64,000 nucleotides of DNA, taken from NCBI GenBank assembly GCA_002269645.1, contig NIVC01003811.1, forward strand, positions 11,866 to 75,865, written 5' to 3'. The first letter of the stretch is position 1. Each line of letters starts with the position of its first letter. This stretch comes from Macrostomum lignano. Taxonomy: Eukaryota. This document shows, piece by piece, positions 1 through 64,000 of the stretch. The notes beneath the pieces are model-generated. The model did no database searches and was not told the DNA's origin. It worked only from the letters and a program-made list of their open reading frames with translations. The position numbers were made by a program, and so were the translations under genes.

Positions 1-150
1 TAAGGGGAGTGACAGTGGTGAGTGATAAGGGAAGTGACGGTGTGATGAGGGGAGTGACAGTGGTGAGTGATGAGGGAAGTGACGGTGTGATGAGGGGAGT
101 GACAGTGGTGAGTGATGAGGGAAGTGACTGTGTGATGAGGGGAGTGACTG
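1..150. repeat. 45-bp tandem repeat (about 3.3 copies, truncated by window edge)
   Basis: Unit GGGGAGTGACAGTGGTGAGTGATGAGGGAAGTGACGGTGTGATGA repeats; the ORF at 9-248 shows the matching 15-aa periodicity. Confidence 0.9.
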
Positions 151-510
151 ATCCCAATATCCCCCAGTCAGCGCCCACTCTGTACCGCCATCTCCGCCGG
201 CGCCCGCCATCTGAGCCAGGCCGCTCTCCGTCAGGTAGCCCAGCATGATGAGCAGGTAGTTTGCGGTGAGCCTGTCCAGATCCCAGCTGCGGTACTCCTG
301 CCAGGCGATGGCGGCAGCGCAGGCTGGTAGCCGGCCGTTCAGCCGCAGGGTGGCCGCCTGCCCAGTCCAGTCGTAGCGCAGCGGGGCGCCGTCGACAGCT
401 GGCCAGTTGCTGAAGAAGTCGCAGCCGGGATAGGGCAGGTGGAGCCGGCGAAAGTCCGCGTAGCTGATGGGAAATTGGGATTTGGACAGGCTCACTCCCG
501 CCCGGCCTTC
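151..510 (-). CDS. MTMR14: MTMR14/EDTP-like myotubularin-related phosphatase, coding exon 2 (3' boundary uncertain)
   Basis: Frame from 510 (after an AG at 512-511) reads EGRAGVSLSKSQFPISYADFRRLHLPYPGCDFF...WQEYRSWDLDRLTANYLLIMLGYLTESG. This matches the recalled MTMR14 motifs YADF..L.IPYPGCEFF and W..Y..WDL...TQNYL.LLL....DSG. Not in the ORF track because it has no start codon. Confidence 0.8.
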
Positions 511-519
511 CTAGCAGCT

Positions 520-845
520 CTCATATCTAATAGCTTCCATTCTGATCTAATCTCACAACTACTAGCTTCTATTCTGATCTAATCTCATATCTAATAGCTT
601 CTATTCTGATCTAATCTCATATCTACAAGCTTCTATTCTGATCTAATCCCATATCTACAAGCTTCTATTCTGATCTAATCCCATATCTACAAGCTTCTAT
701 TCTGATCTAATCCCATATCTACAAGCTTCTATTCTGATCTAATCCCATATCTACAAGCTTCTATTCTGATCTAATCCCATATCTACAAGCTTCTATTCTG
801 ATCTAATCCCATATCTACAAACTTCTATTCAGATCTAATCTCATA
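520..845. repeat. 32-bp intronic minisatellite (about 10 copies)
   Basis: Unit CTACAAGCTTCTATTCTGATCTAATCCCATAT; GCTTCTATTC recurs at 661 and 693. Confidence 0.95.
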
Positions 846-891
846 CCTACCAGCTCAGCCAGAGCTCGGCAGTCCACAGAGGCACGCGCAC

Positions 892-1419
892 TTGTGTGCC
901 GGGCACAAGCAGCGGCCGAGATTCCGTAGTCAAATCCACGATATGACTGACACACAGCGAGTCTAACAGAATCTTATCTGACCCGCGAGCCTCCTCGCCA
1001 GTCGGCCAGGCGCTCAGAGTGGCCGAACGGCAAAGGAGGCGGCCCTGACAGATCAAGGCGGGCAGTGGCAGGCGGCCCCGGACTCGAGCCCCAGCCGCTG
1101 AGCAGCACAGATCGGAGAGTCGGCGGGGATAGCGAAACTGCTTCGAAGCAGACGAGGTAAGCAACTTAGTAGCCAGCCCCGTAGGCAGGAAAATCCTTGG
1201 CGGATAGGTGGCGCAGACCTGGCCAGATTCATTATCCAATGCGGCATCGCATAGCCGATAATCTCGCAATATAATCTGCTCAATACTGCTGCTCAATTGA
1301 GCAATGAACTCTGGCCATTCCCCTATTAGCGAGGCGTTGTACTCAGCTGATTGCATGCGGCTTAGCAGGTGAGTTATAAGCAGGCTCTGCTCATGCTGCT
1401 TGGAGTTCACCTGAGCCAT
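892..1419 (-). CDS. MTMR14: MTMR14/EDTP-like gene, coding exon 1
   Basis: ORF 847-1419 has RDY...NESGQVCATYPPRIF, ARVRGRLPLPALICQGRLLCRSATLSAW and RGSDKILLDSLCVSHIVDLTTE, matching recalled MTMR14 N.NGDICGHYPRHIVF, ARCRGRF..PVILFKGKHICRSATLAGW and RGYDIKLL..L.VKYICDLMVE. Donor CAA|GTGCGC (892|891) is in phase with the exon at 510; the stronger-looking donor TG|GTAGGT (851|850) is not. Confidence 0.85.
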
Positions 1420-1571
1420 CCAAATTATTTGATGCTATTGATTGATAAGTATAGATATATAAAATGTTGGTATGCAGGAATATTGGCAACAATTGGTTTA
1501 AAATTTCTTTCTAAATCCTTTGTAGAAATGCAAATTTAACACAGCTAGTAGCCTTCAACCAGTGCAACTGG

Positions 1572-1995
1572 GCCTTCAATGGGTGCCACTACCCTCCCTG
1601 AGCATTCAATGGGTGCCACTACCCTCCCTGAGCCTTCAATGGGTGCCACTACCTTCCTTGAGCCTTCTATAAATGCCACTACCTTCCCTGTGCCTTCTAT
1701 GAATGCTACTACCCTCCCTGAGCCTTCAATGGGTGCCACTATCCTCCCTGAGCCTTCAATGGGTGCCACTACTTTCCCTGAGCCTTCAATGGGTGCCACT
1801 ACCCTCCATGAGCCTTCAACCAGTTCCACTACCTTCCCTGAGCCTTCAATGAATGCCACTACCTTCCCTGAGCCTTCAATGAATGCCACTACTTTCCCTG
1901 AGCCTTCAATGGGTGCCATTACCTTCCCTGAGCCTTCAATGGGTTCTATTACCATTCCTGAGCATTTAACAGGTGCCACTACTCTCCTTGAGCCT
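1572..1995. repeat. 30-bp minisatellite (about 14 copies) upstream of MTMR14
   Basis: Unit GAGCCTTCAATGGGTGCCACTACCTTCCCT; it produces the spurious 10-aa-periodic ORFs on both strands. Confidence 0.95.
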
Positions 1996-2459
1996 TTAGT
2001 AGTACTAGTTTGTGGGTGCCACCCACTATGCTTCCTAAGTTTGAAATAAGCTACCATGGATATTAACAAATATTCAATACATTGTCATTAAAATGATTTT
2101 TTTTTCTATTTATTAGTAACACTTTTCTCTTTGGACTGCCCTGCAGCTAAGTAGTAACACTTTTCAGCCTGTCAAATTTCAATATCAATATTTGATAATA
2201 ACTAAACTAATATTTAAAAAAGCTAACTAATATTTTAAAAAGCATTATTATTCTAAATTGTTGGCATTCAAAAGCAAAAGAAACTAAAAAGCTTAAAAAA
2301 TCTAAGTCAAGACAAAATGATTGGGTTCTTATCAAGATCAAAACAATCATTTTGTTAGTACACTTTATAAGGCAATATGAAAAAATGGTTGCTAATTATT
2401 TATTAAGCTGCTATTGCATATTGCATTAGATTTTAAACTAGATTTTTTAATTTTTTGAT

Positions 2460-2835
2460 TAGGGCTTGAATAGGATCAAAATTTTTGGGCAGGATTGGGA
2501 TTGGGATTCAATTTTTTGGAATTATTATTTGGATTTAGGAAATAATATTATAAGTATACAGATAAGAATTTAGTTATTTCTCATATTATAACATTTTAAT
2601 AAAATGTTATAAACAAAATTGACAACAAACTACTTATTTATATGACTACTATTATTTACTTTGACATATTTGGTATAAAAATATAAGCTCGTCTTCAATG
2701 AAAAAACTTGAAAAAATGTAATCCCCACAGACCCCTTACTCAATTTTGGGAGTCAGGATTATTATCATTGGGATGGGGATCCCAACTACCCCTTTGGCCC
2801 TTGGGATTGGGATCAGGATCCTATCTTACCCCTAG
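2460..2835. mobile_element. Possible decayed hAT-like MITE
   Basis: Left TAGGGCTTGAATAGGATC versus right GATCCTATCTTACCCCTA form an imperfect inverted repeat, with subterminal GGGATTGGGAT motifs; no TSD established. Confidence 0.35.
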
Positions 2836-4714
2836 TTTTAATATTAAAAAAACTATATAATACCCTTTATTGCTCCAGTTTAAGCACTTAGTGAAAATTT
2901 ATTATCCTAGTTTACAAAATTAAAGTTAGATTATACTAATGATTTCATTGTTTTTAATTTAGTATTAATATTTTATTTTCGACTTTTGATAGTTTTTAAA
3001 TGCTTTTTATGCATATTTAAAATGCTTATAGCCTTAACATATGCAAACTTCTAAATATTACTTGGCTATTGAGGTGGGGCGGAGAAAAGTGTGGCAGGCG
3101 GGATAGGGTATTGCTATTTTGTGGCCCGGCCCAGCCCGGGCCGGGCCGTGAATTTGTCAATTATCTTAATATTAGTTCATTTGTTGTTTCAAGTAAATGT
3201 TTTGAGCTTCTTTGCTATGTTGACTGTACTATGACGACCAATTTATATTCATTTCAACAGTTTACAGGTCTTATTTTAGAAGCGATCTTACCTCTCCATC
3301 ATGTGTGCGTATGAAAAAATTAAATAGTGTAAGGCCTACTACTACTACTTGACAGGCTTGCGCCAAGACAATCTATCTAAATCAATCATGAAATGGGAAG
3401 CTTTTCCTGTCTTGCAGTTTATCATTGCCATGTGTCATCTTTTCTTAGCAAGTTTCTACTTGCATAAATAATGGCAATTTCTCAGATGTGGCTCCTTATG
3501 AGGATGAAGACCACTGTGAAGACCAAAAATATAAACTGGAAATTGGACTGTATATGTTATGTTCAGCAAGTTATTATATTTGTGCTATGCATGAATGTTT
3601 TAAAATTTCAGGAAAATATAGATCTAAAAGTTGGTAGGCCTAGCTTAGTTATATAGAAAACACTTGAACATTGTATTTAAATAATACCTACCAAGATGTT
3701 TTCATAGCATATATATATATATATAATTTAAAATGAGAACAAAAAATATTTCATTTGATTATCAAATTTGTATATTAAGTATACTAAATTAGTACCAACA
3801 CAACAGTGAGACTTTTCTTTTTTAAAGGGTTCTGTTAAAATTCTTGACAACATGACTCTATTTTGGGAGACATGTGTCCCCTATGCCATAAGCCTCTGCT
3901 GTCTATGCATAAAATGTAAAATATAGGAACTATGGCATTCTTTCGTTTTACGATCACCTAGCACTGTCCCTATGGGAGTCGGGACTATGTGAGTGTGGTA
4001 GGCCGGTCTACTGTGGTAGTGCGTCTACCACTGAGTGAGATCGCTTAAACTGAAATTAATTTGTGCGTTGCCTTCATTCACCCCCCTTTTAATTCACCTG
4101 CATAATTTACCTTATTAATAATAATTTTGCTCCGTCTATGACAATTCCTCTACTTAAGGCTAATAATATTTTTTACGATAATTTGCTTAGTTTCGTGAAA
4201 TTGCCACCGTTGTAATCTTGACGTCATGCCACCGTCTGCCCCAATCGCTGCCCCATCAAAAGTTTTGCCTCCGTTCTGTGCCCCAATCACTGCCCCAAGC
4301 GATGTAATTTCCCCTTTTAATAATGTTGTTTCTTATAATTTTGCGTAGCTGCCAGCCAAGGAACTCCAGGATGGCAATTTGCTCTCCATCCACTGGGTCC
4401 GCGGGTGTCCCGCCCTCTGGCAAGAAGAATTTTTATTTTATTTATACCGCGCTGTTTGGTGCCCGTATTTTCTCTTCTGCTGTTGTTTGTTTTGTTCCTT
4501 TTCGTCTTTGTCTTCTACTACTTCTTCGTTTCTCGCTCGTTTTCTTTGGTACTATAGTTTTACGTTAAGTTGTAATTAAATTTATCCCGCACCCGGCACG
4601 CCGGACCCATCAGTCGAGGAAGGCCGTCTCAGACTCTAATATTTAGCTATTGTTTGCTAGTTTAATAATAAACCGTCAATTTATAATTAATCGTTTGTTC
4701 ATTAAACCCTTAGT

Positions 4715-5138
4715 TTTTATATTGAGTCATTTGCCCGTGGGGCGTAAAACAACCAAAAGTTCTCATCTCAAAGAAAGCTCTGAGAATTCAACGTTCCGTA
4801 ATACGTAAATTACGGTGGTGGCAGCAACTACCCTACTGATAGTACCAATTCGATTAAACGACACACGCTATTTTACGGTGTCAGAATATTCGGTGTCTAC
4901 CATCGGAACGACCGTGCCGCTCAACGACCGCTCTGCTACGAATACGACTACCCTCCCCCCGGAATTGAGGACCCCGGCAGTCGGAGTAAAACAGGAGAAA
5001 AGATTTTCGTGGTGATTCGTCTGCGCGATTTCCGGATTTAATTCGTGCGAACACGACGCCAACCGGTTTCGAAGAAACCCGGACAACCCATTTTTTTATT
5101 TTTTCAAATTTTATTTTCTTTCTCCGCCCCCACCTCAC
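4715..5138. repeat. Diverged duplicated block, copy A (non-coding, conserved islands)
   Basis: Shares exact islands with 5695-6164: TGAGTCATTTGCC, GGGGCGTAAAA, CTCAAAGAAAGCTCTGAGA, TCAACGTTCCGTAA, TTACGGTGGTGGCAGC, TACGACTACCCTCCCCCCGGAATTGAGGACCC, CCCCACCTCAC. Confidence 0.85.
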
Positions 5139-5694
5139 TACCACTGGGGTGAACGACGGCAGGCCTCCAGCGCGGACAACGGCGGGACGATCAGCTCAAT
5201 TCCCTAGGATGACGGATTGACGTCATTTTTTTTCAATTTTTGCTCCCCTGTTTGTTCCCCCGGTTGTCCCCGCCCTTGCTCCTTCGTTTGCTCCTTCTGT
5301 TGTTCCCTCCCGTGGCCTCTGTTGTTTTAGTGCTTCCAGTGGCCGGGTTTTTCCCTTTTCCTTCGTTGTCCCTTCCCTTGCCCCATCCTTTGTCCCACCC
5401 CTGGGTTTTTTCATGTTAATTTAATATTTATAAAGTTGATGTAAAAATCTTTTGGTTCGTCTTTCCTTTTGTTCCTCTCTCTCCCCCTCCCCTTCTTTTG
5501 TGTGTTTTGTTTTTTGCTCCTTAATATTTAGTTTGCGACTAAAACGCTAATAATTTAGCTCGCCCTCGGCACAGCCGAATCCGTCTCTCGAGGTGTTTCT
5601 TTTCTTTAACATTTGACGGCAGGAATAATAACTAATAATAATAATTTCTCCAATAACAATAATATTTATTCAGTTGTTCCGATTCGAAGCCTTT

Positions 5695-6164
5695 AGTTTT
5701 CTATTGAGTCATTTGCCAGCGGGGCGTAAAATAACCAATCAGTCTCAGTCTCAACTCAAAGAAAGCTCTGAGACCCTCAACGTTCCGTAAAACGACATTT
5801 ACGGTGGTGGCAGCGCTACTTTACTACTGAGAGTAACACAACTAGCAATCTCGACGAATTACGAGTTTACGGTGTCTGAGGACCCCTTCTGAACGACACG
5901 GGCCGCTACAAGACCACTCGACTACGATTACGACTACCCTCCCCCCGGAATTGAGGACCCGGCAGACGGACTATCCAAGGAGAAGAGTCAGTGCATCAAT
6001 TCGTGCATTTTCCGGCTTTACGAGTGCCGAGACAGCACAAGCGGCAATTCAAGTCTAAGACCGCGCGAAGATTTTCCGGTGTTCTGCTAACGACAGCGAA
6101 ACCGACATCTAACCTATTTGAAAAGCACATTTTCTCTTAAATTTTCTTCTCCACCCCACCTCAC
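5695..6164. repeat. Diverged duplicated block, copy B
   Basis: Same conserved islands in the same order as copy A, with largely unalignable spacers. Confidence 0.85.
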
Positions 6165-6616
6165 GAGGGTTCCCCGACAGATATTTTCTCCTTCGAACGG
6201 ATAATTCAAACAAAAAATGAATTTATGTTTCGGGATGCATTACTTACCCTGACGCCGTATTCAGCTTTAAAATTTTGTAGACAAAAGTTTTGTCTTAAAG
6301 AAAAAAATATTGGTACGAATACAAAGTGTGTCAAAACGAATTTTATCACACATTCCTTACAAAAAAATTCTCACGCCAAAGAACTTATGAAGTAACGGTA
6401 GCAATGAATTTTTTGTCAGTTTCTTGACGCATGCCTCAGCTTTGCAATGACACATGTCGGACTTTTGTATTTCCCGGGATATCTGCTTCCAAAGTGTGCT
6501 TTCCGTGAGTCATTCATCATCCGTACCAGGACCAACCAAATCTTTGACTTATCGCTCCGTCTCTATGCTTCAATCATTTGCTCTGAAACTTCTATTACTT
6601 CTTGACTTCTTCTCAG

Positions 6617-8123
6617 CTTTGCAATGACACCTTAGAGTCGCCGGATTCTGGCTATTTCGATAGGAAGCTGTCGGACATTGAGAATGAGTGGCCATCGCAG
6701 GGCCCAGTAGGCGCCGTCATGTTCCAGTATATCAAGGTAAAGACTCCATCGACACTTATTTGAATAATTCAATTACTCGTAACATTCTCTTCATGAACCT
6801 AGCACTCTGTAGTAAGTTTTAAAAGATGTATTAGATGTATTAAATAAATTTAATGATGTACTAAAAGATGTAACAGAAGCAAGACGAATTGGGTTGATAA
6901 AAACTAACATTGTGTGTAAAGTGTACGCTGCATTACTTCCTACCTTTTCGTTATTTCAGAAAAAGGCGGCGGACACATTAAAGCAGAAAGCCACCCGATT
7001 TCGCCTTTCTGAAGCCGGCCTAAATTCTGCATGGCAACAACGCCAGGAACGACTCAATCGCGATTTGAAAGCGTTTCGTGTTCGTGAGCACCAGAGACTT
7101 GTCACAGACGCACTGTCAGAGTTTAAATCGCGTATCAAATTAGAGTTTGCTGCTGACGAATCCGCACTTCACGGCTCTGGGGATTACAATTTGCAGCGAG
7201 GATGGACCTAACATCTTGTTGCTAACGAAGACTGAAATCAGCTCTCTGCTGACGAACAGAGTCTTCATCTAAAACATTTTTTGGCATCGCGAAGTAAGTT
7301 ATAAGTAGTACACGAACGTGTTTAACTTCTGAAAATATACTCTTTTCTTCTTTAATACGCCTGTTTCATTTGAATGGGCCCCATATTAGCAAAAGTAAAG
7401 ATTGTATGTGGCCGGGCAAAACAGTCGATGGAATAATCAAAGTCTTGTCAAGTCTATACCCTTAGCAGCTTTGGGCACAGATTCTATATTAATATAGGCG
7501 GATACAGATTCTATAGGCTTTGGGAGTTGTGTCACCTTAATTATTATTCCTTTCAGTTTTGGGAACTAAGGACAACTTAAAATTTTTAAGCAATTAGCAT
7601 TGGTTAAACTGGTTAAATGGGCAGTGTCCTGACAATAAAAGAATATTTGCTCATGTCCGTAAAACTGTCGCGAAGTCTATTTAGGATATTTTTTCTTTTC
7701 ATGCAGGTACGGCCACTCACATTGACCTTCGGCCAGGTGCCGGTGACACACGTGGAAACAAAAATCCTTCTCGTCTGCGCAGGCCGCCAAGGAAGGCTCC
7801 AATGGAAACGCCTTTTCCGTCAGAAATGGCAAATTCAGAAGAGTGTCGGCCTTGGGAAAATGATCATCCGCTTTTTGTAGCCTTCACATCGGCTGAATGC
7901 CAGGGGCAAGTGTGTCCCGGGTGCAGCTGCTCCATTGTAACCAAGTCTGCCTTACTGCAGCATCGGTTTGTAGTGGGGCATATGGAACATCATATGACCC
8001 CCCAGAGTGCATCCACAGGAGTCGCAACTTCCTGGAAAGCAACCTCACAGCTGCGCAAAACTTTTTATCATCTGCGAGCGTACTGCCTAGAATCGCGATT
8101 CGGTCACGGTTTTTTCGTCTCTA
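6617..8123 (+). pseudogene. Spliced MULE/Mutator-like transposase C-terminal remnant (exons 6617-6736, 6960-7293, 7707-8123; last codons at 21277-21318)
   Basis: Three AG/GT-bounded exons join in consistent phase (0, then 1). The product has F.RKL..IE..W, R..AGL...E..N..LK, ALHGSGDYNL, and C-terminal CPGC...H...RKTFYH...C...RF, resembling recalled invertebrate MULE-type proteins. In-frame TAA (7209) and TGA (7233); interrupted by the LTR element at TCTA. Confidence 0.55.
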
Positions 8124-10338
8124 TGATGTAACCACGCTCTGGTCGCGGGATAGGGCATGGGAACTTTTTCGAAAGTGCCTCCTATCCCGTGCACCCTCTG
8201 CACAGAGCTGTCGGGACTCGGCCAGGTCTCCGACCGGGCCTGGAGACTCCCGCTCTGCTGCACCCCTCCTGCTGCCTTGGTCCCGTCTCTCCTGCCGCCA
8301 CACCTGCCTTTCCGGAGCCCCTACCCCTTTCTGTACCTCCCCCTCTACCCTATCTCTTCTGTTCCCGCCCTATTCTTCCTGTACTTTCTCTACCTCCTCC
8401 CTTTTTTTTTCTCCCTCTGCACTCTTTTCCTGCGCTGTCCCCTCTTTCCCTGTGTCTACTTACAGTACTTTGTGTGCTCACCGTCTCCCCATCCCCTCTC
8501 AAACTCCCAAACGGTGACGCAAGTCGTGTGACCCCTTCTCCCCTCGGTGACTCATCGATGACTCATCCCCCTCTCTTGCGCAACCTTTTCTCACGCTATT
8601 GTTCTCCTTCCCAAATTTCTCATGTGACACCCACCCCACCTCCGCTTCTATTGTTCTCGTTTTTGCTTCTTTTGTTCTCTCGACCCCCACCAATTATCAC
8701 ATTTTCTCCGATTTTCTCTTTCTTTTGTTCTCGTTTTCGCACCTAATTATCACCTTTTCTCCAATGTTTACTTTTCCATTGTTCTCAGTTTTCCCCAATT
8801 ATCCCCGATTTCCAATTCCTTTGTTCTCGACCCCAGCCCTATTGTTCTCAATGTTTGCTTGCGCAACACTTTCGCGACCACCCGCTGCGCCAATTATCCC
8901 CCACCCCACCTCCGGATTGCGCAATTTCCCGATTTCTCATGTTGCTATGCCGGTCTCATGCTTCTCATCATGACTCATTCTGACGTCATTCTGCCGGCAG
9001 CCAATCAGAGAGAGGGAGCCATGGTAACGACCTTGAGGAGGCGGCTGTGAGGTCTATAAAAGGAAGCGATTTCGGCATGAGAATACTCAACTGAGTTTAT
9101 CTCTGTTCCTCTCCTCGTCCTTCTTTGGACTTGCTGTCAGATTGAGTTCTGACCCATTCGTCTATAAGACGAATCCCTGCCGGCCCGCGGTCTGTTACCG
9201 CCAAGTTATCCTTAGCTCCCCAAGTGAGCTCGCCTATCGGCCAGCGGTCTGATACCGCCCAGCATCATCAGCATCGCCTGATCTACATCAGCGCCTCGTC
9301 GCTCCAGCGCATCGCCGCTTCACCGTCTGCCTGACTGCAGCCTACAGCCGCCCTCGGTCACTCCGCCTCTCTCTCTCTCTGTGCAGCTGCCGGTAAGTTC
9401 CTGCTACTAATTTGTGCTCTAATTGCCTTTGCTTATCCGGGGTTTGCCTATTTTCCATTGTCTGATTAGAGAGCTGAGCCAATTGTGATACCGTATCTTT
9501 TGCTGTATTTTACTCAATAGTGAAGCCGCCTAATTGCCTGCTTATTTGCCTAAGGGCCTAATTATTAACTATTAACTAACTTCATCATTATTCAATCTTT
9601 CACCATCATTTCACTCATGGCTTGCTAAGCCTTTCTCCCGGGGTGGCAAAGCATAAGGAAGTTTGGGTAAGCTAATGGCCTCTCCCCGTGCAAAGCCCGC
9701 CTGTGAGTGCGTGCTGCGGGGCCGCGTGTGCGTGCAGTAGAGGGATTAGCGAGTCTTGGCACAGAATGGCAGTAGGAAGGTTGCAACCCCATGCTAACGC
9801 GTCCCTTCGCCCTGAGCAATCTAAACTGTAGACAGTACATGTTCGCCTCATACTACTCTTAGTAATCAAAGTCGCAAGTCAGCCTCGCTCACAGCCACAA
9901 AGGATCCCCTGCTGAGAAATCCTCCAGGATTGAGCCCAGAGTTCCCGATCATGCCCAAGCAGAGTCCCTGTACTCGGCTGCATGCGTCTCCCCTGTTAGC
10001 CTAAATCCCCTGGTAACCAATCCAGGCGGGGCTCTAGCCTCGAGAGGTCTGGTAGAAAGATCCAGGTGCGCCAGGTCACATAGAGTGGTGGCAGCCACTC
10101 GGTCATACCATGACCGAGTGACCAACTATTGCACCTTGGCTACAGGTGGGGTCCATGTGGGTCCTTGGCCCTCTGGTCACGAAGCGCTACCAAAGCTACT
10201 AATCATGTGGGCGGGACAGTCTGGTGCTGGAGGTCCGTCAGGTCATTGCCCGGTCATAGGCAGCCTACGGTCATTGCCCCCTCTAGCCATGCGTTCGTCT
10301 CTCTACGGAGCGGACAGGCGACAAGGGCGGTTACATCA
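8124..10338 (+). repeat. 5' LTR of element 1
   Basis: Near-identical to 19059-21273; by eye about 2 substitutions and 2 homopolymer indels. Confidence 0.95.
8548..9060 (+). promoter_or_regulatory. LTR U3 enhancer/promoter (repeated at about 19482-19994)
   Basis: TGACTCA at 8548, 8559, 8971; TTGCGCAA at 8576, 8859, 8917; TGACGTCA at 8981; repeated CTATTGTT and AATTATC; CCAAT at 9001; TATAAA at 9055. Confidence 0.65.
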
Positions 10339-10341
10339 AAA

Positions 10342-10359
10342 TGGTGGCAGCGGTGGGAT
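10342..10359 (+). promoter_or_regulatory. Primer-binding site, tRNA-Leu
   Basis: TGGTGGCAGCGGTGGGAT, 3 nt after the LTR end, is the 18-nt complement of the recalled tRNA-Leu 3' end ATCCCACCGCTGCCACCA. Confidence 0.85.
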
Positions 10360-12709
10360 CTGGTGCAAACAGCGCTGAGTTTCGGACTGGTGGTTTAGAT
10401 GTGACAAGCGCACCTGTGGCATCCCTCAGAATGGTGGCCGAAGCGCAAAGAGTGCCATGTCTAAATCTACCAATCGTAAAAATCGCCAATCGTCATTCTC
10501 TTTCCCATGGCGTGAGGCAACAAAATCCAAAAATATTAATGTAACTTTTCAAATTTTTCGGGCTGCGAATTCGTTCAATTCATTCGAAATTTCCAAATTC
10601 ATTCATTCGCCAAAGCCCCTGATTCAATTTAAAATTAATTTAGCCGATCAGTTTCAGCGCTAGAAAGTGTGAAGTGGTAGACGAGCGGATTTGATTACAA
10701 TCAGAATAGCTACCTGGTAACGGAGTGTGTGAAGAACTGCGAAAGTGAATTTTCCGGACTCACTTTCTATTTCATGGTAATATGCTTTATTTCCCCTCCC
10801 TTTCTTTCTCTCGCCTAGCCTACAGCAGAACTGTGTGAGTGTTGAGGTGGACAGCCAGCCAGGTACGGAAGCCTCATCACGCAAGCACAGGGAAGCTGGA
10901 AGCGAAGCATTTCTTTCCTTTGTCCTACCTCTTTCTTTTACTCGGGGGAGTGTAACAGTCGCTCTCCCTGATCGCTCAGTTAATCCTAGAAATGCGTAGA
11001 GACCGGAGCGTGTTTTGTTTGTCCATTAGAATGAACAGCTATCAAGGGCTATGGGGAACTCGCTATATATGCATAGTAAGGGAAGCAGTAGTCATGGCCT
11101 TGGAAACATTGGGGGATACCAAAGTCTCGCAGGAATGGGAATAGCGGTGTGATTGTATCTCTGTAGGGTATCAGTGTGACTCAAAAATCTCGGGCTAAAA
11201 AAAGTGTCACCTCCTATGGAATACCTGCGATCAGCCCGGACCTGAATTCTGCGGTAACCCCTGGTGCCTTCATGGCTGGGATTCGATCCCAACGTGTCTG
11301 CTGACTCTCCCCACTGTATTGCAGACCCGGTAGTAACTGCTTTGGTTGCATTTGGGCTGGTGCAGTGGCTGGAAATAGTAGATCCCATAGTATCCTATTG
11401 ATAGTGGAGTTCAGTGAGTATTGGAATGGTGTACTGGAAGTCTGGTGGCCCCCAGTGATCTCGTAATGTTTCCTGCTGCATTCTCCTCCTTTAGTAATTC
11501 CTCCCCCCTGCTGTCAGTCTGATAGGGGAGGTGGGTGTGCCAATCAGCCCGACCCGGTAGAACGGCGCTCCTGCCCGACTTGTCAGCCTGGCCCAGGAAG
11601 GCGCTATTGCGCAACTCTTTTCCCCTCTGGCCACTGCAGCCCACTAAGCGCTTAGACGCAGGGTTGCATGCAGTCCCCTAATGTAAAGCCCCGGTACATA
11701 GAGTGCCACCCCAGTGCCCCGCAAGGTCAATAAGACGGGTTGACGTCTCTGGCAACTTGGAATAACCTAGATGGAGGTACCGCTGTCTCCTGGTAGAACC
11801 GGGCGTTCAAGTACAGTAAAGTGGAGAGGCTGACAACTGTAGGACTTTCTCCGCCATCAGATAAAGGTCCCAAGTATGCTATTTCGAGCTGCAGCAAAGG
11901 TGGAGTATCGGAGGGGCAAGCATTTCAGGAAGATACTCACTTAGGTCTGTTTATCCTAGGAAAGCGGGCGAGAGTTTCAGGCTTGTAATCCGCCTAACCT
12001 GAAAACTTCGGGGACAGTTTAGTCTGGACTCCCGCTGCGCGCCTTCGCTCTGAACAGAAGGGGGAGGTCTTGGTTTTTGTGGATTCTGCTAGACGTAGGG
12101 GAGCTGGATTCCCGCCTTTTGTGAAGCTGCGTGTACAAGATTGGTAGTCCTGAGGTGGAAGCCCCACTGGACTCCGACGGTTTTCCGGCTGTGCAAGGGC
12201 AGTAAAGTGGGAGGACCTCCATGGGGATTGCTCCCGCCACTTGGGTTTTTGGGTCCAGGCGCCAACGCTTCTTCGTAGTAGCTTTCTTAAGGAAATGGGG
12301 CCCGGCGCGCAACCCTAGGGGAGAATTTGTACAGGTGCCGTAAGTCCGTTTACGGTCGGCATTTGGGTTCCCTAGCATGGCCGCAAAATGAAGGTCAAGT
12401 CTCTCTGAATAGCCAATTTTTCCCTGTCAGGATGTGCCATAGACAACTGGTAGTGGTAGCCGCAGTTTGAGTCAGTGTGCTTTGCCGAGTGAAGCCGTTA
12501 GGACTGCCTAAATGGAATTATGTGGAGCCACCCGTTTTTCAATTTGTTTTCTTCGACGCCGCAAGTATGTGGGTTTTGTCTGTGTTTGTGTGTGTGTGAG
12601 TGTGTTTGTGTGTTTCGGATCAACTTTTCGGTCTTTACCTGTAGTTGCCCCGGTTTTCTTTTCTTTTCCTTCCCGGTGGTGGGTACTCCCCCAGCTATCC
12701 GGCATTCAC

Positions 12710-14155
12710 ATGTCACGGGCGCGTGGAGATAGGGTCGTAGAAGCTGTGTGCGCAGACGCCCCTGGTCAACCACCCTCGGCCGCTGACACCCCAGCAGTTG
12801 CCGCCCCCGCAGCCGCAATGGCCGCAGCCGCTGGTAACCAGGTCCCTCAGCCTCCAGAAGCAGTAGTAGTTGAGGAACCAGATGAAGGAGTAGCAGCTCC
12901 CGCTCCCAATCAGGGTGGCGCAGCAGCCGCCGCTGCTCCCCCGGACGCAGCCCAGAATCCTCCTCAGGCAGTCCCGCAGCTAGGAGACTTAGTTGCCGCT
13001 ATAGCCAATGCGTTTAACCAGCTAAACATGGGCCAAGACGCCCAGAGGCCGAAAATCTACGTAGAAAAGTTCTCTCCCGGCGAACACTGTTTTGTGCAAT
13101 GGGTAGAGAGAATGATCTACAAGCTGGACGCGGAGAGAACTGTAGGAGATCAGGCTAGGAAGCAGGTGCTCATCTCGCACCTCCCAGGTGAATTTCAGAA
13201 CTTAGCCTTAGGATTGGACGGGCAATTGCCCTTTGAGCAGTTCGTATCTAGATTAGGAGAGCAGTTGGGCGAGGCCAACACTGATCTGGCTAAGAGAAAT
13301 AAGCTGAAGAATCTGAGCCAGAAACCCGGCCAATCACATAGTGCTTTTGCTGCTATGATAAGATCTCAGATAACGGCCATGTTTCCTCAGATTCAGGGTG
13401 AGCAGAGAGAACAAGAAATCGTGTACACCTACTTGGAACACGCTAAGCTCCCCCGCCAGGTCAGACAAGATCTGTTGAGCCGTCGCTGGCAGACAATTGA
13501 GCAGGTGTTAGAACAGCAGCAAGCCCTGTTAGAAGCCGCAGACTTAGCCGGGAAATGGGACAGTAGTGGCCCGCCCAGGTCTGAGTCCCGCACCGAAGTC
13601 CGTCTGCAACCTCAGCAGCCACCCAGGCCCCCTCGCAAGTGGGTCAGGATGGTGAACCAGGAAGCTGACGAGACGGAGGAGGACGGTGACGGCCTATCAG
13701 AGATGCAAGAGAGGTTGGGCGCGCTAGAGCAAACGCAAAAGGATCTGCGCAACCAGCTGGTGCAGCTCAATGAAACTATGAAGGCGACAGCAGAGTCTGT
13801 TGCCCAGCTGCCCCAGCAGATGAGGCCCCCTCGCCCCGCCACTCCCAACAGGAACTGGAGGCAGGGGCAGGGCGGCTCTAATAGCAGTAGGAACTGGCGC
13901 CAACCCCAGCCCCCGCCGCTTGCAATTCAGGAGGCGCCCACGCCGCCGGCGCCGGGTGTGCAGCAGCAGCAATTGCAGCTTCGTGCGCCACCTGATCGCC
14001 ATAGGCAAGATTTAGAGGAGTGGGGCAGAGATATGTTAGACGAGGCTACCAGGGAGAGGCAGGAGAGGCTCGCCCAGCTGCGCGCGCAAGCTCTGATGCC
14101 TCCTCCTTCCACGCCTGAAGAGCCCCCGGGTTCGGGAAACCCGTGGGAGGGCTGA
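12710..14155 (+). CDS. gag: Gag (Ty3/Gypsy-like capsid; no CCHC knuckle)
   Basis: Likely ATG at 12710 (MSRARGD...) within ORF 12512-14155. Ala/Pro-rich N-terminus, capsid-like core (EKFSPGEHCFVQWVERM...LKNLSQKPGQSHSAFAAMIR), a coiled-coil segment and a Q/P/R-rich C-terminus. Confidence 0.8.
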   Translation: MSRARGDRVVEAVCADAPGQPPSAADTPAVAAPAAAMAAAAGNQVPQPPEAVVVEEPDEGVAAPAPNQGGAAAAAAPPDAAQNPPQAVPQLGDLVAAIANAFNQLNMGQDAQRPKIYVEKFSPGEHCFVQWVERMIYKLDAERTVGDQARKQVLISHLPGEFQNLALGLDGQLPFEQFVSRLGEQLGEANTDLAKRNKLKNLSQKPGQSHSAFAAMIRSQITAMFPQIQGEQREQEIVYTYLEHAKLPRQVRQDLLSRRWQTIEQVLEQQQALLEAADLAGKWDSSGPPRSESRTEVRLQPQQPPRPPRKWVRMVNQEADETEEDGDGLSEMQERLGALEQTQKDLRNQLVQLNETMKATAESVAQLPQQMRPPRPATPNRNWRQGQGGSNSSRNWRQPQPPPLAIQEAPTPPAPGVQQQQLQLRAPPDRHRQDLEEWGRDMLDEATRERQERLAQLRAQALMPPPSTPEEPPGSGNPWEG

Positions 14156-14196
14156 ATGGCCCGGCCCGAACTCAGCCCCGTTCCCTCTCTAGGGCC
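14134..14196 (+). promoter_or_regulatory. -1 programmed ribosomal frameshift signal
   Basis: Slippery heptamer G GGA AAC (14134-14140) in the Gag frame; 8-nt spacer; stem 1 GGGCTGA (14149-14155) with TCAGCCC (14172-14178); loop GGCCC can pair with GGGCC (14192-14196) as an H-type pseudoknot. Confidence 0.8.
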
Positions 14197-14658
14197 CAGC
14201 TTAACCTGCCACGTCCGCCCAGCAAGAAGTTTAGATTTGAGAAGGTACCCGATTTCTATCAGCCAAGACCAGCTGGAGGACAACGCGGGAGAGATATTGT
14301 TGTAGAGTTGCCAATTGAGAATGTTCCCACCCGCCTCCTGGTAGATGGGGGCAGTGCGCTGTCTTTGCTAACAGTCAAAGACTTTACTAAAATTACCGGA
14401 CAGAGTGTGGAGGCCCTGGAGCCCCCATGTGTGAAGGCCGTGTCCTACACGGGCAATGAATTAGAGATGCTAGGCCAGGCCACCCTCACAGCAGTTATTG
14501 GGCTAGAAGAGGTGAGAATCCTCTTTCTGGTCGTTGGCAATTCAGCAGCAGTTTCCCTCCTGGGTAGTGCTTTTCTAGCCAGTACGCATGCTATCATAGA
14601 CTATCGAACAGAAAAGGTTTACTTGCTAGGTGTGAGTCTCCCATTCGACCCCCGCTGA
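14134..14658 (+). CDS. pro: Retropepsin-like aspartic protease in the -1 frame, ending in TGA
   Basis: LLVDGGSALSLL active-site motif, a ...SYTG...LG flap region and the C-terminal LLGSAFL motif; stop at 14656-14658 right after the domain. Confidence 0.85.
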   Translation, partial: GKPVGGLNGPARTQPRSLSRAQLNLPRPPSKKFRFEKVPDFYQPRPAGGQRGRDIVVELPIENVPTRLLVDGGSALSLLTVKDFTKITGQSVEALEPPCVKAVSYTGNELEMLGQATLTAVIGLEEVRILFLVVGNSAAVSLLGSAFLASTHAIIDYRTEKVYLLGVSLPFDPR

Positions 14659-15737
14659 GTAACAGATCGGTAGCTAGCCAGTGATTGCTTAATCCCCCCC
14701 CGATTCGCGTGTCGAAATTTTGCTCGTGTTGCCCCGTTGGAGACCGCTTTTCGCGTATTTACGTATGCCCTCTATTACTCGAATTTATGTTGTGACCTCG
14801 TGCTCGTTGGTGTTGTTTAAATATCTAAGATTTTAGCTCGAAAATTAGGCCCGTACAGTATGCGTTAATTCCCTATCAGTAAATATTAACTTGGAAACTA
14901 GTAAAATTTCTATGGGTCTGCTCCACAGGAGGTCCTGCCCCGCTGTTCAAGATTTTCTGGGAACAATGGAAGTCTGGGACCGTAGGAAATTAGCACCTTT
15001 AGGTCTGATTTCGTGTGTTTGTTCACACTTTGTGAAAGTCCGATTTTGGGAAACTTTTAATTGGTTTCGATGAGGCAATAGGGGGGGCATTCAATGTAAT
15101 TAAGTTTATCAGGCAAATGGGGCAGCAATTAGTTTAGAGTAGGCCAGTGGTTTAGTCAATGTAAAGTCAGGTAAGTAATTAAAGTCAAGTTATGGGGACA
15201 GATAGTTCAGAATTAGTAAGTAAGCATTAAGAACCACCAGCATCAGCAGTTGGGAAGCCGCAGAAATAGCTCCAAGAGCAGTAGCCAGTGCATTGTGAGA
15301 CCGGCTATTAGGGCCGTCGACAGCACGACCAAATGCCAGGAGCCGTCGGTCTCCACCACAGGGGTTGGCAAGGGCTGTGGAGCGGCAGCCACGGGCGTCA
15401 CCGCGGCGACCGGCGGCGGAGCGTGCGCTCGGGCTGACAACGGCGGTGGTACCGGATGCCAACCGGCCCCGGACGCTGGTTCGCTGGCGGCCCGGCGGTC
15501 GCATGGCCCGGGAGCCGCGGCGCCTATGCACCAGATGGCGCAGCCGGCCCAGAATCAGAGGGGGCGTCCGGCTCTGAATGGCTGTCTTCGGGCGCTTCGT
15601 AGTCGGACTCCTCTTCAAGGATGGGCTCGGCTACTAGCGGCCGGAATCCTGAAAATGAGAATTTAAGGGATGAAATAGAAGTAGGGAACTAGCCGGGTAT
15701 TAGGATGTAGATAGATGGGGATTTTAACTTTATGGCG

Positions 15738-16105
15738 TGTGGTAGTGGCCTTCCTGGGGGTTTCTTCCTTTCTTCATTCCCTCTCCTCCCTTGAGCTCTA
15801 GGTGATCAAGTAGTGGTAGCCTTCTTCCCCGCCTTCTTTTAATGATACACCTCTAAGTGATGGCAGTTTTTCGTCTTCCTCTCCTCTGGTAGAAGGGCAA
15901 ATAGTGGCAGTTTCCCCGGGCAATCCACTCTAATGGTGACGGGTTCCCTCTTTCTCTTCCCTGTTAATGTACAATTGGTGGCAGTTTTCCCTAGCAACCT
16001 CTCTCAAAATGGTGGCTGATCCTCCTTTTCTTTTCTTTGGTAATGCGCCAAGATGGTGGTAGGTTCCCCTTTCTCTTTTATAATAGTACATCAAACTGGT
16101 GGCAG
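15738..16105 (+). repeat. Degenerate array of about 9 TGGTGGCAG-like motifs, about 35-70 bp apart
   Basis: Motifs near 15738, 15809, 15856, 15899, 15933, 15973, 16007, 16051 and 16094, most followed by a pyrimidine tract. Confidence 0.7.
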
Positions 16106-16439
16106 TCAAATTAATGATTAATTCCTCTTTCGAATTCTTTCGGCTGTTAAGTTTATGAGGGTCTCGGAGGCATGGATGAGAACTGCGTGCGCGTGGCGTT
16201 GAAGGAAGAAATCGAAGGGAGTTGGGCCGCATCATCATTTATCCTCCGGAGTCTAATCTCCCAAATCCCTCTTCTATTCATATTAACCAAATTAATTTGT
16301 GTGCCTGATCTGAATGTGTGCATGTGAGGTGGGAGTGCGATCTCTGTCGGCTGGAGTACGGATCTGCCGCGGGCGCGACCGGAGGTGGTCTCGGGTCTGC
16401 CCCCTGCTCACAGGTGAGGAAACAGGAAGCGGCGGAACC

Positions 16440-16560
16440 AGCCAATCAGAGCGCACGGAGACTAGAGCGAGCGGTCCCAAGCCAACGGCGACCCCGGCCG
16501 CAGCAGGTGTGCCTCCCAATGTGCTCAACCAATGGGAAGCCAGCCCCGGCACTATAAGAA
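16440..16560 (+). promoter_or_regulatory. Putative internal promoter for the cargo ORFs
   Basis: GCCAATCAGAG at 16440 (same 11-mer as the LTR CCAAT box), a second CCAAT near 16529, and CTATAAGAA at 16552, about 100 bp upstream of ATG 16652. Confidence 0.5.
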
Positions 16561-16651
16561 GACCCACGCCTGCCAGAGCTGGAAATCATCAATCAGAGAA
16601 ATCATTCTGTCCTTCAATCGCTGAAGCATTCTATGAACTATCCAGCTTGAC

Positions 16652-17221
16652 ATGGACACGAAGCCTACCATCAATCGAATTCAGCTATGCTCCAGCTTAC
16701 CGTCTGAGCGTCCTGCCAGCCCAGTTAGCCGAAAGCGGCCCCGTGACGCCATCCAAGAGGCGGAGGACGGCCCCGAGCCGCCAGCGGCGGCCTCCGCCAG
16801 GGTCGAAGAAGGTGACGAGACAATCGACCCGGCCAATGCTGGGGGCGACACCGCGGACATTTCGGACATGGCGGCCGAATTCGGCGAGGCGGCCCGCCGC
16901 CTGCGTGATGTTCTGCCCAACAGCCGCCGAAGTGTGGACATCGCCCTGCAAAGAGAAGAAGTCGATTGGGGTCAGGTGGCTGGCGAACCTTCGGCGACAG
17001 CTATGGATCTGGTGCACTGGGTCGGGCCTGAGTCCTATCATGGCCCACTCCAGGCCGAGGACAGGCATGCGACTCTAGAGCGCCAACTTCGCGACAACCT
17101 GGACCGGCCCTGTCTGCTCATCCTGTCAAAAGCGGCCCTGCTGGGATTGGTTGACAATACGCTGTTAATGTACATCGAGGCAGCGGCCCAGAGCGCCTAC
17201 AAATACGCCCTCGCGACCTAG
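16652..17221 (+). CDS. Orphan cargo ORF A (189 aa)
   Basis: ATG-initiated GC-rich ORF; RKRPR (NLS-like), acidic disordered N-half, helical-looking C-half; no family recognised. Confidence 0.6.
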   Translation: MDTKPTINRIQLCSSLPSERPASPVSRKRPRDAIQEAEDGPEPPAAASARVEEGDETIDPANAGGDTADISDMAAEFGEAARRLRDVLPNSRRSVDIALQREEVDWGQVAGEPSATAMDLVHWVGPESYHGPLQAEDRHATLERQLRDNLDRPCLLILSKAALLGLVDNTLLMYIEAAAQSAYKYALAT

Positions 17222-17379
17222 TCCGGCAGGCCGCCAAGTTCCTCCGCAAGGTTGTGGATGAGGAACCATCACACCTGACAGCCCGGCCGCCGTCCTGTGC
17301 CCCCATCACAGCAATCTTCAGCACCTGCGATCGGCCGGTCTACAAGAAGGTGATCATCAGCTGCGCAGCCTCCTCTCAG

Positions 17380-18000
17380 ATGACTAGACAACTGACGCCA
17401 ACCCAGAGAGCCCGGCTATTGATTGGCCTGGCCAGCTTGGCCAGCCGCTGGGGCATGCTTCCTGCGGACCTGCCAGGGCTGCTCTGGGGCTTCCTGAGCG
17501 AGGGCGCCGAATGGGAAGAGGCTCTCGTCATCCACGACGGCATTCTTGCGGCCTCCGCGCCGGCCTCTGCGCCCCTCCTCTATGCGCCGTTTGCCACAGT
17601 GGCCTGGGCCGCCACTCTCTCGCAACGGTTCAATCGCCGCTGTGGGTGGGTGTTGGCGGCCCTGGGCGACGTTGAGCCCGGCTACGCGGGCCTGGCCGAG
17701 GTGCCCCGTGGCACTTTGCAGCATTTTGCAATCGCGCAGCCGCCCCTGTCTGCACCAACTCTGACACGGCTGCAACAAGTACGGAATGCGGCCTTCGTCG
17801 TCCAATGCCAAGCCCTGGGCATCCCGACTCTGCCGCAGTTGAGGGGCGTGCTGCGCAACGACATCTTGCCTAGCCGATGGCACCGAGTGGTGCTCACGGC
17901 CGCGGCAGCCCAACGTTATGTGGAAGCATGGGCAAGTGCCATGGCTCAGGTGGCGGCATATGGCCCGTACCAGCTAAATCAAGAGGCCCATTTCGAGTAA
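17380..18000 (+). CDS. Orphan cargo ORF B (206 aa from ATG 17380; frame open from 17155)
   Basis: Long GC-rich frame overlapping the end of ORF A; first ATG preceded by CCTCCTCTCAG (acceptor-like); Ala/Leu/Trp-rich globular-looking sequence; no family recognised. Confidence 0.6.
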   Translation: MTRQLTPTQRARLLIGLASLASRWGMLPADLPGLLWGFLSEGAEWEEALVIHDGILAASAPASAPLLYAPFATVAWAATLSQRFNRRCGWVLAALGDVEPGYAGLAEVPRGTLQHFAIAQPPLSAPTLTRLQQVRNAAFVVQCQALGIPTLPQLRGVLRNDILPSRWHRVVLTAAAAQRYVEAWASAMAQVAAYGPYQLNQEAHFE

Positions 18001-19041
18001 GGATGCCGACTGCCTGCTGAGCGACGTCCGCCGGCCGGTCCGACCCGCCTTTCCGCCCCCTTGCGTTGTGTGTTTGTCGTGTGTGTGTGTGTGAAATTAT
18101 CCTATTAATATTCGGTTCTTCCATAATATTCATTTTTAAACTTTAATAACCAATATACGAGTCATTGTTGTGTCATTATCTAAAAATTCCTAAAAATGGC
18201 TCTGTGTTGGCTGCTCACTACTTTTACCGTAAGAAAGGCCATATATTATTACTGCAATTGGCTCAGTTTAAAACGAAAGGCATGGCGAGTGGGTAGATTT
18301 CGTTTAACGTATAGGCGAAAGGAAATCAGGTTGGTGATGGGACTTACCGAGTAGTTGTATAGTTTGGAAAATCGCGCTGAGTGCCTTGGTTGGAAACTGC
18401 GACTCCGTGTAGGTTGCAGGCAGCCGGCTCCCGTTATCAGTGGCGCCTTTTATACAGTGGCCAGCGCACGGCGCGGCGCCTCCCAGCCTACAACCGATCG
18501 CCCCGAAGCCCTCTGACTGGCTGAAGCGGGGTCCGAGCCTTCAAGGACGCTAGGCCTCCGTGCGGTTGAACTCCCGGCGAAATTAGCTTATTAATTTACT
18601 GCGCTGCATTAGTATTTTTCCCCTGTGTAATCGTCATTCTCCCCGAGGCTCTGCCCTTGGCTGTGTGCTAGCAACCCTTCCCCCCTTCTTTTTCCCCACT
18701 TCCCTCACCCTTCCCCGTTTCCTCTCTTTCCCAGCTGCGCTTCTATCCAATTATGATAATTTATTGTTGACAATTCGCTATTTTTCTCCCTACTATTGCG
18801 CTGTCTGTGTTTCCCCCCTCCCACTTTAGCCACAGCAACAGTTGAAATTTTTGAAATTCTGTATTGCACTCCAACCTATGTATCTCGTTTGTGAATTTAT
18901 TGCTATCCCCTCTATTTTATCGCCTTTTTCCATTCCCGCTCGCGGTTTGTTAATTCTGTGATTTCACGTTCGGTTGAGGTCCCGCTCCCGTCTGTGTGGT
19001 TCCATGTTGGGCAGTGATGATGACGGAACCAGTTCCGTCAC

Positions 19042-19058
19042 AAAAGGCAGTGGGGGTG
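19042..19058 (+). promoter_or_regulatory. Polypurine tract of element 1
   Basis: AAAAGGCAGTGGGGGTG directly before the 3' LTR, preceded by the hairpin TGACGGAAC-CA-GTTCCGTCA (19021-19040). Confidence 0.7.
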
Positions 19059-21273
19059 TGATGTAACCACGCTCTGGTCGCGGGATAGGGCATGGGAACT
19101 TTTTCGAAAGTGCCTCCTATCCCGTGCACCCTCTGCACAGAGCTGTCGAGACTCGGCCAGGTCTCCGACCGGGCCTGGAGACTCCCGCTCTGCTGCACCC
19201 CTCCTGCTGCCTTGGTCCCGTCTCTCCTGCCGCCACACCTGCCTTTCCGGAGCCCCTACCCCTTTCTGTACCTCCCCCTCTACCCTATCTCTTCTGTTCC
19301 CGCCCTATTCTTCCTGTACTTTCTCTACCTCCTCCCTTTTTTTTCTCCCTCTGCACTCTTTTCCTGCGCTGTCCCCTCTTTCCCTGTGTCTACTTACAGT
19401 ACTTTGTGTGCTCACCGTCTCCCCATCCCCTCTCAAACTCCCAAACGGTGACGCAAGTCGTGTGACCCCTTCTCCCCTCGGTGACTCATCGATGACTCAT
19501 CCCCCTCTCTTGCGCAACCTTTTCTCACGCTATTGTTCTCCTTCCCAAATTTCTCATGTGACACCCACCCCACCTCCGCTTCTATTGTTCTCGTTTTTGC
19601 TTCTTTTGTTCTCTCGACCCCCACCAATTATCACATTTTCTCCGATTTTCTCTTTCTTTTGTTCTCGTTTTCGCACCTAATTATCACCTTTTCTCCAATG
19701 TTTACTTTTCCATTGTTCTCAGTTTTCCCCAATTATCCCCGATTTCCAATTCCTTTGTTCTCGACCCCAGCCCTATTGTTCTCAATGTTTGCTTGCGCAA
19801 CACTTTCGCGACCACCCGCTGCGCCAATTATCCCCCACCCCACCTCCGGATTGCGCAATTTCCCGATTTCTCATGTTGCTATGCCGGTCTCATGCTTCTC
19901 ATCATGACTCATTCTGACGTCATTCTGCCGGCAGCCAATCAGAGAGAGGGAGCCATGGTAACGACCTTGAGGAGGCGGCTGTGAGGTCTATAAAAGGAAG
20001 CGATTTCGGCATGAGAATACTCAACTGAGTTTATCTCTGTTCCTCTCCTCGTCCTTCTTTGGACTTGCTGTCAGATTGAGTTCTGACCCATTCGTCTATA
20101 AGACGAATCCCTGCCGGCCCGCGGTCTGTTACCGCCAAGTTATCCTTAGCTCCCCAAGTGAGCTCGCCTATCGGCCAGCGGTCTGATACCGCCCAGCATC
20201 ATCAGCATCGCCTGATCTACATCAGCGCCTCGTCGCTCCAGCGCATCGCCGCTTCACCGTCTGCCTGACTGCAGCCTACAGCCGCCCTCGGTCACTCCGC
20301 CTCTCTCTCTCTCTGTGCAGCTGCCGGTAAGTTCCTGCTACTAATTTGTGCTCTAATTGCCTTTGCTTATCCGGGGTTTGCCTATTTTCCATTGTCTGAT
20401 TAGAGAGCTGAGCCAATTGTGATACCGTATCTTTTGCTGTATTTTACTCAATAGTGAAGCCGCCTAATTGCCTGCTTATTTGCCTAAGGGCCTAATTATT
20501 AACTATTAACTAACTTCATCATTATTCAATCTTTCACCATCATTTCACTCATGGCTTGCTAAGCCTTTCTCCCGGGGTGGCAAAGCATAAGGAAGTTTGG
20601 GTAAGCTAATGGCCTCTCCCCGTGCAAAGCCCGCCTGTGAGTGCGTGCTGCGGGGCCGCGTGTGCGTGCAGTAGAGGGATTAGCGAGTCTTGGCACAGAA
20701 TGGCAGTAGGAAGGTTGCAACCCCATGCTAACGCGTCCCTTCGCCCTGAGCAATCTAAACTGTAGACAGTACATGTTCGCCTCATACTACTCTTAGTAAT
20801 CAAAGTCGCAAGTCAGCCTCGCTCACAGCCACAAAGGATCCCCTGCTGAGAAATCCTCCAGGATTGAGCCCAGAGTTCCCGATCATGCCCCAAGCAGAGT
20901 CCCTGTACTCGGCTGCATGCGTCTCCCCTGTTAGCCTAAATCCCCTGGTAACCAATCCAGGCGGGGCTCTAGCCTCGAGAGGTCTGGTAGAAAGATCCAG
21001 GTGCGCCAGGTCACATAGAGTGGTGGCAGCCACTCGGTCATACCATGACCGAGTGACCAACTATTGCACCTTGGCTACAGGTGGGGTCCATGTGGGTCCT
21101 TGGCCCTCTGGTCACGAAGCGCTACCAAAGCTACTAATCATGTGGGCGGGACAGTCTGGTGCTGGAGGTCCGTCAGGTCATCGCCCGGTCATAGGCAGCC
21201 TACGGTCATTGCCCCCTCTAGCCATGCGTTCGTCTCTCTACGGAGCGGACAGGCGACAAGGGCGGTTACATCA
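19059..21273 (+). repeat. 3' LTR of element 1
   Basis: Direct repeat of 8124-10338, followed by the TCTA TSD. Confidence 0.95.
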
Positions 21274-23423
21274 TCTATGGAAATCCGCTTCCGTCCGGAC
21301 GCTCTGCTAAGAAAATAACTGTTCGGATTTATAACTGAAAGCGATAAAATATGTTCTGCCGTTAATCTGAAGATACCCGAAATTCTTGCGTTTATTAAAT
21401 TTGTTCTCTTCCCCAAATTACCTCACATCGAAAGAGGCAGCTTGAGTAGAAAAAGAGCGACGGAAGGCGCTGGCGAAATAGAGCTGAGTACTGAGAGAAA
21501 AATTATGAGTAACACGAGGTTTGTGGGAAAGAACAAGGCAGATTAAGGCAAGGATTTGAGGAAGGGCGAGATGGAGGTAAGGGGAGCGATGGGCGACAGT
21601 GAGACAAATGTACCTACTTTTTGACATTTAAATAGCTTTCAGACGCAGTCTCTGTTTTGTCTGTTGTCTCTTCTTTAAAACTTCTTTTGCACAAGTCTCA
21701 TTGTAATGTCTTGTGCATTTTGAAGTTTTTTTACTGTTTCTTGAACATTTACATGCGCATTTGACAACCGTGGCATTTTTTTAGCTTTTCAAAATAAAAA
21801 GCTTTTATGCAATAAAGTCTAATCGTTATTGGAAAGTTTTACAACGTAAAATTTGTTAATGGTACATTTGCTTCTAAAAATAAGAATATTTTGCCACGTT
21901 TTCGCTCATTTATCGCGTCGTTCTTTGATGCAAATTCGTGTCCAGAACATATTCCGGTACTTCTTTTTTTAATCCAGCTAAGAGATCTAAAAGATCTATT
22001 TAAGAGGATTTTAGCCATTTTTAATGCCTCCCAGAGTATTTCCTATGTAGCTCCCCAATTTCGTCACGCCAGGAGCACCCGTGCATGGGTTGTTGCACTT
22101 CAGAGGAACTGGGCAGCTTCGCTTTTCATGAAAAGTGTCGCCGTATTCGCTGGCAGCTTGCAGACACTATGCGGCTATGCGGCTGATGTGCTATCCTAGC
22201 GGTCCGGCAGTCGGATATTGAGACTAAATGCTGAATTCTGATAAAAAATCGATATAAGACCCAATAAATGTGCTATTTTAGCCCACTAGAAGCGCTTCTA
22301 ATAGGTTCTGAGCGACCGCGTTGCCGTCTTTCGAACGCATTTTGCATGCCCAATCAAAATTTAGCGTGGTCCGGATGGTGTCGGGCGGTTCTACGAGTAT
22401 GTACTCGAGCTCGAATGGCTGGTATGTGCATGGATTACTTTAGTAAGTTGACCTGAGATTTTGAAAAGTCGAAATTTTTTTCAAAATGATTGCCCAATTG
22501 CAAAATGACTCTTTCCCAATGATTTTGGCATGAGAAATCGAATGGCGAAACTCCGGAGACGCCAGGCAGTGAGGCAAAAAAGTTGGAGCTATTTTTAACT
22601 TTTTCTCGGCTTAGAGATTTGGAATCTCAAAGTCTGATATTCTAAAGTAGAAATCTCAAAGCATTGTATAGTGCATTTCTGTGCCTAAAAGTTCACTATC
22701 TACGTATTTGTGCACCATTTGCACAGCACCTAGCGATATCACGGACCAGAACGGGGTGAATCCTGGGTGATTTAGTGAAAGTTGAGATGTTCCAAAAGTC
22801 AATTAAGATAAATGTCAATTACGAAATTTATTGTTGCTCTAAATCGACTAAATCGATAAGAATCAGATGGTTCTTATGGATATAAAGGAAACACGTAGGA
22901 GCTAAGACAATATATTTCAAGGAATGGAGAAATTACAAAATTACAGACGCAAAATGGATTACCAAAAGTACGCTGATTATGTCCAGAAATTTTTTGTCGG
23001 GATGCGTGCAGAGCACCCCGAGAGAATTACACTTTAAAACTTACTCATGTGGCTAAGGTATACGTATTGACCTAACAAATGGATTGCTACTAACAGCTTG
23101 CTGGGTCTCGTTTCTATCAGAAAAACAAACAGAAGACATGGATCACATATTGTATCCTAGTTTAGTGTCTTAGAAATAAGTTCCTTTCACTTATATTGAT
23201 ATTGCTTCCGTAAACCACTATTAAAAGTCTATGAGATAACTGTTTCTTAAATATTTGTGTCCACAATGCATATTGTTTCTAGTACGGCTAGTGCGGGTTT
23301 CACAGATCAAGTGAATCCGTATGGAAATTTTAAATAGATCATCTTGCTCGTCCCACACGCCGTTTACGAAGCACCATCTGAGATTTTACTTGCCGCGATC
23401 GCAGCTGCATCGGGACAACCGAC

Positions 23424-23519
23424 TCTTGCTCGTCTCCACCCAGCTCCTGCTCGTCTCCGCCCAGCTCCTGCTCGTCGCCGCCCAGCTCCTGCTCGTCGCC
23501 GCCCAGCTCCTGCTCGCCG
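23424..23519. repeat. 21-bp tandem repeat (about 4.5 copies)
   Basis: GCCCAGCTCCTGCTCGTCGCC units (ELGGDEQ on the minus strand). Confidence 0.9.
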
Positions 23520-24277
23520 ATGTTTACTTCAAGGTTATTGACTAACTCTTCGTTATAACGGCTATGATTGGGCTCATTGTTCTGTAACGGAATAGCTGAG
23601 CAGAGATCAACCACAGAATGAAGCATACGAAGAACGCGGTCATTCCCACGGAGCGCCAACAGGGTGAGCGAACGTTGAAGTACACGTCGCATGTGTGGTG
23701 ATGTGCACGGACGAGCAAAGCAAGGTTGGTGAGGTAAATTTACTGTCTGAGACGGTGTAGAAAGACGACGAAGCCACTCTTTACCATTTTGGTGGTGCTC
23801 GCCATGGATTGCTTCACCATATACGCCATGTAGAAATACAGCCACTTTAGGCTCCTCAATGGAAGTAATAACAGACACTCGGTCTTTACCACACCGCTTG
23901 TAGCCATGCTGACTGTAAATGTGAACACAAGACGCAGTCATTCCACGAGTACAAACACAAAGCCTTTGGAATATACTGCGCAAGTAGATCTTGTGGGAGT
24001 GCAAACACCACAATTACAGAACCATCAGGACATGGCAGTGGCGGACCAGGCTGCGGTAAGTCCACAGTAGGTGTAGTCTGTAGGAGGTTCAGCTGCAATT
24101 TTTATGGGATTTTAGAAGTCTAACATTAGCATCTAAATTGACAGACACTCAGAAAGACTAGGATCAGAGACAATAGTACTACAGAGATACTATTTGTGCT
24201 TGTCCTATAGTTACTACACTTTACATTTTTGAACCAACTCAATGCAAACTGAAAAGTAGTGCATACCATCTGATACC

Positions 24278-25035
24278 AAGTAATGCCAAATAAGTGTTAA
24301 GTAATGCCAAGTGTCTGCCAACTAATGCCAAGTAAGTGCCAAGTAATGCCAACTAATGCCAAGTGTCTGCCAAGTAATGCCAAGTGTCTGCCAAGTAATG
24401 CCAAGTAAATGCCAACTAATGCCAAGTAAGTGCTAACTAATGCCAAGTGTCTGCCAAGAAATGCCAAGTAAATGCCAGGTGTCTGCCAAGTAAATGCCAA
24501 GTAAATGCCAAGTAAGTGCCAAGTAATGCCAAGTAAATGCCAAGTAAGTGCCAATTAATGCCAACTAATGCCAAGTGTCTGCCAAGTAATGCCAAGAAAA
24601 TGCCAACTAATGCCAAGTAAGTGCCAAGTAACGCCACGTAAGTGCCAAGTAAATGCCAAGTAAATGCCAAGTAAGTGCCAACTAATGCCAACTAATGCCA
24701 AGTGTCTGCCAAGTAATGCCAAGTAAATGCCAAGTAAATGCCAACTAATGCCAAGTAAGTGCCAAGTAATGCCACGTAAGTGCCAAGTAAATGCCAAGTA
24801 AATGCCAACTAATGCCAACTAATGCCAAGTGTCTACCAAGTAATGCTAAGTAAATGCCAAGTAAATGCCAAGTAAATGCCAACTAATGCCAAGTAAATGC
24901 CAACTAATGCCAAGTGTCTGCCAAGTAAATGCCAACTAATGCTAAGTAAATGCCAGGTAATGCCAAGTAATCAGTTACTTGGCCAGGCCTAGGCCTATGG
25001 CATTTGCCAAGTAAATGCCAAGTAATGCCAGGCCT
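24278..25035. repeat. 10-11-bp satellite (AATGCCAAGT[A])n
   Basis: Continuous degenerate array with variants AATGCCAACT and GTCTGCCAAGT. Confidence 0.95.
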
Positions 25036-26189
25036 ATGACAATCTAGTATTCTAAAAATGAAAATATATACTAATAATAGAATCTTCAGTTTGTAATACT
25101 CTAAGTTAGTTATTAAATAAGTTTGGACTTTGATTGTAATCATAAAAGATAAAAAGCAAAGTAAGGCACAAAATGCTATAATTGTATAAAACTTTTATCA
25201 GTCTAATTAGAAGGCTATGACAAAAAAGTACATATTGCATTTTGCTATTATTCATTCCAAATTTTGTCTAAAAGATATTATAATTAGAAAATATAATAGG
25301 CCATCCTTAAAATATTCACTATTGAATATTTGAAAATTGAATTTGTATCAAAGCAATTTCTTTTCATGTTCAAATCATATAGGCCTAGTAAACTTTGTTA
25401 AAACACTCAAATATTCTACAATATTGTATTATATTTAGATGCCCAATTAAAGCATAAAATTGTTTAAAATATCTTGAAAAATTACTATAAATATATGGGT
25501 GGTTAGGCTCAAAGGAATCATCTTACTAATGAGCAACAAAGAGCAATTAGCTTGAAAGTGAGCAAATCATTGAAGTCTAAATTCAAGAAGTATTCCAATC
25601 ATTTAGATTGTGTAATTGCTATGACCCTCTAGATCACAATGCCTAGATTATAAGAAAGAGTGCCAAGCTGCTTGGGCACAACCACTACCAAAGAGAGGAA
25701 GTTTAGACAAGAGGAATATTAGTAGTAAAGTGTATTATATACTTTATAAAGTATATATAAACTGTATGTAAGTTAGAACCAAGAGAAAGAATAATAGAGA
25801 GCCCTAGGGCAAAAATAGACAACAAACTAAGTCTAGTTATCAACTTAAAAGCATTTCCAATTTGCTATTAAATTTATAAGGCCAATAGACAAAGTGAGAA
25901 AGCAAATTTTAATAACCCCCATTAGATTATGGTCCTTTCTTAATTTATTCTTCCTATTGTCAAATTCTATAAGTATAATCAATATCATGGTTTTGCTATT
26001 CCCGAAACTTCCTTAAAGTAGAGTAGGATAAAGTAATAAAGTTAAATATTAATTGTACTCTTTGTGCACTGCGGAAAATTTGCACAGATGAGATGCAAGT
26101 ATTTTTATCTCGTCAAAATAAGCCGAACCTCTTAAATACATTTACAGATACAAGTACATGTACGAGCTCGTAACTGACATAAGTTAGAA

Positions 26190-26645
26190 AATAAGAAAGA
26201 ATATATATCGAATAGAAAATAGGAGAGAAAAGAGAGGAAGGAGAAAGGAGAGAGGAGAGAGTAAAGGGAAGAGAGAAAAGATAAGTTTGTAAAGATAAGA
26301 GAGATGAAAGGAGATGTAAGAGAAATGGAGTGGAGGAGAAAGGAGAATAAAGGGGGAGAATCGAGAGGACAGGAAGAGAGGGGAAGGGAGAGGAGAGAGT
26401 AGAGAGTAGGGAGAGAGTAGAAAGGAGAAGAGAGATGGGAGAGCACGAGAGGTGAGAGATGAGAGGGAGGAGAGAGTAGAGAGGAGAGGTAAAAGAGTAA
26501 AGGGGAAAAAGTTGAGAGAAGGGTTGGGAGAGTTGGGAAAAGAGAGAGATGGTAAAGGAGAGTACAGATGAGAAATAAGACGAGGAGGTAAGACAGGAAA
26601 TAAAAATTAGGAGAGAGGGTCGAGACAATAGAGGAGAGAATAGAG
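26190..26645. repeat. Purine-rich (AG) low-complexity tract
   Basis: Almost entirely A/G on the plus strand; gives spurious Leu/Ser ORFs on the minus strand. Confidence 0.9.
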
Positions 26646-26666
26646 AATTTCGCACTGACCTAAGGG

Positions 26667-27110
26667 GTGCGAACAAACACGAGAAATTAAACTGAAATGT
26701 GCTAATTTTAACAGTCCAACTTTTATTGTTCCTACAAAATTTTAAACAGCTGGGTAAGACCTCCTGCAGAGCAGACCGATAGATATTATTCTGGTTTCCA
26801 AGATAATATTGACTTACAGGGAATAAACATACCGTACGGGCCTAATTTTTGAGCTATAAATGGAACATAATGGAAAGCGTACATAAATATGCGAAAGGCG
26901 GTATTTAACACGAGCAAACTTTCAATACGCTAATTGGGAGGGGATCAAGTAATCATGGGCTGACTACCATTCTGCCACTCAGCAGGGGTCGAACGGGAGA
27001 CTAACTCCTAATAAATTAACTTTCTCAGTCCTATAATCTATAATAGCATGAGTGCTAGCTAGAAAGGCGCTGCCCAGGAGCGACACTGCCGTCAAATTGT
27101 TAACAATTTC
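26667..27110 (-). pseudogene. pro: Fragment of a diverged relative of element 1: protease C-terminus, stop and about 310 bp of downstream non-coding DNA
   Basis: Translates AVSLLGSAFLASTHAIIDYRTEKVNLLGVSLPFDPC*, versus ...KVYLLGVSLPFDPR* at 14548-14658. Nucleotide homology continues to GTGTTTGTTC.CAC (matching about 15015-15027). Confidence 0.9.
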
Positions 27111-27433
27111 TGTCTTGGGAGCTAAGGGTACAAGCCGGAACAAGAGGGCGGTACCGTTGCTATCCACACCCTAGAGATCAATGTAGATGTAAGAATAAAG
27201 AATTTACAGTAGGGGTTTGCAAATTGCTTGTGCTCCCTTCTTTAAGAGCCTTATTCCTTTCTTCTTTCTCTGTCCCCGTCACTGCTTGGTTGTTCTTTTT
27301 ACCTTGATTGAGAACCCAACTCATGACTGGGTCTGCTTCGTTGGGCCCCTAAGTGAAGCGAGGAGTCCTGATGACAGCGGGCCAGAGGTGAGGAGCAGGG
27401 TTTTTTTGTGCGCAGAGTGTGCGTATGCACCCT

Positions 27434-27977
27434 AAATTTTATGCAGATGATCGCAAGACGAAACCGAAAGAGCTTGTAGGTTTCGAATTACGATTACCGC
27501 ATTAGTAGAATTGTATTGGAGGGATCGTATGACGAAAGTGAATGGATTGCTACGTATATTAACTGATTAATATATTAACTGATCATCGTATCTTAAAACT
27601 ATTTGTTATAAATTCGCACGCCACGCCCCCCCCCCTAACTTTCATCATACGATCACCCCTTGGTATAACACAGGTCCAATGAACTGGGGGATCGTAAGAC
27701 GAAAGTGAGGGGGGGCCGCGCGCCCGAAAAGGTTGTATTACAGTTTTAGTAAAAAAGCTCTTCTCATGTGCGCCACAGGGACTCGGCTTTCTGCCCGCGG
27801 ACATATCGTAGAGGCTAGCTGCAATTGATTGTTTAGTTGAAACAACATCCATTATAGCGACAACTTCCTAATATTTCGTCATACGATCCCTACAGTACAA
27901 TTTTAACATTAATGTGATCGTAATTCGAAACCTACAAGCGCTTTCGGTTTCGTCTTGCGATCATCTACATATAATTT
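27434..27977. mobile_element. Non-autonomous TIR element (MITE-like), about 110-bp imperfect TIRs
   Basis: Left AGATGATCGCAAGACGAAACCGAAAGAGCTTGTAGGTTTCGAATTACGAT... is inverted at about 27870-27977; exact ends and TSD not resolved. Confidence 0.75.
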
Positions 27978-30566
27978 CACCATTTAAATGATCGCATGAC
28001 AAAAGTGAATACGTGCGTGCAATTAACAATACATATAGCGATAGTAAATTGTACCTTGGACATACATTTATCTAGCTATAGATACTGTACACCAACTTGT
28101 GTGTTACTGTATGCTAAAGTACTGTGTATGCTAAAACTGCACTTGGAAATCGTCAAAATCATTTATAATTTTTAGCCCTATTTTACTCGTAGACATTTGA
28201 TAATGTTTTTGCATTATCAGCTGTAAGGCCATAGTTCAAGTAGCTCAGACAGCTGTAGTTCAGGTAGTTAAATTTAAACTTATCTATACACACAACTTTC
28301 AGTCTTAATGGCTGGTAGTGGCAGTATATGGTATAAGTTATATATTTACTCGTGATGTGGCCGCAGCCTTCTGCTGCAAGCATAGGGCCGCAGTCACATC
28401 TTAGGCACTGTTGTCCGCTGCTAGTATCTGGAATAGGAATTTTTCTGCTGCCTCCATGCACTCTAAGCAGCCTTCCTTAGCGCTCAGAAGTTGCACAATA
28501 TGGCGCAATCCTTAACTTAGGAATTTAGGGAGTTTTGCCTAGCCTAGGGTTAGTTAGCGGAAGCCGCCAAATTTGGCGCTTGCCTGTACTGTTGTTGCCT
28601 GGCCTGCCGCGTACGATCGCTCAGAGTACGCTAGTCTAGTTAGCCGCACTCCTCCCCCGTGCGCTCTCTGGACCCTTCCCCCTTCTGCTCTCTCGTCACC
28701 TAACGGCCGTGGGCTAGCCAGACAATCCACTACACAAAAAATACCTGGCTAGCCAGTGAGTCCACGTGTGGACCCACACAGGCTAGCCTAGAGAGTCCAC
28801 ACAGTGCGCACAGTGATAGTACGCTAGATATGCCAAGGAACGCTGCTATTGGTCCGTGTAGGCTGGGGTCGAGTGCACCCGCGGACGGGAATGAGAAGTC
28901 TGGGAATTCTCAGTGCTAAAAATAGACACCGCTAAAAATTGGTCGAGTGGCCAGTGCGCCTGACTTGAAATTGGAAGGTTTGAGGTTCGAATCTTGCTAG
29001 ACAAAATATTTTCTTGATGTAAGTATTGTGGGTGTAAAAAAAGCAGAAAAGGCAGAAGACCAAAAATTAGCATTTAAGTGAACAACATTAAATTATGGTA
29101 AGGATTATTACTATTAAAATTAGAGGATTATTAAGTTTAAGCGATGAAAATACGCGGATTAGAAAAGTAGTATTGAAAGAGTAAAAAGTATTATTTATTC
29201 GAACATAAATAAAAACGGTGGAAATGATTTTTTAAAATTTAGTATTAGCATTCATACTTCGTCTGTAATCATAGTACTTTAAATCAGTAGCTCATTTTGG
29301 GTTTGTAGAATTTAAGTGATTAAGCTGGTGATAATGCATTGGAGAGCCACTCATAAGCCAAATTGATTTATTATCGGGTTAGCCAATAGCCTTAATACTA
29401 AGATGCACAGCACAGGTAGGCTCCTTGCATGCACGCGCTCACAGCTCACACTGCTGCCAATATCAGCAGCAAGCTCAACCGCCTGCAAGTTAGCGATGTG
29501 GCAGTCCATTAATGTGGCAGTTGCAGGCCTAAATTGGTAACTCTCATGAAGTCATGCACTCATCACTCATGGTCTGTGTTTTTTTTGGTTTGTTTTTGTT
29601 TTGGCACGGTTTGAGTCTAGCAGTGCTAATATTGAACACTTAGTAATCTTTTGTAACACTTCGGGTGAAGCACATTTAGTTCCTGTCATATTTATTGTCA
29701 TTGAAGTCGAAGATCAATTATACCGGTACCGTTTCGACGTATCGTAATTATTAAAAAAGAATCTATATTTGAAAGTTTAACTGTTGTGCCACCTTAGATA
29801 CATTTTTTCTGGTAAAAAAGTCTTAAATGTTTTATGTATTGTAATAAAACTTAAAAACTCCCCTGCTTTTATCATGGACGAGTAAAAAAATCGAAAGGTA
29901 AGTTCAGTTTTGTTAGTGTTTTCCGTAGCTGTTGACAACAAGAACTCAGTTACTTTTCATTTAATGTATCGTAAATTTATGATTTTTAAAGTTCATATGA
30001 GAATGCAGCCTAATTGTTTTTATGAATTGTCATGCATTTAATACAGTTCTAGAGTAAAGTAAAATTATTCAGACACTTTCTCAAGACCTCAGGCAGTACA
30101 TTCGCGGCATTCGCCGTGCAATTTTATAATTTTTGGAGGCTAATATCCATCAAAAATAACAGTGCGGATGCGGAGACAGGAAAAGCGTCATTTTTGCATC
30201 ACAAGATCAAGCGATAGCATTTGATCTCGGTTAATGAAGACTACCATTCTTTTAATTTAGGATGCAAAGCATGTCAGTCTGTTGTATTTTATACATGTAT
30301 GTTGCCTGTTGCCTGTTAGGTTTAAAAAGTTTTTGTTTAATATAGATTATATTAATATTTAATCTGAATATAATTTAGATATAATTCTTTTTTAGATTTT
30401 TACAAGCCAAAGGTTATAAATACTCACTAGTGACATTAGTATCAGTAGCCGAAATATTTTGTTTTGCTTGGTCTTGAAACAAGTATATATATAATGTAGC
30501 ATATAAAGTGTGAAAAAGGGACACAACAGTAAAAAAATTCATAAGTGTATTAAAAATGAAAACTAG

Positions 30567-31392
30567 TGTGACGTTGTCAGTTTAAGGTGGTCCCGAAAAA
30601 GGCCGTTGGACTGCTGTTTCTCCATAGTTTCAACCCTTCAGTTCACCGTTTCAACTAAACTTTTCCATTTGTTTATTGCGACGTTTACTTGTAGTAGTGC
30701 CCAACGATTTTGTGTCAATTTCTAATTCACTGTATATTTTGCTATCCTCTCTCGCGACCGTATAAAATTGGCACGATCGATAATTTTAAGTTCTCTCGCC
30801 AGCCGATGAAAATCACTCGTGCTTACGCTACCCCCCCCCTTTTGCGCTTCTTTATTAACCCTCGCCTGGCGGGCTGGGGGTTTCACTCGTCCCTGTTCTT
30901 GTGTTCTGTGTTCTCTCCTTAGGCTTGTCCTCCGTCCCGTCTGGCTTGCCTAGCCTTGTCTAGCCTTGTTTTCCTTCTCTCTGTCTGGCTGCCTCGAGCC
31001 TCCTTACCTCACGCCACGGTTGACGCCAACCTCGCCACTGCTCATCTGCCTGCCTACTGCGTCTCACTGCCTTCACTGTGCTCATTGCCATTGCTCATCA
31101 CGTTACATCGCCATTGCACCGTCGTCTGTCACCTGACTATCCAATTTATCTTCAAAGAAACCATTGTTGCAGCCGCCAGTGCCCAGAAAGCTATAGTTTG
31201 TTTATTGACATAAATTCTAACCAAGCCTAATATTGATACTACCAATAAAACCAACTACGGCAGTCCCTGCCTTTATCGCCAAGTGCTCCGCTACAAATCC
31301 GCTTTACAAGAATTGACTTCAACTTATTTTGGGACTAAAACGGCCCTTTTAAGGGTCATCGCATAGCTAGCCGCTACGTCAATAACGTGACA
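30567..31392 (+). repeat. 5' LTR of element 2 (826 bp)
   Basis: Matches 39643-40471 except for short homopolymer/dinucleotide indels; TATAAAA near 30761 and AATAAA near 31244. Confidence 0.95.
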
Positions 31393-31398
31393 TAATTT

Positions 31399-31415
31399 TG
31401 GAGGTCCCACCGAGA
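31399..31415 (+). promoter_or_regulatory. Primer-binding site, tRNA-Gln
   Basis: TGGAGGTCCCACCGAGA is the complement of the recalled tRNA-Gln 3' end TCTCGGTGGGACCTCCA; 6 nt from the LTR end. Confidence 0.8.
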
Positions 31416-31635
31416 CGCCTACTCAGCACTGCCGGCTCGCAACTAGATCAGCGCCATCAAGACTTCGTCTCAGTCCTGCCAGTTCGAAACCAAGCACCAG
31501 CCACCACCGAGACGCCTACTCAGCACTGCCGGCTCGCAACTAGATCAGCGCCATCAAGACTTCGTCTCAGTCCTGCCAGTTCGCAACCAAGCACCAGCCA
31601 CCAGCGAGACTTCTGCTCAGCTCTGCCGGCTCGTG
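31406..31635 (+). repeat. 97-bp tandem duplication in the element 2 leader (2 full copies plus a degenerate partial third)
   Basis: CGAGACGCCTACTCAGCACTGCCGGCTCGC... at 31411 and 31508; degenerate copy at about 31605. Confidence 0.9.
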
Positions 31636-32134
31636 ACCGAGCACCTGCCTGCCTGTGCCACGCCTGAGGTTTGGTCCGCAAGGCTGCGAGAGCCTGTGCC
31701 ACGCCTGAGGTTCGGTCCGCAAGGCTGTGAGAGCCTGTGCCACGTCAGGCCCAGGGGTCCTGATCGTCACCGGTCGTCGCTGGTCATCCGCGGGTCGTCG
31801 CTGGTCGTCGCCCTGAGCAACGCGCGCTGTCAACTGCGTTGAGCTCGAGCTTACGCTCTGCCAAGATAGCTCCGCTGCGTGTGCCAAGCCACGCCAGGTT
31901 ACGCTGTGCGCTGATTGTTTGTAGGGACTATTGCCTGACAGTTAGTCTGGGTGGTTTGCGTGATGGGACTTTCCCCTATTATAGGCTTTTTGTGGTTTGC
32001 CCCTGTCAGGCACGTATTTTTGTTAGTAGGACGCAATCTCTCTCATCTCTCTCGCGTCATCAACCTCAATTCGTTTTCTCTGGAGCCTTATTTTCGTTCA
32101 CGCTTGGTTCATTCATCTCGCTCAATCTTGCACA

Positions 32135-35100
32135 ATGTCCGACAACGGGGACAACCATGCCGCAGCGTCATTGGCTGACGGGGATGCCGTCGTGCCAGAT
32201 CAGGACGCAGTCGATGCCGGTGAGCAGCCAGCAGGTGCAGCTGCTGCCGCCGCGCCAGCTCCTAGTGAGCAACTCTTGTTGACTTAAACCTTAGCCTCTC
32301 TTCACCGGATGCTCGAAGAGCGTCTCGCCGTTTCCTCGCCGTCAGCGCCAAATTCCTCGCCGCCTGCGAAGCCAGACATACGCCTTCGCCCTCCAATCGC
32401 TTATCAGCCGCAGATGAACTTTGATACGTGGGAAGCTCAGCTTACTTCGTATCTAGCCACTTGCCGCGTTCCTGAGGACCAGAAGTCCGCCATTCTCGTA
32501 TCTTGGCTGTCAGCCGAATGCCAAGAGGTATATCTTAATTACCGGTGTGACCAGTTGCCTTTCGAATCTGCGCTTCGGTTGCTCAGGGAAAGGTACACCG
32601 ATGCCAAGAAGAAGGACAAGGCCTACGTAGAATTAGTTGCTGCCGCCCAATCTCATAATGAGCAAATGTCTGACTTCTTTGACAGACTGGTCTCCTATTC
32701 TAGACTAGCGGGTCTCTCGCTCGCTGAAGCGAAGCCCCTACTCAAGGCCAGATTCTGCCATGGGCTGAGGGATAAGGACCTCGCCGAAAAGCTCCTCTTA
32801 TGGGATCAGGAAACCGACAGTGCCACCTCTGCAGAAGAGCTGATGCAGAAGGACAAAGATCTTGTCGGGGTCCGCCAGCTTCTGAATGTGCCTTCTACTA
32901 TAGCCAAGGTTCGTGCCATAGAACCTGACGCTGAGAAGAAAGCGTTAGAACAGAGGGTCGCCGAGCTTGAGAAGATGGTGACCAACCAAGCCAATAGATT
33001 AAGCCAGACCACTCCGCCTGTCACCACCAATCAGGGGCCCACTCGCACAGAGCCCACTGGGGGCCCACCACAAGTTAGCCAAACCTATAGACAGCCTAGG
33101 CCAGCTCCTCGCCCTTCGCGGGCTTGCCATCGATGCGGCCAGACCGATCACCTGATCGCTGACTGCCCATCGCCCTCGCCGAGACCACAGTCGCCAAAGC
33201 AGCCCCGGGGGAGCCAAAATCAGCAGCCCAGCCGTGGAAAAGTCACGACTGAACTAGGAACCATTGCCACATGGTCTCAGAATTACGGGTTCATCCAATC
33301 TGAGCACCTGCCAGAGAAATTGTTTGTCCACATTAGCCAACTGTCTCCCAGCCTGCGTAGCCTAGTCGAGCAGCACCGCCTTAGGGGGACTAGGGTGAAA
33401 TTCCAGCGCCAGGTGGACCCCGGGCGCCAGCACGACAAGGCCTGCAATGTGCAACCTCAGCCAGGGGACAGTGATCCACAATGCAGACAAGGGGGGTACA
33501 CGGCTGACACCTTTGAGTCTAGCTATTTCGTGCAGCTAGGAGTAGGAGACTCTAAGGTTCTGGCCTGCCTAGACTCAGGCGCCAATGCCAGCATCATGGG
33601 TGCTGACGTGAAAGCCAAACTGGTCGCAGCTGACCCCGTCAACAACATATTCACGCCTAGTGCCAATAAGCAGCGTGCCACCGCCTTCGGCGGCTCTCAG
33701 GTAGACATTCTAGGATCGTTACGCTGCGAAATCAACTTAGGTAATACGACTAAACAGCATGTATTCCTAGTCACTGCTTACTGTACCACAGAAGCCCTGC
33801 TGGGCATGGATTTCCTGCGCAGCTTCGAGATGCTGCTAGACTTCAACTCTGGCCGAGCTTTAGTAGCAGGAGTGTCAGTACCAGTCATTGAGGGGGACAA
33901 GGGAATTTTCCAACTCCGACGTGTGATGGCCGCCGGCACCGTAGAATTGCCCCCGCACTCGGAAACCCTGATTCCCAGTCGTGTCCTCGACTCTTCGCCG
34001 TACACCTCCGGTATAGTCATGTCCCGGATCCTCGGACCAGAGACCGAACAGTTGGTAGCTAAGACTCTAACCTCAGTTAGCGATACTAACCACATACTAG
34101 TGCGCGTGCTCAACAGTGGGGAGCAGCCCATTCACATAACTAGGGGGCAAGAAATTGCCTCATTCCAGGAATTAGATAGTCATGAGGTCATAGCTCAGAC
34201 GACCCTGAAGGAGTCTGACTTTAGTCTGGACAATGTAGCTAACCTCACAAGCCAACTCAGTAAACTGCCGCCGCCTAGTAGGGAGTTAGCCAAATGGCTG
34301 ACAACGCAGTTCCAACTCGACCAAGCCAAATTGTCTAGGGGCCAACTCGCCACCGTATTGAAACTGCTCAACTACTTCAATAGCCAAATTTCTAGATCAA
34401 ACGCAGATTTAGGCCATACCACATTACACGAGATGGGCATAGAATTAATAGATCCCAAGGCCAAGCCTGTTGCGCAACCATACAGGCGCACTACGCCAGC
34501 CCAAAAGGATTTCCTAGATCAGAACATAGCGCAGATGCTCGAACAAGGGGTCATCGAGGAATGCGACTCCGACTGGGTGTCACCTATCGTTCTAGTCAAG
34601 AAGAAGGACGGCACTCAACGCTTGTGTATAGACTATAGGGCCGTCAATAAGCTCATCAAGCCGTGTAGCTTCCCCCTGCCACTCATCGAAGAATCTTTTG
34701 ACAGCCTTGCTGGGGCCACTGTATTCTCTAGTCTAGATCTGACCTCTGCGTACTGGCAGGTAGGGATTCAAGAGGAGGCTAGGGACTACACCGCCTTTGC
34801 CTGCCCCCAGGGCACTTTCCGCTGGAAGGTAGTATCATTTGGGATCAAGACAGCGCCTGCCAATTTCGCGAAACTAATGCACAAAGTGTTTAGGCCTCTC
34901 CTGATGAAGGTCAGCCTCATCTATCTAGATGACATCATCATTAAGGCTGTCAACAATGACCAAATGATCGCGCATCTCGCGCTGGTCCTCTGGCAGCTTA
35001 GGAAAGCCGGTCTCAAAATTAAGCCGTCTAAGTGTGAGTTGTTCAAGGACAAGGTTGCCTTCCTGGGGTTCGTTGTGTCTAGCCGGGGCATTGAGGCTGA

Positions 35101-36229
35101 CCCAGCGAAAACCCAGGCTGTCCAAGAGTGGCCTAAACCGCTTTCTAAGAAACAGCTCTTATCCATCTTGGGATTCGCGAATTACTACCGAAAATTCGTG
35201 CCGCGATTCTCAATCATCGCCACGCCTTTGTATGCCTTAGCCAAAAAGGATGCTCCGTTTCTATGGCAACCGCATCATGAACGGGCTTTCCAAGAACTCA
35301 AACATAGCCTCTGTTCACCACCGATTCTGGCGTATCCAGACCTCTCTGCCAAGGGGCGCGAATTTATTTTGGACTGCGATAGCTCGCTTGACGGCACTGG
35401 GGGTGTGCTGTACCAGCTCGGGCCAGATGGCCAAGAGCAAGTCATAGCTTACGCATCCAAAAAATTCAACAGTAGCCAGAGAAACTACTGCGCCACCATG
35501 AGGGAGTTGCTACGGCTCGTTCTGATGCTCGAGCATTTCCGTCCTTATCTATTAGACAAGCCTTTCACTGTCCGGGTGGACGCGGCCGCGCTCAAATGGC
35601 TGCATTCTAAGAAGCATGCCACTGGTATGCTGGCCCAATGGCTTGCCACCATTGAACTGTACCCGCTGAAGGTCCAGCAGTCCACTCTAGAACGAATAGC
35701 CGAATACGATTTCACAGTCCAGTACCGTCCAGGCGTTGACCACGTGCCCGCTGACGCTCTTAGTAGACTGCCAAAATTCAGAGCCGATCACTTCGACTGC
35801 CCGACGTGCAGCCAGATTCCAGAATTTAAGGGGAAATTCCTGGTCCAAGACCCAAAGCACCGGCGCACACCCCCCTCTAGGGAACTGCGTCAGGTGTGCG
35901 TCCAGACCATAGGCATTAGCGTAGCGTGTCAGACTGACACAGATGCCCCGGCTGAACCAACGCCGAATGTTCGTGCTACTGCTAGCGGTGCTGTTCCTAG
36001 TCCAGAGACTGAATCCCGTGAACCTGAAACCGAATCCCAAGTGCCACCTGAGCTCATCTGGGCCCAGAATGCCCAGGACTCCTGTGTTGACATGGCGCGC
36101 CTAATCGCCAGTGTCCAGGGTAAGGCTGAGCCATTGTCCAAGGCCGAACTGCAGGGTTGTAGTCGGGAAATGCGTGCACTCTGGGCTCAATTCAAGGACC
36201 TTGAAGTAGTCGAGGGCTATTGTACTTAG
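32135..36229 (+). CDS. gag-pol: Gag-Pol of element 2: capsid, CCHC knuckle, cold-shock domain, protease, RT, RNase H (disrupted)
   Basis: ATG 32135 is in frame with ORF 32309-36229 but separated from it by TAA at 32285. Motifs: CHRCGQTDHLIADC, CLDSGA, LLGMDFL, RLCIDYRAVN, YLDD, FILDCDSS, NYCATMRELL, ADALSR. Confidence 0.93.
33251..33454 (+). other. Cold-shock domain (OB-fold) inside Gag-Pol
   Basis: ELGTIATWSQNYGFIQSEHLPEKLFVHISQL...GTRVKFQRQVDPGRQHDKACNV has RNP1-like YGFI, RNP2-like LFVH and the G..V.F...A.NV C-terminal pattern. Confidence 0.8.
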
Positions 36230-37899
36230 CCAAATCTTCCAAAGCCAAGACTGCCAACAGGCGCCTGGTGGTGCCTGAGACCGCAGACGTCAGTCATCTG
36301 GTCCTTCAGTATCATGGCCAGTTGAACCATTGCGGTATCACCAAGACGATGGCCGCCCTGAAGGCGCGCTTCGTTATTTCCGACTTAGATACTATAGTCA
36401 AGGGGGTCCTGGCCGAATGCACCGTTTGCGCTAAGACTAAGAAGTCAAAGCGTAAGCTCAAGGCCCCTATGCAACCAGAACTGTCCGGTTACCCGAACCA
36501 GGTTGTCCACGTGGACCACGCAGGCCCATTCGAAGAGTGTGAGGGGTACAAGTACCTGCTGGTTATGATTGACAGGTTCACCGGGTTTATCGAAGTAGTT
36601 CCTGTTTCCGACGTCAGCGCGGAGACCACTGCCACAACCATCCTGACTGAATGGGTTGTCAGGTATGGGGTGATGGAGCAGTTGGTGTCTGATAACGGAA
36701 CTGCCTTCATCAATAGTACCATGATAGAATTAACTAGGCTCCTACAGATTGACATGGGTCGGATCACAGCCCGTCGCCCTCAGGCTAACGGTAAAGCTGA
36801 GAGGATGATCCAGACGGTGAAAACCCAGATTAGAGCCATCTGTCTTGAGAGACAATGCGACTGGCCCCTTGCCAGCCGCCTGGCCGCCATGTCAATCCGT
36901 GCCACAGTCGCCGAATCCACCGGATTTACTCCAGCCAAACTTTTCTTCGGGCGTGAGTTCGAACTGCCGCTCGACCTCTGTCACAATCCACCGCCAAATG
37001 AGCACTACCAGCCGGAAAAGTACGCCCACCAGTTGCACCGCACGCTAGTCGAAGCCTCTGCCCTAGCCCGCCGCACTAGGGGTAAAGCCCAGGAAAGGCA
37101 GAAAAGGTATTACGACCGCCGCGCCCTCCGCGCTGAGTTCCACGAGGGAGAATTAGTCTGGGTCTTGAACCCGAATCACAAGGGCATAGAACCCGCTGTG
37201 TGGTTGGGGCCATACCGAGTAGTGCAGCGCTGCTCCGAGCGGACTTACCGTTTAGTCCCCGAGTGTGGTCTCCTAAACCCAGCAGATCGGGTGCCAAATC
37301 CGCGCCATAACATTTACAACATTGACCGTCTCAAACCGTGTATTAGACAGCCCACTTACCAAGACGTAGTTGACCGGTATGGTGAGGCCACCCATGCCAG
37401 GTCTCCAGCGCCTAGTGTGAACCCGCCCAGCGGACCCACGAGCGAGCTTAGCCTCGTCACCATTCCCCAGCCTCCCTCTGCCCGGCCAGAGAGCCCACGC
37501 AGAGCACCAGGGCCAAATCCACCACCGCCAGCTTCAGGCGCCTTTGAGGAGGGGGCGGGAGCTGCAGCTGGAGAAGGCCAACCATTCGCCGAAGCTGGCG
37601 ATGCTGTAGCCATTGAGGGACAGCCACAGCCAGACACTGACACTGACAGCACAGACACTGACACCAGCCATAGCCAAGACAGCTCAGAATCGCTGTACAC
37701 GGCTTCCTTGGGGGACCCTTCCTCCGAGCAATTAGAACCACCTGAGATTGCTGCGAATCCAGTCGCTGCGCAAGCAGCTGAGCCACCAGCCCCGGCTGAC
37801 GTACCCAGATCCAGGTACGGACGCCCCATCCGCCCGCCTGTCAGGTACCGGACCTGTCAAGTGTCCGACCTGCTCCAGCAGTGGGGAAGCAGACACTAA
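36220..37899 (+). CDS. pol: Integrase portion of Pol (out of frame by a 1-nt deletion near 36217)
   Basis: HGQLNH...CTVC zinc-binding motif; VHVDHAGP, SDNGT and NGKAERM (DDE); WLGPY; acidic/Pro-rich tail; no chromodomain. Restoring one G gives ...EGVLYLAKS. Confidence 0.95.
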   Translation: MYLAKSSKAKTANRRLVVPETADVSHLVLQYHGQLNHCGITKTMAALKARFVISDLDTIVKGVLAECTVCAKTKKSKRKLKAPMQPELSGYPNQVVHVDHAGPFEECEGYKYLLVMIDRFTGFIEVVPVSDVSAETTATTILTEWVVRYGVMEQLVSDNGTAFINSTMIELTRLLQIDMGRITARRPQANGKAERMIQTVKTQIRAICLERQCDWPLASRLAAMSIRATVAESTGFTPAKLFFGREFELPLDLCHNPPPNEHYQPEKYAHQLHRTLVEASALARRTRGKAQERQKRYYDRRALRAEFHEGELVWVLNPNHKGIEPAVWLGPYRVVQRCSERTYRLVPECGLLNPADRVPNPRHNIYNIDRLKPCIRQPTYQDVVDRYGEATHARSPAPSVNPPSGPTSELSLVTIPQPPSARPESPRRAPGPNPPPPASGAFEEGAGAAAGEGQPFAEAGDAVAIEGQPQPDTDTDSTDTDTSHSQDSSESLYTASLGDPSSEQLEPPEIAANPVAAQAAEPPAPADVPRSRYGRPIRPPVRYRTCQVSDLLQQWGSRH

Positions 37900-37915
37900 C
37901 CGCCAGTTTTTCACG

Positions 37916-38052
37916 CCCCGGGCAAGGCGTAAAACTACCTCCTATGGCACCTGCCGGCCACAGGTCACTGCGGCGCCTGTAGACCGCAAGCTCAGTCCCC
38001 GGGCAAGGCGTAAAACTACCTCCTGTGGCACCTGCCGGCCACAGGTCCCTGC
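37916..38052 (+). repeat. 81-bp-period direct repeat after the pol stop
   Basis: CCCCGGGCAAGGCGTAAAACTACCTCCT.TGGCACCTGCCGGCCACAGGTC at 37916 and 37997. Confidence 0.9.
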
Positions 38053-38744
38053 GGCATCTGCCAGCCACAGACTAGTAAACTAAAAAATTAATGCATAAAT
38101 ATGGCATAAAATAATGCATATATTGGTCGAAATATGATTATGAGATGAATATTATAAGTATAATAGTTGTCAAAAATATATTGCAGTAGTTCTCCGCCTG
38201 CATCGTCATTGCCATAGTCTATAAGGTACACAAGGGCGCGTATGCCCCTGTAAGCCTAATATGACGACAATATGAATATTATTTAAATAGTAAGAGCAAG
38301 GATAGTATAAACATTATAGCAATGGCAAAAATAATTAAAATAATTGATAGCTTAGAATAATCCTATTGCATCCGTTCGGTATTACCAAAGTCTATGAAAT
38401 GAATAAGTGCGTCATCTCTGACGTCAGCACCCTAAAACCATGTAATGTGCAATAGACGGTTGGTAATTAAAGCATAACAACTGGCGACTAGTAAAACTCA
38501 TAATAACTCAAAAAGAAAATAAAAACTGAAAAAACAACCATTGAAAACTCGAAAAAAATGCATATATAGGAATATAGCTAGCTTAGTTCGCTGCTCAGCC
38601 CATTGACGAGTGCAGCATCGCTTTCGCTGTTGCGAAAATGAGCTGTAGCTCGTCACCAAATTTCGCAAATTTCATAATTTAGCTATTAGATAATATTTGT
38701 GGGGTAAAAGTAAGCACTACACACACACACCGCACGCACGCTCT

Positions 38745-39150
38745 CTCTGCCTCTGGCGCGTAGCGCCATCCTCTGCCTTTGGCGCGTGGCGCCGTTCTCT
38801 GTCTGGCGCGTGGCGCCGTTTCCCGCCTTGGCGCGCTGCGCCGTTCTCCGCCTGGCGCGTTGCGCCGTCTTCTGCCTTGGGCGCTCCTGCGCCGTTCTTT
38901 GCCTTGGCGCGTTGCGCCGTTCTCCGCCTGGCGCGCCGCGCCGTTCTCCTGCCTTGGCGCGCTGCGCCGTCTCCCGCCTTGGCGCGCTGCGCCGTTCTCC
39001 GCCTGGCGCGCCGCGCCGTTCTCCTGCCTTGGCGCGCTGCGCCGTCTCCCGCCTTGGCGCGCTGCGCCGTCTCTGCCCTGGCGCGCTGCGCCGTGTCTCC
39101 GCCTTGGGCAATCCTGCGCCGGTTTTCTTCCGCCTTGGCGCGCCGCGCCG
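38745..39150. repeat. GC-rich about 20-24-bp tandem repeats in the element 2 3' non-coding region
   Basis: Units such as CCTTGGCGCGCTGCGCCGTCTCCCG and CCTGGCGCGCCGCGCCGTTCTCC. Confidence 0.85.
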
Positions 39151-39628
39151 TGTCCCGCCGCCCCTGACGCTTGTCGTCGTTTGCCCGCAGTTGTCCGGAC
39201 TGTGTCTCTGTTTCGTGCCCCTGCTCTGCATCCTTTGCCTTATCCATCTTGTCATCCTTGCTCTGTGTTTGCCTCATCCATCGTATCACTTCTGCGCGTC
39301 CTTTGTCGTTTTTATGTTCGCGCGCGCCGCGCGCTCCGCCGTGCACTACTTTCCGTAACCACTGTCATATTTTTGTTCTGTATTTGTAACACCACCATGT
39401 TGTATTGCTCGTGCTCACCGCGTTCTACTGCCCTGTAATGTTCTGCTCCCGTAATGGTCTGTAGCCTTGGGAACTTTGTAATTTTGTCCGGTAATCATAT
39501 ACTCCTACATACTACTCAAGCTCCCTGTAATTCGCTCTGCTATAATTTCATACGCTGCGGTCACGTTGTGTTTCTCTTGCCGTCACCCCGCGTGTTGGTT
39601 TTCTTTTTGCGCGACCCTATCCTTTTTC

Positions 39629-39642
39629 GGAAGGGAGGCGGG
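39629..39642 (+). promoter_or_regulatory. Polypurine tract of element 2
   Basis: GGAAGGGAGGCGGG immediately before the 3' LTR. Confidence 0.85.
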
Positions 39643-40471
39643 TGTGACGTTGTCAGTTTAAGGTGGTCCCGAAAAAGGCCGTTGGACTGCTGTTTCTCCA
39701 TAGTTTCAACCCTTCAGTTCACCGTTTCAACTAAACTTTTCCATTTGTTTATTGCGACGTTTACTTGTAGTAGTGCCCAACGATTTTGTGTCAATTTCTA
39801 ATTCACTGTATATTTTGCTATCCTCTCTCGCGACCGTATAAAATTGGCACGATCGATAATTTTAAGTTCTCTCGCCAGCCGATGAAAATCACTCGTGCTT
39901 ACGCTACCCCCCCCCTTTTGCGCTTCTTTATTAACCCTCGCCTGGCGGGCTGGGGGGTTTCACTCGTCCCTGTTCTTGTGTTCTGTGTTCTCTCTCCTTA
40001 GGCTTGTCCTCCGTCCCGTCTGGCTTGCCTAGCCTTGTCTAGCCTTGTTTTCCTTCTCTCTGTCTGGCTGCCTCGAGCCTCCTTACCTCACGCCACGGTT
40101 GACGCCAACCTCGCCACTGCTCATCTGCCTGCCTACTGCGTCTCACTGCCTTCACTGTGCTCATTGCCATTGCTCATCACGTTACATCGCCATTGCACCG
40201 TCGTCTGTCACCTGACTATCCAATTTATCTTCAAAGAAACCATTGTTGCAGCCGCCAGTGCCCAGAAAGCTATAGTTTGTTTATTGACATAAATTCTAAC
40301 CAAGCCTAATATTGATACTACCAATAAAACCAACTACGGCAGTCCCTGCCTTTATCGCCAAGTGCTCCGCTACAAATCCGCTTTACAAGAATTGACTTCA
40401 ACTTATTTTGGGACTAAAACGGCCCTTTTAAGGGTCATCGCATAGCTAGCCGCTACGTCAATAACGTGACA
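39643..40471 (+). repeat. 3' LTR of element 2 (829 bp)
   Basis: Direct repeat of 30567-31392. Confidence 0.95.
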
Positions 40472-40723
40472 CTAGGATGATGAAACTTATTAACGCGCAA
40501 CTATTAGCATATAAAATAAAGTAGAGTAACATGTTGTGCACGCTATATTAAAATAATGGTAGTCTTCATCCTGCAGAATGAAATGCTTTGGGTAATATAT
40601 TTTGTTAATGATATATTCTCCAGTGTATTTTCACGGAAATCAGCCTCCAAAACAATTACAGGATCTCTGAATTTGACTGTTTTTATTTAATGTATTGATT
40701 GTATTCACAGATCAATGTATCGT

Positions 40724-41031
40724 GGGTTGCTTTCACAAGCTCGAAATTTCACATCGAAACCAGTTATTTTCATAAACTCGAAATTTCACAACCTCGAAAA
40801 CCATTTTACGTCGTAGCAACCACTTTCACAAACCCGAAACTTCATAAGCTCAAAGTTTCATATCCTCGAAAATTTTAGCAGGCGACTTCATAAGCTCGAA
40901 AGCTAGTGTAAAAAATACAAATACGGTACATTTTCGAGGTTGTGAAAGTTCGAGCTGGTGAAATTTTGAGCTTATGAAGTCACTTGCTAAAGTTTTCGAG
41001 GATGTGAAATTTCAAGCTTGTGAAGCGACCC
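40724..41031. mobile_element. MITE-like palindromic element
   Basis: GGGTTGCTTTCACAAGCTCGAAATTTCACATC is inverted as GATGTGAAATTTCAAGCTTGTGAAGCGACCC; internal CTCGAAA/TTTCGAG motifs in both orientations. Confidence 0.7.
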
Positions 41032-41086
41032 CTTTATCTGTATCGAAGGTACGCATGTATGTATTAGCGTCCTGATATAATTCTGC

Positions 41087-41269
41087 TCTGGGGCGTAGCC
41101 AAATGGGGACACGAACACTTGCCACTTGGGACATGCCCCCCCCCTGGAAGGGGGATTTTTTCATTGCCTTTTGTTTTTAGCTTCCATCGGTAACATTGCA
41201 GTTGAATTCATGTCTCTGTCCTATCGGCTGCCCCCTGACGACTGACGTGAATCCTGGCTACGCGCCTGA
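41087..41269. mobile_element. Small MITE with 15-bp TIRs
   Basis: TCTGGGGCGTAGCCA ... TGGCTACGCGCCTGA (13/15 complementary). Confidence 0.6.
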
Positions 41270-42329
41270 TCTGCTGGTCATCGAAATTTTTCTGAAAGAT
41301 TTTCCCTCAAAGTTCCTTGCATATGGTACACTGCATTGCATTCTGCATCAAAGGTTTGTAAATTATTTATAAATTTGCAAAGGTCTGAGTCTGCAAAAAG
41401 TAGTTATACTTTAATTATTTTCATTTGTTATCGTTGTTACAGTTCTGTTTTGCCTTTTTGCCCCCAATACCTACAGAAAGATGAATTTTACGGTTGCTAT
41501 AACAACAAAAAATAAACAATAAAAGCAAAAATTGAATTGCTAATTTTACGCCACGTTACAGCATGTATTATTTTATTCGAAAGGAATTAGGAAAATACAA
41601 AAATAAGAGCAATGAAAATGTTTTATTTTGTTAAACTAAACGGGACGAGCTCTTTTTTCAATAGTCTGCCGTCGAAGCATTGGTCAGCTGCCATTGGATG
41701 AGGAGATGCGAACTCACTTGTCCTCTAAGTGCACGGAGTCTCTTTCCCCCACTTTCCGTAAACAACAGTAATGTGTGGCAGTCGGATTGCCACTTTGGTA
41801 TAGGAATTATTTTCGTTCAATTTACTATTTTTGGAATTTAATCATGTGCCCCAACACCCGGAATTTTTGCGTAATTTTGTCAACGGTTGATATTTCGTCA
41901 TTTTTTTCACAGGTTGTCCTCTCGTTCCCAATTTTGTTCCTCCCATCTGTCCCACCTTTGAAGCAATGTTTCCCCACTCTTGTTGTTTTTCTTTCCGGTT
42001 TATTTTCTGCGTTACCGCCTTTGCCCAACCGTGTGCCCACCCTTTTGCCCAACCCGCTGCCCAGCTGCCAGTCCAACTTTCGCATCTGTTATTGTTTGTT
42101 TTTGCTATCTATTTATTTGCATGTTTTTCAAGCGCTACTGCAATTGGTTTTTCGAACGAACGAACGCACGCTCGCTCGCGCTCTCTCTCTCTCACACCTA
42201 GGGGGCGACCGGGACGGCCAAAGTCGGGCCCGGGTCGGGCCCGGGAATGAGGACTCGGGCCCGGGTCGGGCCTCGGGAATTCGGGACAAGATCTTTAGGA
42301 CAGCTCAATAATTGGAAAAAAATCATAAT

Positions 42330-42570
42330 AAATCTTAATACTTTTAGCATATGCGGATTACTATTAAATATATAATAAATATATCAATATATTAAATTTA
42401 ATATAATATATTAAATGTATAATAAATATATGATAAACATTAAATATATTATAATATATAAATATATTAAATATATAATAATATATAGATATAATAAATA
42501 TAATATACTATATTAAATATAATAAATATTTAAATTTAAATATAATAAATATACAATAAATATTATTATT
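42330..42570. repeat. AT-rich low-complexity tract
   Basis: Degenerate (ATATAATAA)n-type sequence. Confidence 0.85.
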
Positions 42571-44892
42571 ATTTAATACATTAGTTAAGACTTCAGAATA
42601 AGATAAGAGTTACATTAAAAGACTTAATACTCAAATATCAATATACTCAATAGTTCAAATTCAATGTCACTGTGTGAGTGTGTGGCACAAGTACTGTGTG
42701 TGTGCCAGTGACAGTGATACTAACAAGCAGTGAGGTAGGCAAGCAGTCACTGCGGCAGTGCGGCTGGCACTGGCAGTGGCAGTAAGCAAAAGAAGAAAAG
42801 CTGAAGCATTAAGTGTAAGGCACTTGGCATTGGAAGCAGTAAGGAAGTAAGAACCAAATCAATTGATTGATTCTTTTATTTGAATTTTTAGTTCCTTTAC
42901 ATAGCTTCAATGTAAAGAGCCATGTAGCTCGTACACAGTCAGTATTCAGTAAGACAACAAGACAAGATAACAGAACAGAACACAAGTGAAGTGACAACAC
43001 AACACAACACTCAACTGTCTCAACAGAACAGGCAAACAGACAATGGAAATACAAGTAATTAGCTGATACCTGCCTACCTGCTCACCTACCTACTTAAACG
43101 AATATGATTACGAATACGATACTACAAGTCTACGACTACGACTACCTACGATACAAATATGAACACGATTACAAACTCTAATAGATAGCAAACTTCTTGG
43201 AAAAATGGTAGCCTTCTTGGAATGTAAATAGGAAATGTTATTTACAAAAGCTTAAAAATGACAAATAAACTTTTTAAAGAATCATATTTTTGCTTTTAGG
43301 CTGCAGCCTGCAGCGTGTAAAGTGGAATCAATATTGCAAAAAAGTATTGCAAAACTATGTTTTAATTTTATCTTCCTGGAAAAAAATCCGATCTTCCTGG
43401 AAAGTGGAAACTGGCTGTGGCTGACGCTCACGGTCACAGACGCTCACGCTAAGAGCCTACTACGAATCAATGATATTGCTACTTCACATCATATCATCTA
43501 AATATACTAAATCTATTACTATTACTGATGCGATGCTTAACTGAGTGTTGTGCTGTCCTGATCCTGAGTCATGAGTCCTGACCACTGACCTGACATGACG
43601 GATGACGATGAAATGATTATTGATTAGAGTACACTACACTACACTGTATAATTCTAACGAAAGTGACAGTAATAATTACTCGATACTTATAGCACTAGCC
43701 TAGCAGTGATTTTAAAATTTAAATACTAGAAATACTGAGTTTGTGAACTGTACTGGACTAGTGAAGTCTGTAACTTTGTAGTCTTTCAGTCAGCATTGCA
43801 AATGTAAAGCCACAGCCCACAGCATCAGCTCTGGTCCTAGACAGGCCTTAGATTTTCACTGGTTATGAACTAGATTGAAGGTGTGCCACCTTAGCAGGTC
43901 GAAGTGCATTAATTGCTCAATATTTCGAAATTATTTTTGATTTCTTTGAGTACAGTTTTGCAACACATAAAACCCTAAAAATGTTAAACTATTGTAAACT
44001 ACTTAGATGCTACGTATTTTAGTTACATATGTCCTATGTGACTAATTAATTATAATTTACCATTCATTAATTTTTTAATCACAAAGTTCTATTAAATAGA
44101 CTCAAAAAATCAAACTGAGACACATGAATTAACATCATATACTAAGGTCCAAGAAATAATACTCATAATAAATATCTTGGACATTTGGACTTACGAAAAA
44201 TAATCTTGCAATTAACAACGAAATTAGTTAAAAAAAATTTTCGCCGCTCCGATTCTGTTCACTGTAATTTGAAATGAGATTTTCCTAGAAATTCAGCATT
44301 TCAAATGTACAGTTTAACGCCCACAGGTACGTGAAACCACCGGATGCGACTTTGCAGTGAAATGCTTTGCCATTTGATACAAGTTACCCAACATTAGGTA
44401 GCCTGATCATTTAGCTAAATCCATAATTAGGCACAGCAGCTTTCAAAACTCCGAAAAAACGAATTAATCAATAAATATGTAAACTATTATATGAGAAAAA
44501 TACTGCCGTGTCTAAAACAAAAAGCGTCGAGCATTTAACTAACCTCACACAGTGCAATGAGAATTAAAAACAAAGATATTTTTATGGAAACTTTACACCA
44601 TTTTTTACACTGTAAATTTTTTTACACTGTGAAAGGTTAATCAATGCTACTCACACTTTTAGGGACTTTCACTGCACATTTTGTGGGCGGTGCTGCGCGC
44701 AATAATAGTTTCGCAAATTTGTATCAAAACCGCCAAACGGCAAACATGCGCGCAGTACCCACTCAATAGAGTGTTCGTTTTTGGAAAGAATATTTAAATT
44801 GTAACTCGAGCAGACATTAGCTTTTTAAGTGCTTTGCTTATGAGAATTCAGCAGCCACTGCAACGCAAATTACGCAATTTATCGTAAATAAT

Positions 44893-47800
44893 TGGATGGT
44901 TGTTGACTGGACGTATGGTTGTGACTGGATTGTTGCTGACTGGATGGTTGCTGACTGGATGGACGGTTGCTGACTGGATGGTTGCTGACTGGACGTATGG
45001 TTGTGACTGGATTGTTGCTGACTGGAATGGTTGCTGACTGGACGGATGGTTGCTGACTGGATGGTTGCTGACTGGACGTATGGTTGTGACTGGATTGTTG
45101 CTGACTGGATGGTTGCTAACTGGATGGACGGTTGCTCACTGGATGGCTGCTGACTCGATGGCTGCTGACTAGATGGCTGCTGACTGGATGGTTGCTGACT
45201 GGATGTATGGTTGTGACTGGATTGTTGCTGACTGGATTGTTGCTGACTGGATGGACTGTTGTTGACTGGATGGTTGCTGACTGGATGGATGTTTGCTGAC
45301 TGGATGGTTGCTGACTGGATGGTTGCTGACTGGATGGTCGCTGACTGGATGGTTGTTGACTGGATGGGTGCTGACTGGATGGATGGTTGCTGACTGGATG
45401 GATGTTTGCTGACTGGATGGCTGCTGACAGGATGGCTGCTGACTGGATGGTTGCTGACTGGACGGTTGCTGACTCGATGGATGGTTGCTGACTAGATGGT
45501 TGCTGCCTGGATGGTTTCCGACTGGATGGATGTTTGCTGACTGGATGGTTGCTGACTGGACGGATGGTTGTGACTGGATTGTTGCTGACTGGATGGACGG
45601 TTGCTGACTGGATGGTTGCTGACTGGATGGTTGCTGACTGGATTGTTCCTGACTGGATTGTTGCTGACTGGACGGACGGTTGCTGACTGGATGGTTGCTG
45701 ACTGGATGTATGGTTGTGACTGGATTGTTGCTGACTGGATTGTTGCTGACTGGATGGACGGTTGCTGACTGGATGGTTGCTGACTGGATGTATGGTTGTG
45801 ACTGGATTGTTGCTGACTGGATGGATGGTTGCTGACTGGATGGACTGTTGTTGACTGGATGGTTGCTGACTGGATGGATGTTTGCTGACTGGATGGTTGC
45901 TGACTGGATGGTTGCTGACTGGATGGTTGCTGACTGGATGGTCGCTGACTGGATGGTTGTTGACTGGATGGTTGCTGACTGGATGGACGGTTGTTGACTG
46001 GATGGTTGCTGACTGGATGGATGATTGCTGACTGGATGGTTGCTGACTGGACGGTTGCTGACTGGATGGATGGTTGCTGACTGGATGGTTGCTGACTGGA
46101 TGGACGGTTGCTGACTGGATTGTTGCTGACTGGATTGTTGCTGACTGGATGGACGGTTGCTGACTGGATGGTTGCTGACTGGATGTATGGTTGTGACTGG
46201 ATTGTTGCTGACTGGATTGTTGCTGACTGGATTGTTGCTGACTGGATGATTGGTTGCTGACTTGATGGACTGTTGTTGACTGGATGGTTGCTGACTGGAT
46301 GGATGTTTGCTGACTGGATGGTTGCTGACTGGATGGTTGCTGACTGGATGGTTGCTAACTGGATGGACGGTTGCTCACTGGATGGCTGCTGACTCGATGG
46401 CTGCTGACTAGATGGCTGCTGACTGGATGGTTGCTGACTGGATGTATGGTTGTGACTGGATTGTTGCTGACTGGATTGTTGCTGACTGGATGGACTGTTG
46501 TTGACTGGATGGTTGCTGACTGGATGGATGTTTGCTGACTGGATGGTTGCTGACTGGATGGTTGCTGACTGGATGGTCGCTGACTGGATGGTTGTTGACT
46601 GGATGGGTGCTGACTGGATGGATGGTTGCTGACTGGATGGATGTTTGCTGACTGGATGGCTGCTGACAGGATGGCTGCTGACTGGATGGTTGCTGACTGG
46701 ACGGTTGCTGACTCGATGGATGGTTGCTGACTAGATGGTTGCTGCCTGGATGGTTTCCGACTGGATGGATGTTTGCTGACTGGATGGTTGCTGACTGGAC
46801 GGATGGTTGTGACTGGATTGTTGCTGACTGGATGGACGGTTGCTGACTGGATGGTTGCTGACTGGATGGTTGCTGACTGGATTGTTCCTGACTGGATTGT
46901 TGCTGACTGGATGGACGGTTGCTGACTGGATGGTTGCTGACTGGATGTATGGTTGTGACTGGATTGTTGCTGACTGGATTGTTGCTGACTGGATGGACGG
47001 TTGCTGACTGGATGGTTGCTGACTGGATGTATGGTTGTGACTGGATTGTTGCTGACTGGATGGATGGTTGCTGACTGGATGGACTGTTGTTGACTGGATG
47101 GTTGCTGACTGGATGGATGTTTGCTGACTGGATGGTTGCTGACTGGATGGTTGCTGACTGGATGGTTGCTGACTGGATGGTCGCTGACTGGATGGTTGTT
47201 GACTGGATGGTTGCTGACTGGATGGACGGTTGTTGACTGGATGGTTGCTGACTGGATGGATGATTGCTGACTGGATGGTTGCTGACTGGACGGTTGCTGA
47301 CTGGATGGATGGTTGCTGACTGGATAGTTGCTGACTGGATGGACGGTTGCTGACTGGATTGTTGCTGACTGGATTGTTGCTGACTGGATGGACGGTTGCT
47401 GACTGGATGGTTGCTGACTGGATGTATGGTTGTGACTGGATTGTTGCTGACTGGATTGTTGCTGACTGGATTGTTGCTGACTGGATGATTGGTTGCTGAC
47501 TTGATGGACTGTTGTTGACTGGATGGTTGCTGACTGGATGGATGTTTGCTGACTGGATGGTTGCTGACTGGATGGATGTTTGCTGACTGGATGGTTGCTG
47601 ACTGGATGGTTGCTGACTGGATGGTCGCTGACTGGATGGTTGTTGACTGGATGGGTGCTGACTGGATGGATGGTTGCTGACTGGATGAATGTTTGCTGAC
47701 TGGATGGCTGCTGACAGGATGGCTGCTGACTGGATGGTTGCTGACTGGACGGTTGCTGACTCGATGGATGGTTGCTGACTAGATGGTTGCTGCCTGGATG

Positions 47801-50148
47801 GTTTCCGACTGGATGGATGTTTGCTGACTGGATGGTTGCTGACTGGACGGATGGTTGTGACTGGATTGTTGCTGACTGGATGGACGGTTGCTGACTGGAT
47901 GGTTGCTGACTGGATGGTTGCTGACTGGATTGTTCCTGACTGGATTGTTGCTGACTGGATGGACGGTTGCTGACTGGATGGTTGCTGACTGGATGTATGG
48001 TTGTGACTGGATTGTTGCTGACTGGATTGTTGCTGACTGGATGGACGGTTGCTGACTGGATGGTTGCTGACTGGATGTATGGTTGTGACTGGATTGTTGC
48101 TGACTGGATGGATGGTTGCTGACTGGATGGACTGTTGTTGACTGGATGGTTGCTGACTGGATGGATGTTTGCTGACTGGATGGTTGCTGACTGGATGGTT
48201 GCTGACTGGATGGTTGCTGACTGGATGGTTGCTGACTGGATGGTTGTTGACTGGATGGTTGCTGACTGGATGGACGGTTGTTGACTGGATGGTTGCTGAC
48301 TGGATGGATGATTGCTGACTGGATGGTTGCTGACTGGACGGTTGCTGACTGGATGGATGGTTGCTGACTGGATAGTTGCTGACTGGATGGACGGTTGCTG
48401 ACTGGATTGTTGCTGACTGGATTGTTGCTGACTGGATGGACGGTTGCTGACTGGATGGTTGCTGACTGGATGTATGGTTGTGACTGGATTGTTGCTGACT
48501 GGATTGTTGCTGACTGGATTGTTGCTGACTGGATGATTGGTTGCTGACTTGATGGACTGTTGTTGACTGGATGGTTGCTGACTGGATGGATGTTTGCTGA
48601 CTGGATGGTTGCTGACTGGATGGTTGCTGACTGGATGGTCGCTGACTGGATGGTTGTTGACTGGATGGGTGCTGACTGGATGGACGGTTGCTGACTGGAT
48701 GGCTGCTGACTGGATGGCTGCTGACAGGATGGCTGCTGACTGGATGGTTGCTGACTGGACGGATGGTTGCTGACTGGATGGTTGCTGACTGGATGTATGG
48801 TTGTGACTGGATTGTTGCTGACTGGATGGATGGTTGCTGACTGGATGGACTGTTGTTGACTGGATGGTTGCTGACTGGATGGATGTTTGCTGACTGGATG
48901 GACTGTTGTTGACTGGATGGTTGCTGACTGGATGGTTGCTGACTGGATGGTCGCTGACTGGATGGTTGTTGACTGGATGGGTGCTGACTGGATGGACGGT
49001 TGCTGACTGGATGGCTGCTGACTGGATGGCTGCTGACAGGATGGCTGCTGACTGGATGGTTGCTGACTGGACGGATGGTTGCTGACTGGATGGTTGCTGA
49101 CTGGATGGTTGCTGACTGGATTGTTGCTGACTGGATGGATGGTTGCTGGACGAATGGTTGCTGACTGGATGGTTGCTGACTGGATGGTTGCTGACTGGAT
49201 GGTTGCTGAATGGATGGATGGTTGCTGACTGGATGGTTGCTGACTGGATGGTTGCTGACTGGACGTATGGTTGTGACTGGATGGTTGCCGACTGGATGGT
49301 CGCTGACTGGACGGATGATTGCTGACTGGACGGATGGTTGCTGACTGGACGGATGGTTGCTGACTGGATGACTGCTGACTGGATGGTTGTGACTGGATGG
49401 TTGCTGACTGGATGATTGCTGACTGGATTGTTGCTGACTGGATGGACGGTTGCTGACTGGATGGCTGCTGACTGGACGGATGCTGACTGGATGGTTGCTG
49501 ACTGGATGGTTGCTGACTGGATGGATGCTGACTGGACGAATGGTTGCTGACTGGATGGATGTTTGCTGACTGGATGGTTGCTGACTGGATTGTTGCTGAC
49601 TGGATGGATGGTTGCTGGACGAATGGTTGCTGACTGGATGGTTGCTGACTGGATGGTTGCTGACTGGATGGTTGCTGAATGGATGGATGGTTGCTGACTG
49701 GATGGTTGCTGACTGGATGGTTGCTGACTGGACGTATGGTTGTGACTGGATGGTTGCCGACTGGATGGTCGCTGACTGGACGGATGATTGCTGACTGGAC
49801 GGATGGTTGCTGACTGGACGGATGGTTGCTGACTGGATGACTGCTGACTGGATGGTTGTGACTGGATGGTTGCTGACTGGATGATTGCTGACTGGATTGT
49901 TGCTGACTGGATGGACGGTTGCTGACTGGATGGCTGCTGACTGGACGGATGCTGACTGGATGGTTGCTGACTGGATGGTTGCTGACTGGATGGATGCTGA
50001 CTGGACGAATGGTTGCTGACTGGATGGATGTTTGCTGACTGGATGGTTGCTGACTGGATGGTTGCTGACTGGATTGTTGCTGACTGACGGCTGCTGACTG
50101 GACGGATGCTGACTGGATGGATAGTTGCTGACTAAATAGTTGCCGACT
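44893..50148. repeat. 5.2-kb satellite, 15-bp unit (GGATGGTTGCTGACT)n, with higher-order repeats
   Basis: Variant markers recur at offsets of 1239 bp (GTTTCCG 45514/46753; CTTGAT 46261/47500) and 1048 bp (47801; 48548); a 469-bp duplication lies at 49143/49612. Confidence 0.97.
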
Positions 50149-50161
50149 TTAGAATAGCAAG

Positions 50162-53100
50162 TTAGCGGCTATCAGAATTCGCGGATGAGCACATTCTCAG
50201 CAAACGCTTTTGCTCATGCAACTGCGTCTGCACTTTTTGTGCAGAAAAAAGGCTCACGAAATTGTTGTAATCGCAACTTGATACTCGCAAATCTGCAAAT
50301 GCACGAACTCTACTCACCGCAGTATAAAATAATCCAGCTGGAATAGCTTTCCTGGCGCCTCCTTTGCTAAACGCCACGTACGCTTTTGGAATTGTAAGTC
50401 CTTGGCTCTTGTGAATCGTACTAGCCCAAGCCAATCGTAGTGGAAATTGTTGACGCGACAATTGGGCTCCTCCTTTAAACTTTTCATTCGTTACTGACAG
50501 AATTGGCACTACACGAATTGCACGATTATCTTGTACAATTGCCCCCATTGCTGGGCCAGAATAATTGTCAAATTCAACCCAAATACAATCTGGCCAATCC
50601 TTTGGTGATTGCCTTCCAGGAGCGTAGCAAATTCCTCGTACAGTTCCAACTGATCCATTCACAAGTCCATTGCGTACTGACAGATTTCTAGTTAGCATTA
50701 CTCGAGCACCAATACACAAATAGAGTCGCTTCTCCAGATTCGTATCCGATTTTTTATGTTCCTTCTTTTTGCCACACAATTTTGCTTCGTCTCCTTTACA
50801 AATTGCGTTAATTTGCCGCACAGGATTCAATTCGGAAACCATCTTTCCCAATAGCATGTAGTTGCGATTTCTCACATCCTCGTTAGTGTGATATAAAAAT
50901 GTACACCCGCTTTGGAAACCTTCAGGCAAAAGGTCGGGAGCATAGACGCGACAATTGTTCATCAACGAATTCCAGCAGGCTTCGTCGGCCTTGCCTTCGC
51001 GAAGTTTATCCAACAACTGGGCGAATTCCGTATCGTTTGCTTGTCGGACTTGTTCTGTCAGATGCACAACCTTTTTGAACTCCATGTACAATTTATAGCC
51101 TTCAGATTTCAATATATCGTGCTTCTTTTGATTTGGATTGTAAACGTACAGTTGCGTGTCCAAAACTGGAGGCAATTGAAACACGTCGCCAATTAGGATT
51201 ACAGATCGACCACCAAAACTCTGTTTACTGTGTTCTGGAAACAATTCGCGCAAACGAGCATCCACCTTACGGAGTAACCTTTGGCCAAGCATGCTAAATT
51301 CGTCAATAAAAATGTAGCGCACATCTTTCCACTGCTCTTGCATCTCCATTAGGGATTTCTTGCCAACACCAGCACTAAAATTTACATTCAATTTCAAAGC
51401 CGAGTGCAAAGTTTCGCCTGCAATATTGAAAGCGGCTACGCCTGTTGATGCCATAATTCTGCATCTTGATTCTCCAATCAACCGACGCAATGTAGAAATC
51501 AAGTAGCTTTTTCCAGTTCCAGCGCTACCATACAAAATTGCTTTGAGAGGCTCCGGCTTTTCGCCTTGGTTTTCTTCGGCTAGTCTTGAAAGCTGCAAAT
51601 GACTTTCAATTAGGTTGTACATTTCTCGCTGCCGAACATTAAGCGATTCAACACTGTTTATCGGCATGTCAGCGACCTCTCTTGCGCCAAGTTTTAGGTC
51701 GCTACTTAAAAACGCCTTTGCTTCTCCAACCGTTGGAAACTGGCCGCCACTAGCTGCGCTCCAGTCAAAATTTTCTGGCGGCTTTGGCAATTGATCTTCT
51801 GGACAGGCCAATAGATTTCTCTCGCGATGAAGTGCCCCCACTGCAACCATCCAATCTTCTTGCTCTTCGTGCTCATAAGTTGGCTGAGCAGCAGATTGCG
51901 CATTTGCGTTGGTCATTTCGGGTAGCTCCGCAACTGCTTCGACTTCTTCGTCAGCTTCGTCGTTGCGCAAATCGTCCAAATTGGGCAGCTGCAGCTCGCA
52001 TCGATTCTCAGCAGGCATGGCTTCGTACGCTTGCTGCCAGCTTGTGTGCAAACCTTTGGCTTCTCGCTCATTTCGCCAACAACTGTACAACAAAACCTGC
52101 TGCCGATAATAGCCTTCGCGTCTTTCGTCTGATTGCTCATTCGGTCGAAAAAATGGACTGATTAGCAAAACTACTTGTTTCGGCCTTTTTGTGCACCTCC
52201 CATTAGGGCTGAGACAGTAGTCGGAAAAGAAACGAAACATTGTTACATTTTCCAAATTCTTTGCACGCTTTGAATACTTGTCGCAACTATTCCTGCAAAC
52301 ACCCTTTTCCTCCACTGCGCGGGTTTCGCCAGTCTGAACAAAAACAAATTCTCGCGAACCCTTGTACATTGACGTCTGCAATAGCAAATGCATTGCCTCT
52401 TGCGCCGAATAATCACGCGCTCCAACTTGCGCCATCAAGTGTTGTTGTACAACACGCCTTGCAGTGTTGCTACGCTGAAAATTGTTATCGGCATTCTGTT
52501 CTGCATTATCTTCCAACTCCTTATGAAGACGCTTTGTCAGCTCCGCCATATAATCCGACTCCTTTTCGCTTTTTGTCGCATACTTGATCAAATAGCGAAT
52601 CAAATTCTTCACGGACGAAATCATTTGAACATCGACATTGGCTCTCCACATGCACAGCAACTGCGGACTGTGAGAAATCATTCGCTCGTCGTTGCGCTGC
52701 GTCTCAACTTGCCAATTTAAACGGGATACTCGCTTTGCAACAGTCTTTTCCTGCGGCTCGCGCGGATACTTGAATCGGCACTCTTGTTTGCCTTTTACTG
52801 TTCGCAAGCACTTTTTACTGCAAATAGTGTGCCTCTCTGTCAAATGCGAAATTAACTGCAAATCTTGCTTGTCATTTTCAATCTCTTCCGGTTTCAGTTG
52901 AGCTGGATGACCTTGACCTGCTAAACTGCCATTCAAAACTTGATTTCCATAATCCGATTCGTCCATGGCCAAATTCCAACTACAGATGTACTTGTCAACA
53001 AAGCTCGTCAATTCTTCTGCATTCAATGTATTCGATGTCACATCAACACCATCTGGCATCCAAATGCAACCGTGAACGTGTGGACTTCCGCGACTCTGAT

Positions 53101-56100
53101 ATTCTATGCGAAACCAATAATCGTTTACTTTCCAGTGCTCGACCAAAAAACGTTTCAAACATGTTTCAAATCGCAACCAAAACACAGTGTCTGCCATTCC
53201 GGGATCTTTTTGCAACTTTGACAACATTTCTGCTCTTAGTTCTACATTGCTTTCATATTGCTCTGCATCGATTCCCCAGGCATGCTGCAACTCTGGCCAA
53301 TGTACATCTGCTGCCGATAGTGTCACGAAAAAATGAGGAACACCAAGCGTTCGAATCATGGCTTCCAATTGCCGTCCTTTACTCTGCCAATAAGCGCTTG
53401 TGCCTCGCAAATCTGATGCTCGAACTGACACGCTAGCCAATACTGCCGGGTCATTTAGTGCTTCAATCATTTCCTTGGCACTTAATCCAGCATACTTGTT
53501 GTCGTGTACAAACACGCGACCAACTTCCAGCGCCCTCCAACGCATCACCATATTTTCAATGTAAAATTTAAACCGCAAATCGGTACGAAATCTTGGACAC
53601 CGGAATTGCATCAAATGCTTTGCATAGTCGCCCAAACTTAGTCCAAAATTACGTGGCGTACTATAATCTCCTGCTCCATCCGGAAAGAGATGAGGATAAG
53701 CCAATGTAAAATATCCTTCATCCTGAAATTCGTTTACCGGCTCGTTGCTTCTTGCTGGCCATTTCAATTTTTCACTCAAAAATTTGTCTCGTACTGCCGA
53801 TTCCAATCGACGCAAAGGAGTCTCCAACAGCGAACTAATTGTTTCCTCGAGCTCGTTCGTCTCGTCCGCATTTTTTTCTACTTGTTGCTGCAATCGCTCA
53901 GCTCTGGCTGAGCCGCCTTCTTGCTGTGCCGCCTCGAAATTCACTTCATTGTCAGACTGCATTTCGACAATCATACCTTCTACTTGATGAGCATAACCAT
54001 CTTCAGGCAGATGTAGCAACGCATCATTATTCATTGAAACCTGATACTGTCTAAAGTACTTGTTGTTTGCCATTAAATAGCGCATCGCATTAGTCACTTT
54101 GTCGCGTCGAACTCGCAAATTGTTCATTGTGCCGCTTTGCGCTTCTCCAGGCTGAACACGGGCTCTTTCGTCGTACATTAAAACAACTGGCAGAGATCGT
54201 CTTGGCAGCTCTCGCAAAACGTGCGACTGATCTTGAGGCAACATGATTCCGTGTCCTCTCGATTTTGTTTGCTTTTGGGGAAAAATTTGTACCACAACAA
54301 TAACCGACAAAACTGGCGAAATCAACATTTGCTCTGCTACACTCAAATCTTGCAAATCTTCTGGCTGCTCCAACATCGGAATCGCATTGTTTTCTTGGCT
54401 AAACGATTTCGGCTCATTGTCATCTCTGAAACAACGATCGCACATGTCTTCAGAATCGATGCTAAAATATTTTCCAGGAAACTTTTCCCTACACACGTAG
54501 CACTGTTTCAAATGTGATACTTTTGTTATGTTTTCATTGAAAAAGTCTTGCCTCATCTTTTTGAACTGGTCTGTGAACGGATTGCGAAGGCACTTTGGCA
54601 GATTAGGATCTCCGATTTCATCTTCAACAATTGGAGCATCTTGAGCGCTCTCTTCTGAAGTGCTGCTCTGCGGAACATTTTCTTTAGCTGGCTGCTGCTC
54701 CATTGTAGGCCGCTTTCTGGGTGACGAACGGATCGCTTCATCAGGCTTCTCCTGAGTAGCACGTGTCTTTCGTGGTGATGAATACGTAGAAGTAGCTGGA
54801 ATATTATCAGACTGACGTTTATCTTGCTGCTCCTGCTGCAAAGGTGCCGTCTTCCTAGGCGACGATCGAACGGGTTCGCAGATATGATTTTCTGCGTTTG
54901 TCAATCTCTGTTTCCGTGGTAAAGAATTTGCATAGTTGACCACTTGCTGCTGGTTTTTCAAACGCTCGCTGCGACGAGTAGGAGCACTTGGTACAACGTC
55001 GCTCTTCTTTTCTCGACCTCTTCCTTTTTCCAAATGGCAAGAAACGCTTGAAACCGCCGAAACTGAGTCGCCACAACCGATGCAACTGCAACATGGTGCT
55101 CTCCGAGTGCGACTGCTTCTTCTCAATAAGCTCTGACCAGATACACTAGAGGCTGCAACAGACACAGACTCTAATGTGTTTGCTTTAGCGCTCAGTCGAC
55201 TACTCCGACGCGTAGCGCAACTTGCCTTCCCAACATCCTTTTTACGCCGACTGCGCCGCGGAACATTTGATGGCACGGACTCTGACACACGATCACTTTT
55301 AACTGACTCTGACACATGCTCAATTTCAACTGACTCTGCGCTATCCTCCGCGTCAAGATCGACATTCCAATTCCAGACAGAGTTGTTCCGATCCCGAAGC
55401 ACTTCATATGAATTCGGATGCGCAAACAAACTCGTATTATTTTCCAAGGACTTTGCTTGATTTCTACAACGTCCCTTCCAATGCCTACTTTGAACTCGGG
55501 TCCAGTCTGCAACCTTTTCAAAAGGCGTCATTGGTGGAGCTGGAGGTGGCATCATTACAACAGGATCTTCGACAACATGAACATTCTCGTTGAGAGGGGG
55601 CATTTCCACATTCTTGGCGCTCAAATCTCCTTGGCCAGTCGGCCGAACTGAGCTTGCTTCATTAACTTCCAAATCATTGACACGAACGATTTCGTAGTGT
55701 TGACTACCAGGATTAAACAACAATCGAATAGTAGCCAAACGTTCTCCAATATTCGGTCGGGAATAATGGCCAGGCCGCGCTAGATTAAGCATGTTTGACT
55801 GATAAATAAACACTTCTAGCCGCAACAGTTCACCAATTAGTTCTGGAACTCCGCATGGCACGTACATACGGGGACGCCTTGTATCGTCGCGCACTTTTTC
55901 CCAATTCAGTCCTGTTTGCATAATTCTTTCCTGATTATTGACATCGCGATGCACCCATTGCTCGAATTCTGCAGCAACCGCATCTCGAAAATCTTCTACG
56001 CTTAGCGATTGATAGGCGGAAAAACCTGGCAGTTCTTGTAATTGTCTCAATATGGCCGTGAAAAAACAGTTGCCGTCACCTCGTACATTCTCAACGCGAC

Positions 56101-56190
56101 ACGAAGAAAAAGGAACCCATACAGGTTGGACTTGTACAGCAGCAGTTACATGACCTTCGGCAAAATCCATTGCAGTAGCACCTGTTTCAT
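50162..56190 (-). CDS. RepHel main exon: OTU-like protease, Zn finger, HUH Rep, PIF1-family helicase
   Basis: GDGNCFF...HYE (OTU); CYVC...CDRC; AYPHLFPDG; FVTLSAADVHW and EYQSRGSPHVHG (HUH Rep); YGSAGTGKS, IDEFSM, GDVFQLPPV, TIHKSQGLT and YTAVSR (PIF1). Acceptor TTTTACAG| at 56191. Confidence 0.96.
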
Positions 56191-56375
56191 CTGTAAAAGA
56201 ATACAACTCTTAAACAGTGAGGTATGATAATTTTAAGGAATTGAGCATTAATTGTATTTTGCACAAGTCGTAAACACTAAAATCTAATTTTCAATATTCG
56301 CAAGCAAAGTCAGATGTAAGAAAGAAAATTAACTTGTACTATGCATAGAAATTCAATAAAAAATAAAACTCTCAC

Positions 56376-56747
56376 CAGCACTCAAGTAGCCTATAAGTTG
56401 CTCATTGTAAGCAGCACCAGAATTGGGCACTTCAGCATCACCTTCGACCACGGGGTATTCCGAAGCAGCCAGAGCGTCGGCCAGAGCAGCATCATGTTCA
56501 GCTAGCAGGGCAGCCAGACCAGCCTCGTCCAGCTTAATCACAGACTCAGTTTTAGCAGCAGCATCAGCAGAAGCACCAGCTTTAGTCCCAGCAGCGGCAA
56601 TAGAAGAGGCAGCAGCAGCTTCCGGTTGTACATCTGGCTCTTGAATCTGTTCTTCGCCAGCAGTTAAATCACCGACAGCAGCAACTTTAATATTATTCTT
56701 GGAGCGGCTCCAGTTTTTCTTCTTCGGCCGTCCGCACTTTTTCGCAC
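56376..56747 (-). CDS. RepHel exon 2 (AT-hook/NLS-like KKCGRPKKK, Ala-rich)
   Basis: AG|GT...G|GTGAGA boundaries; 372 nt, phase 1 at both ends, in frame with the main exon. Confidence 0.75.
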
Positions 56748-57526
56748 CTGTTTAAAGTCACAGTAAAAAAGAAATTTATAAATCTACCTATATATATATA
56801 TATATATATATGTCTGTCCATCTATTTCGCTCTAGAGCGTGCCATTCTTGATCAATTTTGATAGCGTTTTTTCTAAACTATTGCAGATTTTGCACTGATT
56901 ATACAGTGGTCAAAATTTCTTAAATCTGCTCAAATTCTAAGGGTGTTAAACATTCGAAAATAGAGTTTCTATAATTATTTTAATGATCTGTCAAACAAGG
57001 TCAGATTCCAATTGAATTTATTCCCTTTGTCGAAACTATTCAGTCGAAACTACTCAGTCGAAACTATTGAGTTCACACTATTCAGTCAAAACTACTCAGT
57101 CAAGATTATTAAGTCTAAACTATTCAGTTGTAACTATTCAGTTGAAATTATTCTGTCTGTCAAAACTATTCAGGCGAAACTATTCAATCTAAACTATTGA
57201 GTGTGAACTATTGATTTGAGCTGCGTCAGTTAAGAGTTTGAAAAATTCACATTTTTAGACATCTGAAAAACACTTTTTTACAGAATTACCTGTGAACTAT
57301 TCAGTGTGAGTTATAGTGTGAACAATTGAGATTTATTGTTTGGTAAATAAATTGTGTAGTGCAGGAACTTTTTAGTTTGTCTGTTGCCCAAATGGGCAGC
57401 CAAGAATGCTAGTAAAAGCTGGTTTCCTAAGGTGTGAATATTAATAATAAAGGTAGGATTGCTTTGAAACTATTCCTGAAAGTAGCACCTATCACCTGCA
57501 AGTTGCAACAAATGTACAAAACTTAC

Positions 57527-57605
57527 TATTGGCAGCAACAGAAGAAGCACTTGTATCCTTGTTAATGCTAGTGTTGTCCTTGATGCTGTTTTTGTCGTTG
57601 CCCAT
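57527..57605 (-). CDS. RepHel exon 1 (start codon)
   Basis: ATG GGC AAC GAC...AAT A|GTAAGT, 79 nt, phase 1. The three exons sum to 6480 nt, a 2159-aa frame without internal stops. Confidence 0.65.
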
Positions 57606-59099
57606 CCTGTCTAAATAAACATGTTAGTAAATATTTCAGAATGATAAAGAAACTAATTAGCTAAACACAGAAAACATGCTACTCTTTACCAAGTTAACTC
57701 AACTCTTTTCTGGTGGCAAATTTAGTTAAACTACGAACACTAGCACTGCTACTGGATTGTGGATTAATATGCTGCAGCATAATATACTGGCATATAGGCG
57801 GTGTGTGCCATGTAGTTTTTGTGCTTTCAACATTTTTTCTTGGATTTAGTGCATATTTTCTAGAGTTTTTTCAGGCATATTCCATGTTTTTGTACATGCT
57901 TCTAGGAATTCTATATCAGCAAAAAAACATCCCTTGGTAAAAATTCACCATAAACTAAGTGTCTAGCACTTTCAAGCATTGCTTGATATAAGGAGCATTG
58001 GCATGTATATATTGTCTAGCAAAAATGCTAAATTTATAATAAATTGAGCAGAATTTATAAAAAGTGTCCACAAACTTCTACCATTAAGCAGAGTACTACA
58101 GATATTTGTACTATGCTAAACATATGAAGAAATAAAAAGAATACTTACTTCAAAACTAAAGTCTTAAGTCAAAATTATGCAAACAAAAGGAAAATTCAAG
58201 TTAAATTTGACTGATAACTACAAAATAAAATGTGAAAGGATGAGTACTTTTAAAAGATATATGTAAATATGACTATAATTTATAAAAATATGGAGCAAAA
58301 AGCAAAGCAGAGAAAAAAAACGTAAATATTTGGCAGAATACAATTAATTAGCTATAAAATAATATTAAAGTACTATACTTCAGTTATATTTCAAATAAAA
58401 TTTGAAGCTTACACTTACAGTGTAAAACTGATAACAATTGAATATATTACAATTAAAACTTGTACTTGTAGAATATAATATATTGTACAATAATTATATA
58501 TAATGTAGTAGGATACGAATAAATAGCGTAACAAAACCGAATATTATAGCTACAGATTGAAGCTTGAAAATATTTCAGATTTAGATAGCGTTTGCTTAGA
58601 TAAGTTGCTTTGAAAATTTGGGGTCAAATTTGTCCTACAGCAATAAACTACTGTTAACATAACCGATTTAAATTTAAATTTTTGTAGAAATTATAAGGAA
58701 CAGAACGACTGAAATGTACAGTTTAATTATTTCAAAATTAAATAATTTCGAATTCTATTTTACCTTATTGCTTTCTTCAATTAAATTTTGTTATACAATT
58801 TATAAAATGCCTATTTTCAAAATATACCTCAAAAAGTAAGTTCAACAGCTTTAAAAATGCGCACGTTTTTACACTTCACGGCTCCAAAAAGTCACCATAG
58901 AAGATTTTTGCAGGACGCAAGACTTTTTACGTTACAAAATAGCACTTTTATGTGCATTTTTTATTCAGTTTCAAAAGGCTTTTTAGTTACCTATTTGGTA
59001 TTTTTTGTTTTAAAGATTTTTGCGAAATCAGGTCATTTTAACTTGTTACGAAACTGTGGACCCACACTTTTACGCAACGCAATGCGCATGATGTCATCT

Positions 59100-60160
59100 T
59101 AAAGCACTTGCTAAATGCTATTTATTGACACTACACTGAAGGCCTGGCGTAGGATAGTTAATAAATGGCAGCGTGAAATATAGCAAAAAAACGCATAGTA
59201 CCGGAACCTCGTAATTCGGTAAAATGTTAATAGCGTCAAAATACGAATTTTCGCACACTAACGAAGATGGCAGTCATCTGTACGTGTTTACTGGGCACAA
59301 TAGTGCTCTTGGAAGCTAAGAACCTCATAGCGAAAATTAATATATTTTCCGCCCTATGTAGTGCTCAAATGGGTTGTTTTTGCACAAAATCACGTTTTTC
59401 GATTTTGAGAGTCAATTAAAAATTTTTTTTGCAACTGACAGACGTGAATGTCACTTTTTCTGAGAGTATTCATCTAGATGTTTCTAATAAGTACTAATAT
59501 GGGTCATTCTTATGCTTCACCTATCCTTAGTATAGGTACAAAGTCATTATTTCATTTCCAGCAAGTCACGTGACCTGGCCTGAGGTGTACAACGCATCGT
59601 GCAATGCCAGCGAACATACACTCAAATTAAAGCACTTTTTAAATGCTAACTATTGACACCACACTGAAGGCCTGGCGTAGCATCGTTAATAAATGGCAGC
59701 GTGAAATATAGCAAAAAAACGCATAACACCGGAACCTCGTAATTCGGTAAATGTTATTAGCGTAAAAATACGAATTTTCGCACACTAACGAAGATAGCAG
59801 TCATCTGTACGTGTTTACTGGGCACAATAGTGCTCTTGGAAGCTAAGAACCTCATAGCGAAAATCAATAAATTTTTCACCCTATGTGTGCTCATATAGGT
59901 TGTTTTTGCACAAAATCACGTTTTTCGATTTTAAAAGTCAATTATAACAAAATTTTGCAACTGACAGACGTGAATATCATTTTTTCTGACAGTAGTCATC
60001 TAGGTGTTTCTAATAAGTACAAATTTTGGTTCATTCTTACGCTTCACCTATCCTTAGTATAGGTACAAAGTCATTATTTCATTTCCAGCAAGTCACGTGA
60101 CCTGACCTGAGGTGTACAACGCATCGTGCAATGACAGCGAACATACATTCAAATTAAAGT
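59100..60160. repeat. About 528-bp diverged tandem duplication in the Helentron 5' region
   Basis: ACTGAAGGCCTGGCGTAG at 59135 and 59663; the whole units align with scattered substitutions. Confidence 0.9.
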
Positions 60161-62510
60161 ACATCTAAAATGTAGTTCAATGACACCAAGCGCGTCGCGC
60201 TCCGGTAATCCGCTCAAAAGTTACAGGCTAAAAAGTATGTTCGATATGCAAGCCCCCCGTACCGTCGTTAAAGTACATTTCTGTACCGGCAGCGACTTCA
60301 ATAAACTAAGACGAAATTTCAAAATATACATATTGTGCGCAATTTAGTTGTGCACCTTGCCTAAAAAGTCTGATTTTCCTAGCATGTCGTCGTTTCTTAT
60401 TTTTTGTACATTTGTATCATGAAAAATACATAAAAATAGCCTAAATCACGTTTATCGACTTTAGCAGTGTATGGCTCAGAGTCAGTGCAACGAAACGGCT
60501 CAAAATGTATTATAAACATGTAGATCTTACCTAAATGACCGCATTCATGTACTTTTTAGAGTCTCGCAACAAGGTTGAATTTCCTTTATTTCGGTTCGAA
60601 TACCTACCCGTCGAATATTCGAATGTAATTAACAGGTGCGAATGTACAGTTAAAGTGAGTATCTTGGTTAAAGTCGTGCGTCATGTAAGAGTCCCAGGTG
60701 CCATTGTTAGAATGACGCAGCTCAAAGGTCGCGCTGACGCGCGACCTTTGAGCTGCGTCAGTTGAAAGTTGATAAAAATGCGCATTTTTTGACACTTAAA
60801 AAACACACTTTTACAGAATTACCTATCAAGGTAAGCATTTAGCGGAAAATAACCAATCAGTGTCTTGAAGGTCTGAAAATTCGCCAAAAGTTGGGTTCAA
60901 TCAATTTTTGACTCCATATTGTGAATCCTTATTTTTTGAGATTCAAGATTTGGACGGGTCTAAAAAAAGTCACTTTTTTGTTGCCATGGCAACCAAGACG
61001 CGTTGCTATGGAACTTTCACGTCACACATCTTGTAGCCCTAAATGTTTTACGTCCATAGAGGGGTCACACATGGTTTCATCTCAAGTGGTTTTAACTCTG
61101 CATCAATTTTATTTTCTAAAACGTTGATTTTACGTTGGGGGAGTCTCCGGGACATCTTATCTCGGTCTCGTTTGTCCGAAAAATTGCCAACGAGGAGCGA
61201 AGCGAGCGAAGCGTTGTTTTTGCCAAAATCACGTTTTTCGATTTTAAAAGTCAATTATAACAAAATTTTGCAACTGACAGACGTGAATATCATTTTTTCT
61301 GACAGTAGTCATCTAGGTGTTTCTAATAAGTACAAATTTTGGTTCATTCTTACGCTTCACCTATCCTTAGTATAGGTACAAAGTCATTATTTCATTTCCA
61401 GCAAGTCACGTGACCTGACCTGAGGTGTACAACGCATCGTGCAATGACAGCGAACATACATTCAAATTAAAGTACATCTAAAATGTAGTTCAATGACACC
61501 AAGCGCGTCGCGCTCCGGTAATCCGCTCAAAAGTTACAGGCTAAAAAGTATGTTCGATATGCAAGCCCCCGTACCGTCGTTAAAGTACATTTCTGTACCG
61601 GCAGCGACTTCAATAAACTAAGACGAAATTTCAAAATATACATATTGTGCGCAATTTAGTTGTGCACCTTGCCTAAAAAGTCTGATTTTCCTAGCATGTC
61701 GTCGTTTCTTATTTTTTGTACATTTGTATCATGAAAAATACATAAAAATAGCCTAAATCACGTTTATCGACTTTAGCAGTGTATGGCTCAGAGTCAGTGC
61801 AACGAAACGGCTCAAAATGTATTATAAACATGTAGATCTTACCTAAATGACCGCATTCATGTACTTTTTAGAGTCTCGCAACAAGGTTGAATTTCCTTTA
61901 TTTCGGTTCGAATACCTACCCGTCGAATATTCGAATGTAATTAACAGGTGCGAATGTACAGTTAAAGTGAGTATCTTGGTTAAAGTCGTGCGTCATGTAA
62001 GAGTCCCAGGTGCCATTGTTAGAATGACGCAGCTCAAAGGTCGCGCTGACGCGCGACCTTTGAGCTGCGTCAGTTGAAAGTTGATAAAAATGCGCATTTT
62101 TTGACACTTAAAAACACACTTTTACAGAATTACCTATCAAGGTAAGCATTTAGCGGAAAATAACCAATCAGTGTCTTGAAGGTCTGAAAATTCGCCAAAA
62201 GTTGGGTTCAATCAATTTTTGACTCCATATTGTGAATCCTTATTTTTTGAGATTCAAGATTTGGACGGGTCTAAAAAAAGTCACTTTTTTGTTGCCATGG
62301 CAACCAAGACGCGTTGCTATGGAACTTTCACGTCACACATCTTGTAGCCCTAAATGTTTTACGTCCATAGAGGGGTCACACATGGTTTCATCTCAAGTGG
62401 TTTTAACTCTGCATCAATTTTATTTTCTAAAACGTTGATTTTACGTTGGGGGAGTCTCCGGGACATCTTATCTCGGTCTCGTTTGTCCGAAAAAATTGCC
62501 AACGAGGAGC
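59900..62510. repeat. About 1.31-kb near-identical tandem duplication (59900-61198 and 61214-62510)
   Basis: Identical ORF-track entries recur at offsets of 1311-1312 (60535/61847, 60604/61916, 60921/62232). Confidence 0.95.
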
Positions 62511-62551
62511 TACGCTCGCTTCGCTCGCTTCGCTCCTCGTTGGCAATTTTT
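62491..62551. other. Subterminal hairpin (20-bp perfect stem, 21-nt loop) next to the 5' sub-TIR
   Basis: AAAAATTGCCAACGAGGAGC - TACGCTCGCTTCGCTCGCTTC - GCTCCTCGTTGGCAATTTTT; extends to about 26 bp with one mismatch. Confidence 0.9.
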
Positions 62552-64000
62552 CCGGACTGCACTTCGACCTAACTAGCTAATGTTAGTCAGCTTAAGTTGA
62601 ACAGCTGCTGTAGCCCAACAACCGTTGCAAAGCACACCCAAAAGTCTCATGATGAGTTGGCGGATCAACTGTTTACCTGCAGCTGTCGTACTACTCATAG
62701 GCGGATGTTTAATGGGTAAGTTTTCCGCAACATAATTTAAATTTATCTTGTATTACATGCTCTGCTCTTTATTAATTAGTATGTTTCCTGAGTTATAAAA
62801 TACTTCAGATTCTGTTTTAGGAATTTTTAATAATCCAGAGATTTAAGACCCCCGAAAACCCCCCTATTATAGCGACGAAATTATAATCCTATATTAGTAT
62901 TAAAATCGCAGATATTACTTATTTGTCTATTTCATAAACCTACACTACGAGTAAAACAAGTCTTCAGCAGTTGTCCTGTCCACCCTTCCGGCTGCATCTC
63001 TTGTCCTGGACAGGGACTTCAGCTAGCTCTGGGCTCAGATTAGAAAGCCCTGGCCCGAGGGCCTTGGGGCCCACAGCCTCAGCATTTATTGGCCTGAACT
63101 TCAATAGATTGCTCAGACTTTCATTGAAGATTAGGTCAGTAAGTTCATCCAGTGTTTTTTTAAAAATCCTCTCAGCACTAAACTCCCGCCATTCCTTTTC
63201 TTCTGGTGCAACGAAAACCAAGGATTTTAGATGCTGACCAAATTTTCAAGTAGGCCTTGTCGCCAATTCATGCTATTACGATTCTGCTGCATTGAAATTC
63301 CCAGCTAACTTTTACGTAGGAACTACGTACATGTAGAGTTACCAGCAGTGCAATATAAAACGCCAAGAAATTCTTCGAAAAGTATTTTCCTCTATGCTTA
63401 TACCTATAACTTCTGATCAATTTTAGGCGGCGTCTGTTCGAAAGATTATAAAGGGTAAGACTTGCAATGTCTTTATTAGCCACTACCTTTTTATTTTTAA
63501 ATTAGGCATTACTGTATTATTTAACTATCATTATCTCATTCCACTTTAGAGGCAAAAGAGGTTCAGCAGAGCTGCTCAAAGGAGACAAAGTAAAGGTGTC
63601 CGAAAGTCTCAGGCAGTATATGGACAGAGACGGAACCAATTTTAAATATGACGAAGTCACAGTGTGCGAACTAAAGAATTCAGAGCTGCCCTGATAAGGT
63701 TGACTATTTGGTCAACGTTCCCTTTTCTGAAGTGAGCTCTAAAGCCAGCACGAGATCCCACTGCTGCGAGTCTCTCGTGCTGCACTGCTGATGTCAATTT
63801 GCGTTGAAATTAATAAGTGACGATAGTCGGTCACGCTACACATTACTTGTTGTATCAGTAGTTTTACCTTTGCCATTTTAATGCTCACCGTTTATGCGCG
63901 ACTGTGTGGTGTAAGTCAACGCGAATCTTATGTTTGGGTTTGAATTCTCGTAGGGGGTAGAGGCATATAGATTTCAGACCGAATATTTATATAATGGCAA

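Follow-up and report, generated by a model that had tools for sequence, protein, structure and literature searches.

The window analysed here, a stretch of 64,000 nucleotides from Macrostomum lignano, is repeat-rich eukaryotic DNA, and its positions 26667 to 27110 raise a question: what is a short piece of retrotransposon protease that ends at the same stop codon as the protease of a full-length element in the same window (element 1)? A preliminary description had read it as a second lineage of long terminal repeat (LTR) element with the same protease-then-stop design, still selected after the loss of pol. We asked what this fragment is, how it arrived where it is and what the family it came from encodes.

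The protease fragment and its carrier

The fragment and its surroundings comprise the following features:

26979..27104, minus strand: captured C-terminal 41 codons of a protease with the TGA, from a donor lineage with about 80% DNA identity to element 1
26667..26978, minus strand: captured non-coding tail from behind the stop, with internal deletions, as defined by alignment to element 1
26043..27395, minus strand: carrier remnant, a non-autonomous DNA transposon (family B) with both terminal repeats missing, as defined by its match to family B

The fragment lies on the minus strand, and formal alignment places window positions 27104-26667 against 14533-15028 of element 1 (481 columns, 70% identical, E 4e-63). 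The final 36 codons of the protease comprise 15 identical, 19 synonymously different and two with replacements (Y/N and R/C), and our recount agrees exactly with that of the preliminary description. As had also been stated, the TGA (26981-26979) is in register with that of element 1 (14656-14658); for the roughly 310 bp said to be alignable downstream, we obtained 312 fragment bases against 370 of element 1. Over the 36 codons, pS is 0.74 and pN 0.025 by the Nei-Gojobori method (Fisher p 6e-14), and with dS saturated an exact dN/dS is not obtainable. The cut at 36 codons favours constraint, for the next five alignable codons add three replacements, and homology to element 1 stops at about codon 41 counted from the stop. 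Around the fragment we found no gag, LTR or catalytic motif, and the fragment has no start codon either.

A genome search with the fragment gave at least 60 matches (40 of 131 candidates scored). One is identical and represents a duplicate contig; the others are 74-89% identical, and no LTRs were found around the diverged copies in twenty 10-kb stretches. Copies of family B have sharp ends with inverted repeats starting with GG and are 2.0-6.2 kb long. Among the nine with both ends, the target duplication is an exact 8 bp in six, mismatched in two and unclear in one; two further copies lacking the 3' end stand outside these nine. Capture by a Helitron was rejected, since these ends are inverted repeats with 8-bp duplications. 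Duplications of 8 bp are made by hAT and P elements, among others. Terminal GG and an 8-bp duplication are also given for Merlin DNA transposons in the available text of PMC8101967, and family B has the Merlin-type ends (inverted repeats ending in GG, duplications of 8-9 bp), but no transposase was found in the copies examined and the comparison concerns the ends alone.

For 27 fragment copies, pN/pS is 0.18 against element 1 and 0.82 among themselves (0.62-1.17 for disjoint pairs), and the window fragment gives 0.80 against the other family B copies; one same-locus duplicate and two loci without the protease part were left out of this set. The two replacements of the window fragment are absent or rare in the other copies, which carry Y in 22 of 22 and R in 23 of 26, and the TGA is kept in 26 of the 27, the remaining copy not being aligned there. 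Constraint relative to element 1 together with neutrality among the copies implies that selection preceded capture and acted on the donor and element 1 lineages. The proposed selection on the protease thus stands for those lineages and not for the fragment itself, which is no LTR element in place but a dead passenger, decaying neutrally in a non-autonomous DNA transposon. We give virtually no credence to selection on it today, whether as a live element or as a host-adopted exon: the low pN relative to pS against element 1 would suit such a role, but the ratio within its own family, the missing catalytic motif, start, gag and LTRs, and its position in a truncated DNA transposon all speak against it. 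No intact donor was found in the genome searches with the fragment (40 of 131 candidates scored) and with the protease (150 of 968). Taken alone, the fragment is an ordinary fossil that records a third lineage of the gag-protease elements described below.

Several other repeats were seen in the window. A small element with 104-bp inverted ends (88% identical) adjoins the carrier remnant at 27434-27977, and a minisatellite with units of 10-11 bp occupies 24245-25030. A complete young Gypsy element at 30566-40471, whose empty site is present in locus L070, has a cold-shock domain after the zinc knuckle of its Gag (Pfam CSD, E 7e-7). A Helitron Rep/helicase ORF of 2,015 codons lies on the minus strand at 50162-56209, beside a 5-kb minisatellite.

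The gag-protease elements

Element 1, a member of what we call family A, contains the following features:

8124..10338, plus strand: 5' LTR (TGATG...CATCA), 99.8% identical to the 3' LTR, with the 4-bp target duplication TCTA
10342..10359, plus strand: primer-binding site, presumably for tRNA-Leu, common to the gag-protease and pol elements of both families
10339..12919, plus strand: leader (2.2 kb) and the opening codons of gag, shared with the pol partner at 97-98% identity
12512..14155, plus strand: gag ORF with a capsid-like domain, likely start ATG at 12710
14134..14140, plus strand: slippery heptamer GGGAAAC, at which a -1 shift from the gag to the protease frame is predicted, followed by a predicted hairpin (hairpins behind slippery sites were folded without shuffles)
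14119..14658, plus strand: ORF for an aspartyl protease with the active-site motif DGG, ending in TGA
14659..15028, plus strand: non-coding tail after the TGA
16652..18000, plus strand: ORF3, 449 aa in intact copies, of no known family
18225..19058, plus strand: 3' region containing a purine tract; the pol partner has it at 99% identity
19059..21273, plus strand: 3' LTR

At least 33 full-length open proteases of family A, with 94-100% identity, were found among the 150 of 968 protease candidates scored, a count inflated by duplicate contigs. For instance, loci L062 and L069 repeat window positions 14015-24012 and 26225-32015 at more than 99%; as the assembly holds such duplicate loci, copy counts are biased upwards. 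The Gag of element 1 has a coiled-coil-like stretch, recognised by eye; no zinc knuckle was found in it, and no outside relatives of the family A Gag were found.

Fourteen loci whose frames are open over 192-229 codons match the family A protease with 39-43% identity (150 of 968 candidates scored) and define a sister family, C. Ten were fetched, of which seven have LTR pairs 99.1-100% identical; all seven carry gag and protease, and none has a reverse transcriptase (RT) of its own. Termini and primer site are as in family A, and a slippery site, GGAAAAC, stands at the same place as GGGAAAC, but the active-site motif is DSG where family A has DGG. The two families are 41% identical in protease and 71% in RT-RNase H (the latter from the pol elements described below), with synonymous sites saturated. 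The place of strongest internal evidence, which the preliminary description gave to the fragment, therefore belongs to this intact sister family with the same plan.

In none of 19 gag-protease copies from families A and C does an RT, integrase or post-protease domain score above 1.7 bits, which agrees with the earlier proposal that the loss of pol predates the divergence of the copies. Comparison of full-length members disclosed no hidden route to RT. Readthrough or a second frameshift past the TGA was rejected, as an in-frame stop follows four codons on and no frame reaches pol; splicing was rejected as well, the element having no RT and the two joints seen being internal deletions. Short-read contigs from four runs extend without a joint from the protease through the stop into the tail. 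Between live subfamilies dN/dS is 0.03 and 0.04 for the Gag capsid, 0.06 and 0.16 for the protease (0.12 for a third pair, p 0.055), and 0.10 and 0.10 for ORF3, so that all three are under purifying selection. With intact gag and protease, no RT or integrase, and recent spread, these elements have the properties of semi-autonomous Gag-protease elements.

Between the protease TGA and ORF3 lie 2 kb of non-coding DNA. Its first part, the post-stop tail (14659-15028), is 80-81% identical to the donor lineage though synonymous sites differ by about 50%, and is likely a cis element, judging from this conservation. It is absent in family C and in the pol elements, and no stable fold was found in it (z +1.21).

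Regarding ORF3, a TATA-like box was recognised by eye at 16553, and the frame break near 17212 in the window is absent in contigs of four runs. Within a set of 13, its family C counterpart is homologous at E 4e-7 to 5e-5. Gag-protease variants without ORF3 have also spread, so the ORF is dispensable in cis and likely acts in trans. Outside the M. lignano genome one homologue is 34% identical (P0017); no Pfam family, no word-search match and, via Atlas features, no usable match was found. A profile search gave five matches, two of which (P0012 and P0015) align over the core and three are long repetitive proteins that align over short stretches only. A single-sequence structure model reached pLDDT 37 and an alignment-based one pLDDT 62 and pTM 0.64; the model had no match at E 0.001 in PDB and viral libraries (best Z 6.2), a result that establishes the fold neither as new nor as known. 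The extra ORFs of complete relatives are unrelated to ORF3.

Three further observations concern these ORFs and their arrangement. Loci L157 and L158 hold two gag-protease copies in tandem that share the middle LTR, both without ORF3. At L153:8564-9844 there is a decayed, diverged ORF3 (64-81% identical to family A), near which neither gag nor an LTR was found. Three complete Gypsy families have an extra ORF after pol (L111:7594-8559, L112:7224-8099, L114 and L130:1464-2462; mutual E <1e-15), which by eye begins with what we take to be a DnaJ-like HPD motif and in one case has what appears to us to be a chromodomain-like stretch.

A pol partner without protease

Searching with the LTR end and primer site gave 87 places in the genome, of which 20 were fetched for having no adjacent protease match. 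Seven of these have the LTR, leader and 3' end of family A (97-100%) and two those of family C (96-99%), around a different core. A single ORF of up to 1,552 codons makes up this core. It encodes a capsid-like domain, a post-protease domain (possibly dUTPase-like), RT, RNase H and integrase, in that order; Pfam detected the last three and no protease. The RT is Ty3-like (best solved match Ty3 Gag-Pol, E 3e-117), and outside relatives of the pol N-terminus amount to one generic Pol. The gag-protease and pol elements, hereafter the two halves, have LTRs, primer site, leader, start codon and 3' end in common, and short-read contigs branch between them at 12842. TG...CA ends, primer site, purine tract and short target duplication are those of Ty3/Gypsy elements, as is the order RT, RNase H, integrase on the pol half.

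A protease profile scored at most 1.5 bits in 12 of 12 pol copies (one cut by a contig end, with the junction retained), whereas all 12 complete controls, nine of them outside the training set of the profile, reached 45-167 bits; nowhere in the pol half is there a D-S/T-G motif. Other RT-bearing loci have a protease in 25 of 27 cases, and of the two without a match one also lacks the capsid and one has the integrase before the RT. Capsid and RT are 170 and 179 codons apart in the pol half, where the post-protease domain takes up the space between them (E 6e-12 and 3e-15); in 23 complete loci the distance is 386-768 codons. The halves are thus exactly reciprocal at the protease boundary, one ending with the protease and the other resuming at the next domain, and A and C are two parallel gag-protease/pol pairs. 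The idea of a stable pol-less family, as opposed to a recent deletion, is right as to stability, but pol sits on a protease-less element with the same LTRs.

Both halves were recently inserted: LTR pairs of the pol half are 99.5-99.9% identical, and 4-bp target duplications are clear in three of five pol copies, with one in a microsatellite and one not read. Both are present in sequencing runs that we guess to be RNA, possibly DNA. The same frame break, in the early part of the capsid domain, occurs in both C pol copies; around it the contigs of three runs are each gapped, so that an error and a real defect are alike possible; short-read contigs span C pol without extra sequence.

The LTRs of A pol copies differ from those of five A gag-protease copies by 0-3 per approximately 1,200 bases, and four other A gag-protease copies have older LTR variants with 27-106 differences and no pol match. 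Two C pol LTRs are 25-28 sites apart, yet each has a different gag-protease copy at a distance of 5-10 sites, the outcome expected if co-packaged RNAs recombine. From this pattern, LTRs appear to have been swapped between the halves.

No complete member of the clade turned up by RT or capsid search. The former gave ten copies at 100%, two at 78% and the next at no more than 54% (150 of 3,931 candidates scored); the latter, with all 136 candidates scored, gave the two halves and one short fragment only. Within this clade, gag, protease, RT, RNase H and integrase were never found together in one LTR pair: protease is present in 0 of 12 pol copies, and RT or integrase in 0 of 19 gag-protease copies. 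A complete autonomous partner for the gag-protease half was therefore not found, its partner lacking the protease. In contigs of independent runs, protease-stop-tail and capsid-RT are continuous, and continuity from protease to RT was not seen.

Origin, probable mutual dependence and known systems

The capsids of the two halves are only 21-28% identical, but both lie on one side of a 100/100 branch in the capsid tree, where the pol capsids of A and C group together (97/94). Separate splits in A or C were rejected (p-AU 0.013 and 0.008), as was a pol capsid inside either complete group (p-AU 0.0003 and 0.0001), in a test on 18 of 31 rows that left out short or near-duplicate ones. In trees of RT and of protease, an element on a long branch, whose Gag is of a different kind, comes out as sister (support 100 and 72). 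The capsid trees, built from sequences of one genome and with long branches meeting, favour one old split of the halves.

Retrotransposon Gag builds the particle, and Pol normally enters it as a Gag fusion that is freed by the element's protease. Against this background, the sequences suggest to us that the fragment is a decaying piece of the gag-protease half in a DNA transposon, and that its source family is probably half of a complementing, two-part Ty3/Gypsy retrotransposon. The gag-protease half would make most of the shell, together with Gag-protease by -1 frameshifting. With the single frame of the pol half, its capsid and Pol would be made one to one, with no free Gag; its capsid-like domain would carry Pol into the shell of the other half, whose protease would cut it. 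Both RNAs would be packaged by way of the common leader, and template switching would keep their LTRs alike. Before the divergence of A and C, one complete ancestor may have been duplicated and its copies may have undergone reciprocal gene loss at the protease boundary. Three findings count against complementation: the capsid-like domain is only 28% identical to the partner's Gag, the family A protease has DGG and not D-S/T-G, and both C pol copies have the common frame break. With its own diverged capsid, the pol half might form particles alone or fail to co-assemble. On balance we lean, with some reserve, towards the fuller reading of an obligately two-segment animal metavirus: neither segment would move alone, and Pol would be delivered by its own duplicated capsid domain into the shell of the other segment, which that segment would also mature. 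The arrangement would have arisen once and lasted until synonymous sites were saturated in two daughter pairs, with the novel ORF3 riding on the shell segment.

The dependence could instead run one way, with a self-sufficient pol element, its Pol left uncut or cut by a protease of the host or of another family, and a gag-protease element that hitch-hikes, in the manner of wheat Quinta or Sabrina, and uses its protease on its own Gag only. Constraint on the pol capsid-like domain (pS 0.77, pN 0.51, A against C), the many complete protease-bearing Gypsy families in the genome and the excess of gag-protease copies (at least 33 A proteases to at least 10 pol, and at least 14 to at least 2 in C) would all fit such parasitism. 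We nevertheless regard it as unlikely, given the exact reciprocity at the protease boundary, the lack of free Gag from a single frame, the same pairing in two families with saturated synonymous sites and the exchange of LTRs.

Mutual dependence might also have had another origin, the merger of two Gypsy lineages by the taking over of one LTR. Capsids as different as these, and long branches meeting in a tree from one genome, are compatible with a merger, which is nonetheless distinctly improbable: the pol capsid is most closely related to the partner Gags (all 136 candidates scored, none of them a complete family at E 0.001), its placement in either complete group is rejected, and RT and protease occupy the same position in their own trees. 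Very improbable, finally, is an origin of both halves by deletion from a complete parent, either missed by the assembly or recently lost. Only 150 of 3,931 RT candidates and 150 of 968 protease candidates were scored, and the assembly has duplicated contigs and indel errors, all of which leaves room for such a parent; a recent one, however, cannot yield two capsids 28% identical, the reciprocal plan is common to families as distant as A and C, and the independent-run contigs join protease to stop and tail, and capsid to RT, but not protease to RT. We accordingly retain the two-part element as the preferred reading.

Non-autonomous LTR elements are usually viewed as parasites of a complete helper. 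In this case no complete helper was found, and the genes are divided reciprocally over two elements, as in a segmented virus. If this holds, the pair would offer a natural test for the origin of multipartite genomes and of mutual dependence, the Gag-to-Pol ratio could be set by copy number instead of frameshifting, and the system would show how Pol is targeted to the particle in trans. RT-based annotation would call the pol half autonomous and overlook the other, and further pol-less Gag-protease families may have unnoticed protease-less partners. Among the largely open-access main texts searched, no bipartite or protease-less LTR element of animals was found, only plant and endogenous retrovirus (ERV) cases. 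A flatworm LTR family catalogue, cited in the available text of bioRxiv 10.1101/2024.12.18.629116, could list families A and C.

The nearest likeness is to wheat Fatima, where, in the available text of Wicker et al. 2018 (PMC6097303), one subfamily has RT and integrase, others have gag and protease, and mutual supply is suggested. The two halves show a like division, a comparison by RT-integrase versus gag-protease content alone. That case is a short suggestion in a plant genome paper, as far as its available text goes, whereas the M. lignano pairs are from an animal, with the lack of a protease tested in each copy, a capsid-like domain on the pol half, a common start codon and leader, two parallel pairs and an old split tested by trees. 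RLG_Sabrina_SA and RLG_WHAM, which are semi-autonomous, have an intact Gag-protease ORF plus extra ORFs and have co-evolved for millions of years with a pol provider, RLG_Wilma, which the available text of PMC9744471 describes as autonomous, with a full gene set and homology in only a few motifs; the M. lignano provider, unlike Wilma, lacks a protease and has an LTR, leader and 3' end 97-100% in common with its partner. RLG_Quinta (PMC11302176) and the TR-GAG and GAG-PROT families (PMC13570524) are pol-less, with an old Gag lineage of their own and terminal motifs in common with the helper, RLG_Cereba in the case of Quinta. For Quinta/Cereba and TR-GAG the available texts describe a helper that encodes all proteins, and hence a one-way dependence, in contrast to our protease-less pol half. 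MusD/ETn, KoRV/RecKoRV and cattle ERVK C/D have flanks in common and a central segment that is exchanged, and their morphs recombine with each other, one morph being complete and the other without working genes in the available text of PMC10924933; unlike in these ERV pairs, both M. lignano halves code and neither is complete.
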